Positions 1 to 64,000 of a DNA stretch of 64,000 nt are shown in pieces; position 1 is the first letter of the stretch; every line of letters begins with the position of its first letter. The DNA lies in NCBI GenBank assembly GCA_030390025.1, contig JASTWF010000334.1, positions 186,001 through 250,000 on the forward strand, read 5' to 3'. Source of the stretch: Squalus acanthias (lineage: Eukaryota). The translations under genes were made by a program, and so were the position numbers. The notes below the pieces were generated by a model. The model saw only the letters and a list, made by a program, of their open reading frames with translations. It ran no database searches and had not been told where the DNA came from.

Positions 1-170
1 TTCTCTGCAACCGGCTTTCCCTTAATTGGCCTGCTAAGCCCACTGGACGGGCTTAACAAGGTCAATCAAGGGAAAATAGTGTGAGTTGGCCACAAATCAA
101 TGGAGGCGGGACATCGACCCGCCAAGCAGCAGTCCCGCCTCCAACGCGCCCCCATTAACTAAATCGCCCT
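1..170. mobile_element. End of a non-autonomous Harbinger-type TIR element (same family as 56825-57668)
   Basis: The reverse complement of 1-170 aligns with 56825-56980 (e.g. tttcccttgattgaccttgttaagcccg...gcttagcaggccaat). It contains the hairpin tggaggcgggac...gtcccgcctcca (101-143) and ends in ...aaatcgccc. Confidence 0.7.
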
Positions 171-837
171 CACTGTTCCTCGCTGAGGTTCAGGTAGGAG
201 TATTGCTCCCTGAACACCCTGTGCATATTTGATGCTCCTCCTCCTCCTCCTCCCTCTGCCAGCCAGTCCTGCTCTGTGTCAGCTCTGCTCATTCTCCCTG
301 TCATGCTGCAGGCCAAGTGGAATGCCTACTAGTGCACCCATGTCTTGGAGCAAGTGGTTTGTGCTGAATCCTTGAGGTCAGGACAAAGTCCTTCAGCACC
401 TGCCACACCAATCCCTGTAGACTTGAGCAACTTTAAGTAACTGTACAAACCACCAAACACTTCTATAAACTCAGCAACAGCCAGTGGAAATCAACCAGCA
501 ACTAACCCTTTAAATAGCACTGGTGGGGGGGTCCTTACTGCTGCTGAACGCATGTTCAGCTGCGCGAGCTTAAGAGAGGCCGCTAGCTGGAGCGTTGAGC
601 TCCAAAATGGCAGTGCTGGCATCAAATCAGTGTTACACGTTGATTGACATCATGATCTGCCTACTCTGCATACTTCCGGCGCATGCTCCCTGCGCCCGTG
701 CTGCCGCCCTGCCCAATATGGCATCTGGGGCAGCCTGTACCAGAAGTGTGTGTGCGCGCCGCGCATTCCATTTTGGAATTAAAATGGCTCCTGTAGCGCC
801 CAAACAATGGGCGCTACGGAGCTGAATGTGGTGGCCA
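171..837 (-). mobile_element. Terminal fragment of a PIF/Harbinger element (5' part of the nuclease gene plus end)
   Basis: The minus strand around 171-226 encodes MHRVFREQYSYLNLSEEQ, matching [19 protein letters not shown] of the Harbinger nuclease at 42114-43350. A GC-rich subterminal region runs to ~837. Confidence 0.6.
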
Positions 838-910
838 TGATAAGGAACTGAATATGGTTAATGTAAAATAGTGACAATCAAAAAATGGTCTGTCTTATTT
901 TTATTTAAAG

Positions 911-1051
911 CTGTACTGCCAAGCACTGGCTCCAGGCGGCCATCTTGTCTCCATTCACTCGGATGTACAGAACGTGTTCATTGGAGAGGTGATAAATAAA
1001 AGAGACCCAACAGATTCTCCGGCTTGGATCGGTTTGAATGACATATACAAG
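911..1051 (+). CDS. C-type lectin gene A, internal CTLD exon (LYCQALAPGGHLVSIHSDVQNVFIGEVINKRDPTDSPAWIGLNDIYK)
   Basis: Acceptor ttatttaaag| and donor |gtaacg; 141 nt, phase 0-0, open. Carries the canonical CTLD motifs C..GHLVSIHS and WIGLND. Confidence 0.92.
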
Positions 1052-3132
1052 GTAACGTTGTCTGAGTTGTTAGAATAGAATCATAGACTCTTACAGCACA
1101 TAATGAGGCATTCAGCCCATCATACCTGTGCCAGCTGTTTGAAAGAGCTGTCCAATTTAGTCCCACACGCCATAACCCTGCAAATTAGTCCTCTTCAAGT
1201 ACATGTCCAATTTTGAAAGTTCATATGGAATCTGACTCCACCACCGTTCCAGATCTTAACAGCCCTTTGTGTGAAAAAATTTCTCCTCATTTCCCCCTAG
1301 TTATTTTGCCAATTATTTTAAATTAATGACCTTTGGTTACCGACCCACATGCCAGAAGAAACAGTTTCTCCCTACTCTCTCTATTAAAACCCCTCATAAT
1401 TTTGAATACCTCTATTAGGTCTCCCCTTAACCTGCTCTGCTCTAAGGAGAAGAACCCCTGCTTCTCCAATCTCTCCACATAACTAATCTCCATGATAAAC
1501 CTCCTCTGTACCCTCTCCAGGGCCTTGACATCCTTCCTTAAAGTTTAGCGCCCTGAATTGCCCACAATAATCCAACTGAGGCCTAACCAGAGATTTGTAA
1601 AGGTTTAGCATGACTTCCTTGTTTTTGTATTCAATGCCCCTATTTACAAAGCCACGCATCCCATACGCTTTCTTAACTGCCTCATCAACCTGCCCTGCCA
1701 CCTTCAAGTATTTGTGAAGATGCATCACCAGATCCCTCTGTTCTTCCACCCCCCTCAAAATAACACCGTTTAGATTATACTGCCCCTCCACGTTGTTTCA
1801 CCGAAAGTGCATCACTTCACACTTATCCGCATTAAATTGCATCTGCCATGTGTCTGCATACTTCTCTCCAGTCAGAAAAACATTGGTTCACCTCTACTCT
1901 CTGCCTAATATCCCTTAGCCAAATTTGTACCCAATTTACCATTGTCCCTTTAACACCATGTGCTTCTATTTTCGGAGTAAGTTTGATATGAAGTACTTTA
2001 TCAAGAGACTTTTGAAAGTCCATATATATATCTACTGCACTACCTTCATCAACCCTCTATCACTTCATCAAAGAAGTCAATCAGGTTAGCCAGACACGAT
2101 TTTCCTTTAACAAATCCTTGCTGGCTGTCCCTTATTCAACCATGCATTCTCCAAGTGAGAATTAATTTTATCCTTGATAGTCTCTAGTAGTTTTCCCACC
2201 ACTGATGTTAGACTGATTGGCCTGTAGTTACGAGGTTTGTCTCTCTCTTCTTTTTTGAGCAGAGTTGTAACATTTGCAATCCTCCAGTCCTCTGGCAGCA
2301 CTCCATTATCCAAGGAGGATTGAAAGGTTGTGATCAGAGCTTACGCTATCTTCATCCTAGCTTCCCTCAGCAACCTAGGATGCATCTCATCTGGACCGGG
2401 TGACTTGTTAACTTTGAGTGATGCCAACTTATTTAGCACCTTCTTGCTATCCATTTTTATCCTCTTCAATATCTCTACTGCCCCCTCCTCAACTCTGACA
2501 TTAACTTTATTCTCTTCTTTTATGAAGTCTGATGCAAAGTACTCATTCAGTACCTCAGTCATGCCCTCTGCCTCCACAGGAAGATTTCCTTTTATGTCCC
2601 GAATTGGCCTCACCATTCATTTAACTATTCTTTTACATTTTATATGTTTATAAAAGATTTTTTGGGTTCCCATTTATGTTACCCACTAATCTTTTCTCAT
2701 ACTCTCTCTTTGCCCTTCTTATATCCTTTTCCAATTTCCCCCTGCTCTCTCTGTATTCTGCCTGGTTTTCGACTGTATTCTGTACCTGACATTTTTCATA
2801 AACCTTTTTCTGTTTTATTTTAGCCTCTATTTACTTTGTCACCCAGTGATCTAGTTTTGGATGCCCCATCTTACCTCCTTATGAGAAGATGCTTGGTTTG
2901 TACCCGAACTTTCTCTGCCTTGAAGGCCTGACATTGCTCATTTACTGTTTTCCTGCACAATCTTTGTTTCCAGTCCACCTGTGCCAGATCCCTTCTCAAA
3001 TCACTGAAATTGTTTCTCTTTCATTGTGTATTTTCACCTTTGATTTTTCTTTGTCCCATTCCAAAACTACTTTAAACCTAATAATATTATAATCACTATT
3101 ACCCAGATGTTCTCCCACTGAAACATACTCCA

Positions 3133-6100
3133 CGGATTGTAAACTGTTGTAAAAACCCATCTGGTTCACTAATGTCCTGCAGGAAAGGAAATCTGCCATC
3201 CTTACCTGGTCTGTATGTGACTCCAGACCCACAGCAATGTGGTTGACTCTTAACTGCCCTCTGTTGTACACTCAGTTGTATACACCCGCGACAAAAAGCA
3301 ATAATGAGAATGAAATCTGACGGAGCACCCGGCATCGAACATGGCACCGGCTTCAGACACAATAATGGCACACCCAGCCCAGTCGACCCTCCAAAGTCCT
3401 CCTCACGAACATCTGGGGACTTGTGCCAAAATTGGGAGATCTGTCCCACAGACGAGTCAAGCAACAGCCTGACCTAGTCATACTTACAGAATCATACCTT
3501 TCAGCCAATGTCCCAGATTCCTCCATCACCATCCCTGGGTATGTCCTGTCCCACCAGCAGGACAGACCCACCAGAGGTGGTGGCACAGTCAGGAGTGAGT
3601 GGCCTTGGGAGTCCTCAACATTGACTCCGGACCCCATGAAGTCTTCATGGCTTCAGGTCAAGCATGGGCAAGGAAACCTCCTGCTGATTACCACCTACCG
3701 CCCTCCCTCAGCTGATGAATCAGTACTCCTCCATGTTGAACACTACTTGGAAGAAGCACTGAGGGTAGCAAAGGCACAGAATGTACTCTTGGTGGGGGAA
3801 CTTCAATGTCCATCACAAGAGTGGCTCGGCAGCACCACTACTGACCGAACTGGCCGAGTCCTAGCACTGCGGCAGGTGGTGAGAGAACCAACACGAGGGA
3901 AAAACCAACTTGATCTCGTCCTCACCAACCTACCTGTCACAGATGCATCTGTCCATGACAGTATTGACGACCGCACAGTCCTTGTAGAGACAAAATCCTG
4001 TCTTCACACTGAGGACACCGTCCATTGTGTTGTGTGGCACTACCACCGTGCTAAATGGGACAGATTCAGAACAGATCTAGCAGCTCAAAACTGGGCATCC
4101 ATGAGGTGCTGTGGGCCATCAGCAGCAGCAGCAGCAGAATTGTATTCCACCACAATCTGTAATCTCATGGCCCGGCATATCCATCACTCTACCATTACCG
4201 TCAAGCCAGGGAACCACCCTTGGTTCAATGAGGAGTGCAGAAGAGCATGCCAAGAGCAGCACCAGCCGTACCTAAAAATGAGGTGCCGACCTGGGGAAGC
4301 TGCAACACAGGACTGCATCCATGCTAAACAGCGGAAGCAGCATGCTATAGAGAGAGCTAAGCGATCCCACAACCAACAGATCAGATCAAAGCTCTGCAGT
4401 CCTGCCACATCCAGTCATGAATGGTGGTGGACAATTAAACAACTAACGGGAGGAGGAGGCTCCATGAATATCCCATCCTCAATGATGGTGGAGCCCAGCA
4501 CGTGAGTGCAAAAGACAAAGCTGAAGCATTTGCAACTATCTTCAGCCAGAAGTGCCGAGTGGATGATCCATATCAGCCTCCTCCTGAGGTCCCCACCATC
4601 ACAGAAGCCAGTCGTCAGCCAATTCGATTCACTCCACGTGATATCAAGAAATGGCTGAGCGCGCTGGATATGCAAAGGCTATGGGCCCTAACAATATCCT
4701 GGCTGTTGTGCTGAAGACTTGTGCTCCAGAACTAGCCGTACCTCTAGCCAAGCTGTTCCAGTACAGCTACAACACTGGCATCTACCCAACAATATGGAAA
4801 ACTGCCCAGGCATGTCCTGTCCACAAAATGCAGGGCAAATCTAATTCGGCCAATTACCGCCCCATCAGTCTACTCTCAATCATCAGCAAAGTGATGGAAG
4901 GTGTCATCGACGGTGCTATCAAGCAACACTTCCTCACCAATAACCTGCTCACTGATACTCAGTTTGGCTTCTGCAAAGACCACTCGGCTCCAAACCTCAT
5001 TACAGCTGGGGTCCAAAATGGACAAAGGAGCTGAATTCCAGAAGTGAGAGTGACTGCCCTTGACATCAAGGCAGCATTTGACCGAGTGTGGCATCAAGGA
5101 GCCCTAGTAAAATTGAAGTCAATGGGAATCAGGGGAAAATTCTCCACTGGCTGGAGTCATACCGAGCACAAAGGAAGATGGTTGTAGTTGTTGGAGGTCA
5201 ATCATCACAGCCCAAGGACATCGCTGCGGGAGTTCCTCATGGCAGTGTCCTAGGTCCAATGCTTCATCAATGACCTTCCCTCCATCATAAGGTCATAAGT
5301 GGGGATGTTCGCTGATGATTGCACAGTTTTCAGTTCCATTCGCAACTTCTCAGATAATGAAGCAGTCCATGCCCGAATGCAGCAAGGTCTGGATGATATT
5401 CAGGCTCGGGCTGATAAGTGGCAAGTAATATTCGCGTCACACAAGTGCCAGGCAATGACTATCTCCAACAAGCAAGAATCTAATCACCTTCCCTTGACAT
5501 TCAACGGCATTACCATCGCCAAATCCCCCACCATTAGCATCCTGGGGGTCATCATTGACCAGAAACTTAACTGGATCAGCCACATAAATACTGTGGCCAC
5601 AATAGCAGGTCAGAGGCTGGGTATTCTGTGGTGAGTGTCTCACCTCCTGACTCCCCAAAGCCTTTCCACCATCTACAAAGCACAAGTAAGGAATGTGATG
5701 GAATACTCTCCACTTGCCTGGATGAGTGCAGCTCCAACAACACTCAAGAAGCTCGACACCATCCAGGACAAAGCAGCCGCTTGATTGGCACCCCATCCAC
5801 CACCTTAAACATTCACTCCCTGCACCACCGGCTTACCGTGGCTGCAGTCTGTGCCATCTACAAGATGGACTGCAGCAACTCGCCAAGGCTTCTTCGGCAG
5901 CACCTCCCAAACCCGTGACCTCTTCCACCTAGCAGGACAAGGGCAGCAGGCTCATGGGAACACCATCACCTGTAAGTTCTCCTCCAAGTTACACACCATC
6001 CTGACAGCACTGTGGGAGGACCTTCAGCACGCGGACTGCAACGGTTCAAGAAGGCGGTTCACCACCACCTTCTCAAGGGCAATTAGGGATGGGCAATAAA

Positions 6101-6150
6101 TGCTCGCCTTGCCAGCAACGCCCACATCCCAGGAACGAATTAAAAATTAT
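3133..6150 (+). mobile_element. CR1-group non-LTR retrotransposon with a single APE-RT ORF, near full length, frameshifted
   Basis: APE motifs PDLVILTESYL, TTYRPPS and LDLVLTN. RT motifs NYRPISLLSIISKVME, GVPHGSVLGP and MFADD. A-rich 3' end at ~6140. Confidence 0.88.
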
Positions 6151-6469
6151 TCAGCATCATTCTTCGTTGGGTTGCAACATACTGATTAAGGAAGTTCTCC
6201 AGCACACCTTTTAGGAATTTTTCACCTTCCTTGCCCTTTACTCTGTTTCCCACCACAGTCTAAATTAGGGTAATTGAAGTCCACTACTATTACTGCTCTG
6301 TTATTTTTACATTTCTCTGAAATTTGCCAATAGATTTGCTCCTCTATCTCCTTCTCACTATTTGGGTGTCTATAGTAAACACCCAGCAATCTAACAGCTT
6401 TTTTTCTATTCATTAACTCTAATCAAATATATTCTGTCTTTGAACCCTCAAGTATATCGTCCCTCTGTA

Positions 6470-9082
6470 CATAAGGACATATGAAATAGGAGTAGGAATA
6501 GGCTATACGGCACCTGAAGCCTGCTCTGCCATTCAGTAAGATAATGGCTGAACTTCAACATCAACTCTACTTTCCCACCCTATCCCCATATCCCTTGATT
6601 CCATTAGTGCCCAAAAATCTATCGGTCTCAATCTTGAATATACTCATCAACTGAGCATCCAGAGACCTCTGGAGTAGAGAATACCAAAGATACACAACCT
6701 CTGAGTGAAGAAATGGCTCCTCATCTCAGTCCCAAATGGCCAACCCCTTATCCTGAGACTGTGACCCCTAGTTCTAGAGTCTCCAGTTTGGGGAAACAGC
6801 CTCTCAGCATCTACCTAGTCAAGCCCTCTAAGAATTTTATATGTTTCAATGATATCACCTCACATTCTTCTGAAGTACAGAGAATATAGGTTCATTCTAC
6901 TCAATCTCTCCTCATAGGATAGCCCTCTCATCCCAGCTATCAATTTAGTGAACCTTCATTGCACCTTCTCTAAGGCAAGTATCTTCCTTAGGTAAAGAGT
7001 CCAAAAATGTGCACAGTACTCCAGCTCTGGTCTCAGCAAAGCCCTATATTATTACAGCAAGACTTCTTTACTCTTCTACTCCAATGCCCTTGCAATAAAG
7101 GCTAACATACCATTTGCCTTCCTAATTGCTTGCTGTACCTGCATGTTAACGTTCTGTGATTCGTATACAAGGACACCTTGTATAGCTCAGAGTACCCTCT
7201 GAATACCAACACATATTGTTCACTCACCTTTAAAAAATATTCTGCTTTTCCATTCTTCTTACCAATGTGGATAATTTCTAATTTCCTCACATTATACATC
7301 ATCTACCACCTTCTTGCCCAATCAATGAACCAGTCTATATCCCTTTGCAGCCTCTTTGTGTCCTCCTCACAGCTTACTTTGCCACCTAGCTTTGTATCAT
7401 CAGCAAACATGGATATATTACACTCGGTCCCCTCATCTACATCATTGATACAGATTGTAAATAGCTGAGGCCCAAGCACTGATCCTTGCTGCACCCCACT
7501 AGTTACAATCTGTCAACCCGGAAATAACCTGTTTATTCCTACTCTCTATTTTCTGTCCATTAACCAATCCTCAATCCATGCTAATATATTACCCCAATCC
7601 CATGAGCCCTAATCTTGTGTAACAATCTCTTGTGTGGCACCTTATCAAATGCATTTTGAAATTCCAGATATACTACATCCACTGGTTTCCCCTTATCTAC
7701 CCTGCTAATTACACCCTCAAAACCTTGTCAGTAGATTTGTCAAACACGATACACGATTTCCCTTTCATAAAACCGTGTTGACTCTGCCTAATCATTTTTC
7801 AAGTGACCTGTTGCCACGTCCTTAATAATAGATTCTAACATTTTTCTTACTACTGATGTCAGGCTGACTGGTCTATAGTTCTCTGTTTTCTCTTTCCCTC
7901 CTTTCTTGAACAGCGAGGTTACACTTGCTACCTTCCAATCCGCGGGAACTGTTCTAGAATCTAGGGAATTTTGAAAGATCAAAAACAACGCATCCACTAT
8001 CTCTAATTCTATCTCTTTTAAAACACCAGGATTTAGGCCATCAGGTCCAGGAGATTTGTTGGCTTTTGTCCCATTAATTTCTCCAGTAATTTTTATTTAC
8101 TAATATTAATTACTTTACGTTCCTCACTCTCATTAGATCCTTGGTTTTCCATAATTTCTGTTATGTTCTTTGTGTCTTCTAATGTGAAGACAGATACAAA
8201 GTATATATTTAATGTCGCTGCCATTTCCTTTCTCCCCATTATAATTTCTCGTGTCTCTGCCTCTAATTGACCCATGTTTACTTTCGATAATCTCTTCCTC
8301 TTTACTAATTACTAATTAACCCTGTCTCATTACACAATACTAGATCTAAAATAACCCGCTCTTTAGTTGGTTCCTCAATATACTGTTCTAGAAAACTTTC
8401 TCAAAGGCATTCCTTGAACTTCTCCTCCAAGCTACTTCTGCCAATTTGTTTTGCCCAGTCTATAGGAAGGTCAAAGTCCCCCATGATTATTGCATCACCC
8501 TTGTTACAGGCTTCTCTAATTTCCTGATTTATACTCTGTCCAACACTATGATTACTGTTAGGAGGCCTATAAATTACTCCCACCAATGTTTTCTGCCTTT
8601 TGTTATTTCTTTGCTCCACCTATACTGATTCTCCATCATGATTTTCTGGGCTAAAATCCTTTCTCACTCCTGCCTTTATCTCATTCTTTATTATCAGGGC
8701 GACCCCATCTCCTTTTCCATTTTGCCTATCTTTTTTGAAACTCAAGTACCCTGGAATATTTAGATCCCAACTTTGGTCATCCTGCAACCACGTCTCAGTA
8801 ATGGCTACTAGATCAAACCCATTTACCTCTATTTGTGCCATTAATTTATCTATCTTGTTACGAATGCTTTGTGCATTCAGATATAGCGCCTTTAATTTTA
8901 ACTTGTTACTATTTTTCCCTGAGTTAGTTGCTAATACCCTGTTACCATTGTTAAACTCTTCCTGACGCAATCTGCTTGATCTTACCCAAATCGCTAATCT
9001 GCTCTTCAGCCTTGACTTTTCTTTTCGGATGTATAAATTTATCCTTACCTGACCCCTCCCTTCCCCTTATTAGTTTAAAGCC
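6470..9082 (-). mobile_element. CR1 LINE (ORF2 region, decayed) nested in the older CR1
   Basis: Tail acataaggacatatgaaatagg at 6470. Fragments include [41 protein letters not shown] and LYLNAQSIRNK. Confidence 0.85.
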
Positions 9083-9344
9083 CTGTAGGACTGTAATATT
9101 ATTCTTGATCAATATTCTTGCCATCACCCCTCCTTTCATTTTCCCTTCTCTATCCCTCCTGAATACATTGCAGCTAGGAATGTTTAGTTCCCATTCCTGC
9201 CCATGTTTAAGCTCGTCTCCATTATAGCCACTATATCATAACCCCATGTGGCAACTCGCGCCTGTAGCTTGTTAACCTTATTTGGAACACTCCTTGCATT
9301 AACACACATGCATTTCAACATCATGCTAGTCTGCTTTGCTTATT

Positions 9345-10052
9345 ATCTCCATTTATTTCCGCAGCATAACAAATACCGCCTACTTCAACCTCCGTAACAT
9401 TGCCCGTCTCCGCCCTTGCCTCAGCTCATCCACTGCTGAAACCCTCATCCATGCCTTTGTTACCTCTAGACTTGACTATTCCAACGCACTCCTGGCTGGC
9501 CTCCCACATTCCACCCTACGTAAACTTGAGGTCATCCAAAACTCGGCTGCCCGTGTCCTAACTCGCACCAAGTCCCGTTCGCCCATCACACCTGTGCTCG
9601 CTGACCTACATTGGCTCCAGGTTAAGTAGCACCTCGATTTCAAAATTCCCTTCCTTGTTTTCAAATCCCTCCATGGCCTCGCCCCTTCATTTTTCTGTAA
9701 TCTCCTTCAGCCCCACAAACCCCCCGAGATATCTGCGCTCCTCAAATTCTGCCCTCTTGAGCATCCCTGATTATAATCGCTCAACCTTTGGTGGTTGTGC
9801 CTTCTGTTGCCTAGGCCCGAAACTCTGGAATTCCCTGCCTAAACCTCTCCGCCTCGCTACCTCTCTTTCCTCCTTTAAGACGCTCCTTAAAACCTACCTC
9901 TTTGACCAAGCATAAGGTCACCTGCCCTAATTTATCCTTATGTGGATCGGTGTCAAATTTTTTGTCTTAAAATACTCCTGTGCAGCGCCTTGGGACGTTT
10001 TACTACGCTAAAGGTGCTATATAAATACAAGTTGTTGTTGTTGTTGTTGTTC
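9345..10052 (+). mobile_element. L2-clade LINE 3' fragment
   Basis: Encodes LRNIARLRPCLS..AETLIHAFVTSRLDYSNALLAGLP..IQNSAARVL..ITPVLADLHWL. Ends in aaaggtgctatataaatacaag followed by (ttg)n. Confidence 0.88.
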
Positions 10053-11065
10053 GTTGTACACTATTCTTTGTCCTGTTGCTGTTTGTCCCTCCTAGTTTTC
10101 TATGCACCTTGTCTCTCCTCTCTGCTGCTGTGTCCTATTGCCCCTCCCCCTGCCAAATTATTTTAAGCCCTCCCCACAGCACTAGTAAACCTACCTGCAT
10201 GGACATTCGTCCCAGCCCCGTCCGGTTAGTATAGGTCCCTCCTGCCGCTAAAATGGTCCGAATGCCCCAGGAATCCGAAGCCCTCCCTCCTGCACCTCTT
10301 CTCCAAATCTGCCTGTAGGACCTCACCCCTTTTCCTACCTATGCCATTGGTTCCAACATGGACCACGACTTCTGGCTGTTCCCCTTTGTCTTGCAGAATG
10401 GCCTACATCCATTCAGTGTTATCCTTTACCCTGGCACCAGGGAGACAACATACCATTCGGGACTCACATCTGTGATTGCAGAAATGCCTGTATATTTCAC
10501 TGACTATCGAATCCCCATAACAACTGCAATTCTACACTTTTTTGTGTCCCCCTGTGCAGCGGAGTCTCCCACAGTGCCATGGATTTGATTCTGATTGCAT
10601 TCTCCCAAGGTGTGATCACCCTCACCAGTATTCAACAGTGAGTACTGGTTTGTGAGTGCCACACTCCCAGGGGATTGCTACACTGCCTGCCTGTTCCTGC
10701 TAGTCTGCCTGGTGGTCATCCACTGTCTCTCCACCTGAAATCTCTGTCGCTGTGTGGTGACCACCTCCTGAAACATGCTATCCACAATCTCTTAGTATGC
10801 ACTGTGGTGACATCAGAAACTCTGAGCTTGAGCGCAAGCAGGACTTCCTGCATATTTGGTTTTCCAGGACACACAAAGTGTTCTGGAGTTCCCACATGGC
10901 ACAGGATGTGCATCCAGCTGTCCTGCTATGTTAGTTAACACATATTTCAAATTGCTTTTAGCTTTAAGGCTATTTAACTTTTCAGATCACATTTGCTTTA
11001 ACTCAAATTGTTTATTGTAGCAGAAATATGCATTTTTAAATGATAGCATTATTTCTCTCCCACAG

Positions 11066-11174
11066 GAGAGGTCATTCTTTTGGGTTGATGGAACTAAATA
11101 TGATTTCAGAAAGTGGACTGTGGGAGAACCGAATAATAACGAAAATGGCGAGGACTGTGCGGTAACTAATCACG
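11066..11174 (+). CDS. C-type lectin gene A, CTLD exon with EPN motif (ERSFFWVDGTKYDFRKWTVGEPNNNENGEDCAVTNH)
   Basis: Acceptor tttctctcccacag| and donor |gtcagt; 109 nt, phase 0-1, in frame with exon 911-1051. Motif W.DG....W..GEPNN...EDC. Confidence 0.92.
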
Positions 11175-11362
11175 GTCAGTTGGCGCAAATGTAACAGAAA
11201 CAGTGTTTTATTGGAAATTAATTTCAGACAAATGGATAGATCGAATGATGAGATTAATGAGCTTCTAACTAGACTCAGTGTGGTTGAGTTTTAGACTTCG
11301 GCAGGGTTCTACTTCCTGCCCCTTTTGCAGCAGTTTGCAGCCACCTTCCAGGCAAAGCTGTT

Positions 11363-14300
11363 TATAGAGGAACGTACAAGAGTCACAAAGATTAGATAGA
11401 GGAACGTACACTGGGTGTAACACTGTAGATAGAGGAACGTACAAGAGTCACAAAGATCAGATAGAGGAATGTACACTGGGTGTAACACTGCAGATAGAGG
11501 AACGTACACTGTGTGTAACACTGCAGATAGAGGAACGTAGACTGGGTGTAACACTGCAGATAGAGGAACGTACACTGGGTGTAACACTGTAGATAGAGGA
11601 ACGTACACTGGGTGTAACACTGTAGATAGAGGAACGTACACTGGGTGTAACACTGCAGTAGAGGAACGTACACTGGGTGTAACACTGTCGATAGAGGAAC
11701 GTACACTGGGTGTAAAACTGTAGATAGAGGAACGTACACTGGGTGTAACACTGTAGATAGAGGAACGTACACTGGGTGTAACACTGTAGATAGAGGAACG
11801 TACACTGCGTGTAACACTGTCGATAGAGGAATGTACACTGGGTGCAACACTGTCGATAGAGGAACGTACACTGGGTGTAACACTGTCGATAGAGGAACGT
11901 ACACTGGGTGTAACACTGCAGATAGAGGAACGTACACTGGGTGTAACACTGTAGATAGAGGAAAGTACACTGGGTGTAACACTGCAGATAGAGGAACGTA
12001 CACTGGGTGTAACACTGTAGATAGAGGAACATACACTGGGTGTAACACTGCAGATAGAGGAACGTACACTGGGTGTAAAACTGCAGATAGAGGAACGTAG
12101 ACTGGGTGTAACACTGCAGATAGAGGAACGTACACTGGGTGTAACACTGTCGATAGAGGAACGTACACTGGGTGTAACACTGCAGAAAGAGGAACGTACA
12201 CTGGGTGTAAAACTGTCGATAGAGGAACGTACACTGGGTGTAACACTGCAGAAAGAGGAACCTACACTGGGTGTAAAACTGTCGATAGAGGAACGTACAC
12301 TGGGTGTAACACTGTAGATAGAGGAACGTACACTGGGTGTAACACTGTAGATAGAGGAACGTACACTGGGTGTAACACTGCAGATAGAGGAACGTACACT
12401 GGGTGTAACACTGCAGATTGCGTAATGTACACTGGGTGTAACACTCTAGGTAGAGGAGCGTACACTGAGTGTAACACTATAGATAGAAGAACATACACTG
12501 GGTGTAACACTGCAGATAGAGTAACGTACACTGGGTGTAACACTGCAGATACAGTAACGTACACTGGGTGTAAACACTGCAGATAGAGGAACGTACACTG
12601 GGTGTAACACTTTAGATAGAGGAACGTACACTGGGTGTAACACTGCTTAGAGAGGAATGTACACTGGGTGTAACACTGCAGATAGAGGAACGTACACTGA
12701 GTGTAACACTGCAGATAGAGGAACATGCACTGGGTGTAACATTGCAGATAGAGGAACGTACACTGGGTGTAACACTGCAGCTATAAGAACGTACACTGGG
12801 TGTAACACTGTAGATAGAGGAACGTACACTGGGTGTAACACTGCAGACAGAGGAACGTACACTGAGTGTAACACTGTAGATAGAGGAAAGTACACTGAGC
12901 GTAACACTGCAGACAGAGGAACGTACACTGAGTGTAACATTGCAGATAGAGGAACGTACACTGGGTGTAACACTGCAGATAGAGGAACGTAGACTGGGTG
13001 TAACACTGCAGACAGAGGAAAGTACACTGGGTGTAACACTGCAGATAGAGGAACGTAGACTGGGTGTAACACTGCAGATAGAGGAAAGTACACTGGGTGT
13101 AAAACTGCAGATAGAGGAACGTAGACTGGGTGTAACACTGCAGATAGAGGAACGTACACTGGGTATAACATTGTCGACAGAGGAACGTACACTGGGTGTA
13201 ACACTGCAGAAAGAGGAACGTACACTGGGTGTAAAACTGTCGATAGAGGAACGTACACTGGGTGTAACACTGCAGAAAGAGGAACGTACACTGGGTGTAA
13301 AACTGTCGATAGAGGAACGTACACTGGGTGTAACACTGCAGATAGAGGAACGTAAACTATGTGCAACACTATAGATAGAGGAACGTAGACTGGGTGTAAC
13401 ACTGCAGAGAGAGGAAAGTACACTGGGTGTAACACTGCAGATAGAAGAATGTACACTGGGTGGAACACTGTAGATAGAAGAATGTACACTGGGTGTAACA
13501 CAGCAGATAGAGGAAAGTACACTAGGTGTAACACTGCAGGGAGAGGAACGTACACTGGGTGTAACACTGCAGATAGAGGAACGTACACTGGGTGTAACAC
13601 TGCAGATAGAGGAACGTACACTGGGTGTAACACTGCAGATAGAGGAACGTAAACTATGTGCAACACTATAGATAGAGGAACGTAGACTGTGTGTAACACT
13701 GCAGATAGAGGAACGTGCACTGGTTGTAACACTGTAGATAGAAGAATGCACACTGGGTGTAACACTGCAGATAGAGGAAAGTACACTGGGTGTAACACTG
13801 CAGAGAGAGGAGCGTACACTGGGTGTAACACTGTAGATAGAAGAACGTACACTGGCTGTAACACTGCAGACAGAGGAACGTACACTGGGTGTAACACTGC
13901 AGAGAGAGGAACGTACACTGGGTGTAACACTGTAGATAGAAGAACGTACACTGGGTGTAACACTGCAGATAGAGGAACGTACACTGGGTGTAACACTGCA
14001 GATAGAGGAACGTACACTAGGTTTAACACTGCAGATAGAGGAACGTAAATTATGTGCAACACTGTAGATAGAGGATCGTACACTGGGTGTAACACTGCAG
14101 ATAGAGGAACGTACACTGGGTGTAACACTGTAGATAGAGGAACGTACAAGAGTCACAAAGATCAGATAGAGGAATGTACACTGGGTGTAACACTGCAGAT
14201 AGAGGAACGTACACTGTGTGTAACACTGCAGATAGAGGAACGTAGACTGGGTGTAACACTGCAGATAGAGGAACGTACACTGGGTGTAACACTGTAGATA

Positions 14301-17300
14301 GAGGAACGTACACTGGGTGTAACACTGTAGATAGAGGAACGTACACTGGGTGTAACACTGCAGTAGAGGAACGTACACTGGGTGTAACACTGTCGATAGA
14401 GGAACGTACACTGGGTGTAAAACTGTAGATAGAGGAACGTACACTGGGTGTAACACTGTAGATAGAGGAACGTACACTGGGTGTAACACTGTAGATAGAG
14501 GAACGTACACTGCGTGTAACACTGTCGATAGAGGAACGTACACTGGGTGTAACACTGCAGACAGAGGAACGTACACTGGGTGTAACACTGTCGATAGAGG
14601 AACGTACACTGGGTGTAACACTGCAGATAGAGGAACGTACACTGGGTGTAACACTGCAGATAGAGGAACGTACACTGGGTGTAACACTGTAGATAGAGGA
14701 ACATACACTGGGTGCAACACTGCAGATAGAGGAACGTACACTGGGTGTAAAACTGCAGATAGAGGAACGTAGACTGGGTGTAACACTGCAGATAGAGGAA
14801 CGTACACTGGGTGTAACACTGTCGATAGAGGAACGTACACTGGGTGTAACACTGCAGAAAGAGGAACGTACACTGGGTGTAAAACTGTCGATAGAGGAAC
14901 GTACACTGGGTGTAACACTGCAGAAAGAGGAACCTACACTGGGTGTAAAACTGTCGACAGAGGAACGTACACTGGGTGTAACACTGTAGATAGAGGAACG
15001 TACACTGGGTGTAACACTGTAGATAGAGGAACGTACACTGGGTGTAACACTGCAGATAGAGGAACGTACACTGGGTGTAACACTGCAGATTGCGTAATGT
15101 ACACTGGGTGTAACACTCTAGGTAGAGGAGCGTACACTGAGTGTAACACTATAGATAGAAGAACATACACTGGGTGTAACACTGCAGATAGAGTAACGTA
15201 CACTGGGTGTAACACTGCAGATAGAGGAACGTACACTGGGTGTAACACTTTAGATAGAGGAACGTACACTGGGTGTAACACTGCTTAGAGAGGAATGTAC
15301 ACTGGGTGTAACACTGCAGATAGAGGAACGTACACTGGGTGTAACACTGCAGACAGAGGAACGTACACTGAGTGTAACACTGTAGATAGAGGAAAGTACA
15401 CTGAGCGTAACACTGCAGATAGAGGAACGTACACTGGGTATAACATTGTCGATAGAGGAACGTACACTGGGTGTAACACTGCTTAGAGAGGAATGTACAC
15501 TGGGTGTAACACTGCAGATAGAGGAACGTACACTGAGTGTAACATTGCAGATAGAGGAACGTACACTGGGTGTAACACTGCAGATAGAGGAAAGTACACT
15601 GGGTGTAAAACTGCAGATAGAGGAACGTAGACTGGGTGTAACACTGCAGATAGAGGAACGTACACTGGGTATAACATTGTCGATAGAGGAACGTACACTG
15701 GGTGTAACACTGCAGAAAGAGGAACGTACACTGGGTGTAAAACTGTCGATAGAGGAACGTACACTGGGTGTAACACTGCAGAAAGAGGAACGTACACTGG
15801 GTGTAAAACTGTCGATAGAGGAACGTACACTGGGTGTAACACTGCAGATAGAGGAACGTAAACTATGAGCAACACTATAGATAGAGGAACGTAGACTGGG
15901 TGTAACACTGCAGATAGAGGAAAGTACACTGGGTGTAACACTGTAGATAGAAGAATGTACACTGGGTGGAACACTGTAGATAGAAGAATGTACACTGGGT
16001 GTAACACAGCAGATAGAGGAAAGTACACTAGGTGTAACACTGCAGGGAGAGGAACGTACACTGGGTGTAACACTGCAGATAGAGGAACGTACACTGGGTG
16101 TAACACTGCAGATAGAGGAACGTACACTGGGTGTAACACTGCAGATTGCGTAATGTACACTGGGTGTAACACTGCAGATTGCGTAATGTACACTGGGTGT
16201 AACACTGCAGGCAGAGGAACATACACTGGTGTAACAGCACAGATAGAAGTACATACACTGGGTGTAACACTCTAGGTAGAGGAGCGTACACTGAGTGTAA
16301 CACTATAGATAGAAGAACATACACTGGGTGTAACACTGCAGATAGAGTAACGTACACTGGGTGTAACACTGCAAATAGAGGAACGTAAACTGGGTGTACC
16401 ACTGCAGATACAGTAACGTACACTGGGTGTAAACACTGCAGATAGAGGAACGTACACTGGGTGTAACACTGCAGAAAGAGGAACGTACACTGGGTGTAAA
16501 ACTGTCGATAGAGGAACGTACACTGGGTGTAACACTGCAGATAGAGGAACGTAAACTATGTGCAACACTATAGATAGAGGAACGTAGACTGGGTGTAACA
16601 CTGCAGATAGAGGAAAGTACACTGGGTGTAACACTGCAGAGAGAGGAACGTACACTGGGTGTAACACTGTAGATAGAAGAACGTACACTGGGTGTAACAC
16701 TGCAGATAGAGGAAAGTACACTGGGTGTAACACTGCAGAGAGAGGAACGTACACTGGGTGTAACACAGTAGATAGAAAAACGTACACTGGGTGTAACACT
16801 GCAGATAGAGGAACGTACACTAGGTTTAACACTGCAGATAGAGGAACGTAAATTATGTGCAACACTGTAGATAGAGGATCGTACACTGGGTGTAACACTG
16901 CAGATAGAGGAACGTACACTGGGTGTAACACTGTAGATAGAGGAACGTACACTGGGTGTAACACTGTAGATAGTGGAACGTAAACTGGGTGTAACACTGT
17001 AGATAGTGGAACGTACACTGGGTGTAACACTGCAGATAGAGGAACGTACACTGGGTGTAACACTGCAGATAGAGGAACGTACACTGGGTGTAACACTGTA
17101 GATAGAGGAACGTACACTGGGTGTAACACTGCAGAGAGAGGAACGTACACTGTGTGTAACACTGCAGATAGAGGAACGTACACTGCGTGTAACACTGCTG
17201 ATAGAGGAACGTACACTGGGTGTAACACTGTAGAGAGAGGAAAGTACACTGGGTGTAACACTGTGATAGAGAACGTACACTGGGTGTAGCACTGCAGATA

Positions 17301-20300
17301 GAGAACGTACACTGGTTTAACACTGTAGATAGAGGAACGTACACTGGGTGCAACACTGTTGATAGAGGAACGTACTCTGGGTGTAACACTGTAGATAGAG
17401 GAACGTACACTGGGTGTAACACTGTAGGTAGAGCAAAGTACACTGGGTGTAACACTGCAGATAGTGGAACGTAAACTTGGTGTAACACTGCAGATAGTGG
17501 AACGTACACTGGGTGTAACACTGCAGATAGAGGAAAGTACACTGGGTGTAACACAGCAGATAGAGGAACGTACACTGGGTGTAACACTGTAGATAGAGGA
17601 ACGTACACTGGGTGTAACACTGCAGATAGAGGAACGTACACTGTGTGTAACACTGCAGATAGAGGAACGTACACTGCGTGTAACATTGTGGATAGAGGAA
17701 CGTACACTGGGTGTAACACTGTAGATAGAGGAACATACACTGGGTGTAACATTGTGGATAGAGGAACGTACACTGGGTGTAGCACTGTAGATAGAAGAAC
17801 GTACACTGGGTTTAACACTGTAGATATAGGAACGTACACTGGGTGGAACACTGTTGATAGAGGAACGTACTCTGGGTGTAACACTGTAGATAGAGGAACG
17901 TACACTGGGTGTAACACTGTAGGTAGAGGAACGTACACTGGGTGTAACACTGTAGGTAGAGCAAAGTACAATGGGTGTAACACTGCAGATAGAGGAACGT
18001 ACACTTGATGTAACACTGCAGATAGGAACGTACACTGAGTGTAACACTGTAGATAGAGGAACGTACACTGGGTGTAACACTGCAGATAGAGGAACGTACA
18101 CTGGGTGTAACACTGCAGATAGAGGAAAGTACACTAGGTGTAACACTGCAGGGAGAGGAACGTACACTGGGTGTAACACTGCAGATAGAGGAACGTACAC
18201 TGGGTGTAACACTGCAGATAGAGGAACGTACACTGGGTGTAACACTGCAGATAGAGGAACGTAAACTAGGTGCAACACTATAGATAGAGGAATGTAGACT
18301 GGGTGTAACACTGCAGATAGAGGAACGTGCACTGGTTGTAACACTGTAGATAGAAGAATGCACACTGGGTGTAACACTGCAGATAGAGGAAAGTACACTG
18401 GGTGTAACACTGCAGAGAGAGGAGCGTACACTGGGTGTAACACTGTAGATAGAAGAACGTACACTGGCTGTAACACTGCAGACAGAGGAACGTACACTGG
18501 GTGTAACACTGCAGAGAGAGGAACGTACACTGGGTGTAACACTGTAGATAGAAGAACGTACACTGGGTGTAACACTGCAGATAGAGGAAAGTACACTGGG
18601 TGTAACACTGCAGAGAGAGGAACGTACACTGGGTGTAACACAGTAGATAGAAAAACGTACACTGGGTGTAACACTGCAGATAGAGGAACGTACACTAGGT
18701 TTAACACTGCAGATAGAGGAACGTAAATGAGTGTAACACTGTAGATAGAGGATCGTACACTGGGTGTAACACTGCAGATAGAGGAACGTACACTGGGTGT
18801 AACACTGTAGATAGAGGAACGTACACTGGGTGTAACACTGTAGATAGTGGAACGTAAACTGGGTGTAACACTGTAGATAGTGGAACGTACACTGGGTGTA
18901 ACACTGCAGATAGAGGAAAGTACACTGGGTGTAACACAGCAGATAGAGGAACGTACACTGGGTGTAACACTGTAGATAGAGGAACGTACACTGGGTGTAA
19001 CACTGCAGATAGAGGAACGTACACTGTGTGTAACACTGCAGATAGAGGAACGTACACTGCGTGTAACACTGTAGATAGAGGAACATACACTGGGTGTAAC
19101 ATTGTGGATAGAGGAACGTACACTGGGTGTAGCACTGTAGATAGAAGAACGTACACTGGGTTTAACACTGTAGATATAGGAACGTACACTGGGTGGAACA
19201 CTGTTGATAGAGGAACGTACTCTGGGTGTAACACTGTAGATAGAGGAACGTACACTGGGTGTAACACTGTAGGTAGAGGAACGTACACTGGGTGTAACAC
19301 TGTAGGTAGAGCAAAGTACAATGGGTGTAACACTGCAGATAGAGGAACGTACACTTGATGTAACACTGCAGATAGGAACGTACACTGAGTGTAACACTGT
19401 AGATAGAGGAACGTACACTGGGTGTAACACTGCAGATAGAGGAACGTACACTGGGTGTAACACTGCAGATTGCGTAATGTACACTGGGTGTAACACTGCA
19501 GGCAGAGGAACGTACACTGGTGTAACAGCACAGATAGAAGTACATACACTGGGTGTAACACTCTAGGTAGAGGAGCGTACACTGAGTGTAACACTATAGA
19601 TAGAAGAACATACACTGGGTGTAACACTGCAGATAGAGTAACGTACACTGGGTGTAACACTGCAAATAGAGGAACGTAAACTGGGTGTACCACTGCAGAT
19701 ACAGTAACGTACACTGGGTGTAAACACTGCAGATAGAGGAACGTACACTGGGTGTAACACTTTAGATAGAGGAACGTACACTGGGTGTAACACTGCTGAC
19801 AGAGGAATGTACACTGGGTGTAACACTGCAGATAGAGGAACGTACACTGAGTGTAGCACTGCAGATATGGAACATGCACTGGGTGTAACATTGCAGATAG
19901 AGGAACGTACACTGGGTGTAACACTGCAGATATAAGAACGTACACTGGGTGTAACACTGTAGATAGAGGAACATACACAGGGTGTAACACTGCAGACAGA
20001 GGAACGTACACTGAGTGTAACACTGTAGATAGAGGAACGTACACTGAGTGTAACACTGCAAACAGAGGAACGTACACTGAGTGTAACATTGCAGATAGAG
20101 GAACGTACACTGGGTGTAACACTGCAGATAGAGGAACGTACACTGAGTGTAACACTGTAGATAGAGGAACGTACACTGGGTGTAACATTGCAGATAGAGG
20201 AACGTACACTGGGTGTAAAATTGCAGATCGAGGAACTTGCACTGAGTGTAACACTGTAGATAGAGGAACGTACACTGTGTGTAACACTGCAGATAGAGGA

Positions 20301-23300
20301 ACGTACACTGGGTGTAACACTGTAGATAGAGGAACGTACACTGGGTGTAACATTGCAGATAGAGGAACGTGCACTGAGTGTAACACTGCAGATAGAGGAA
20401 CGTACACTGGGTGTAAGACTGTAGATAGAGGAACGTTCACTGGGTGTAACACTGCAGATAGAGGATCGTACACTGGGTGTAACACTGTAGATAGAGGAAT
20501 GTACACTGGGTGTAACACTGCAGGTAGAGGAACGTACACTGGGTGTAACACTGTAGGTAGAGGAACGTACACTGGGTGTAACACTGCAGATAGAGGAACG
20601 TACACTGGGTGTAACACTGCGGATAGGAACGTACACTGGGTGTAACACTGTAGATAGAGGAACGTACACTGGGTGTAACACTGCTGATAGGGAACGTACA
20701 CTGGGTGTAACACTGCAGATAGAGGAACGTACACTAGGGTGTAACACTGTAGATAGAGGAACGTACACTGGGTGTAACACTGTAGATAGAGGACGTACAC
20801 TGGGTGTAACACTGCAGATAGAGGAAAGTACACTGGGTGTAACACTGCAGATAGAGAACGTACACTGGGTGTAACACTGCAGTAGAGGAACGTACACTGG
20901 GTGTAACACTGCAGATAGAGGAACGTACACTGGGTGTAACACTGTAGATAGAGGAACGTACACTGGGTGTAACACTGCTGATAGAGGAACGTACACTGGG
21001 TGTAACACTGCAGATAGAGGAACGTACACTGGGTGTAACACTGCAGATAGAGGAACGTACACTGGGTGTAACACTGCAGTAGAGGAACGTACACTGGGTG
21101 TAACACTGCAGATAGAGGAACGTACACTGGGTGTAACACTGCAGATAGAGGAACGTACACTGGGTGTAACACTGCAGTAGAGGAACGTACACTGGGTGTA
21201 ACACTGTAGATAGAGGAACGTACACTGGGTGTAACACTGTAGATAGAGGAACGTACACTGGGTGTAACACTGTAGATAGAGGAACGTACACTGGGTGTAA
21301 CACTGCAGATAGAGGAACGTACACTGGGTGTAACACTGCTGTAGAGGAACGTACACTGGGTGTAACACTGTAGATAGAGGAACGTACACTGGGTGTAACA
21401 CTGCAGATAGAGGAACGTACACTGGGTGTAACACTGCAGTAGAGGAACGTACACTGGGTGTAACACTGTAGATAGAGGAACGTACACTGCGTGTAACACT
21501 GTAGATAGAGGAACATACACTGGGTGTAACACTGCAGATAGAGGAACGTACACTGGGTGTAACACTGTAGATAGAGGAATGTACACTGGTTGTAACACTG
21601 TAGATAGAGGAACGTACACTGGGTGTAACACTGTAGATAGAAGAACGTACACTGGGTGTAACAATGTAGATAGAGGAACGTACACTGGGTGTAACACTGT
21701 AGATAGAGGAACGTACACTGGGTGTAACAGTGTAGATAGAGGAACGTACACTGGGTGTAACACTGTAGATAGAGGAACGTACACTGGGTGTAACACTGCA
21801 GATAGAGGAACGTACACTGTGTGTAACACTGTCGATAGAGGAACGTACACTGAGTGTAACACTGCAGACAGAGGAACATGCACTGGGTGTAACATTGCAG
21901 ATACAGGAACGTACACTGGGTGGAACATTGCAGATACAGGAACGTACACTGGGTGTAACACTGCAGATAGAGGAACGTACACTGAGTGTAACACTGTAGA
22001 TAGAGGAACATACACAGGGTGTAACACTGCAGACAGAGGAACGTACACTGAGTGTAACACTGTAGATAGAGGAACGTACACTGAGTGTAACACTGCAGAC
22101 AGAGGAACGTACACTGAGTGTAACATTGCAGATAGAGGAACGTACACTGGGTGTAACACTGCAGATAGAGGAACGTACACTGAGTGTAACACTGTATGTA
22201 GAGGAACGTACACTGGGTGTAACATTGCAGATAGAGGAACGTACACTGGGTGTAACATTGCAGATAGAGGAACTTGCACTGAGTGTAACACTGTAGATAG
22301 AGGAACGTACACTGTGTGTAACACTGCAGATAGAGGAACGTACACTGGGTGTAACACTGTAGATAGAGGAACGTACACTGGGTGTAACATTGCAGATAGA
22401 GGAACGTGCACTGAGTGAAACACTGCAGATAGAGGAACGTACACTGGGTGTAACACTGCAGATAGAGGAACGTACACTGAGTGTAACACTGCAGATAGAG
22501 GAACGTACCCTGGGTGTAACACTGCAGATAGAGGAACGTACACTGGGTGTAACACTGCAGATAGAGGAACGTACACTGAGTGTAACACTGCAGATAGAGG
22601 AAAGTAAACTGGGTGTAACACTGTAGATAGAGGAACGTACACTGAGTGTAACACTGCAGATAGAGGAAAGTACACTGGGTGTAACACTGTAAATAGAGGA
22701 ACGTACACTGAGTGTAACACTGCAGATAGAGGAAAGTACACTGGGTGTAACACTGTCGATAGAGGAACGTACAGTGGGTGTAAAACTGTCGACAGAGGAA
22801 CATACACTGGGTGTAACACTGTCGATAGAGGAACGTACACTGGGTGTAACACTGCCGATAGAGGAACGTACACTGGGTGTAACACTGTCGATAGAGGAAT
22901 GTACACTGGGTGTAACACTGCAGGTAGAGGAACGTACACTGGGTGTAACACTGTAGGTAGAGGAACGTACACTGGGTGTAACACTGCAGATAGAGGAACG
23001 TACACTGGGTGTAACACTGCAGATAGGAACGTACACTGGGTGTAACACTGTAGATAGAGGAACGTACACTGGGTGTAACACTGCAGAGAGAGGAACGTAC
23101 ACTGGGTGTAACACTGTAGATAGAGGACTGTACACTGGGTGTAACACTGCAGATAGAGGAACGTACACTGGGTGTAACACTGTAGATAGAAGAATATACA
23201 CTGGGTGTAACACTGTAGATAGAGGAACGTACACTGGGTGTAACACTGCAGATAGAGGAACGTACACTGGATGTAACACTGCAGATAGAGGAACGTACAC

Positions 23301-26300
23301 TGGGTGTAACACTGCAGATAGAGGAACGTACACTGGGTGTAACACTGCAGTAGAGGAACGTACACTGGGTGTAACACTGCAGATAGAGGAACGTACACTG
23401 GGTGTAACACTGCAGATAGAGGAACGTACACTGGTGTAACACTGCAGTAGAGGAACGTACACTGGGTGTAACACTGTAGATAGAGGAACGTACACTGGGT
23501 GTAACACTGTAGATAGAGGAACGTACACTGGGTGTAACACTGTAGATAGAGGAACGTACACTGGGTGTAACACTGTAGATAGAGGAACGTACACTGTGTG
23601 TAACACTGCAGATAGAGGAACGTACACTGTGTGTAACACTGCTGATAGAGGAATGTACACTGGGTGTAACACTGCAGATAGAGGAACGTACACTGAGTGT
23701 AACACTGCAGACAGAGGAACATGCACTGGGTGTAACATTGCAGATACAGGAACGTACACTGGGTGTAACACTGCAGATAGAGGAACGTACACTGAGTGTA
23801 ACACTGTAGATAGAGGAACATACACAGGGTGTAACACTGCAGACAGAGGAACGTACACTGAGTGTAACACTGTAGATAGAGGAACGTACACTGAGTGTAA
23901 CACTGCAGACAGAGGAACGTACACTGAGTGTAACATTGCAGATAGAGGAACGTACACTGGGTGTAACACTGCAGATAGAGGAACGTACACTGAGTGTAAC
24001 ACTGTATGTAGAGGAACGTACACTGGGTGTAACATTGCAGATAGTGGAACGTACACTGGGTGTAACATTGCAGATAGAGGAACTTGCACTGAGTGTAACA
24101 CTGTAGATAGAGGAACGTACACTGTGTGTAACACTGCAGATAGAGGAACGTACACTGGGTGTAAGACTGTAGATAGAGGAACGTACACTGTGTGTAACAC
24201 TGCAGATAGAGGAACGTACACTGGGTGTAACACTGCAGATAGAGGAACGTACACTGGGTGTAAGACTGTAGATAGAGGAACGTACACTGGGTGTAACACT
24301 GCAGATAGAGGAACGTACACTGGGTGTAACACTGCAGATAGAGGAACGTACACTGAGTGTAACACTGCAGATAGAGGAAAGTAAACTGGGTGTAACACTG
24401 CAGATAGAGGAACGTACACTGGGTGTAACACTGCAGATAGAGGAACGTACACTGGGTGTAACACTGTAGATAGAGGAACGTACACTGAGTGTAACACTGC
24501 AGATAGAGGAAAGTACACTGGGTGTAACACTGTAAATAGAGGAACGTACACTGAGTGTAACACTGCAGATAGAGGAAAGTACACTGGGTGTAACACTGCA
24601 GATAGAGGAACGCACACTGGGTGTAACACTGCAGATAGAGGAACGTACACTGGGTGTAACACTGTAGATAGAGGAACGTACACTGGGTGTAACACTGCAG
24701 ATAGAGGAACGTACACTGAGTGTAACACTGCAGATAGAGGAAAGTACACTGAGTGTAACACTGCAGCTAGAGGAACGTACACTGGGTGTAACACTGTCGA
24801 TAGAGGAACGTACAGTGGGTGTAAAACTGTCGACAGAGGAACATACACTGGGTGTAACACTGTCGATAGAGGAACGTACACTGGGTGTAACACTGCCGAT
24901 AGAGGAACGTACACTGGGTGTAACACTGTCGATAGAGGAATGTACACTGGGTGTAACACTGCAGGTAGAGGAACGTACACTGGGTGTAACACTGTAGGTA
25001 GAGGAACGTACACTGGGTGTAACACTGCAGATAGAGGAACGTACACTGGGTGTAACACTGCAGATAGGAACGTACACTGGGTGTAACACTGTAGATAGAG
25101 GAACGTACACTGGGTCTAACACTGCAGAGAGAGGAACGTACACTGGGTGTAACACTGTAGATAGAGGACTGTACACTGGGTGTAACACTGCAGATAGAGG
25201 AACGTACACTGGGTGTAACACTGTAGATAGAAGAATATACACTGGGTGTAACACTGTAGATAGAGGAACGTGCACTGGGTGTAACACTGCAGATAGAGGA
25301 ACGTACACTGGGTGTAACACTGCAGATAGAGGAACGTACACTGGGTGTAACACTGCAGTAGAGGAACGTACACTGGGTGTAACACTGCAGATAGAGGAAC
25401 GTACACTGGGTGTAACACTGCAGATAGAGGAACGTACACTGGGTGTAACACTGCAGTAGAGGAACGTACACTGGGTGTAACACTGTAGATAGAGGAACGT
25501 ACACTGGGTGTAACACTGTAGATAGAGGAACGTACACTGGGTGTAACACTGTAGATAGAGGAACGTACACTGGATGTAACACTGCAGATAGAGGAACGTA
25601 CACTGGGTGTACCACTGCTGTAGAGGAACGTACACTGGGTGTAACACTGTAGATAGAGGAACGTACACTGGGTGTAACACTGCAGATATAAGAACGTACA
25701 CTGGGTGTAACACTGTAGATAGAGGAACATACGCAGGGTGTAACACTGCAGACAGAGGAACGTACACTGAGTGTAACACTGTAGATAGAGGAACGTACAC
25801 TGAGTGTAACACTGCAGACAGAGGAACGTACACTGAGTGTAACATTGCAGATAGAGCAACGTACACTGGGTGTAACACTGCAGATAGAGGAACGTACACT
25901 GAGTGTAACACTGTAGGTAGAGGAACGTACACTGGGTGTAACATTGCAGATAGAGGAACGTACACTGGGTGTAACATTGCAGATAGAGGAACTTGCACTG
26001 AGTGTAACACTGTAGATAGAGGAACGTACACTGTGTGTAACACTGCCGATAGAGGAACGTACACTGGGTGTAACACTGTAGATAGAGGAACGTACACTGG
26101 GTGTAACATTGCAGATAGAGGAACGTGCACTGAGTGTAACACTGCAGATAGAGGAACGTACACTGGGTGTAAGACTGTAGATAGAGGAACGTACACTGGG
26201 TGTAACACTGCAGATAGAGGAACGTACACTGAGTGTAACACTGCAGATAGAGGAACGTACACTGGGTGTAACACTGCAGATAGAGGAACGTACACTGGGT

Positions 26301-28000
26301 GTAACACTGCAGATAGAGGAACGTACACTGAGTGTAACACTGCAGATAGAGGAACGTACACTGGGTGTAACACTGTAAATAGAGGAACGTACACTGGGTG
26401 TAACACTGTAGATAGAGGAACGTACACTGAGTGTAACACTGCAGATAGAGGAAAGTACACTGGGTGTAACACTGTAAATAGAGGAACGTACACTGAGTGT
26501 AACACTGCAGATAGAGGAAAGTACACTGGGGTGTAACACTGCAGATAGAGGAACGTACACTGGTGTAACACTGCAGATAGAGGAACGTACACTGGGTGTA
26601 ACACTGCAGATAGAGGAACGTACACTGGGTGTAACACTGCAGATAGAGGAACGTACACTGGGTGTAACACTGCAGATAGAGGAACGTACACTGGGTGTAA
26701 CACTGTAGATAGAGGAACGTACACTGGGTGTAACACTGCAGATAGAGGAACGTACACTGGGTGTAACACTGCAGATAGAGGAACGTACACTGGGTGTAAC
26801 ACTGTAGATAGAGGAACGTACACTGGGTGTAACACTGTAGATAGAGGAACGTACACTGGGTGTAACACTGCAGATAGAGGAACGTACACTGGGTGTAACA
26901 CTGTAGATAGAGGAACGTACACTGGGTGTAACACTGCAGATAGAGGAACGTACACTGGGTGTAACACTGCAGATAGAGGAACGTACACTGGGTGTAACAC
27001 TGTAGATAGAGGAACGTACACTGGGTGTAACACTGCAGATAGAGGAACGTACACTGGGTGTAACACTGCAGATAGAGGAACGTACACTGGGTGTAACACT
27101 GCAGATAGAGGAACGTACACTGGGTGTAACACTGTAGATAGAGGAACGTACACTGGGTGTAACACTGCAGATAGAGGAACGTACACTGGGTGTAACACTG
27201 CAGATAGAGGAACGTACACTGGGTGTAACACTGTAGATAGAGGAACGTACACTGGGTGTAACACTGTAGATAGAGGAACGTACACTGGGTGTAACACTGT
27301 AGATAGAGGAACGTACACTGGGTGTAACACTGCAGATAGAGGAACGTACACTGGGTGTAACACTGCAGATAGAGGAACGTACACTGGGTGTAACACTGCA
27401 GATAGAGGAACGTACACTGGGTGTAACACTGCAGATAGAGGAACGTACACTGGGTGTAACACTGCAGATAGAGGAACGTACACTGGGTGTAACACTGCAG
27501 ATAGAGGAACGTACACTGGGTGTAACACTGCAGATAGAGGAACGTACACTGGGTGTAACACTGTAGATAGAGGAACGTACACTGGGTGTAACACTGTAGA
27601 TAGAGGAACGTACACTGGGTGTAACACTGTAGATAGAGGAACGTACACTGGGTGTAACACTGCAGATAGAGGAACGTACACTGGGTGTAACACTGTAGAT
27701 AGAGGAACGTACACTGGGTGTAACACTGTAGATAGAGGAACGTACACTGGGTGTAACACTGCAGATAGAGGAACGTACACTGGGTGTAACACTGCAGATA
27801 GAGGAACGTACACTGGGTGTAACACTGTAGATAGAGGAACGTACACTGGGTGTAACACTGCAGATAGAGGAACGTACACTGGGTGTAACACTGCAGATAG
27901 AGGAACGTACACTGGGTGTAACACTGTAGATAGAGGAACGTACACTGGGTGTAACACTGTAGATAGAGGAACGTACACTGGGTGTAACACTGTAGATAGA
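11363..28000. repeat. 33-bp minisatellite, consensus GATAGAGGAACGTACACTGGGTGTAACACTG(C/T)A, about 500 units, runs into a gap
   Basis: Directly visible tandem array of ~16.6 kb with point and 1-bp indel variants. Confidence 0.98.
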
Positions 28001-28200
28001 NNNNNNNNNNNNNNNNNNNNNNNNNNNNNNNNNNNNNNNNNNNNNNNNNNNNNNNNNNNNNNNNNNNNNNNNNNNNNNNNNNNNNNNNNNNNNNNNNNNN
28101 NNNNNNNNNNNNNNNNNNNNNNNNNNNNNNNNNNNNNNNNNNNNNNNNNNNNNNNNNNNNNNNNNNNNNNNNNNNNNNNNNNNNNNNNNNNNNNNNNNNN
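28001..28200. other. Assembly gap (200 N, true size unknown)
   Basis: Run of N between two different minisatellites. Confidence 1.
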
Positions 28201-31200
28201 TCACTGACTCTCACTGGGGTACAGTTCCACAGACACTTGACTCTCAATGGGGTACAGTTCCATGGGCACTGATTTCCACTGGGGTACAGTTCCACAGGCA
28301 CTGACTCTCACTGGGGTACATTTCCACAGGCACGGACTCTCACTGGGGTACAGTTCAACAGACACTGACTCTCACTGGTGTACAGTTCCACAGGCACCGA
28401 CTCTCACTGGGGTAAAGTTCCACAGGCACTGAATCTCACTGGGGTACAGTTCCACGGGGACTGACCCTCACTGGGGTACAGTTCCACGGACACTGACTCT
28501 CACTGGGGTACAGTTCCACAGACACAGACTCTCACTGGGGTACAGTTCCACAGGCACTGACTCTCACTGCGGTACAGTTCCATCAGGCACTGACTCTCAC
28601 TGGGGTACTGTTCCACAGGCACTGACTCTCACTGGGGTACAGTTCCACAGGCACTGACTCTCACTGGGGTACAGTTCCACAGACACTGACTCTCACTGGG
28701 GTACAGTTCCACAGGCACCTGACTCTTACTGGGGTACAGTTCCACAGACACTGACTCTCACTGGGGTACAGTTCCACAGACACTGACTCTCACTGGGGTA
28801 CTGTTCCACAGACACTGGCTCTCACTGGGGTACAGTTCCAGAGACACTGACTCTCACTGGGTACAGTTCCACAGACACTGACTCTCACTGGGGTACAGTT
28901 TCACAGACACTGACTCTCACTGGGGTACAGTTCCACAGGCACCTGACTCTCACTGGGGTACAGTTCCACAGACACTGACTCTCACTGGGGTACAGTTAAA
29001 CTGGCACTGACTCTCACTGGGGTACAGTTCCACGGGGACTGACTCTCACTGGGGTACAGTTCCACAGGCACTGACTCTCACTGGGGTACAGTTCCACGGG
29101 ACTCGACTCTCACTGGGGTACAGTTCCACGGGACTGACTCTCACTGGGGTACAGTTCCACAGACACTGACTCTCACTGGGGTACAGTTCCACAGACACTG
29201 ACTCCCACTGGGGTACAGTTCCACGGGACTGACTCTCACTGGGGTACAGTTCCACAGGACCTGACTCTCACTGGGGTACAGTTCCACAGACACTGACTCT
29301 CACTGGGGTACAGTTCCACAGACACTGACTCTCCACTGGGGTACAGTTCCACGGGCACTGACTCTCACTGGGGTACAGTTCCACAGGCACTGACTCTCAC
29401 TGGGGTACAGTTCCACGGACACTGACTCTCACTGGGGTACAGTTCCACAGGCACTGACTCTCACTGGGGTACAGTTCCACAGACACTGACTCTCACTGGG
29501 GTACAGTTCCACAGGCACTGACTCTCACTGGGGTACAGTTCCACAGACATGACTCTCACTGGGGTACAGTTCCACAGGCACTGACTCTCACTGGGGTACA
29601 GTTCCACAGACACTGACTCTCACTGGGGTACAGTTCCACAGGCACCTGACTCTCACTGGGGTACAGTTCCACAGACACTGACTCTCACTGGTGCTACAGT
29701 CCCCAGACACTGACTCTCACTGGGGTACAGTTCCACAGGACACTGACTCTCACTGGGGTACAGTTCCACAGACACTGACTCTCACTGGGGTACAGTTCCA
29801 CAGACACTGACTCTCACTGGGGTACAGTTCCACAGAACTGACTCTCACTGGGGTACAGTTCCACGGACACTGACTCTCACTGGGCTACAGTTCCACAGGC
29901 ACAAGACCTCACTGGGGTACAGTTCCATGGGCACTGACTCTCACTGGGGTACAGTTCCACAGGCACCGACTCTCACTGGGGTACAGTTCCACAGACACAG
30001 ACTCTCACTGGGGTACAGTTCCACAGGCACTGACTCTCACTGGGGTACAGTTCCACAGATACTGACTCTCACTTGGGTACAGTTCCACAGACACTGACTC
30101 TCACTGGGGTACAGTTCCACAGACACTGACTCTCACTGGGGTACAGTTCCACTGGGCACTGACTCTCACTGGGGTACAGTTCCACAGGCACTGACTCTCA
30201 CTGGGGTACAGTTCCACGGACACTGACTCTCACTGGGGTACAGTTCCACAGGCACTGACTCTCACTGGGGTACAGTTCCACAGGACACTGACTCTCACTG
30301 GGGTACAGTTCCACGGGCACTGACTCTCACTGGGGTACAGTTCCACAGACACTGACTCTCACTGGGGTACAGTTCCACGGACACTGACTCTCACTGGGGT
30401 ACAGTTCCACGGACACTGACTCTCACTGGGGTACAGTTCCACAGACACTGACTCTCACTGGGGTACAGTTCCACAGGCACTGACTCTCACTGGGGTACAG
30501 TTCCACGGACACTGACTCTCACTGGGGTACAGTTCCACGGGACTGACTCTCACTGGGGTACAGTTCCACAGACACTGACTCTCACTGGGGTACAGTTCCA
30601 CAGACACTGACTCTCACTGGGATACAGTTCCACAGACATTGACTCTCAATGGGGTACAGTTCCATGGGCACTGATTTCCACTGGGGTACAGTTCCACAGG
30701 CACTGACTCTCACTGGGGTACATTTCCACAGGCACGGACTCTCACTGGGGTACAGTTCAACAGACACTGACTCTCACTGGTGTACAGTTCCACAGGCACC
30801 GACTCTCACTGGGGTAAAGTTCCACAGGCACTGAATCTCACTGGGGTACAGTTCCACGGGGACTGACTCTCACTTGGGTACTGTTCCACGGGGACTGACC
30901 CTCATTGGGGTACAGTTCCACGGACACTGACTCTCACTGGGGTACAGTTCCACAGACACAGACTCTCACTGGGGTACAGTTCCACAGGCACTGACTCTCA
31001 CTGCGGTACAGTTCCATCGGCACTGAATCCCACTGGGGTACTGTTCCACAGGCACTGACTCTCACTGGGGTACAGTTCCACAGGCACGGACTCTCACTGG
31101 GGTACAGTTCCACAGACACTGACTCTCACTGGGGTACAGTTCCACAGGCACCGACTCTTACTGGGGTACAGTTCCACAGACACTGACTCTCACTGGGGTA

Positions 31201-34200
31201 CAGTTAAACTGGCACTGACTCTCACTGGGGTACAGTTCCACAGACACTGACTCTCACTGGGGTACAGTTCCACAGGCACTGACTCTCACTGGTGTACAGT
31301 CCCCCAGACACTGGCTCTCACTGGGGTACAGTTCCACAGGCACCGAATCTCACTGGGGTACAGTTCCACAGACACTAACTCTCACTGGGGTACAGTTCGA
31401 CAGACACTGACTCTCACTGGGGTACAGTTCCACAGGAACTGACTCTCACTGGGGTACAGTTCCACGGACACTGACTCTCACTGGGCTACAGTTCCACAGG
31501 CACAAGACCTCACTGGGGTACAGTTCCATGGGCACTGACTCTCACTGGGGTACAGTTCCACAGGCACCGACTCTCACTGGGGTACAGTTCCACAGACACA
31601 GACTCTCACTGGGGTACAGTTCCACAGGCACCGACTCTCACTGGGGTACAGTTCCACAGATACTGACTCTCACTGGGGTAAAGTTCCCCAGACACTGGCT
31701 CTCACTGGGGTACAGTTCCACAGACACTAGCTCTCACTGGGGTACAGTTCCATGGGCACTGACTCTCACTGGGGTACAGTTCCACAGGCACTGACTCTCA
31801 CTGGGGTTCAGTTCCACGGACACTGACTCTCACTGGAGTACAGTTCCACAGGCACTGACTCTCACTGGGGTACAGTTCCACAGACACTGACTCCCACTGG
31901 GGTACAGTTCCATGGGCACTGACTCTCACTGGGGTACAGTTCCACAGGCACTGACTCTCACTGGGGTACAGTTCCACGGACACTGACTCTCACTGGGGTA
32001 CAGTTCCACAGGCACCGACTCTCACTGGGGTACAGTTCCACAGACACTGACTCTCACTGGGGTACAGTTCCACAGGCACTTACTCTCACTGGGGTACAGT
32101 TCCACGGGGACTGACTCTCACTGGGGTACAGTTCCACGGGGACTGACTCTCACTGTGGTACAGTTCCACAGACACTGACTCTCGGTGGGGTACAGTTCCA
32201 CAGACACTGACTCTCACTGGGGTACAGTTCCACAGACATTGACTCTCAATGGGGTACAGTTCCATGGGCACTGATTTCCACTGGGGTACAGTTCCACAGG
32301 CACTGACTCTCACTGGGGTACATTTCCACAGGCACGGACTCTCACTGGGGTACAGTTCAACAGACACTGACTCTCACTGGTGTACAGTTCCACAGGCACC
32401 GACTCTCCCTGGGGTAAAGTTCCACAGGCACTGAATCTCACTGGGGTACTGTTCCACGGGGACTGACCCTCACTGGGGTACAGTTCCACGGACACTGACT
32501 CTCACTGGGGTACAGTTCCACAGACACAGACTCTCACTGGGGTACAGTTCCACAGGCACTGACTCTCACTGCGGTACAGTTCCATCGGCACTGAATCCCA
32601 CTGGGGTACTGTTCCACAGGCACTGACTCTCACTGGGGTACAGTTCCACAGGCACGGACTCTCACTGGGGTACAGTTCCACAGACACTGACTCTCACTGG
32701 GGTACAGTTCCACAGGCACTGACTCTCACTGGGGTACAGTTCCACAGACACTGACTCTCACTGGGGTACAGTTCCACAGACACTGACTCTCACTGGGGTA
32801 CTGTTCCACAGACACTGACTCTCACTGGGGTACAGTTCCACGAGACACTAGCTCTCACTGTGGTACAGTTCCACAGACACTGACTCTCACTGGGGTACAG
32901 TTCCACTGACTCTCACTGGGGTACAGTTCCACAGGCACCGACTCTCACTGGGGTACAGTTCCACAGACACTGACTCTCACTGGGGTACAGTTCCACAGGC
33001 ACTGACTCTCACTGGGGTACAGTTCCACAGGCACTGACTCTCACTGGGGTACAGTTCCACAGGCACTGTCTCTCACTGGGGTACAGTTCCACAGGACTCA
33101 CTCTCACTGGGGTACAGTTCAACGGGGACTGACTCTCACTGGGGTACAGTTCCACAGACGCTGACTCTCACTGGGGTACAGTTCCACAGACACTGACTCC
33201 CACTGGGGTACAGTTCCACGGGGACTGACTCTCACTGTGGTACAGTTCCACGGGGACTGACTCTCACTGGGGTACAGTTCCACAGACACTGACTCTCACT
33301 GGGGTACAGTTCCACAGACACTGACTCTCACTGGGTACAGTTCCACAGACACTGACTCTCACTGGGGTACAGTTCCACGGACACTGACTCTCACTGGGGT
33401 ACAGTTCCACAGACACTGACTCTCACTGGGGTACAGTTCCACAGACACTGACTCTCACTGGGGTACAGTTCCACAGACACTGACTATCACTGGGCTACAG
33501 TTCCACAGACACTGACTCTCACTGGGGTACAGTTCCACAGACACTGACTCTCACTGGGCTACAGTTCCACAGACACTGACTCTCACTGGGGTACAGTTCC
33601 ACAGACACTGACTCTCACTGGGGTACAGTTCCATGGGCACTGACTCTCACTGGGGTACAGTTCCACAGGCACTGACTCTCACTGGGGTACAGTTCCACGG
33701 ACACTGACTCTCACTGGAGTACAGTTCCACAGGCACTGACTCTCACTGGGGTACAGTTCCACTGACACTGACTCCCACTGGGGTACAGTTCCACGGGCAC
33801 TGACTCTCACTGGGGTACAGTTCCACAGGCACTGACTCTCACTGGGGTACAGTTCCACGGACACTGACTCTCACTGGGGTACAGTTCCACAGGCACCGAC
33901 TCTCACTGGGGTACAGTTCCACAGACACTGACTCTCACTGGGGTACAGTTCCACAGGCACTGACTCTCACTGGGGTACAGTTCCACGGGGACTGACTCTC
34001 ACTGGGGTACAGTTCCACGGGGACTGACTCTCACTGGGATACAGTTCCACAGACACTGACTCTCAGTGGGGTACAGTTCCACAGACACTGACTCTCACTG
34101 GGGTACAGTTCCACAGACCTTGACTCTCACTGGGGTACAGTTCCATGGGCACTGATTTCCACTGGGGTACAGTTCCACAGGCACTGACTCTCACTGGGGT

Positions 34201-37200
34201 ACAGTTCCACAGGCACGGACTCTCACTGGGGTACAGTTCAACAGACACTGACTCTCACTGGTGTACAGTTCGACAGGCACCGACTCTCACTGGGGTACAG
34301 TTCCACGGGGCCTGACTCTCACTTGGGTACTGTTCCACGGGGACTGACCCTCACTGGGGTACAGTTCCACGGACACTGAATCTCACTGGGGTACAGTTCC
34401 ACGGGGCCTGACTCTCACTTGGGTACTGTTCCACGGGGACTGACCTCACTGGGGTACAGTTCCACGGACACTGACTCTCACTGGGGTACAGTTCCACAGA
34501 CACAGACTCTCACTGGGGTACAGTTCCACAGGCACTGACTCTCACTGCGGTACAGTTCCATCGGCACTGAATCCCACTGGGGTACAGTTCCACAGACACT
34601 GACTCTCACTGGGGTACAGTTCCACAGGCACTGACTCTCACTGGGGTACAGTTCCACAGACACTGACTCTCACTGGGGTACAGTTCCACAGGCACCGACT
34701 CTCACTGGGGTACAGTTCCACAGACACTGACTCTCACTGGGGTACAGTTCCACAGGCACTGACTCTCACTGGGGTACAGTTCCCCAGACACTGACTCTCA
34801 CTGGGGTACAGTTCCACAGGCACTGACTCTCACTGGGGTACAGTTCCACAGGACACTGACTCTCACTGGGGTACAGTTCCACAGACACTGACTCTCACTG
34901 GGGTACAGTTCCACAGGCACTGACTCTCACTGGGGTACAGTTCCACGGACACTGACTCTCACTGGGGTACCGTTCCATGGACACTGACTCTCACTGGGCT
35001 ACAGTTCCACAGGCACAGACTCTCACTGGGGTACAGTTCCACAGGCACTGACTCTCACTGGGGTACAGTTCCACAGACACTGACTCTCACTGGGGTACAG
35101 TTCCACAGACACTGACTCTCACTGGGGTACAGTTCCACAGGCACTGACTCTCACTGGGGTACAGTTCCACAGATACTGACTCTCACTGGGGTACAGTTCC
35201 ACAGACACTGGCTCTCACTGGGGTACAGTTCCACAGACACTAGCTCTCACTGGGGTACAGTTCCACAGGCACTGACTCTCACTGGGGTTCAGTTCCACGG
35301 ACACTGACTCTCACTGGAGTACAGTTCCACAGGCACTGACTCTCACTGGGGTACAGTTCCACAGACACTGACTCCCACTGGGGTACAGTTCCACGGGCAC
35401 TGACTCTCACTGGGGTACAGTTCCACAGGCACTGACTCTCACTGGGGTACAGTTCCACGGACACTGACTCTCACTGGGGTACAGTTCCACAGGCACCGAC
35501 TCTCACTGGGGTACAGTTCCACAGACACTGACTCTCACTGGGGTACAGTTCCACAGGCACTTACTCTCACTGGGGTACAGTTCCACGGGGACTGACTCTC
35601 ACTGGGGTACAGTTCCACGGGGACTGACTCTCACTGTGGTACAGTTCCACAGACACTGACTCTCAGTGGGGTACAGTTCCACAGACACTGACTCTCACTG
35701 GGGTACAGTTCCACAGACCTTGACTCTCAATGGGGTACAGTTCCATGGGCACTGATTTCCACTGGGGTACAGTTCCACAGGCACTGACTCTCACTGGGGT
35801 ACAGTTCCACAGGCACGGACTCTCACTGGGGTACAGTTCAACAGACACTGACTCTCACTGGTGTACAGTTCCACAGGCACCGACTCTCACTGGGGTAAAG
35901 TTCCACAGGCACTGAATCTCACTGGGGTACAGTTCCACGGGGACTGACTCTCACTTGGGTACTGTTCCACGGGGACTGACCCTCACTGGGGTACAGTTCC
36001 ACGGACACTGACTCTCACTGGGGTACAGTTCCACAGACACAGACTCTCACTGGGGTACAGTTCCACAGGCACTGACTCTCACTGCGGTACAGTTCCATCG
36101 GCACTGAATCCCACTGGGGTACTGTTCCACAGGCACTGACTCTCACTGGGGTACAGTTCCACAGGCACGGACTCTCACTGGGGTACAGTTCCACAGACAC
36201 TGACTCTCACTGGGGTACAGTTCCACAGGCACCGACTCTTACTGGGGTACAGTTCCACAGACACTGACTCTCACTGGGGTACAGTTCCACAGACACTGAC
36301 TCTCACTGGGGTACAGTTCCACAGACACTGGCTCTCACTGGGGTACAGTTCCACAGACACTAGCTCTCACTGTGGTACAGTTCCACAGACACTGACTCTC
36401 ACTGGGGTACAGTTTCACAGACACTGACTCTCACTGGGGTACAGTTCCACAGGCACCGACTCTCACTGGGGTACAGTTCCACAGACACTGACTCTCACTG
36501 GGGTACAGTTAAACTGGCACTGACTCTCACTGGGGTACAGTTCCACGGGGACTGACTCTCACTGGGGTACAGTTCCACAGGCACTGTCTCTCACTGGGGT
36601 ACAGTTCCACGGGGACTCACTCTCTCTGGGGTACAGTTCCACGGGACTGACTCTCACTGTGGTACAGTTCCACAGACACTGACTCTCACTGGGGTACAGT
36701 TCACAGACACTGACTCTCACTGGGGTACAGTTCCACAGGCACCGACTCTCACTGGGGTACAGTTCCACAGACACTGACTCTCACTGGGGTACAGTTAAAC
36801 TGGCACTGACTCTCACTGGGGTACAGTTCCACGGGGACTGACTCTCACTGGGGTACAGTTCCACAGGCACTGTCTCTCACTGGGGTACAGTTCCACGGGG
36901 ACTCACTCTCTCTGGGGTACAGTTCAACGGGGACTGACTCTCACTGGGGTACAGTTCCACAGACGCTGACTCTCACTGGGGTACAGTTCCACAGACACTG
37001 ACTCCCACTGGGGTACAGTTCCACGGGGACTGACTCTCACTGTGGTACAGTTCCACGGGGACTGACTCTCACTGGGGTACAGTTCCACAGACACTGACTC
37101 TCACTGGGGTACAGTTCCACAGACACTGACTCTCACTGGGGTACAGTTCCACAGACACTGACTCTCACTGGGGTACAGTTCCACGGACACTGACTCTCAC

Positions 37201-37462
37201 TGGGGTACAGTTCCACAGACACTGACTCTCACTGGGGTACAGTTCCACAGACACTGACTATCACTGGGCTACAGTTCCACAGACACTGACTCTCACTGGG
37301 GTACAGTTCCACAGACACTGACTCTCACTGGGCTACAGTTCCACAGACACTGACTCTCACTGGGGTACAGTTCCACAGATACTGACTCTCACTGGGCTAC
37401 AGTTCCACAGACACTGACTCTCACTGGGGTACAGTTCCACAGACACTGACTCTCACTGGGGT
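28201..37462. repeat. 32-bp minisatellite, consensus CACTGACTCTCACTGGGGTACAGTTCCACAG(A/G), about 290 units
   Basis: Directly visible tandem array of ~9.3 kb. Confidence 0.98.
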
Positions 37463-37584
37463 GCTGTGCCTGTGCCCACCCTCAGTACGGTGCCAAGTTT
37501 GATGCTACCCGCACGATTTGAGAGCACTGTCACCAGTACAAGCAAAGCTCGGCGAGGATTTATACTCATGTCTCCCAGTATGGA

Positions 37585-37914
37585 GACACACACACAGACA
37601 CAACAGACACAGATACACACACAAACACACCCACCCACAGACACACATACACATAAACACACACAGAAACACAGACACTCACGCACCCACCCACAGACAC
37701 ACACACACCCACAGACACACACAGAAACACACAGACACTCACGCACCCACCACAGACACACACACACACCCACAGACACACACACACACACACACACACA
37801 TGGACACACTCACCCACCCAGACACCCACACACACCCACAGACACACACACACACAAACACACATGCACGCACACACACACACACACATGCACACACCCA
37901 CCCACCCACAGACA

Positions 37915-37987
<73 letters not shown>

Positions 37988-38063
37988 CTACCCATAGACA
38001 CACAATCACACAAACACACGCACACACGTACGTACCCATCCACCCACAGACTCACACACACAC
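37585..38063. repeat. Degenerate (CA)n microsatellite
   Basis: CA-rich low-complexity run; it explains the HT/CV ORFs in the track. Confidence 0.95.
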
Positions 38064-38101
38064 ATCCTCTTTGATTCTGAATTGGAACTGATACCACTTA
38101 C

Positions 38102-38214
38102 TGGCTGGATCCTTTGCGTGGGTACAGAGAGAACCAGATGTCGTACAGCTGCTGTTTGAATTCCTCCTTGTTCACTTTCGCCCTCCCCTTCTTGACTAAA
38201 TAACTGTGAGCAAT
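38102..38214 (-). CDS. endou: EndoU/XendoU-family endoribonuclease exon (IAHSYLVKKGRAKVNKEEFKQQLYDIWFSLYPRKGSS)
   Basis: Acceptor cttttcttctcag| and donor |gtaagt; 113 nt, phase 0-2. The FK.QLY.IWF.LY.R motif precedes the DSSGFEHVF catalytic exon in EndoU proteins. Confidence 0.88.
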
Positions 38215-38309
38215 CTGAGAAGAAAAGGGAAGAAATTTTAGGAACTGTAAGTGGCAAATAACCCCAACAGGTTCAACCCTTTCTGGTAGATTGAACCCAG
38301 CTACCAAAC

Positions 38310-38909
38310 GTCTCCCCATATCCCTCAACCCACTTTCTCCCATAACCCTCAACCCACCATCTCCCCATATCCCTCAACCTCACCTACCCACCTTTTCTCC
38401 ATATTCCTCAAACCCACCTCCCCGCCTACACCCCATATCCCTTAACCCACCTACCACCTTCTCCCATGTCCCTGAAGCTCACCTACCTACCTTCTTCCCA
38501 CATCCCCCAACCCTACCTTCTCCCCACTTCCCTCAATAACACCTACCCACCTTCTCCCCATATCCCTCAACCCCATCTACCCACTTTCTCCCCATATCCC
38601 TCAACCCCATCTACTCACCTTCTCCCCGTATCCCTCAACCCCATCTACCCACCTTCTCCCCATATCCCTCAACCCCATCTACCCACCATCTCCCATATCC
38701 CTAAACCCACCTGCCCACATTCTCTCCATATCCCTCAACCCCACCTACTCCCCATATCCCTGAAACCCATCTGCTCCTCATATCCCTCAAACCCACCTAC
38801 ACACCTTCTCACCATATCCCTCAACCCACCTACCTACCTTCTCCATATCCCTCAACCCACCTGCCCACCTTCTCCATATCCCTCAACCCACCTGCCCACC
38901 TTCTCACCA
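38310..38909. repeat. Pyrimidine-rich degenerate tandem repeat (ccttctccccatatccctcaaccccacctacc-like), left part
   Basis: Visible tandem units; the same repeat resumes after the Harbinger element. Confidence 0.9.
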
Positions 38910-39939
38910 AGGCTGGAATTTTCTTTACCTGGGCGGGTCCGGTGCGGGCAGTCACCATGGCCGGTTGTGACCCCATTCTTGCTTCCACCCCACTGCAGAA
39001 ATCAACTTTGCGCTAATGGGGCCATTAAGCCCGCCCTGTGCGTTACCCGGCCCTATTAAATGGTGCAGGTCTGATGACGTGATCGATGACACATTTTCAG
39101 CCGGGATATTTAAAGGTGCCATGGCCACATTGGCCCTGAAATTCGCCTCTCCGGCTTGCCGTGGGGGTAAGGATCGCGCGCGCACTTACCTCCCGCGCCT
39201 GCCGTTGACCTCTGGGCCCACGGGAACTTCAGCTCCTGGGCCTGCTCCAAGTGCCGGCGCGCAGTGCTTGCATGTCCCAGGGGCGTAGTTAGTGCGATGC
39301 GTCCCCTGGGATCACGTGGGCCATGGAGAGCCAATGGCAGCAGACCATCTTTCATTCATAGATTTGACAGGAAGACCTGTCAAATCTATGAATTGAAATC
39401 GGCCCCAAAAGAACAGCTAAACTTCAAATAAATTTTTAAAAAAACCATCACATTTATAAAATAACTATAAGTTAAATAAATTAACTACTTTAAACAAAAA
39501 TTTTAATTTTTGAAAAAATTAAAATACTTTTTAACAGTGCTAAAAATAAACTTACCTTTCTTTAAAGTATCTAAAAAAGATAAACCTGTTGAAATTTTTT
39601 TTAAATTATAATTAATTAACCACTTACCTTGTTGAAAACGGGTCTTGCGCCTCCTTTTTAAAAGCGCAGGTTCTTCAATACTTACCCTCCCGGAGAAACC
39701 TGAAAAAAACCCTAAGTTTGCTGCGTGCGCGCAGCCTCTACCGCGCACGCGGTTCACCTCTCAACCCCTCCCTTCACCAGACATGCAGGAAACCGGCACT
39801 TCAGGTGGCCTTACGGGTGAGTACACAGCGCGTACTCACCCAGCAAGTGCCAAAGTTTTGGCCCATTGTATTTAAAGGTTCATCTAGGAGTGTGCAGTCA
39901 CTGCACTAAAGCTTTTGATTGTTTCAAACACTTGGAAAC

Positions 39940-41810
39940 ATGACTGCACAGAGGCAGAGGGCTGCACCCAGGTTCTCCGATGACTCCCTCCATATGATTG
40001 TGGAAGGAGTCAGAGCACGCAGGGAGGTCCTCTTCCCTTCAAATGGGTGGAAGAGACCTCCCCAGGAGACAAAAAGAGCCTGGCTCCAAATTGCAGAGGA
40101 GGTGAACAGCAGGGATGTGGTCAGGAGGACCTGGGTGCAGTGCCGCAAATGTTTCAATGATCTCATTAGATCAGGAAACGTTAGTACAAAGCCACAAACC
40201 TCATCCTGCTGTGCCTCTCATCACATCCCCATCACTCTTCCTTCCCAACCCTATTCTGCACATCCTTACTCATACCAACATACCTTGCACGTCCACCCAT
40301 CCCTCTCTCGCTATCTACATTATCACATTCCCATCTCACTGGCCACCCCTCACACTCACCCTCATCCTAATCATACCAACTAACAACACACAAGGAGGCC
40401 ACTTGGCATTGCCACCCCACTCCATCATAATCTCCCTCTAAAGATGTAACCTATCCATTCCTTACACTCATTCCATCACTCTCACTCAACCTTCTCTTCT
40501 TTCCCTCCTTGCAGGAAAAGAGAACCCAAAATAAGAGGGAGAGGGGGAGAACCGGCGGTGGCCCTCCATCATTTGCAAACCTTACAACAGCAGAGGAGGC
40601 TGCTTTAGAAATACCTGTAATCGCCGAGCTGCTGGAGGTGGGAGACGGAAAGAGGGGTCATCTCAGCAACCTGGTGACAGAATTACATATCATACAGCTA
40701 CATGGTATATATCAGTCACTCATACGGGGACTGATGTCAGCAGCCAGTGAATGGTCATCATGTGCATAATAGTATCTGTATCCATTCTTCATATGGTGTA
40801 TCTAACTCATCTCTTTACTCTCCCACAGGTCCATCAAGAACACTGCCCCACCCCCAACCCCCCCTCCCCACTGTCCAGGAGGAAGAGAAAGATGACTCCT
40901 CGGAGTAGCCTCCAGCCTCTGAGGGTGCACCGTCACCAGACATAAGCGCACTCAGCACAAGCACAGATATGCACACCTCGGTGCATGCCACGTGAGATAG
41001 AATAGTGTTGTCACCTGGTATGTCACAACTCACAAGTGAGCAAGAGCAGATGGTGGAGACAGGGACAGCAGTGAAGCGTCCTCGCCGGAGGGTGCAGGAT
41101 GCTCTCAGCTTTGCTCAGCTGCATGCAGACACTGAGCCTTGGGGGCCATCCAGAAAGAGGGCGATCCTGGAGATGCAGGAAGAAGTGCAAGGGGCACTGA
41201 CAGGTTTTGCGAGCGCGATGTCTGCAAATGTTCCGAGAATGGAGGAATCCATCTCCAACATGAGCACCACCATGTCGCAGGCGATAGCGACTGTAGGCTC
41301 TTCCATGGATAGGATGGCCACCTGCATGGAGCAGCTAATGCGCCACTGACATGAGCACATGCTATCTATAGAGAATAGATGGCAGAGGTTCATAGTCCTC
41401 CTCTCTAGGAGGGATGTCAGTGTAGAAGTGGGTCCTCATGGCCCCACTGATATGCAGCAAGGTGCTCTCCAGCTACTTGCTAGCAGAGAAGTGCGGGTGG
41501 CCCAGGAGAGAGATGATGGTGAGAGGGGACATGGAAGTGTGGGCTCCTCTCAAAGCGCTTACACTTCTCCTCCATTGCCACCTCAGTCAGAGCCCCAGAT
41601 GCCTCCTCGTCAGCGATGGCCGAGTCTGTCCCTGCATAGTCACAGGAGGAACAGACTTTGGCGGGGCCATTAGAGGCTCCAAAACCCAGAGGGCGTCTGC
41701 CAAGAGTGTCTAAGTAGTCGCAGCAGGGAAGTGAGCAGGCTGCCTCTACCTCTGCTGAAGCCACAGGGGTAGCACCTCGTAGAAGCACGCGTAAGAGAAA
41801 GATGACATAC
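39940..41810 (+). pseudogene. Harbinger Myb/SANT-like DNA-binding protein gene; exons ~39940-40179, 40515-~40673, 40829-~41810
   Basis: RAAPRFSDDSL..LFP..KRAWLQIAEEVNS..RTWVQCRKCFNDL|gttagt, then cag|EKRTQNKRERGRTGGGPP. The 3' part has stops and frameshifts. Confidence 0.8.
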
Positions 41811-42113
41811 AAGCAGATTCACAAGGGTAGCCACTTGATTGTTTTAGTCAATGTTAATGTCAAGTTTCCGTTAATGTGATCTCAACCATAAAAATCTTTA
41901 TTTTCACCACTTTCCGGTCTTGGACAAATTTGCGTGCACCTTTGGAAGCGGTTTAGTGAGTTGCAGTGAATAGTGAGACATACTGTACCTCCAGCAATGG
42001 TGATCAGTGTGAAAGGAATGGCTTGGTCATTGTAGGGATCCTTTATGGTGCTGCTGTGGGGTGGTGCCAACCTGGTGCATCATGTGGCAGCCATATGGGT
42101 GTACTGTGTAAAT

Positions 42114-43350
42114 TTAAGTAAATCTAGCCATGATGAGACCATCCCTGGCCTCCCGGGCAGCAATGTGCTCAGGTGCTGGTGGGATCTGGGCCACAGGTTC
42201 CTCCAACACCTGCTCCTCCTCGTCTTCCAGCTGATGCTCCTCCTCTGAAGAAGAAGAGGCTGTGCGCTCAGTGCCTTGCTCCTCATGCAGCGCTAATCCT
42301 CGCTGCTGCACTATGTTGTGCAGGGCGCAGCAGACCAGGACAATTCTGGAGACCCTAGCTGGTGTGTACTGAAGGGCTCCTCCAGTTCTGACAAGGCATC
42401 TGAAGCGCATTTTCAGCATGCCTATTGTCTGCTGTCTGACACATCTGGTGGAAATGTGGTTTTCATTATATCTCTCCTTGGCCTCAGTACTTGGCCTCCT
42501 CAAGGGTATCATGAGCCACGTCTTCAGTGGATAGCCCTTGTCTCCAAGCAGCCAGCCGGAAAGTCTGCTTGGAGGAGCGAAGAGCTGAGGGAGGGTGGAC
42601 TGGCGAAGGATGAAAGAGTCATGACAGCTACCAGGGAATTTGGCGCTACATGCATGATGATCTTCTTATGCTTGCAGACCAGCTGCACATTGAGGGAGTG
42701 GAAGCCCTTGCGGTTGACAAGGACTCCTGGGTGATGATGGGGTGCCCTGATGGCCACGTGTGCAGTCAATGACGCCCTGCACCCGTGGGAAGCCAACCAG
42801 AGTGGCAAAGCCGAGCGCCCGCTCAGTAATACTGGCTTCATCAGTGGCAAAGTTGATATAATTGGCTGACTTGTCAAAGAGGGCATCGGTGACCTGTGTG
42901 ATGCATCTGTGGGCGGCCGACTGCGAGATGCCGCAAATGTCAGCTGCAGATCCCTGGAAGGAGCCTGAGGTGAAGAAGTTGAGGGCGCTGGTGACTTTGA
43001 CAGCCACTGGTAAGGCGTGTCCACCCGCTCCTCTGAGCTGCAGGTCTTGCTCCAGCAATCTGCAAATGTCTGCGACAACCTGGCATGATAGGCTGAACCT
43101 CCTTTTGGCACTGCTGCTCAGTCATGTTGACGAAGCTCATTGTCTGCCTGTATACCCTGTGTTGGGGGTATTGCCTCCGGCGCGGTGCAGCCCTGTGCTG
43201 ATGCCCTCTGTCTTGTGCAGCATCAGGTGGTTGAGGAGAAGGTTGGTGGTGTTGTTGTTGGTGCTGATGGTGTGCCTGGTGCTGCTGGTGTTGGGGCTCA
43301 TCGTGGTCCGATTCTGAGGACCAAGGTGACACAGTACAAACGACACCCAT
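42114..43350 (-). pseudogene. Harbinger (HARBI1-like) DDE transposase/nuclease, frameshifted
   Basis: [67 protein letters not shown] and [18 protein letters not shown] are spread over several frames. Confidence 0.9.
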
Positions 43351-43841
43351 GCTGATGGAATAGATGGCAGGTCAAGTAGAGATGAGAGGAGCAATCTTTC
43401 AAAGGTGTGATAGGTTGTAATAATGAGGCGACTTTGCTGGAAACACTTGCAGCCTCTAGAAAGTTAGATCTGTGCTGGGAATGCAGTCAGCAACAGCTTC
43501 TGCCTGAGGAAAGTGATCAGCTGTGAGGTGGGAGCTTTTATAGTACATTTCATGCTGTCAACTAATCAGCTGGATCAATGGCCACTCAACTCCCGCCTCA
43601 GGTTGACAGACGTGGTTCCCAAGCTGCGAGTATCCCATGGTCATTCAGGGAAATTTGAAAGGTAGGCTAAAAAAGCAGTTTGAGGATCTGACAACAAGCT
43701 GATAATCATTTAAATGCGCCCAATGGAGAGGCGCGTGGGGGCGGAATGACGGCGGGTTCCCGACCCGCTCCAACTTATTTCAAATTTCCCACCCAACCCG
43801 CCTCCGATCATACCCGCACGGACCCCAGAAAATTCCGGCCC

Positions 43842-44195
43842 ATATCCCTGAACACCACCTACCCAGCTTCTCACCAGGTCCCTCAACCCCACTTACCTAC
43901 CTTCCCCCCACATCCCTCAACCCTACCTTCTCCCTCTATCCCTCAACCCCACCTACCCTCCTTCTCCCCATATCCCCAAACACTACCTTCTCCCCATATC
44001 CCTCAACCCCACCTACCCTCCTTCTCTCCATATCCCCAAACACTACCTTCTCCCATATCCCTCAACCCCACCTACCCTCCTTCTCTCCATATCCCCAAAC
44101 ACTACCTTCTCCCATATCCCTCAACCCCACCTACCCTCCTTCTCCCCATATCCCCAACCCTACCTTTGCCCCAAACTCCTCAACCCCACCCACTA
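43842..44195. repeat. Pyrimidine-rich tandem repeat, right part
   Basis: Same units as 38310-38909. Confidence 0.9.
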
Positions 44196-44215
44196 ACAGT
44201 GTAGTGTGATGTTAC

Positions 44216-44337
44216 CTGCAGCACTGGAGTCTCCATGACAGCGTCCAGAAAGCTGTGGATCTCTCGCTCCTCCTCTGGGGTAATGATCTCCGGTTCTCCT
44301 GTGTCAGCTTCATAATTATCCAATAGGGAAATGAATG
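44216..44337 (-). CDS. endou: EndoU exon (AFISLLDNYEADTGEPEIITPEEEREIHSFLDAVMETPVLQ)
   Basis: Acceptor ttccttttag| and donor |gtaac; 122 nt, phase 1-0. F..LLDNY...TG..E..T.EE..E...FLD is an EndoU hallmark. Confidence 0.92.
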
Positions 44338-44914
44338 CTAAAAGGAATCACAAATGTGTCTTTGCTATAATCTGTGCTTTGTGTCAATTGGGGGCAGGTG
44401 ATTCACTCACGGAGATCCAGCATTTAATATCAGAGTGTATTGGTATCAGGGATTGGGTAATATAGGGAGAAGATATTAGAGGGTGGTTGTCAGGGTGTGG
44501 ATTTCAGGGAGTGGGTATCAGAGACTTGGGAAATGATGTAGATGGTCTGAGAGCCAGCAGATGGATTCTCCTGTGGATATGAAGGTCAGGTGATGTATAT
44601 GAAGTAATGGTGTACAACATGAGGGCTGTCTGTTGGCAGAGAAAGTGTGTGGTCAGTGTGAGGCTGTTATTAATGAGGTAAATAAGGAGGGAACTGGGCT
44701 CCAGATCACAACAAGTGTACAGAGGAGTTGGGCCAGTTCTGGAGTGTGGGTACAGTACGGGGCACCCCACCTCAAATAGGATATTTAGACCCATTCAAAG
44801 GATGAGGGAAGAGTGACAAGGGCAGTTCAGGTCTTTAGGGGATTGAGTTATGAAGAAGGGGGCAGAGGACATGATCCAGGTCTGGGAATAACAAAAGGTG
44901 TAAATGAGGCGGAA

Positions 44915-45497
44915 TTTTTTTTTAAATTCGCTTATGGGATGTGGGCGTCGCTGGCAAAGCCAGCATTTATTGCCCATCCCTAGTTACCCTTGAGAAGGTG
45001 ATGATGAGCCGCCTTCTTGAACTGCTGCAGTCCGTGTGGTGAAGGTACTCCCACAGTGCTGTTAGGGAGGGTGTTCCAGGATTTTGATCCAGCGACAATG
45101 AAGGATCGGCGATATACTCCTAAGTCAGGATGGTGTGTGACTTGGAGGGGAACTTGGAGGTGGTGGTGTTCCCATGCGCCTGCTGCCCTTGTCCTTCCAG
45201 GTGGAAGAGGTCGCGGGTTTGAAAGGTGCTACCGAAGAAGCCTTGGCGAGTTGCTGCAGTGCATCTTGTAGATGGTACACACTGCAGCCACAGCACGCCG
45301 GTGGTGGAGGGAGTGAATGTTTAAGGTGGTGGATGGGGTGCCAATCAAACGGGTTGCTTTGTCCTGTATGGTGTCGAGCTTCTTGAGTGTTGTTGGAGCT
45401 GTACTCATCCAGGCAAGTGGAGAGTATTCCATCACACTCCTTACTTGTGCCTTGTAGATGGTGGAAAGGCTTTGGGGAGTCAGGAGGTGAGACAATT
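44915..45497 (-). mobile_element. 3' fragment of the LINE family seen at 3133-6150
   Basis: Encodes LSTIYKAQVRSVMEYSPLAW..LHHRRAVAAVCTIYK. Its 3' tail is the reverse complement of 6030-6145. Confidence 0.88.
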
Positions 45498-45534
45498 AGC
45501 AAGCAATTTAATTGTTATTTAATTTAAAGAGTGA

Positions 45535-46433
45535 GAGGGCCACCGTCGGTTCTCCCCCTCTCCCTCTTATTTTGGGTTCTCTTTTCCTGCAAGGAGTATG
45601 GGGGAAGTGACAGTTAGAGAGAGATTAACAATTAGGGGGAGTGAGGGTTAGAGAGAGATTAACAATTAGGGGGGGTGAGGGTTAGAGAGAGATTAACAGT
45701 CGAAGGGGAGTAGGGGTTAGAGAGAGATTAACACGGGAGGGGTGAGGTTTAGAGAGTGGGGAGTTGAAGAAGGAAGTTAAAGTATGAGATCAAAAATTGG
45801 TGGGAGGGTTCCATGGTGCCGTGTTCAAGTGCTCTGCGTGTATCGGGGTTGTTGGGCTGAATTTCCTTTTCTGACTCTGGACTTTAAGGCTAGAAATTCG
45901 GTGCATTTGTGCCTCTTTTCGCCTGAGCATGGCACTGCTAGCGGCGGCGGTAACCAGTAGTGCCCCGCTCCGCTGCACAGGCGATGACGACGTCATCACC
46001 GTGCGCAGTGCCCTGTTTTCACCCCGCCTGCAACATTGGCCCACGCCCCCTGAATCTGCGCCGGGCGATGACAGCGACCGATTCAGGGGGCGGGAACGGA
46101 GCGGCGGGAGGCTCACGGGACGCTAAGTAAAGAGGAGGTGGCGGGCAGGGAATAAAAATAACCGGCCGACTTACTTGTCGCGGCCCATTGCGTCTTTGAA
46201 CGTGGGGTCCGTGCCGCGATCTGGCAGCCCGGCCCTCCTCTAGAGGGCTGGGCTGCTGGCACGGTACCCCGCTCCCCGGTGCTCCAGGTAGGGCCCCGCA
46301 GAGTTGTGGGCTTGGGCCCTCCCCTTTAATGAGGGGAGAGCCCTTCCATGCAGCAGTGCTACGTGGCCCAGTGCGTAGCACTGAAGAACGCACCGCCCCG
46401 ATATCCAGAACGGTCGCGAATGAATTTTTCCCC
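45535..46433. mobile_element. Harbinger-derived remnants: inverted copy of the Myb exon-2 start, a short ~38-bp tandem repeat, and a GC-rich MITE-like segment (~45886-46433)
   Basis: 45535-45596 is the near-exact reverse complement of 40505-40565. The ends aggctagaaattc... and ...gaatttttcccc are TIR-like but weakly matched. Confidence 0.5.
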
Positions 46434-46520
46434 CTCAGTCTATAACCCTCTCTCACTGGAGCTAACCCTTGTTTGAAATTGTCCTGTTGATTCTGTATTT
46501 GCCGGGGCCGGAGCTCGTAC

Positions 46521-46626
46521 CTGAAAACGTTTTCTTTTTGAAAACTTCCTCGTTCACATAAAGGAACAATGGGAGTGCTGCTCCCTCAGTGACGTCTGTG
46601 TTATGTACAGTTTGTTCAGCTTTCTC
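46521..46626 (-). CDS. endou: EndoU exon (EKAEQTVHNTDVTEGAALPLFLYVNEEVFKKKTFS)
   Basis: Acceptor ttattgttgcctacag| and donor |gtacga; 106 nt, phase 0-1, in frame with 44216-44337. Motif PLF..V.E....K.TF. Confidence 0.85.
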
Positions 46627-46669
46627 CTGTAGGCAACAATAATAAAGAGAAATGACTGACCTGTTGTGT

Positions 46670-46945
46670 CGAACCATAGAAATCACAGCACAGCAGGAGG
46701 CCATTCACCCCATCGTGCCTGTGCTAGTTATTTGACTGAAGCTGCCTGTGCTGATCCCCATTTCCCCGCCCTGTCCTTGTGTCCATTTATATTCATCTTT
46801 TTCAATCCTTATCCAATTCCCTTCTAAATGTTCCAGTCTCTCCCTCAGTAGCCCCTTGTGATAAAACAACCCATGTTGTAATAACTGTCTGTGTGAAAAG
46901 GGTTTTTCCAACTTCCCCCCTCATTATTCCAGTGATAATCCTCAG
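46670..46945 (-). mobile_element. Degenerate CR1 3' end
   Basis: Tail catagaaatcacagcacagcaggaggccattca. Remnant translation GKTLFTQTVITTW..FRRELD. Confidence 0.6.
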
Positions 46946-46947
46946 TC

Positions 46948-47457
46948 TGAAAGAAGGAACGTGCATTTCTATCGCGCCTTTCACCACCTCAGGACGGCCC
47001 AAAGTGCTTCACAACCAATCAAGTACTTTTTGAAGTGTACTAACTGCTGTAATGTAGGAAACGCAGCTGCCAATTTGTGCACAGCAAGATCCCACAAACA
47101 CCAATGTGATCATTACCAGATCATCGGTTTTAGTGATGTTAGTTGAGAGATAAATATTGGCCAGGACACCAGGCAGAACTCCCCTGCTCTTCCTCCAATA
47201 GTGCCATGGGATCATTTACATCTCTTACGTTGAGTCTGCAGCACAGAAACAGGCCATTCGACCCAACAGCTCCATGCCGGTGAATATGCTCCACACAAGT
47301 CTACTCCCTCCCCTTTTCATCGAACTCCATCAACATATTGCTCTATTCCTTTCTCCCTCATGTGTTTATCTCGCTACCCCTTAAATGCATCTATACGTCC
47401 ACCTGAGAAGGCAGAAAGGCTCTTGGTTTAACGTCTCATCCGATAGACAGCACCTCC
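46948..47457 (-). mobile_element. Deu-domain SINE (SacSINE1/AmnSINE1-like) with an L2-type tail, interrupted by a short CR1-tail piece (~47220-47395)
   Basis: Minus strand reads ggaggtgctgtctatcggatgagacgttaaacc...gatcccatggcactatt..gagcaggggagttc..gtgtcctggccaatatttatc, which I recognise as the Deu core. Its tail resembles the L2 end at 9985-10030. Confidence 0.75.
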
Positions 47458-47925
47458 CCTTGTTATTGATTCACTAACATTTGGACCAATCTTTCATCAT
47501 TTACACTCTCAAAACATTTTTTCGAAGTTGTCTCTCTGTTAAACAGTGCCAGTAAATACTCCTTGTGCAGCAGCTAACTATAACCACATACTTCATCATT
47601 TGTACATACTCGCTGTAGCACAAAGCCCTTGTGAAAGATCTGTTCAATCACTTTACAAATGCCAAATACATTAACCACCATTCAGCAACTTTGCACAAAT
47701 GAAGACTTTCAGTGATGAAACTTCTCTGAGGAGAATGACAGAATCTTTTCATGATTGAGAAGCCTTTGAGGGGCCAGGGATCATGATGGCGGGCAGCAGT
47801 GAGGGGGCAAAGAGCAGGAGAGCAGGAAAGTCAGGAAGCAGTGATTAGGTAACACCAAGATCATAGGAGGAAGGGAAGAGCAAGGCAGGTTCCACAGCTT
47901 TGAAGGCCTTGTTCAGAATAAAAAT

Positions 47926-48010
47926 GAGAAGTCGCACAACACCAGGTTATAGTCCAACAGATTTATTTAATTTTACAAGCTTTCGGAGCTGTCGCTCCTT
48001 CGTCAGGTAA
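47926..48010. mobile_element. Short Penelope-like terminal fragment
   Basis: cacaacaccaggttatagtccaacagatttattt..agctttcggagc..ctccttcgtcaggt resembles shark Penelope ends (recognition only). Confidence 0.4.
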
Positions 48011-48179
48011 GTTAGCAATGAGAGAATCTCCCAGAATTCACAATTTAAACCCAGACAAAATCTATTCACATTATTCACTACAACAAAGAGCACAGCCAAG
48101 ACAATGAGATGTGTCCCAGGGGGTATAAAGAGACAGTGCAATCAGCCTGGATTTCAGTAACTGTGAGGATCCAAAGAGG

Positions 48180-49094
48180 AGGGAGAGTGTGTGGGACGGG
48201 GGGGGAGAGTGTGTGGGACGGGGGGGGGGAGAGTGTGTGGGACGGGGGGGAGAGTGTGTGGGACGGGGAGAGTGTGTATGGGATGGGGGAGAGTGTGTGG
48301 GACGGGGGAGAGTGTGTGGGACCGGGGGGAGAGTGTGTGGGATGGGGGAGAGTGTGAGGGACGGGTGGAGAGAGTGTGTGGGACGGGGGGGAGAGTGTGT
48401 GGGACGGGGGAGAGTGTGTGGGACGGGGGGAGAGTGTGTGGGATGGGGGAGAGTGTGTGGGACGGGTGGAGAGAGTGTGTGGGACGGGGGGAGAGTGTGT
48501 GGGACGGGGAGAGTGTGTGTGGGATGGGGGAGAGTGTGTGGGACGGGGGGGAGTGTGTGGGACGGGGGGAGAGTGTGTGGGATGGGGGAGAGTGTGAGGG
48601 ACGGGTGGAGAGAGTGTGTGGGACGGGGGGGAGAGTGTGTGGGACAGGGAGAGTGTGTATGGGATGGGGGAGAGTGTGTGGGACGGGGGAGAGTGTGTGG
48701 GACGGGGGGGAGAGTGTGTGGGACGGGGGGGAGAGTGTGGGACAGGGGGAGAGTGTGTGGGATGGGGAGAGTGTGTGGGACAGGGGGGAGAGTGTGTGGG
48801 ACGGGGGGAGAGTGTGTGGGACGGGGAGAGTGTGTGGGACGGGGAGAGTGTGTATGGGATGGGGGAGAGTGTGTGGGACGGGGGGAGTGTGTGGGACGGG
48901 GGGGAGAGTGTGGGACGGGGAGAGTGTGTGGGACGGGGGGAGAGTGTGTGGGTCGGGGAGAGTGTGTGGGACAGGGGGCTAGTGTGGGACGGGGGGAGAG
49001 TGTGTGGGACGGGGGGGAGAGTGTGTGGGACGGGGGGAGAGTGTGTGGGACGGGGGAGAGTGTGTGGGACGGGGCGAGAGTGTGGGACGGGGGG
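48180..49094. repeat. G-rich ~23-bp minisatellite (GGGGGAGAGTGTGTGGGACGG), runs into a gap
   Basis: Directly visible tandem array. Confidence 0.95.
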
Positions 49095-49294
49095 NNNNNN
49101 NNNNNNNNNNNNNNNNNNNNNNNNNNNNNNNNNNNNNNNNNNNNNNNNNNNNNNNNNNNNNNNNNNNNNNNNNNNNNNNNNNNNNNNNNNNNNNNNNNNN
49201 NNNNNNNNNNNNNNNNNNNNNNNNNNNNNNNNNNNNNNNNNNNNNNNNNNNNNNNNNNNNNNNNNNNNNNNNNNNNNNNNNNNNNNNNNNNNNN
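49095..49294. other. Assembly gap (200 N, true size unknown)
   Basis: Run of N. Confidence 1.
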
Positions 49295-49785
49295 CCCCCC
49301 CCGGGGTTATTAGACACTATCCCCCCCCCCGGGGGACACTATCCTCCCTCCCCAACGGTTTAATCAGCTGAGCCGTGAATGAAATCCTCTCGAGTGAGCT
49401 CAAAGCCAAGTGAGGAATTCACTGGATCATTTTCTGTTGGCCGGTGTGATGTTAACGAGAGGCACAAATTAATAATAAACTATGTCCCCAAATTGGCGCA
49501 GCCTCCCGACACATTCCAGCTTTAACTGAACAGGATGTGGACACAGGATCCGGGCCCACCAGGGGCGGGGATTCCAGGCCAGAGGAGCAGGCTGGACCCC
49601 CGAAGATAAAGTTGTGCGGGATGAAGGGGCACAAGAATGTTTGTGGATGAAGAAGGAAGTGGGCACAGCCCTGGATGGCAATATGTATCCGTGCTTCAGG
49701 CCATGTGGGTCCTGACAAGCCCTCATCGTGTTACCAGTGTCCGCTGACCCCATGCTGATGAGGGGCCTCACACTTACCTCCATAC

Positions 49786-50211
49786 GGGCTATGGTAGCAT
49801 AGTGGTAACGTTACTGGACTAATGATCCGGAGACGTGAGTTCAAATCTCATCAGGGAAGCTGGGGAATTTAAGTTCAGTTAATTAAATAAATCAAGAATT
49901 TAAAAAAAGCTAGTGTCAGTAATGGTGACCATAAAACTACCGGATTTTCGTAAAAACCCACCTGGTTTTCTAATGTCCTTTAGGGAAGGAAATCTGCCAT
50001 CCTTACCCGGTTTGGACTACATGTGACTCCAGACCCACAGCAATCTGGTTGACTCTTAACTGCCCTCTGAAATGGCCACTCAGTTGTACCAAACCGCTGC
50101 AAAGAAGTATCACGGACTGCAGCGGTTCAAGAAGCTGGCTCACCACCACCAAGGGCAATGGGCAATACATGCCAGTGATGCCCATATCCTGTGAATGAAT
50201 AAATTTAAAAA
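49786..50211 (+). mobile_element. tRNA-headed SINE inserted in the left arm only
   Basis: A box tagcatagtgg (49795-49805), B box gagttcaaatc (49837-49847) and an A-rich tail. The right arm has the empty site (ccatactccgggg). Confidence 0.85.
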
Positions 50212-50674
50212 ACTCCGGGGCAGCGTCACTGCTGGAGGGCACAGGTGGGCACAATCGCAGCGTCACTGTTTAGACCGTGGGCCGTGGAATTTCAGAGCCT
50301 ATTTCTCCACAGCGAATGGTGAGAATGTGGAATTCTCTGCCACAAACTGGTGATGAAGCCGAGCCCATCAATTCTTCAAAAAGGGAAATAGATAGCTCTT
50401 AAAAGTAGACTATTGAAACGGATGGAATGATGAGTGAGCAGGAGAGAGGGATTAGACTGACTGGGATAGTAAAGGGTATAGGGAGTGAGCAGGAGAGTGG
50501 GATTAGACTGGGCAGAATATCAAGGTTTTGCAAAGTTAGATAGTTGCCCATTTTAGGATATTCCTTCAGGAGCCGCTCCTTTCTATTCCCTCTAATTTAG
50601 ACAGCAGGTAATCCACAAACTTTCCACCTCACAGCATTAACCTGTCCTCACACACCGTGTCTGGTTGACCCTAC

Positions 50675-50729
50675 CTGCCACATCACTGACGAGCAATGCA
50701 CTCAGCACCAAAACCATCACCAGCATCAT
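50675..50729 (-). CDS. Signal-peptide coding exon of the left-arm lectin-type gene (MMLVMVLVLSALLVSDVA); whole exon 50675-50757
   Basis: Acceptor ttttccttgtgtttcag|, ATG, hydrophobic 18-mer, phase-1 donor |gtaggg. It differs from the right-arm exon at 4 of 83 nt. Confidence 0.8.
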
Positions 50730-50835
50730 GTCTGCAGTGAAGTTCCTTTCCTCTCACCTGAAACACAAGGAAAAGATTCAACATTAGTGTCAAGGTTTCA
50801 AATTAAAGATTGGGATTTCCTGCTCCCATTCCTAC

Positions 50836-50990
50836 CTCTTTTTCTCTCTCCCAGTTGTCTGATGTGATGAGGTTTCGAGTGCCACTGCATATATATATCG
50901 CAGATTGTGGAGACCTTTGGAACCATTGAAATCAGATCCAATTGGCTGGACCATTAATGATGTCAAAATTGCTGCTGGCCAATCAGTGAC
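50836..50990 (-). promoter_or_regulatory. Putative Pol II promoter and UTR exon 1 of the left-arm gene
   Basis: TATA-like atatatatat (50889-50898), CCAAT motifs (~50938-50946, ~50979-50983) and a donor |gtagga after 50836, followed by a 78-nt intron. Confidence 0.6.
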
Positions 50991-51564
50991 TGGCAGCTCA
51001 GAACAGGAGGGACTGGAAACCACTGGAATGTTTTGTGAGCGACACATGAGATTGTACAACGTGGCACTGTAACTGCTCACTGAGAAATGGAAACTGCAGT
51101 CACGCTTTCTGACCCAGTGATCAGCTTGTTAGGAAATGCATTTATGATATTAGGATTTGATGAATATTATCAATGAGAACATTGGATTTGGTGGCCATTA
51201 TATTGAGGTGAAAACCCCAAAAATAAAGTGATAATACTCACAAAAACTTGAGAATTTTTATATAGAACAATCCAATCCCTTTTGTAATACTGTAGATCTG
51301 AACCCCATCTATTCCCCCATTTCTCACCATGGCGGAAGGTCTCCTTCATGCACTGGCTGCAGTGAGATTGTAATCTGTTTGTAAAGAACAGGGTTAATTC
51401 AGAATCATTGGCACCTTTGAAAAAGGAGCTGGATCGATGTCTGTTCAGAAGGGGGATTGAGGGATGAGGAGATAACAGAACCTCTTGGTGTTTTTCCAGG
51501 GACAGAACAGAGCATTCCCTAAACCAACAGGTGGTGTAACCCTCTAGACCCAAAAGTCCTGTCC

Positions 51565-51915
51565 TGCTTCAGTTATACAGTGCCTTGGTCAGACCCCATT
51601 TGGAGTGTTCAGTTCACTTTTGGGCACCACATCTCAGGAGGGATATATTGCTCTTGGAGTGGGTGCAGTGGAGAATCACCAGAATGATACCGGGGCTCAG
51701 AGGAGTAAATTATGAGGACAGGCTGCATAAACTTGGCTTCTATTCCCCAGAGTATAGAAGACTGAGGGGTGAACTGATTGAGGTTTTTAAAATGTTTAAA
51801 TGATTTGACGGGTAAATGGAGTTGACGTGCAGATCAGTTGTGATCTAATTGAATGGCGGAGCAGGCTTGAGGGACTGAATGGCCTACTCCAATTCCTAAT
51901 GACCTACGTTCCTAT
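51565..51915 (+). mobile_element. CR1 3' fragment in the spacer of the inverted repeat
   Basis: Encodes LVRPHLECSVHFWAPHLRRDI..RRLRGELIEVFK; tail gaatggcctactcc..gttcctatg. Confidence 0.8.
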
Positions 51916-52904
51916 GCGCGGTTAGTGTCTGTGAAGGTTTCGACAGCCCTTGGATTTTATGTGACTATTTCATTTCAGTTCCTTTGAGACACACTTTGGC
52001 TGTGAGCCAAAGTACTGAGCACCAGTGTAGAAATGTTCCCTGTAAGCTGCTCGGCTTGCTGGCTTTTCAATGTAAAAACCAGACATGCCCAGTATTATAA
52101 ATGGCCCATGGGGGCTGCGCGGTGCCAAACAAAATTACAGAGAACACGGCAATGTAGTCGTCAAAAAGTCAGGAACCGTCTTCATGCTGAAAGGAGTCAC
52201 AAAGCACAGAAGAGAGGTGGGCTTGTGTGCCTGATTCCACGACCCCACTGGCTCCTTGAACCCTATGTGGGAGGATCTGATCTGTGTACTGGGTGCAGTG
52301 AATATGTAAACACATTCATTGGAACAGGAGCGAGTGTGGAGGAAGAAAAGGCCATTCGACCCATCAATCCCACTCCATTCAAAGTCCAGGTCTCATTATT
52401 CCATCATGGATTGCCTCCCACACCACCAGTTGGTTTAGGGAATGCTCCATTCTGTTCCTGGAAAAAACATCAAGCTGTTCCGTTATCTCCATATCCCTCA
52501 ATCCCCCTTCAGAACAGACATCAATCCAGCTCCTTTTGAAAGATGCCAATGATTCCCAATTGACCCTGTTCTTTACAAATGGGTTACAATCTCACTGCAG
52601 CCAGTGCATGAAGGACAACTTCCGCCATGGTGAGAAATGGGGGAATAGATGGGTTTCAGATCTATTACAAAATGAATTAGATAAATTCTCATGTTTTTGT
52701 GAGTATTATCCCTTTATTTTTGGGGTCGTTACCTCAATATTGTTCTCATTGATAATATTCATTAAATCCTAATATCATAAATGCATTCACTTACAGGCTT
52801 TTTATTTCAGGTTCCCGATGAAATGGGGAGCTGATGTGATGGAAAGGTGGTTCATTGCTTAATTTAGATGATTATCAAAACCGTATTAAGAGCAGTGTTG
52901 CAAG

Positions 52905-53285
52905 AATGTACTCGTTAGAGCAGAGAAGGCTAAGGGGAAATTTGATAGAGGTGTTTGAAGTCATGAACTGTTTAGATGGAGTCGGTAAAGAGAAACTGTT
53001 TCCTATGGCTGAAGGGTCGCTAACCAGAGGGCACAGATTTAAGGTGATTGTCAAAAGAATCAGAGGAGACACAAGGAAAAACTGGTTAGAATTTGGAATG
53101 CACTGCCTGATAGGGTGGTAGATACAGATTCAATAGTAGGGAATTGGATAAATACTTGTAGGAAAAGAATTGCGGGGATATGGGAAAGAGCGGGCGTGTG
53201 GTACTAAATGGACTGCTGTTTGAAGGAGCCGGCGCAGACTCGATAGGCCGAATGGCCTCCTTCTGTGCTGTACTATTCTATGATA
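52905..53285 (+). mobile_element. CR1 3' fragment in the right arm only
   Basis: Encodes YSLEQRRLRGNLIEVF..TRGHRFK; tail gaatggcctccttctgtgctgtactattctatga. Confidence 0.8.
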
Positions 53286-53419
53286 CTAAAATGGGGTCAG
53301 GAAGCGTGACTGCAGTTTCCATTTCTCAGTGAGCAGTTACAGTGCCACGTTGTACAATCTCATGTGTCGCACACAAAACATTCCAGTGGTTTCCAGTCCC
53401 TCCTGTTCTGAGCTGCCAG

Positions 53420-53569
53420 TCACTGATTGGCCAGCAGAAATTTTGAGATCATTGATGGTCCAGCCAATTGGATCTGATTTCAATGGTTCCAAAGGTCTCC
53501 ACAATCTGTGATTTATATATATGCAGTGACACTCGAAACCTCATCACATCAGACAACTGGGGGAGAGAG
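53420..53569 (+). promoter_or_regulatory. Putative Pol II promoter and UTR exon 1 of C-type lectin gene B
   Basis: ctgattggcc (~53423), cagccaattgg (53461), TATA tttatatatat (53512-53522) and a donor |gtagga at 53570, followed by a 78-nt intron to 53647. Confidence 0.62.
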
Positions 53570-53675
53570 GTAGGAATGGGAGCGGGAAATCTCAATCTTT
53601 AATTTGAAACCTTGACACTAATGTTGAATCTTTTCCTTGTGTTTCAGGTTAGAGGAAAGGAACTTCACTGCAGAC

Positions 53676-53730
53676 ATGATGCTGGTGACAGTTTTGGTGC
53701 TGATTGCATTGCTCGTCAGTGATGTGGCAG
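53676..53730 (+). CDS. C-type lectin gene B, signal-peptide exon (MMLVTVLVLIALLVSDVA); whole exon 53648-53730
   Basis: Acceptor ttttccttgtgtttcag| and phase-1 donor |gtaggg. The phase matches the CTLD exon at 63690. Confidence 0.85.
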
Positions 53731-53751
53731 GTAGGGCCAAACAGACACAGT

Positions 53752-54457
53752 GGGCTTGATTTTGTCATTGGGGTGGGCTGGGGTCATGTCATCCGCTTTT
53801 CATGTTAGCCACCCGACTCCAATTGGATGTGGGAGAATTATTTGATTTTCCCCTAATTGCGCAATTGAGTTCCAGCATGTGGGAACCCATGACGCAATTC
53901 GTTTTTTCAGTCTGAAAGTCGCCTGTGATGATGTCATCATTGCTGCTGCATTTAAGGTCTGCAAAGACTGGGAAGCTTTTGGCCTTTGCTGTGAGAGGGA
54001 CCTGGAGGCAAAATGAGGAGCAGGAGACCTAAATCTGCTCCCAGATTTTTTTTGTACCACCACCACTGTTATGACTGCTAAAAGTTCCCCCAGAATGATG
54101 ATTGATCAAATCTCCTTCTTAATGGTGGACCTGCAGCTGATAGTCAGCAATCCAAGTGTGCTACCGCCAGGTTTCACTGTCATGTTTCAGAGGAGGCGTG
54201 CATCACGTCGGAAAAGTGTTAAAATCAGAAAGGCCTCTCAAAATGGGATTATAGAGGCAATTAAGTGGCTGTTAAGGGCCTTAAGGGCCTATCCCGCCTC
54301 TTGGAGGCGGGACGGAGACGGGATCAGAAACCACGCATTTGGGAAAATTGCTCGGAGGTGGGATGGAGGCGGGGTCGGGCCCGCCCGCCATTTTTTGCAA
54401 TTTTAACACCCCACACGCCTCCATTCCTGCCTCCTCGGGCCTGGCAAAATCGAGCCA
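53752..54457. mobile_element. Non-autonomous Harbinger-type MITE
   Basis: TIRs gggcttgattttgtca / tggcaaaatcgagcca, flanked by agt/ggt. The left arm has the empty site (agacac-ggt-gtgtgagg), implying a 3-bp TSD. Confidence 0.85.
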
Positions 54458-55354
54458 GGTGTGTGAGGACAGGTTAGTGCTGTGAGGTGAAGAGTTAGTG
54501 GATTACCTGCTGTGTAAATTAGAGGGAATAGAAAGGGGTGGCACCTGAAGGAATTTCCTAAAATGGGCAACTATCTAACTTTGCAAACCACCAATATTCT
54601 ACCCTGTCCATTCCCATGCTCCGCTCACACCCCGTACCCTTTAATATCCCACTCTCATGCTCACACCACATTCCCTTTAATAACCCATCCAGTCTAATCC
54701 CACTCTCCTGCTCACTACCATACCCTCCAATAGTTGATTTTTAACAGATATCTATTTCTCATTTGAAAGAATTGATGGGCTCGGCTTCATCACCAATTTT
54801 TGGCAGAGAATTCCACATTCTCACCATCCGCTGTGGAGAAATAGGCTCTGAAATTCGACGGCCCACAGACTGGACAACGACACTGGGGTTTTACCCAACA
54901 CTGCCCTCAGCACTGACCCTGCCCCGGAGTATGGGGGTAAGTGGGAGTCCTCTCATTAGCATGGGTTCAACGGCCACTGGCGCCTCTATGGGGGCATCTC
55001 AGACCCTACACTGCCCGAAACATGGGCACCTGCTGCCAACCAGGGGTGCTTCCAATTCCTTCCCCTCCATAAACATTATTGTGTCCTGTTCAGCCCCCAC
55101 TACTTGATCTTCAGGGTCCAGGCTTCTTCTCTGGCCTGGAATCCCCGCCCCTGGTGGGCCCGGATCCTGTGTCCAGATCCTGTTGAGTTACAGCTGGCCA
55201 ATTTGGGGACGTAGTTTATTTTTAATTTGTGCCTCTCGTTACCCTCACACCAACCAATAGAAACTGATCCAGTGAATTCCTCAATTGGCATTGAGTGAGT
55301 TCACTCGACAGGATTTCATTCACTGATCATTGATTAAACTGTTGTAGGTGTTGC

Positions 55355-55605
55355 GGGGGAGATAGTGTCTAATAACCCAGAGGTGGGGGATAGTGTCTAA
55401 TAACCCTGGGGGATGGGGGAGGAATAGTGTCTAGTAACCCGGGGCAGTGGGTGCAGGATAGTCTAATATCCTGGGGGTGAGGGGAATAGTTTCTAGTATC
55501 CCCGGGACGGGGGTTGGTCATAGTGTATAAAAGTCCCGGAGGGGGGGGATTATTCTCTAATAACCACAGAGTGGGAACGTATAGTGACTAAAAACCCCGG
55601 GGGGT
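55355..55605. repeat. Short degenerate tandem repeat (gggggatagtgtctaataaccc core)
   Basis: About 8 units; inverted copies lie at 49295-49345 next to the gap. Confidence 0.8.
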
Positions 55606-56824
55606 TGGGGGTGTGTGGGTGTGCCAGGGGGTGTGTTGTGGTTTAGTAGTATTTTATAATTCCAGGGGAAGGTGTAGAGTTTAAAGGGCAGATGTTAGTT
55701 GAAAGGGGGGAGCAGAATTTAAAGGGCCAATGGTAATTTTTCGTGGGGAGCAGTGTTTAAAGTGCCGATGGTAGTTGATGTGGGCCTAGTCTCTGGATCC
55801 TGAGCTCCTGGGCCTCCCTCCCACCACCAGTAACACTGACCCAGTTAATGTAACAATCACCACTGATTTCATGTGGAACAGAATCTCAGCCAATGAGTTG
55901 AGCTGCTCCATTGTTGAAGGATCTCCATCTCAACGGGTGGATTAATTCCCAGCAGATTGTTTTCATTTCTCCCAGTGGAAAACTGACATTACTCTCTCTG
56001 AAAGATCATTAATGAGGCCTTAACAAGTAAGAACAGATTTTTCAACAATTATAATTGTTATCATTTTATCAGTTCCCTTTTTTTGCTCGTAAACAGGGAG
56101 CAGTGCAGAGAAGGAGATAACTGGGGAGAGGGGATTCAGCATCTTCATAAGAACATAAGAAATAGGAGCAGGAATAGGCCACTTGGCCGCTCCGCCATTG
56201 AATAAGATCATGGCTGATCTTGGGCTCAAAGCCACTTCCCAGCCCGCTCCCCATAACCCTTCACTCCCTTATCGTGCAAAAATTTGTCTATCTCCACTTT
56301 AAATGTATTTAATGACCCAGCCTCCGCAGCTCTCTGGGGCAGAGAATTCCACAAATTTACGACCCTCTGAGAGAAGAAATTCCTCCTCATCTCAGTTCTA
56401 AAAGGGCGACCCTTTATTCTGAGACTGTGCCCCCGAGTTCTAGATTTCCCCATGAGGGGAAACATCCTCTCTGCATCTACCCTGTCGAGCCCCCTCTGTA
56501 ACTTATATGTTTCAATAAGATCACCTCTCATTCTTCTAAATTCCAATGAGTATAGGCCCAGCCTGCTCAACCTTTCCTCATAAGTCAAACCCCTCATCTC
56601 TGGAATTAACCTAATGAATCGTCTTTGAACTGCCTCCAATGCAAGGATATCCTTCCTCAAAGAAGGAGACCAAAATTGTACGCAGTACTCAAGGTGTGGT
56701 CTCACCAATACCCTGTACAGTTGTAGCAGGACTTCCCTGCTTTTATACTTCATCCCCCTTGAAATAAAGGCCAACATTCCATTTGCCTTTTTGATTAATT
56801 GCTGTACCTGCATGCTAACTTTTT

Positions 56825-57668
56825 GGACTGGATTTTGTCAATGGGGACGTGATGGAGGCGGGACTCCCACTTTTTGGGTTGTAGTCCCGCCTCCATTGAC
56901 TTGTGGCCAACCCACTGTATTTTCCCTTGATTGACCTTGTTAAGCCCGCCCAGCTGGCTTAGCAGGCCAATCAAGGGTCCCTTCGATACAGGTGACATCA
57001 GCCATTGAAATTTCATCTGTCAAGAGCTTTTGACAGATGAAATTTCAGCGTTTGACAGCTCTGTGAAGCTGTCAAACACTGACAATATGATTTCTAACGT
57101 GAGTCCCTGCACTCAGACTCAGTTAGAAATCAATCCAGCACAGAAAGCAGAGACTGCAGCTTTTGACAGCTCCGCGGCCATTCTGCTTTCTGTGCCGGTG
57201 AGCTGAGGGACTCCCGAGAACTGAAGGAAGGAAGCCTGCAGGACAAAGTTAAGGTAAGTACAAGTTCTTAAAACACTTTACACACAGCAAACACACTTAC
57301 TTCTGCACTCATGCACCCATCACTCACCTGCACACCGGACATCTCGACCCCTCCAAGCCCTCCAGACTGACGGTCCACCTCGCTAAATCGGCGTGGTTCG
57401 GACCTGTCGGGAAGCCCACACTTCAGGGCTAAAAATAGGGATTAGGCAAAAAACTGCCTGTTAACTACCTGTTAACAGGCAGTTTATTGGCACTAATCCC
57501 CTTCCCACCTCGGGGAGGCGGGTCCCAGCACAGATCGGGTACCCGCCTCCTGTGAAAGTGGCATGGAGGCGGGTTGGGGACGGGATGGGTTCGGGACCCC
57601 CGAATCTGCTATTTTAACCCCCCACATGCCTCCAAACCCGCCTCCACGGGTCAATGAAAATTCTGCCC
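56825..57668. mobile_element. Non-autonomous Harbinger-type TIR element with an internal hairpin array
   Basis: Ends ggactggattttg / gaaaattctgccc, with a TTT duplication inside CR1 RT sequence. The uninterrupted homologous site is at ~58631-58650. Confidence 0.85.
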
Positions 57669-58120
57669 TTTGTGTTTCATGCACAAGGACGCCCAGGTCC
57701 CTCTGAACTGTAGCATTTTGTAATCTCTCTCCATTTAAATAATAGTTTGCTTTTTTACTTTTCCTGCCAAAGTGGATAACCTCACACTTTCCCACATTAT
57801 ACTCCATCTGCCAAATGTTTGCCCACTCACCTAGCCTGTCTATATCCCTTTGCAGATTCTTTGAGTCCTCTGCACAACTTGCTTTCCCACCAATTTTTGT
57901 ATCATCCGCAAACTTGGCTGCATTGCACTCGATCCCTTCATAAGAACATAAGAACATAAGAAGTAGGAGCAGGAGTAGGCCATATGGCCCCTCGGGCCTG
58001 CTCCGCCATTCAATAGGATCATGGCTGATCCGAACCTAGACTCACGTCCACTTCCCTGCCCGCTCCCCATAACCCTTAATTCCCTTATCAGCTCGGAAAC
58101 TGTCTATCTCCGTTTTAAAT

Positions 58121-60946
58121 TTATTTAATGTCGCAGCTTCCACAGCTCTGAGGTAGCAAATTCCATAGATTTACTACCCTCTGAGTGAAGAAGTTTCTCC
58201 TCATCTCAGTTTTGAAACGGCAGCCCCTTATTCTAAGATTATGCCCCCTAGTTCTAGTCTCACCCATCAGTGGAATCATCCTCCCCGCCTCCACCCGATC
58301 AAGCCCCCTCACAATCTTATATGTTTCAATAAGATCGCCTCTCATTCTTCTGAATTCCAATTAGTAGAGGCCCAACCTACTCAACCTTTCCTCATAAGTC
58401 AACCCCCTCATCTCCAGAATCAACCGAGTGAACCTTCTCTGAACTGCCTCGAGAGCAAGTATATCTTTTCTTAAATATGGAAACCAAAACTGTACGCAGT
58501 ATTCCAGGTGTGGCCTCACCAGTACCTTGTATAACTGAAGCAAGACTTCCCTGCTTTTATACTCCATCTCCCTTGCAATAAAAAGCCAAGATTCCATCGG
58601 CCTTCCTGATCATCTGCTGTATCTGCATACTAACCTTCTGTGTTTCATGCACCAGGACCCCTTTGTACTGTAGCACTTTGCAGTTTCTTTCCATTTAGAT
58701 AATAACTTGCTCTTTGATTTTTTCTGCCAAAGTGCATAACCTCACACTTTGCAACATTATATTCCATCTGCCAAATTTCCGCCCACTCACTTAGCCTGTC
58801 TATGTCCTTTTGCAGGTTTTTTATGTCCTCCTCACTCACTGCTTTTCCTCCCATCTTTGTATCGTCAGCAAACTTGGATACGTTGCAAGAGTTGGGGTCC
58901 CAGCACTGACCCTTGCAGAACACCACTAGTTACTGATTGCCAACCCGAGAATGAACCATTTATCCCAACTCTCTGTTTTCTGTTAGATAGCCAATCTTCC
59001 ACCCATGCCAGTATATTACCCCCAATCCCGTGATTTTTTATCTTGTGCAGTAATCTTTTGTGTGGCACCTTATCAAATGCCTTTTGGAAGTCCAAATACA
59101 CCACATCCACTGGTTCCCCTTTATCCACCCTGTTTGTTACGTCCTCAAAGAATTCAAGCAAATTTGTCAAGCATGATTTCCCCTTCATAAAACCATGCTG
59201 AATCTGTCCGATTAAATTATGCTTATCCAAATGTCCTGTTACTGCTTCCTTAATAATGGACTCCAACATTTTACCAACCACAGATGTTAGGCTAACTGGT
59301 CTATAGTTTCCAGCCTTTTGTCTACCTCCCTTTTTAAATAAGGACGTTACATTAGCAGTTTTCCAATCTGCTGGGACCTTTCCCAAATCCAGGGAGTATT
59401 GGAAAATTACCACCAATGCATCCGCAATCCCTGCTGCTGCTTCTCTCAAGACCCTAGGATGTAAGCCATCAGGTCCAGGGGATTTATCCGCCTTAAGTCC
59501 CATTATCTTACCGAGTACCATCTCCTTAGTGATTTTAATCGTGTTTAGCTCCTGCCCCCCTATAGCCCCCCGTTTGTCCAGTGTTGGGATATTTTTAGTA
59601 TCCTCTACTGTAAAGACTGATACAAAATATTTGTTCAGCGTATTTGCCATCTCCGTGTTCCCCACTACTAATTTCCCGGTCTCGTCCTCTAAGGGACCAA
59701 CATTCACTTCAGCCACCCTTTTTCTTTTTATATAACTGTAGAAACTCTTGCTATCTGTTTTTATATTTTTTGCTAGTTTACTTTCATAATCTATCTTCCC
59801 CTTCTTAATTAATCTTTTAGTTATTCTTTGCTGGCTTTTAAATGCTTCCCAATCTTCTATCCTCCCACTAGATTTGGCTACTTTATATGCCCTTGTTTTC
59901 AGTCGGATACTTTCCTTTATTACTATACTTAGCCACGGATGGCTGTCTTTTCTTTTACGCCCCTTTTTCCTCAGTGGAATATATTTTTCTTGAAAGTTGT
60001 GAAATACCTCCTTGAATGTACACCACTGCTCCTGTACCGTCTTACACCTTAATCTATTTTCCCAGTCCACTTTAGTCAACTCTGCTCTCATACCTTCATA
60101 GTCTCCTTTATTTAAGCTTAGTACGCTGGTTTGAGATCCAACTCTCTCACCCTCCAACTGAATTTGGAATTCAACCATGTTATGGTCACTCATTCCAAGG
60201 GGATCCTTTACTAGGACATTTTTTATTAATCCTGTCTCATTACACAGGACCAGATCTAAGATTGCCTGCCCCCTGGTTGGTTCAGTAACGTACTGCTCAA
60301 GGAACCCGTCCCTAATGCACTCTATGAACTCTTCCTCAAGGCTGCCCTGCCCAATTTGATTTGTCCAGTCAATATGAAAGTTAAAATCTCCCATGATTAT
60401 AGCTGTTCCCTTCTTACAAGCCCCAACTATTTCCTGATTTATACTCCGACCAATAGAGTCACAACTGTTAGGAGGCCTATAGACTACGCCCACTAGTGAC
60501 TTTTTCCCCTTATTATTCCTTATCTCCACCCAAACTGTTTCACTATCCTGATCCTTTGACCCAATATCATTTCTCACTATTGCAGTGATTCCATCCTTTA
60601 TTAACATGGCCACCCCACCTCCCTTTCCTTCCTGTCTGTCCTTCCTAATAGTCAAATACCCCTGGATGTTTAGTTCCCAGTCATGGTCACCTCGCAGCCA
60701 TGTTTCTGTAATGGCCACCAGATCATACCCATGTGTAGCTATTTGTACCATCAACTCGTCTATTTTGTTACGAATGCTGCGTGCATTCAGATAAAGAACT
60801 TTTAAACATGTTTTGTGACAATTTATTCCTGCTTTTATCCCCTTTACTACTTTACCTTTATCTTTATATATTCTGTCCTTTCCTGACATGCTCTGGTTTT
60901 TAATTTCCCCACTGCTAATTTGCTCTATTGCCTTCTCCGCTGACAT
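58121..60946 (-). pseudogene. CR1 ORF2 (APE endonuclease + reverse transcriptase); open for 693 aa, then a small deletion and frameshifts
   Basis: Motifs LYLNARSIRNK, ITETWL, VYRPPN, MGDFN, SDHN, NYRPVSLTS, YLDFQKAFDKVPH, QGSVLGP and KFADD. Confidence 0.92.
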
Positions 60947-60948
60947 TT

Positions 60949-61941
60949 TTATTCTTCGCTCTCTTGAAACCTCCCCCCCACTAATAAGTTTAAAGCCCTC
61001 TCTACAGCCCTAGTTATTCGATTCGCCAGGATTCTAGTCCCAGCACTGGCCAAGTGAAGTCCGTCCCAACGGAACAGCTCTCTCCCATCCCAGTACTGGT
61101 GCCAGTGTCCCAAGAAGCAAAACCCTTTTCTCCCACACCAGTCTTTGAGCCACGCATTTAACTCTCTGATTTTATTTACCCTAGCCAAATTTGCTCGTGG
61201 CTCAGGTAGTAATCCAGAGATTATTACCCTTGTGGTTCTGCTTTTTAATTTGGCCCCTAGCTGCTCATACTCCCTCAGCAGAACCTCTTTCCTTGTCCTA
61301 TCTATGTCATTGGTACCAACATGGACCACGACAACTGGATCCTCCCCCTCCCACTCCAAGTTTCTCTCCAGCCCAGAGGAGATGTCCTTAACCCTGGCAC
61401 CGGGCAGTCAACACAACCTTTGGGACTCTCGCTCTCGGCTGCAAAGAACCCTATCTATCCCCCTTATGATACTATCCCCTACCACTACAACATTTCTTTT
61501 TACTCCCCCCACTTGAATGGCCCCCTGTTCCACGGTGCTGTGGCCAGGTTGCTCATCCTCCCTGCAGTCCCTGCTCCCGTCCTCACAGGGAGTAAGAGCC
61601 TCGAACCTGTTGGACAAGAGCAAGGGCTGCGGCTCCTCCAACACTACCTCCTGGATCCCCGTACCTGCCTCACTCATAGTCACACCCTCCTGTCCCTGAC
61701 CACGGACTACATCTGAATTAGTTAATCTAATTGGTGTGACTATTTCCTGGAACACAGAGTCCAGGTAACTCTCCCCCTCCCTGATGTGTCGTACTGTTTG
61801 AAGCTCGGACTCCAGCTCATCAACACGGAGCCAGAGTTCCTCGAGCAGCCAACACTTACTGCAAATGTGATCACCATGAGCATCAATGGTGTCCACCAGC
61901 TCCCACATATTGCAGCAGTAACACATCACCTGCTCTCCCAT
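60949..61941 (-). pseudogene. CR1 ORF1 (Cys-rich/leucine-zipper N-terminus + SGNH/GDSL esterase), one frameshift near 61408
   Basis: CYCC..HICSKC..LWLRVDELESEL, VVVVGDSIIRG, VHVGTND and DGLHL. Confidence 0.88.
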
Positions 61942-63689
61942 TCTATGTAATTAATTAAATTTATTAATAATTTTTAAATACCCTCTGCCCCGCCTGATGA
62001 ATATCACACCTTAGAAACTATAAACCACAGAGTTTAAGTTTAAAAAGAGAGAAATACTCACCAACCAGTTACTTACCTGCTTTCTGGTGACGTCACACCT
62101 CGATTATTTTTGACCTCTCTCCCTCCCTCCGAGTTCGGAGACTGGTCCCGTCTTACCTGGTCTCTGGAGCCTTTTAAAACCTCTGCTGCCTGCCTCGCCT
62201 CACGCAGGTCCGCCGCCGCACCAGGAAGCTGACAAAGATGGAAAAAGGAAGGAACACCTCACTCACCAAACTCGTAGCTGAATACTCTGTTCCAATCTGC
62301 ACTCCGTGACAAACTGCACTCTAGTCTCCCTTATTTATACTGCTGAGATTTAAATAAGTGAGCTCTCTGGCAGTTACAGAACCAGATTAGACCAGTTAAT
62401 TAATTAATTACTCTCACCTGCTCTCCAGCACAGAGCTTGCTCAGCCCTGCCCAAGCCTGGAAGAAACTTAAAACTTAAAACAGTAAATTTAAATGCTAAT
62501 TGCAAGCACACAAGACTAGAATTTATAAAAATAAGTGATTAACCTTTAAGATTTACTTCCTCACTCACCAAACTCGCAGCTTAACACTCTGTTCCAATCT
62601 GCACTCCAAGTCATTAATGTAGATTGTAAAATTTGGGGCCCCAGCACCGATCCTTGTAGCACCCCACTAGTTACCATTTGCCAACCAGAAAATGACCCAT
62701 TTATCCTGACTCTCTGCTTTCTGTTAGTTAGCCAATTCTCTATCCATGCTAATATATTACCCCCAACTCCGTGAGCTCTTACCTTATGCAGTAACCTTTT
62801 ATGTGGCACCTTATCGAATGCCTTCTGGAAATCCAAATACATCACATCCACTGGCTCACCCTTGTCCACCCTGCTTGTTACATCCTCAAAGAACTCCAGC
62901 AAATTTGTTAAACATGATTTCCCTTTCCTAAAACCAGGTTGACTCTGTTTGATTGCAGTATGTTTTTCTAAATGCCCTGCTACTGCTTCCTTAATGAAGG
63001 ACTCCAGCATTTTCCCAATGACAGATATTAGGCTAAGTGGTCTATAGTTTCCTGCTTTCTGTCTCCCTCCTTTCTTAAATAGTGGTGTTACATTAACGGT
63101 TTTCCAATCTGCTGAGACCTCTCCAGAGTTCTGGGAATTTTGGTATATTGCAACCAATGCATCCACTATCTCTGCAGCCACTTCTTTTAAGACCCTGGGA
63201 TGCAGGCCATCTGGTCCAGGGGACTTGTCGTCTTTTAGTCCCATTATTTTACCGAGTACTATTTCCTTAGTGTTAGTGATTGTCTTTAGTTCCCCACTCC
63301 CTGTGGCCCCTTGATTATCCATTATTGGGATGTTGTTAGTGTCTTCTACCGTGAAGACAGATGCAGAATATTTGTTCAGAGTCTCTGCCATTTCCCCTGT
63401 TCCCCATTATTAATTCCCCAGTCTCATCCTCTAAGGGACCAATGTTTACTTTAGCTACCCTCTTCCTTTTTATATACCTGTAGAAGCTCTTACTATCTGT
63501 TTTAATATTTCTTGACAGTTTAGTCTCATAATTCATCTTCTCTCTCTTTATTATTTTTTTAGTCATCCTTTGCTGGTTTTTAAAAATTTCCCAATCCTCT
63601 GGTCTCCCACCAATCTTGGCAACATTATATGCCTTTGTTGCTGTTGTGATGATTGCAGCTTGTTTTAATCTAATTCCCTTTAACTGCAG

Positions 63690-63874
63690 CTCATGTTGCC
63701 CTGAATAGAACATTGGAGAACAGGCAACTGGAGACAGAGACTGATCAGGATCAGCACCTTGAAAAACGTGGCGACAGTAGGAATGGACCTTGTGCCTACG
63801 GCTGGTTTCATTTTCATTACTTGTCCTTCTGTTACAAGTTCTTCACTTTCAGAAAGTCTTGGATAGAAGCTGAG
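63690..63874 (+). CDS. C-type lectin gene B, first CTLD exon (AHVALNRTLENRQLETETDQDQHLEKRGDSRNGPCAYGWFHFHYLSFCYKFFTFRKSWIEAE)
   Basis: Acceptor ttccctttaactgcag| and donor |gtaagc; phase 1-0. Long-form CTLD start C..GW.......CY.F.....W..AE. Confidence 0.9.
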
Positions 63875-64000
63875 GTAAGCCCAGAAGTCTCCAATTTAAG
63901 TTATTGGCTTTGTTCCTCATTGTTTCTAAATATGACTGGACGCAGAGAATGAAAAAATCTTCTTGTTTATATCTGGACAGTTCTGATTGACTCAGTGATT

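What the first reader, a model, noticed from the sequence alone, without database searches (positions are those of the whole stretch)
49295..55400. Head-to-head inverted duplication of a secreted-lectin promoter and signal-peptide module
Seen: two 2-3 kb inverted arms around a ~0.9 kb spacer. Each arm has CCAAT boxes, a TATA box, a short UTR exon, a 78-nt intron and an 83-nt exon encoding an 18-aa signal peptide, transcribed divergently with the TATA boxes ~2.6 kb apart. The exons differ at only 4 of 83 nt and all splice sites are intact. The distal arm parts look clearly more diverged and carry arm-specific insertions (a SINE on the left; a MITE and a CR1 piece on the right). Inference: an old duplication whose core is kept similar by selection or arm-to-arm gene conversion, giving a divergent gene pair that may share regulation.
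Basis: partly seen in the sequence, partly recalled or inferred. Interest (0 to 1): 0.72.

Follow-up and report, generated by a model that had tools for sequence, protein, structure and literature searches.

The report
Head-to-head shark lectin gene starts
In a shark genome, the front ends of two related genes for secreted sugar-binding proteins sit back to back and are much more alike than their surroundings, most likely because they copy sequence from each other, an ordinary pattern in gene clusters.

Summary
The inverted duplication is real and as described: arms of 2.2 and 3.0 kb, an 882-nt spacer, a 78-nt intron and an 83-nt exon with 4 differences. A core of about 455 nt differs at 16 of 453 aligned sites; the flanks differ by 9-17%.

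The right arm is the 5' end of a secreted C-type lectin gene: it splices in frame to exon 63690-63874. The family is a cartilaginous-fish lectin cluster lying next to EndoU-B. The left arm is intact but runs into a gap of Ns at 49095-49294. Beyond the gap, on the same strand, lie EndoU-B exons and no lectin exon.

Best reading: two lectin paralogues head to head, with promoter and leader homogenised by gene conversion on top of selection, as in SIGLEC11/16. Transcription of the left arm is not shown: the one RNA contig seen there carries a third allele. Shared regulation is untested. This is a known kind of arrangement; interest is modest.

The parts
49298..51537 (-). Left arm of the inverted duplication: upstream flank, promoter, exons 1-2 and the start of intron 2, cut by the gap
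52420..55412 (+). Right arm of the inverted duplication
51538..52419 (.). Spacer, 882 nt; about 51537-51900 is a CR1-type LINE remnant
50657..51115 (-). Left high-identity core (promoter, exon 1, intron 1, exon 2); 16 of 453 mismatches to the right core
53294..53748 (+). Right high-identity core, bounded on both sides by right-arm insertions
50889..50982 (-). Left CCAAT/ATTGG motifs and TATA-like run (function not tested)
53426..53522 (+). Right CCAAT/ATTGG motifs and TATA-like run (function not tested)
50836..50865 (-). Left exon 1 (5' UTR); donor seen, start position inferred from the TATA
53545..53569 (+). Right exon 1 (5' UTR); donor matches the join in two Heptranchias gene models, start position inferred
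50758..50835 (-). Left intron 1, 78 nt, GT-AG
53570..53647 (+). Right intron 1, 78 nt, GT-AG
50675..50757 (-). Left exon 2, 83 nt, 18-aa leader from ATG 50729, ends in phase 1
53648..53730 (+). Right exon 2, 83 nt, 18-aa leader from ATG 53676, ends in phase 1
63690..63874 (+). [quoted passage not shown]
49786..50213 (+). Left-only insertion, tRNA-headed SINE-like element
52795..53293 (+). Right-only insertion, CR1-type LINE 3' fragment; its left junction is bridged by a contig of organism B
53749..54457 (.). Right-only insertion with terminal inverted repeats (MITE-like)
49095..49294 (.). Assembly gap (200 N) between two different minisatellites; must hide the first coding exon of EndoU-B and possibly the rest of the left lectin gene
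46521..46626 (-). EndoU-B exon, same strand as the left arm
44216..44337 (-). EndoU-B exon (Pfam XendoU positions 60-99)
38102..38214 (-). EndoU-B exon (Pfam XendoU positions 101-135)

Best explanation
An old inverted duplication inside a shark cluster of secreted single-domain C-type lectin genes put two paralogues head to head, each with its own CCAAT/TATA promoter, UTR exon, 78-nt intron and leader exon. Shown: the right copy splices in frame to a lectin exon 10 kb downstream; both leaders are intact family leaders; divergence between the arms comes in strata (3.5%, 9%, 14-17%). Inferred: after the duplication, mobile elements inserted privately and broke up the homology. The longest unbroken block, the ~455-nt promoter-to-leader core, kept being homogenised by non-allelic gene conversion, between the arms or with other cluster members, while selection also holds the promoter and leader. 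Also inferred: the remaining exons of the left gene lie in the gap at 49095-49294, ahead of EndoU-B. The effect would be lectins with a shared expression and export module but free to diverge in the sugar-binding domain.
For: In-frame splice and family match; best 34 of 60 residues identical to Heptranchias lectin P0146. 51 of 61 proteins examined carry this leader. At the two differing residues the left arm has M5 and S10 (13 and 18 of 51 family members); the right arm's I10 was in none of 51, so the left arm shows no decay. Non-coding parts of the core are as alike as the coding part: promoter 6 of 228, intron 2 of 78, coding 3 of 55. Both core edges coincide with right-arm insertions. Over 50743-51023 the arms differ at 9 of 275 sites, while a contig of organism F differs from the left arm at 22 of about 268 (Fisher p=0.016). 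In distal intron 2 the arms differ more (68 of 409) than organism F does at two nearby unique stretches (53 of about 448, p=0.049). At 53528 all 5 organism-F contigs laid there read A where both arms have G. Two Heptranchias paralogue models are identical over their first 86 residues, which read through promoter and leader, and differ at many sites further on. EndoU-B and this lectin family share a contig in 10 of the 11 species where both were listed with a contig.
Against: No lectin exon 3-6 was found on the minus strand in the window, and no further homology to the right gene beyond the gap. The only RNA contig at 50716 (run X18, depth 319 of 319) carries G, which is not the left arm's letter; it gives codon 5 = ACG if the next base is unchanged, matching neither arm. 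The organism-F contigs are not shown to be orthologues, only 32 pieces were listed and 376,878 were not, and aligned lengths were estimated. The core is not GC-enriched (0.46 against 0.39-0.53 in the flanks). The decline in identity is graded, not a sharp step. The promoter is also conserved in Heptranchias (63% identity over 38 pseudo-codons), so selection alone explains part of the pattern.
Confidence: 0.55

Rival explanations
1. Same two-paralogue arrangement, but the core is held by purifying selection alone on promoter, short intron and leader, with no conversion.
For: The leader is conserved across sharks and rays (mean identity 0.55-0.90 between genera against 0.33-0.52 for the mature part). 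The promoter aligns to Heptranchias. Organism F differs less in the core (22 of about 268) than at two unique stretches (53 of about 448), though p=0.13. Frog antimicrobial-peptide genes show conserved leaders under purifying selection and conserved ~250-bp promoters (PMC13128954, passages).
Against: The arms are closer to each other in the core than to organism F, while the reverse holds in distal intron 2. The intron and promoter are no more diverged than coding sites. The core edges sit at insertions.
Confidence: 0.22
2. The left arm is an orphan 5' duplicate with no lectin exons. It looks intact only because the right arm or other cluster members keep converting it.
For: No lectin exon follows it in the window; its own allele was not seen in RNA run X18; the next exons on its strand belong to EndoU-B.
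Against: The gap lies between two different minisatellites and already lacks the first coding exon of EndoU-B, so unique sequence is missing. The left leader keeps family-typical residues where the right one has changed. One RNA run laid as contigs cannot show absence.
Confidence: 0.2
3. The left arm has been captured as a promoter or leader for the downstream EndoU-B ribonuclease gene.
For: Same strand; 4 kb of assembled sequence plus the gap separate the leader exon from the next EndoU-B exon; the missing EndoU-B exon must lie in that gap.
Against: None of 15 cartilaginous-fish EndoU-B proteins has a leader like this one (best hydropathy at most 1.81 against 3.17). A direct splice to exon 46626 is out of frame. 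Six of the seven models with an extended N-terminus read R-M at the start, suggesting an acceptor one base before the ATG, which would also be out of frame with a phase-1 leader (inference). EndoU-B is simply the usual neighbour of this cluster.
Confidence: 0.07
4. The inversion is an assembly artefact.
For: The left arm ends at a gap; none of the 32 listed contig pieces bridges the left-arm/spacer junction.
Against: The arms differ by 3.5-17% and carry private insertions, which a fold-back read would not give. There is no N between 49295 and 64000. Organism B contigs bridge the spacer/right-arm junction (52266-52544, 4 differences) and the CR1 junction (52751-52954, 3 differences).
Confidence: 0.03

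Closest known systems
Primate SIGLEC11/SIGLEC16 (PMC5701461, passages read)
   Same: Head-to-head lectin paralogues a few kb apart, with a high-identity block (97-99%) covering upstream sequence and the first exons next to a lower-identity block, attributed to recurrent gene conversion.
   Different: There the converted 2-kb block includes the ligand-binding exon of membrane receptors, 9 kb apart. Here it is ~455 nt, stops at the leader exon of a secreted C-type lectin, and multi-species orthologue trees could not be built.
Elasmobranch secreted C-type lectin cluster beside EndoU-B (RefSeq models named lectin-like, C-type lectin-like etc. in Heptranchias, Heterodontus, Leucoraja and others)
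   Same: Same 18-aa leader, same upstream UTR reading, same propeptide-plus-domain exon 3, same neighbour gene, several paralogues per species.
   Different: Gene orientation in those genomes could not be seen (proteins only), so whether a head-to-head pair is shared is unknown. The skin lectin of Heterodontus japonicus (Tsutsui et al., seen only as a citation in PMC10707392) may belong here; not tested.
Ranid antimicrobial-peptide gene clusters (PMC13128954, passages read)
   Same: Clustered secreted defence genes with a conserved TATA promoter and leader exon but variable mature product.
   Different: Unrelated proteins; the passages seen credit purifying selection, not conversion.
Saccharomyces flip/flop region (PMC9731477, abstract and section list read)
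   Same: An inverted repeat of paralogues kept alike by homogenisation, which can invert the DNA between the copies.
   Different: 24-kb yeast region with 4-kb near-identical repeats; no inversion polymorphism was tested here.

Membership tests
Elasmobranch secreted C-type lectin family (right gene) | Family leader peptide on its own exon | tested here: met
   up to 16 of 18 residues match family members
Elasmobranch secreted C-type lectin family (right gene) | [quoted passage not shown] | tested here: met
   this exon alone has no Pfam hit, its full-length relatives hit PF00059
Elasmobranch secreted C-type lectin family (right gene) | Complete domain with Ca2+/sugar-binding motif (EPN or QPD, WND) | not testable with these tools
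   Later exons lie beyond 64000; no genome is held for this window
Elasmobranch secreted C-type lectin family (left copy) | Family leader peptide with intact splice sites | tested here: met
Elasmobranch secreted C-type lectin family (left copy) | Downstream lectin exons on the same strand | tested here: inconclusive
   None in the window, but an assembly gap intervenes
Concertedly evolving inverted gene pair (SIGLEC11/16 type) | Mosaic identity with a high-identity block that includes intron and non-coding DNA | tested here: met
Concertedly evolving inverted gene pair (SIGLEC11/16 type) | Paralogues group by species in the block and by orthology outside it | tested here: inconclusive
   Organism F comparisons point that way but orthology is not established and only a few contigs were shown
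Concertedly evolving inverted gene pair (SIGLEC11/16 type) | Raised GC in the converted block (criterion used in PMC2720389, passages; supportive, not obligatory) | tested here: not met
   core GC 0.46, flanks 0.39-0.53
Bidirectional promoter | One shared promoter, starts within about 1 kb (definition recalled) | tested here: not met
   Two complete promoter copies with TATA runs 2.6 kb apart
Bidirectional promoter | Divergent transcription and co-regulation | not testable with these tools
   Only contigs were available; they cannot show starts or strand

The most novel reading that the evidence does not exclude
The left arm no longer serves a lectin but has become a promoter or leader for the adjacent EndoU-B ribonuclease, kept up to date by conversion from the lectin gene facing it. 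This would put an RNase under lectin-type control, or export it if a splice is in frame. A milder version (about 0.12): the two cores act as recombination ends that flip the 2.2 kb between them and swap upstream regulatory DNA.
Probability: 0.07. Interest if true: 0.7.

Novelty: new member of a known kind. Interest (0 to 1): 0.3.

Why it matters
It is a compact natural case in which conversion seems confined to the promoter-plus-leader module, with mobile-element insertions marking its limits. It bears on why leader exons of fast-evolving secreted defence gene families stay so alike (selection or conversion). It also anchors a little-studied shark and ray lectin cluster next to EndoU-B. The mechanism itself is well known from other gene pairs, so the gain is a new example. 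Only the low-probability EndoU-B capture would surprise a specialist.

Tried and rejected
No genome is held for this window, so the cluster could not be mapped and the gap could not be closed.

A word-index homologue search with exon 3 alone found nothing (2 candidates); the full phmmer scan found 10 proteins.

Run search: no listed holder is on record as RNA; this is no evidence on expression. Four of the 22 listed runs were laid. The tables were swamped by mobile-element contigs (40 letter differences shown and 1606 not; 15 joints shown and 3497 not; 24 loose ends shown and 14,109 not), so no splice joint or exon loose end was visible for either arm. X18 is only guessed to be RNA. Summed depths were not used as copy numbers. 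The organism A contig at 50433-50604 (25 differences, no gap) could be a third copy or a right-arm allele lacking a 35-nt repeat unit (left and right differ at 23 of 172 sites there), so it was not counted as evidence.

A six-frame and splice-site scan of 46630-50660(-) found no EndoU-B first exon and no lectin exon. A direct splice of the left leader to EndoU-B is out of frame. The GC test for biased conversion was negative.

Earlier scan findings: 4 look-ups, none returned anything. Five paper searches listed no paper describing this locus or an elasmobranch lectin cluster beside EndoU; subscription papers, including the Heterodontus japonicus lectin paper, are not in the library, and no supplements were read. 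No structure or complex prediction was run, as neither bears on the question.
Full report
Observation. The inverted repeat is real. Four collinear inverted blocks link 49298-51537 to 52420-55412 around an 882-nt spacer. Each arm has CCAAT/ATTGG motifs, a TATA-like run, a GT donor, a 78-nt intron and an 83-nt exon with an ATG 28 nt in, giving an 18-residue hydrophobic leader. The exons differ at 4 of 83 sites. Private insertions are a 428-nt SINE-like piece on the left and a 499-nt CR1-type piece and a 709-nt element with terminal inverted repeats on the right; these class names rest on sequence features and recall, not on a repeat library.

Identity is not uniform. The core (L 51115-50657, R 53294-53748) has 16 of 453 mismatches; upstream 35 of 375; proximal intron 2 59 of 436; distal intron 2 68 of 409. 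No permutation of 5000 gave a 450-column window as clean as the observed one (15 against a minimum of 21). The contrast remains at sites not prone to CpG decay (9 of 269 against 15 of 228, 30 of 239 and 38 of 203). Both core edges fall at right-arm insertions.

What the genes are. The genome is a shark's: an EndoU-B exon matches a Pristiophorus japonicus protein at 98%. The right leader splices in frame to exon 63690-63874. That exon found 10 relatives among 1.84 billion representatives; 9 were looked up and are shark or ray proteins, 7 of them named lectin- or snaclec-like. A profile search gave 143 proteins, the top ranks being elasmobranch lectins, several per species. The same leader is in 51 of 61 proteins examined; the 10 misses include two with a one-residue-shorter start, partial models and non-family proteins. 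Two Heptranchias models read through the promoter and join exon 1 to exon 2 at the same place, which supports the intron independently. A further lectin gene has exons at 911-1051 and 11066-11161 on the plus strand, so the window is part of a cluster.

The left arm. Its leader and splice sites are intact, and where the arms differ in protein the left has family-typical residues. But its intron 2 enters a minisatellite and then a 200-N gap. On the far side, same strand, are three EndoU-B exons; the first coding exon of EndoU-B is absent from the window, and so is any lectin exon on that strand. EndoU-B and the lectins share a contig in 10 of 11 species where both were listed with one; the exception, Chiloscyllium punctatum, has its EndoU-B on a 145-kb scaffold. 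Accession numbers are adjacent or close in Leucoraja, Heptranchias, Amblyraja and Hemitrygon, and not in Heterodontus, Rhincodon or Pristis. So EndoU-B is the normal neighbour, and the simplest reading is that the gap hides the rest of a lectin gene and the start of EndoU-B. None of 15 EndoU-B proteins has a comparable leader, and a direct splice is out of frame.

Reads. Four of 22 listed runs were laid, and mobile-element contigs crowded the tables. Organism B contigs bridge the spacer/right-arm and CR1 junctions, which argues against an artefact. A further organism B contig spans 54806-55175 with 48 differences, where the two arms differ at 67 of 369 sites and another B contig matches nearby right-arm DNA at 9 differences; this suggests a third copy. 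In the RNA-like run X18 the only contig over 50716 has depth 319 and a G. If the next base is unchanged this gives codon ACG, one transition from each arm (ATG left, ACA right). Organisms B and F mostly carry the same letter (14.8 of 14.8 and 72.3 of 106.6). The family appears expressed, but not demonstrably from either arm.

Conversion or selection. For conversion: non-coding parts of the core are as alike as coding sites. The arms are closer to each other in the core (9 of 275) than to an organism F contig (22 of about 268, p=0.016), and likewise upstream (14 of 191 against 32 of about 221, p=0.027). In distal intron 2 they are further apart (68 of 409) than organism F is at two unique stretches (53 of about 448, p=0.049). 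At 53528 five of five organism F contigs share a letter absent from both arms. For selection: the leader is conserved across sharks and rays and the promoter aligns with Heptranchias, and there is no GC rise. The organism F contigs are a small, length-selected sample of unproven orthology. I put the chance that conversion contributes at about 0.7, that the right arm is a lectin gene at about 0.95, and that the left arm is a complete lectin paralogue at about 0.65.

Comparison. The closest described case is SIGLEC11/16: head to head, 9 kb apart, 97-99% identical over upstream DNA and first exons through conversion (PMC5701461, passages). PMC2720389 (passages) gives intron identity and raised GC as criteria and reports diverged upstream regions in its three mammalian pairs; here the first criterion is met, the second is not, and the promoter is inside the block. 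Frog peptide genes show conserved promoters and leaders credited to selection (PMC13128954, passages). A homogenised inverted repeat can flip the DNA between its arms (PMC9731477, abstract); this was not tested here. Five searches listed no paper on this locus or cluster; other papers in those listings were seen as titles and abstract openings only.

Verdict. This is a new example of a known kind: head-to-head paralogues in a lectin cluster with a homogenised 5' module. Interest 0.3. The open point worth one experiment is what lies in the gap behind the left arm.

Noticed in passing
window 38909-43839: A ~4.9-kb element with similar inverted ends inside an EndoU-B intron, with a frameshifted transposase-like frame on the minus strand (about 42114-43121) and a Myb-like frame on the plus strand (39919-40383). 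The label Harbinger/PIF is recalled; no family search was completed.
   Followed up: partly
window 45535-45596 and 40505-40566: A 62-nt inverted copy (98% identical) of an acceptor and exon start from that element sits in the next EndoU-B intron.
   Followed up: no
window 911-1051 and 11066-11161 (+): Exons 4 and 5 of another lectin paralogue, with an EPN motif (mannose-type specificity is recalled, not tested). With exon 3 at 63690 they tile one lectin without overlap, probably by chance, but contig order across the two gaps is unverified.
   Followed up: partly
window 11394-28000 and 28202-37462: Very long minisatellite arrays (33-nt unit x 504; 32-nt unit x 290) meet at a 200-N gap where the last lectin exon and the catalytic exons of EndoU-B should lie.
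   Followed up: partly
window 28201-49094: This 20.9-kb contig lies between two gaps and ends in repeats on both sides; its placement and orientation rest on scaffolding alone.
   Followed up: no
window 5636-6161 and 44903-45494: Two copies of the same LINE 3' end, 85-93% identical, inverted relative to each other; the left-arm SINE shares part of its tail with them.
   Followed up: no
P0026, P0147 (Heptranchias models): These database proteins have a 45-residue N-terminal extension that is a read-through of the promoter and exon 1, probably a mis-chosen start codon.
   Followed up: partly
window 50325-50420 and 54750-54818: A CR1-like fragment shared by both arms, so inserted before the duplication; seen only as weak matches (E about 0.1) to a mis-annotated model start.
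   Followed up: no
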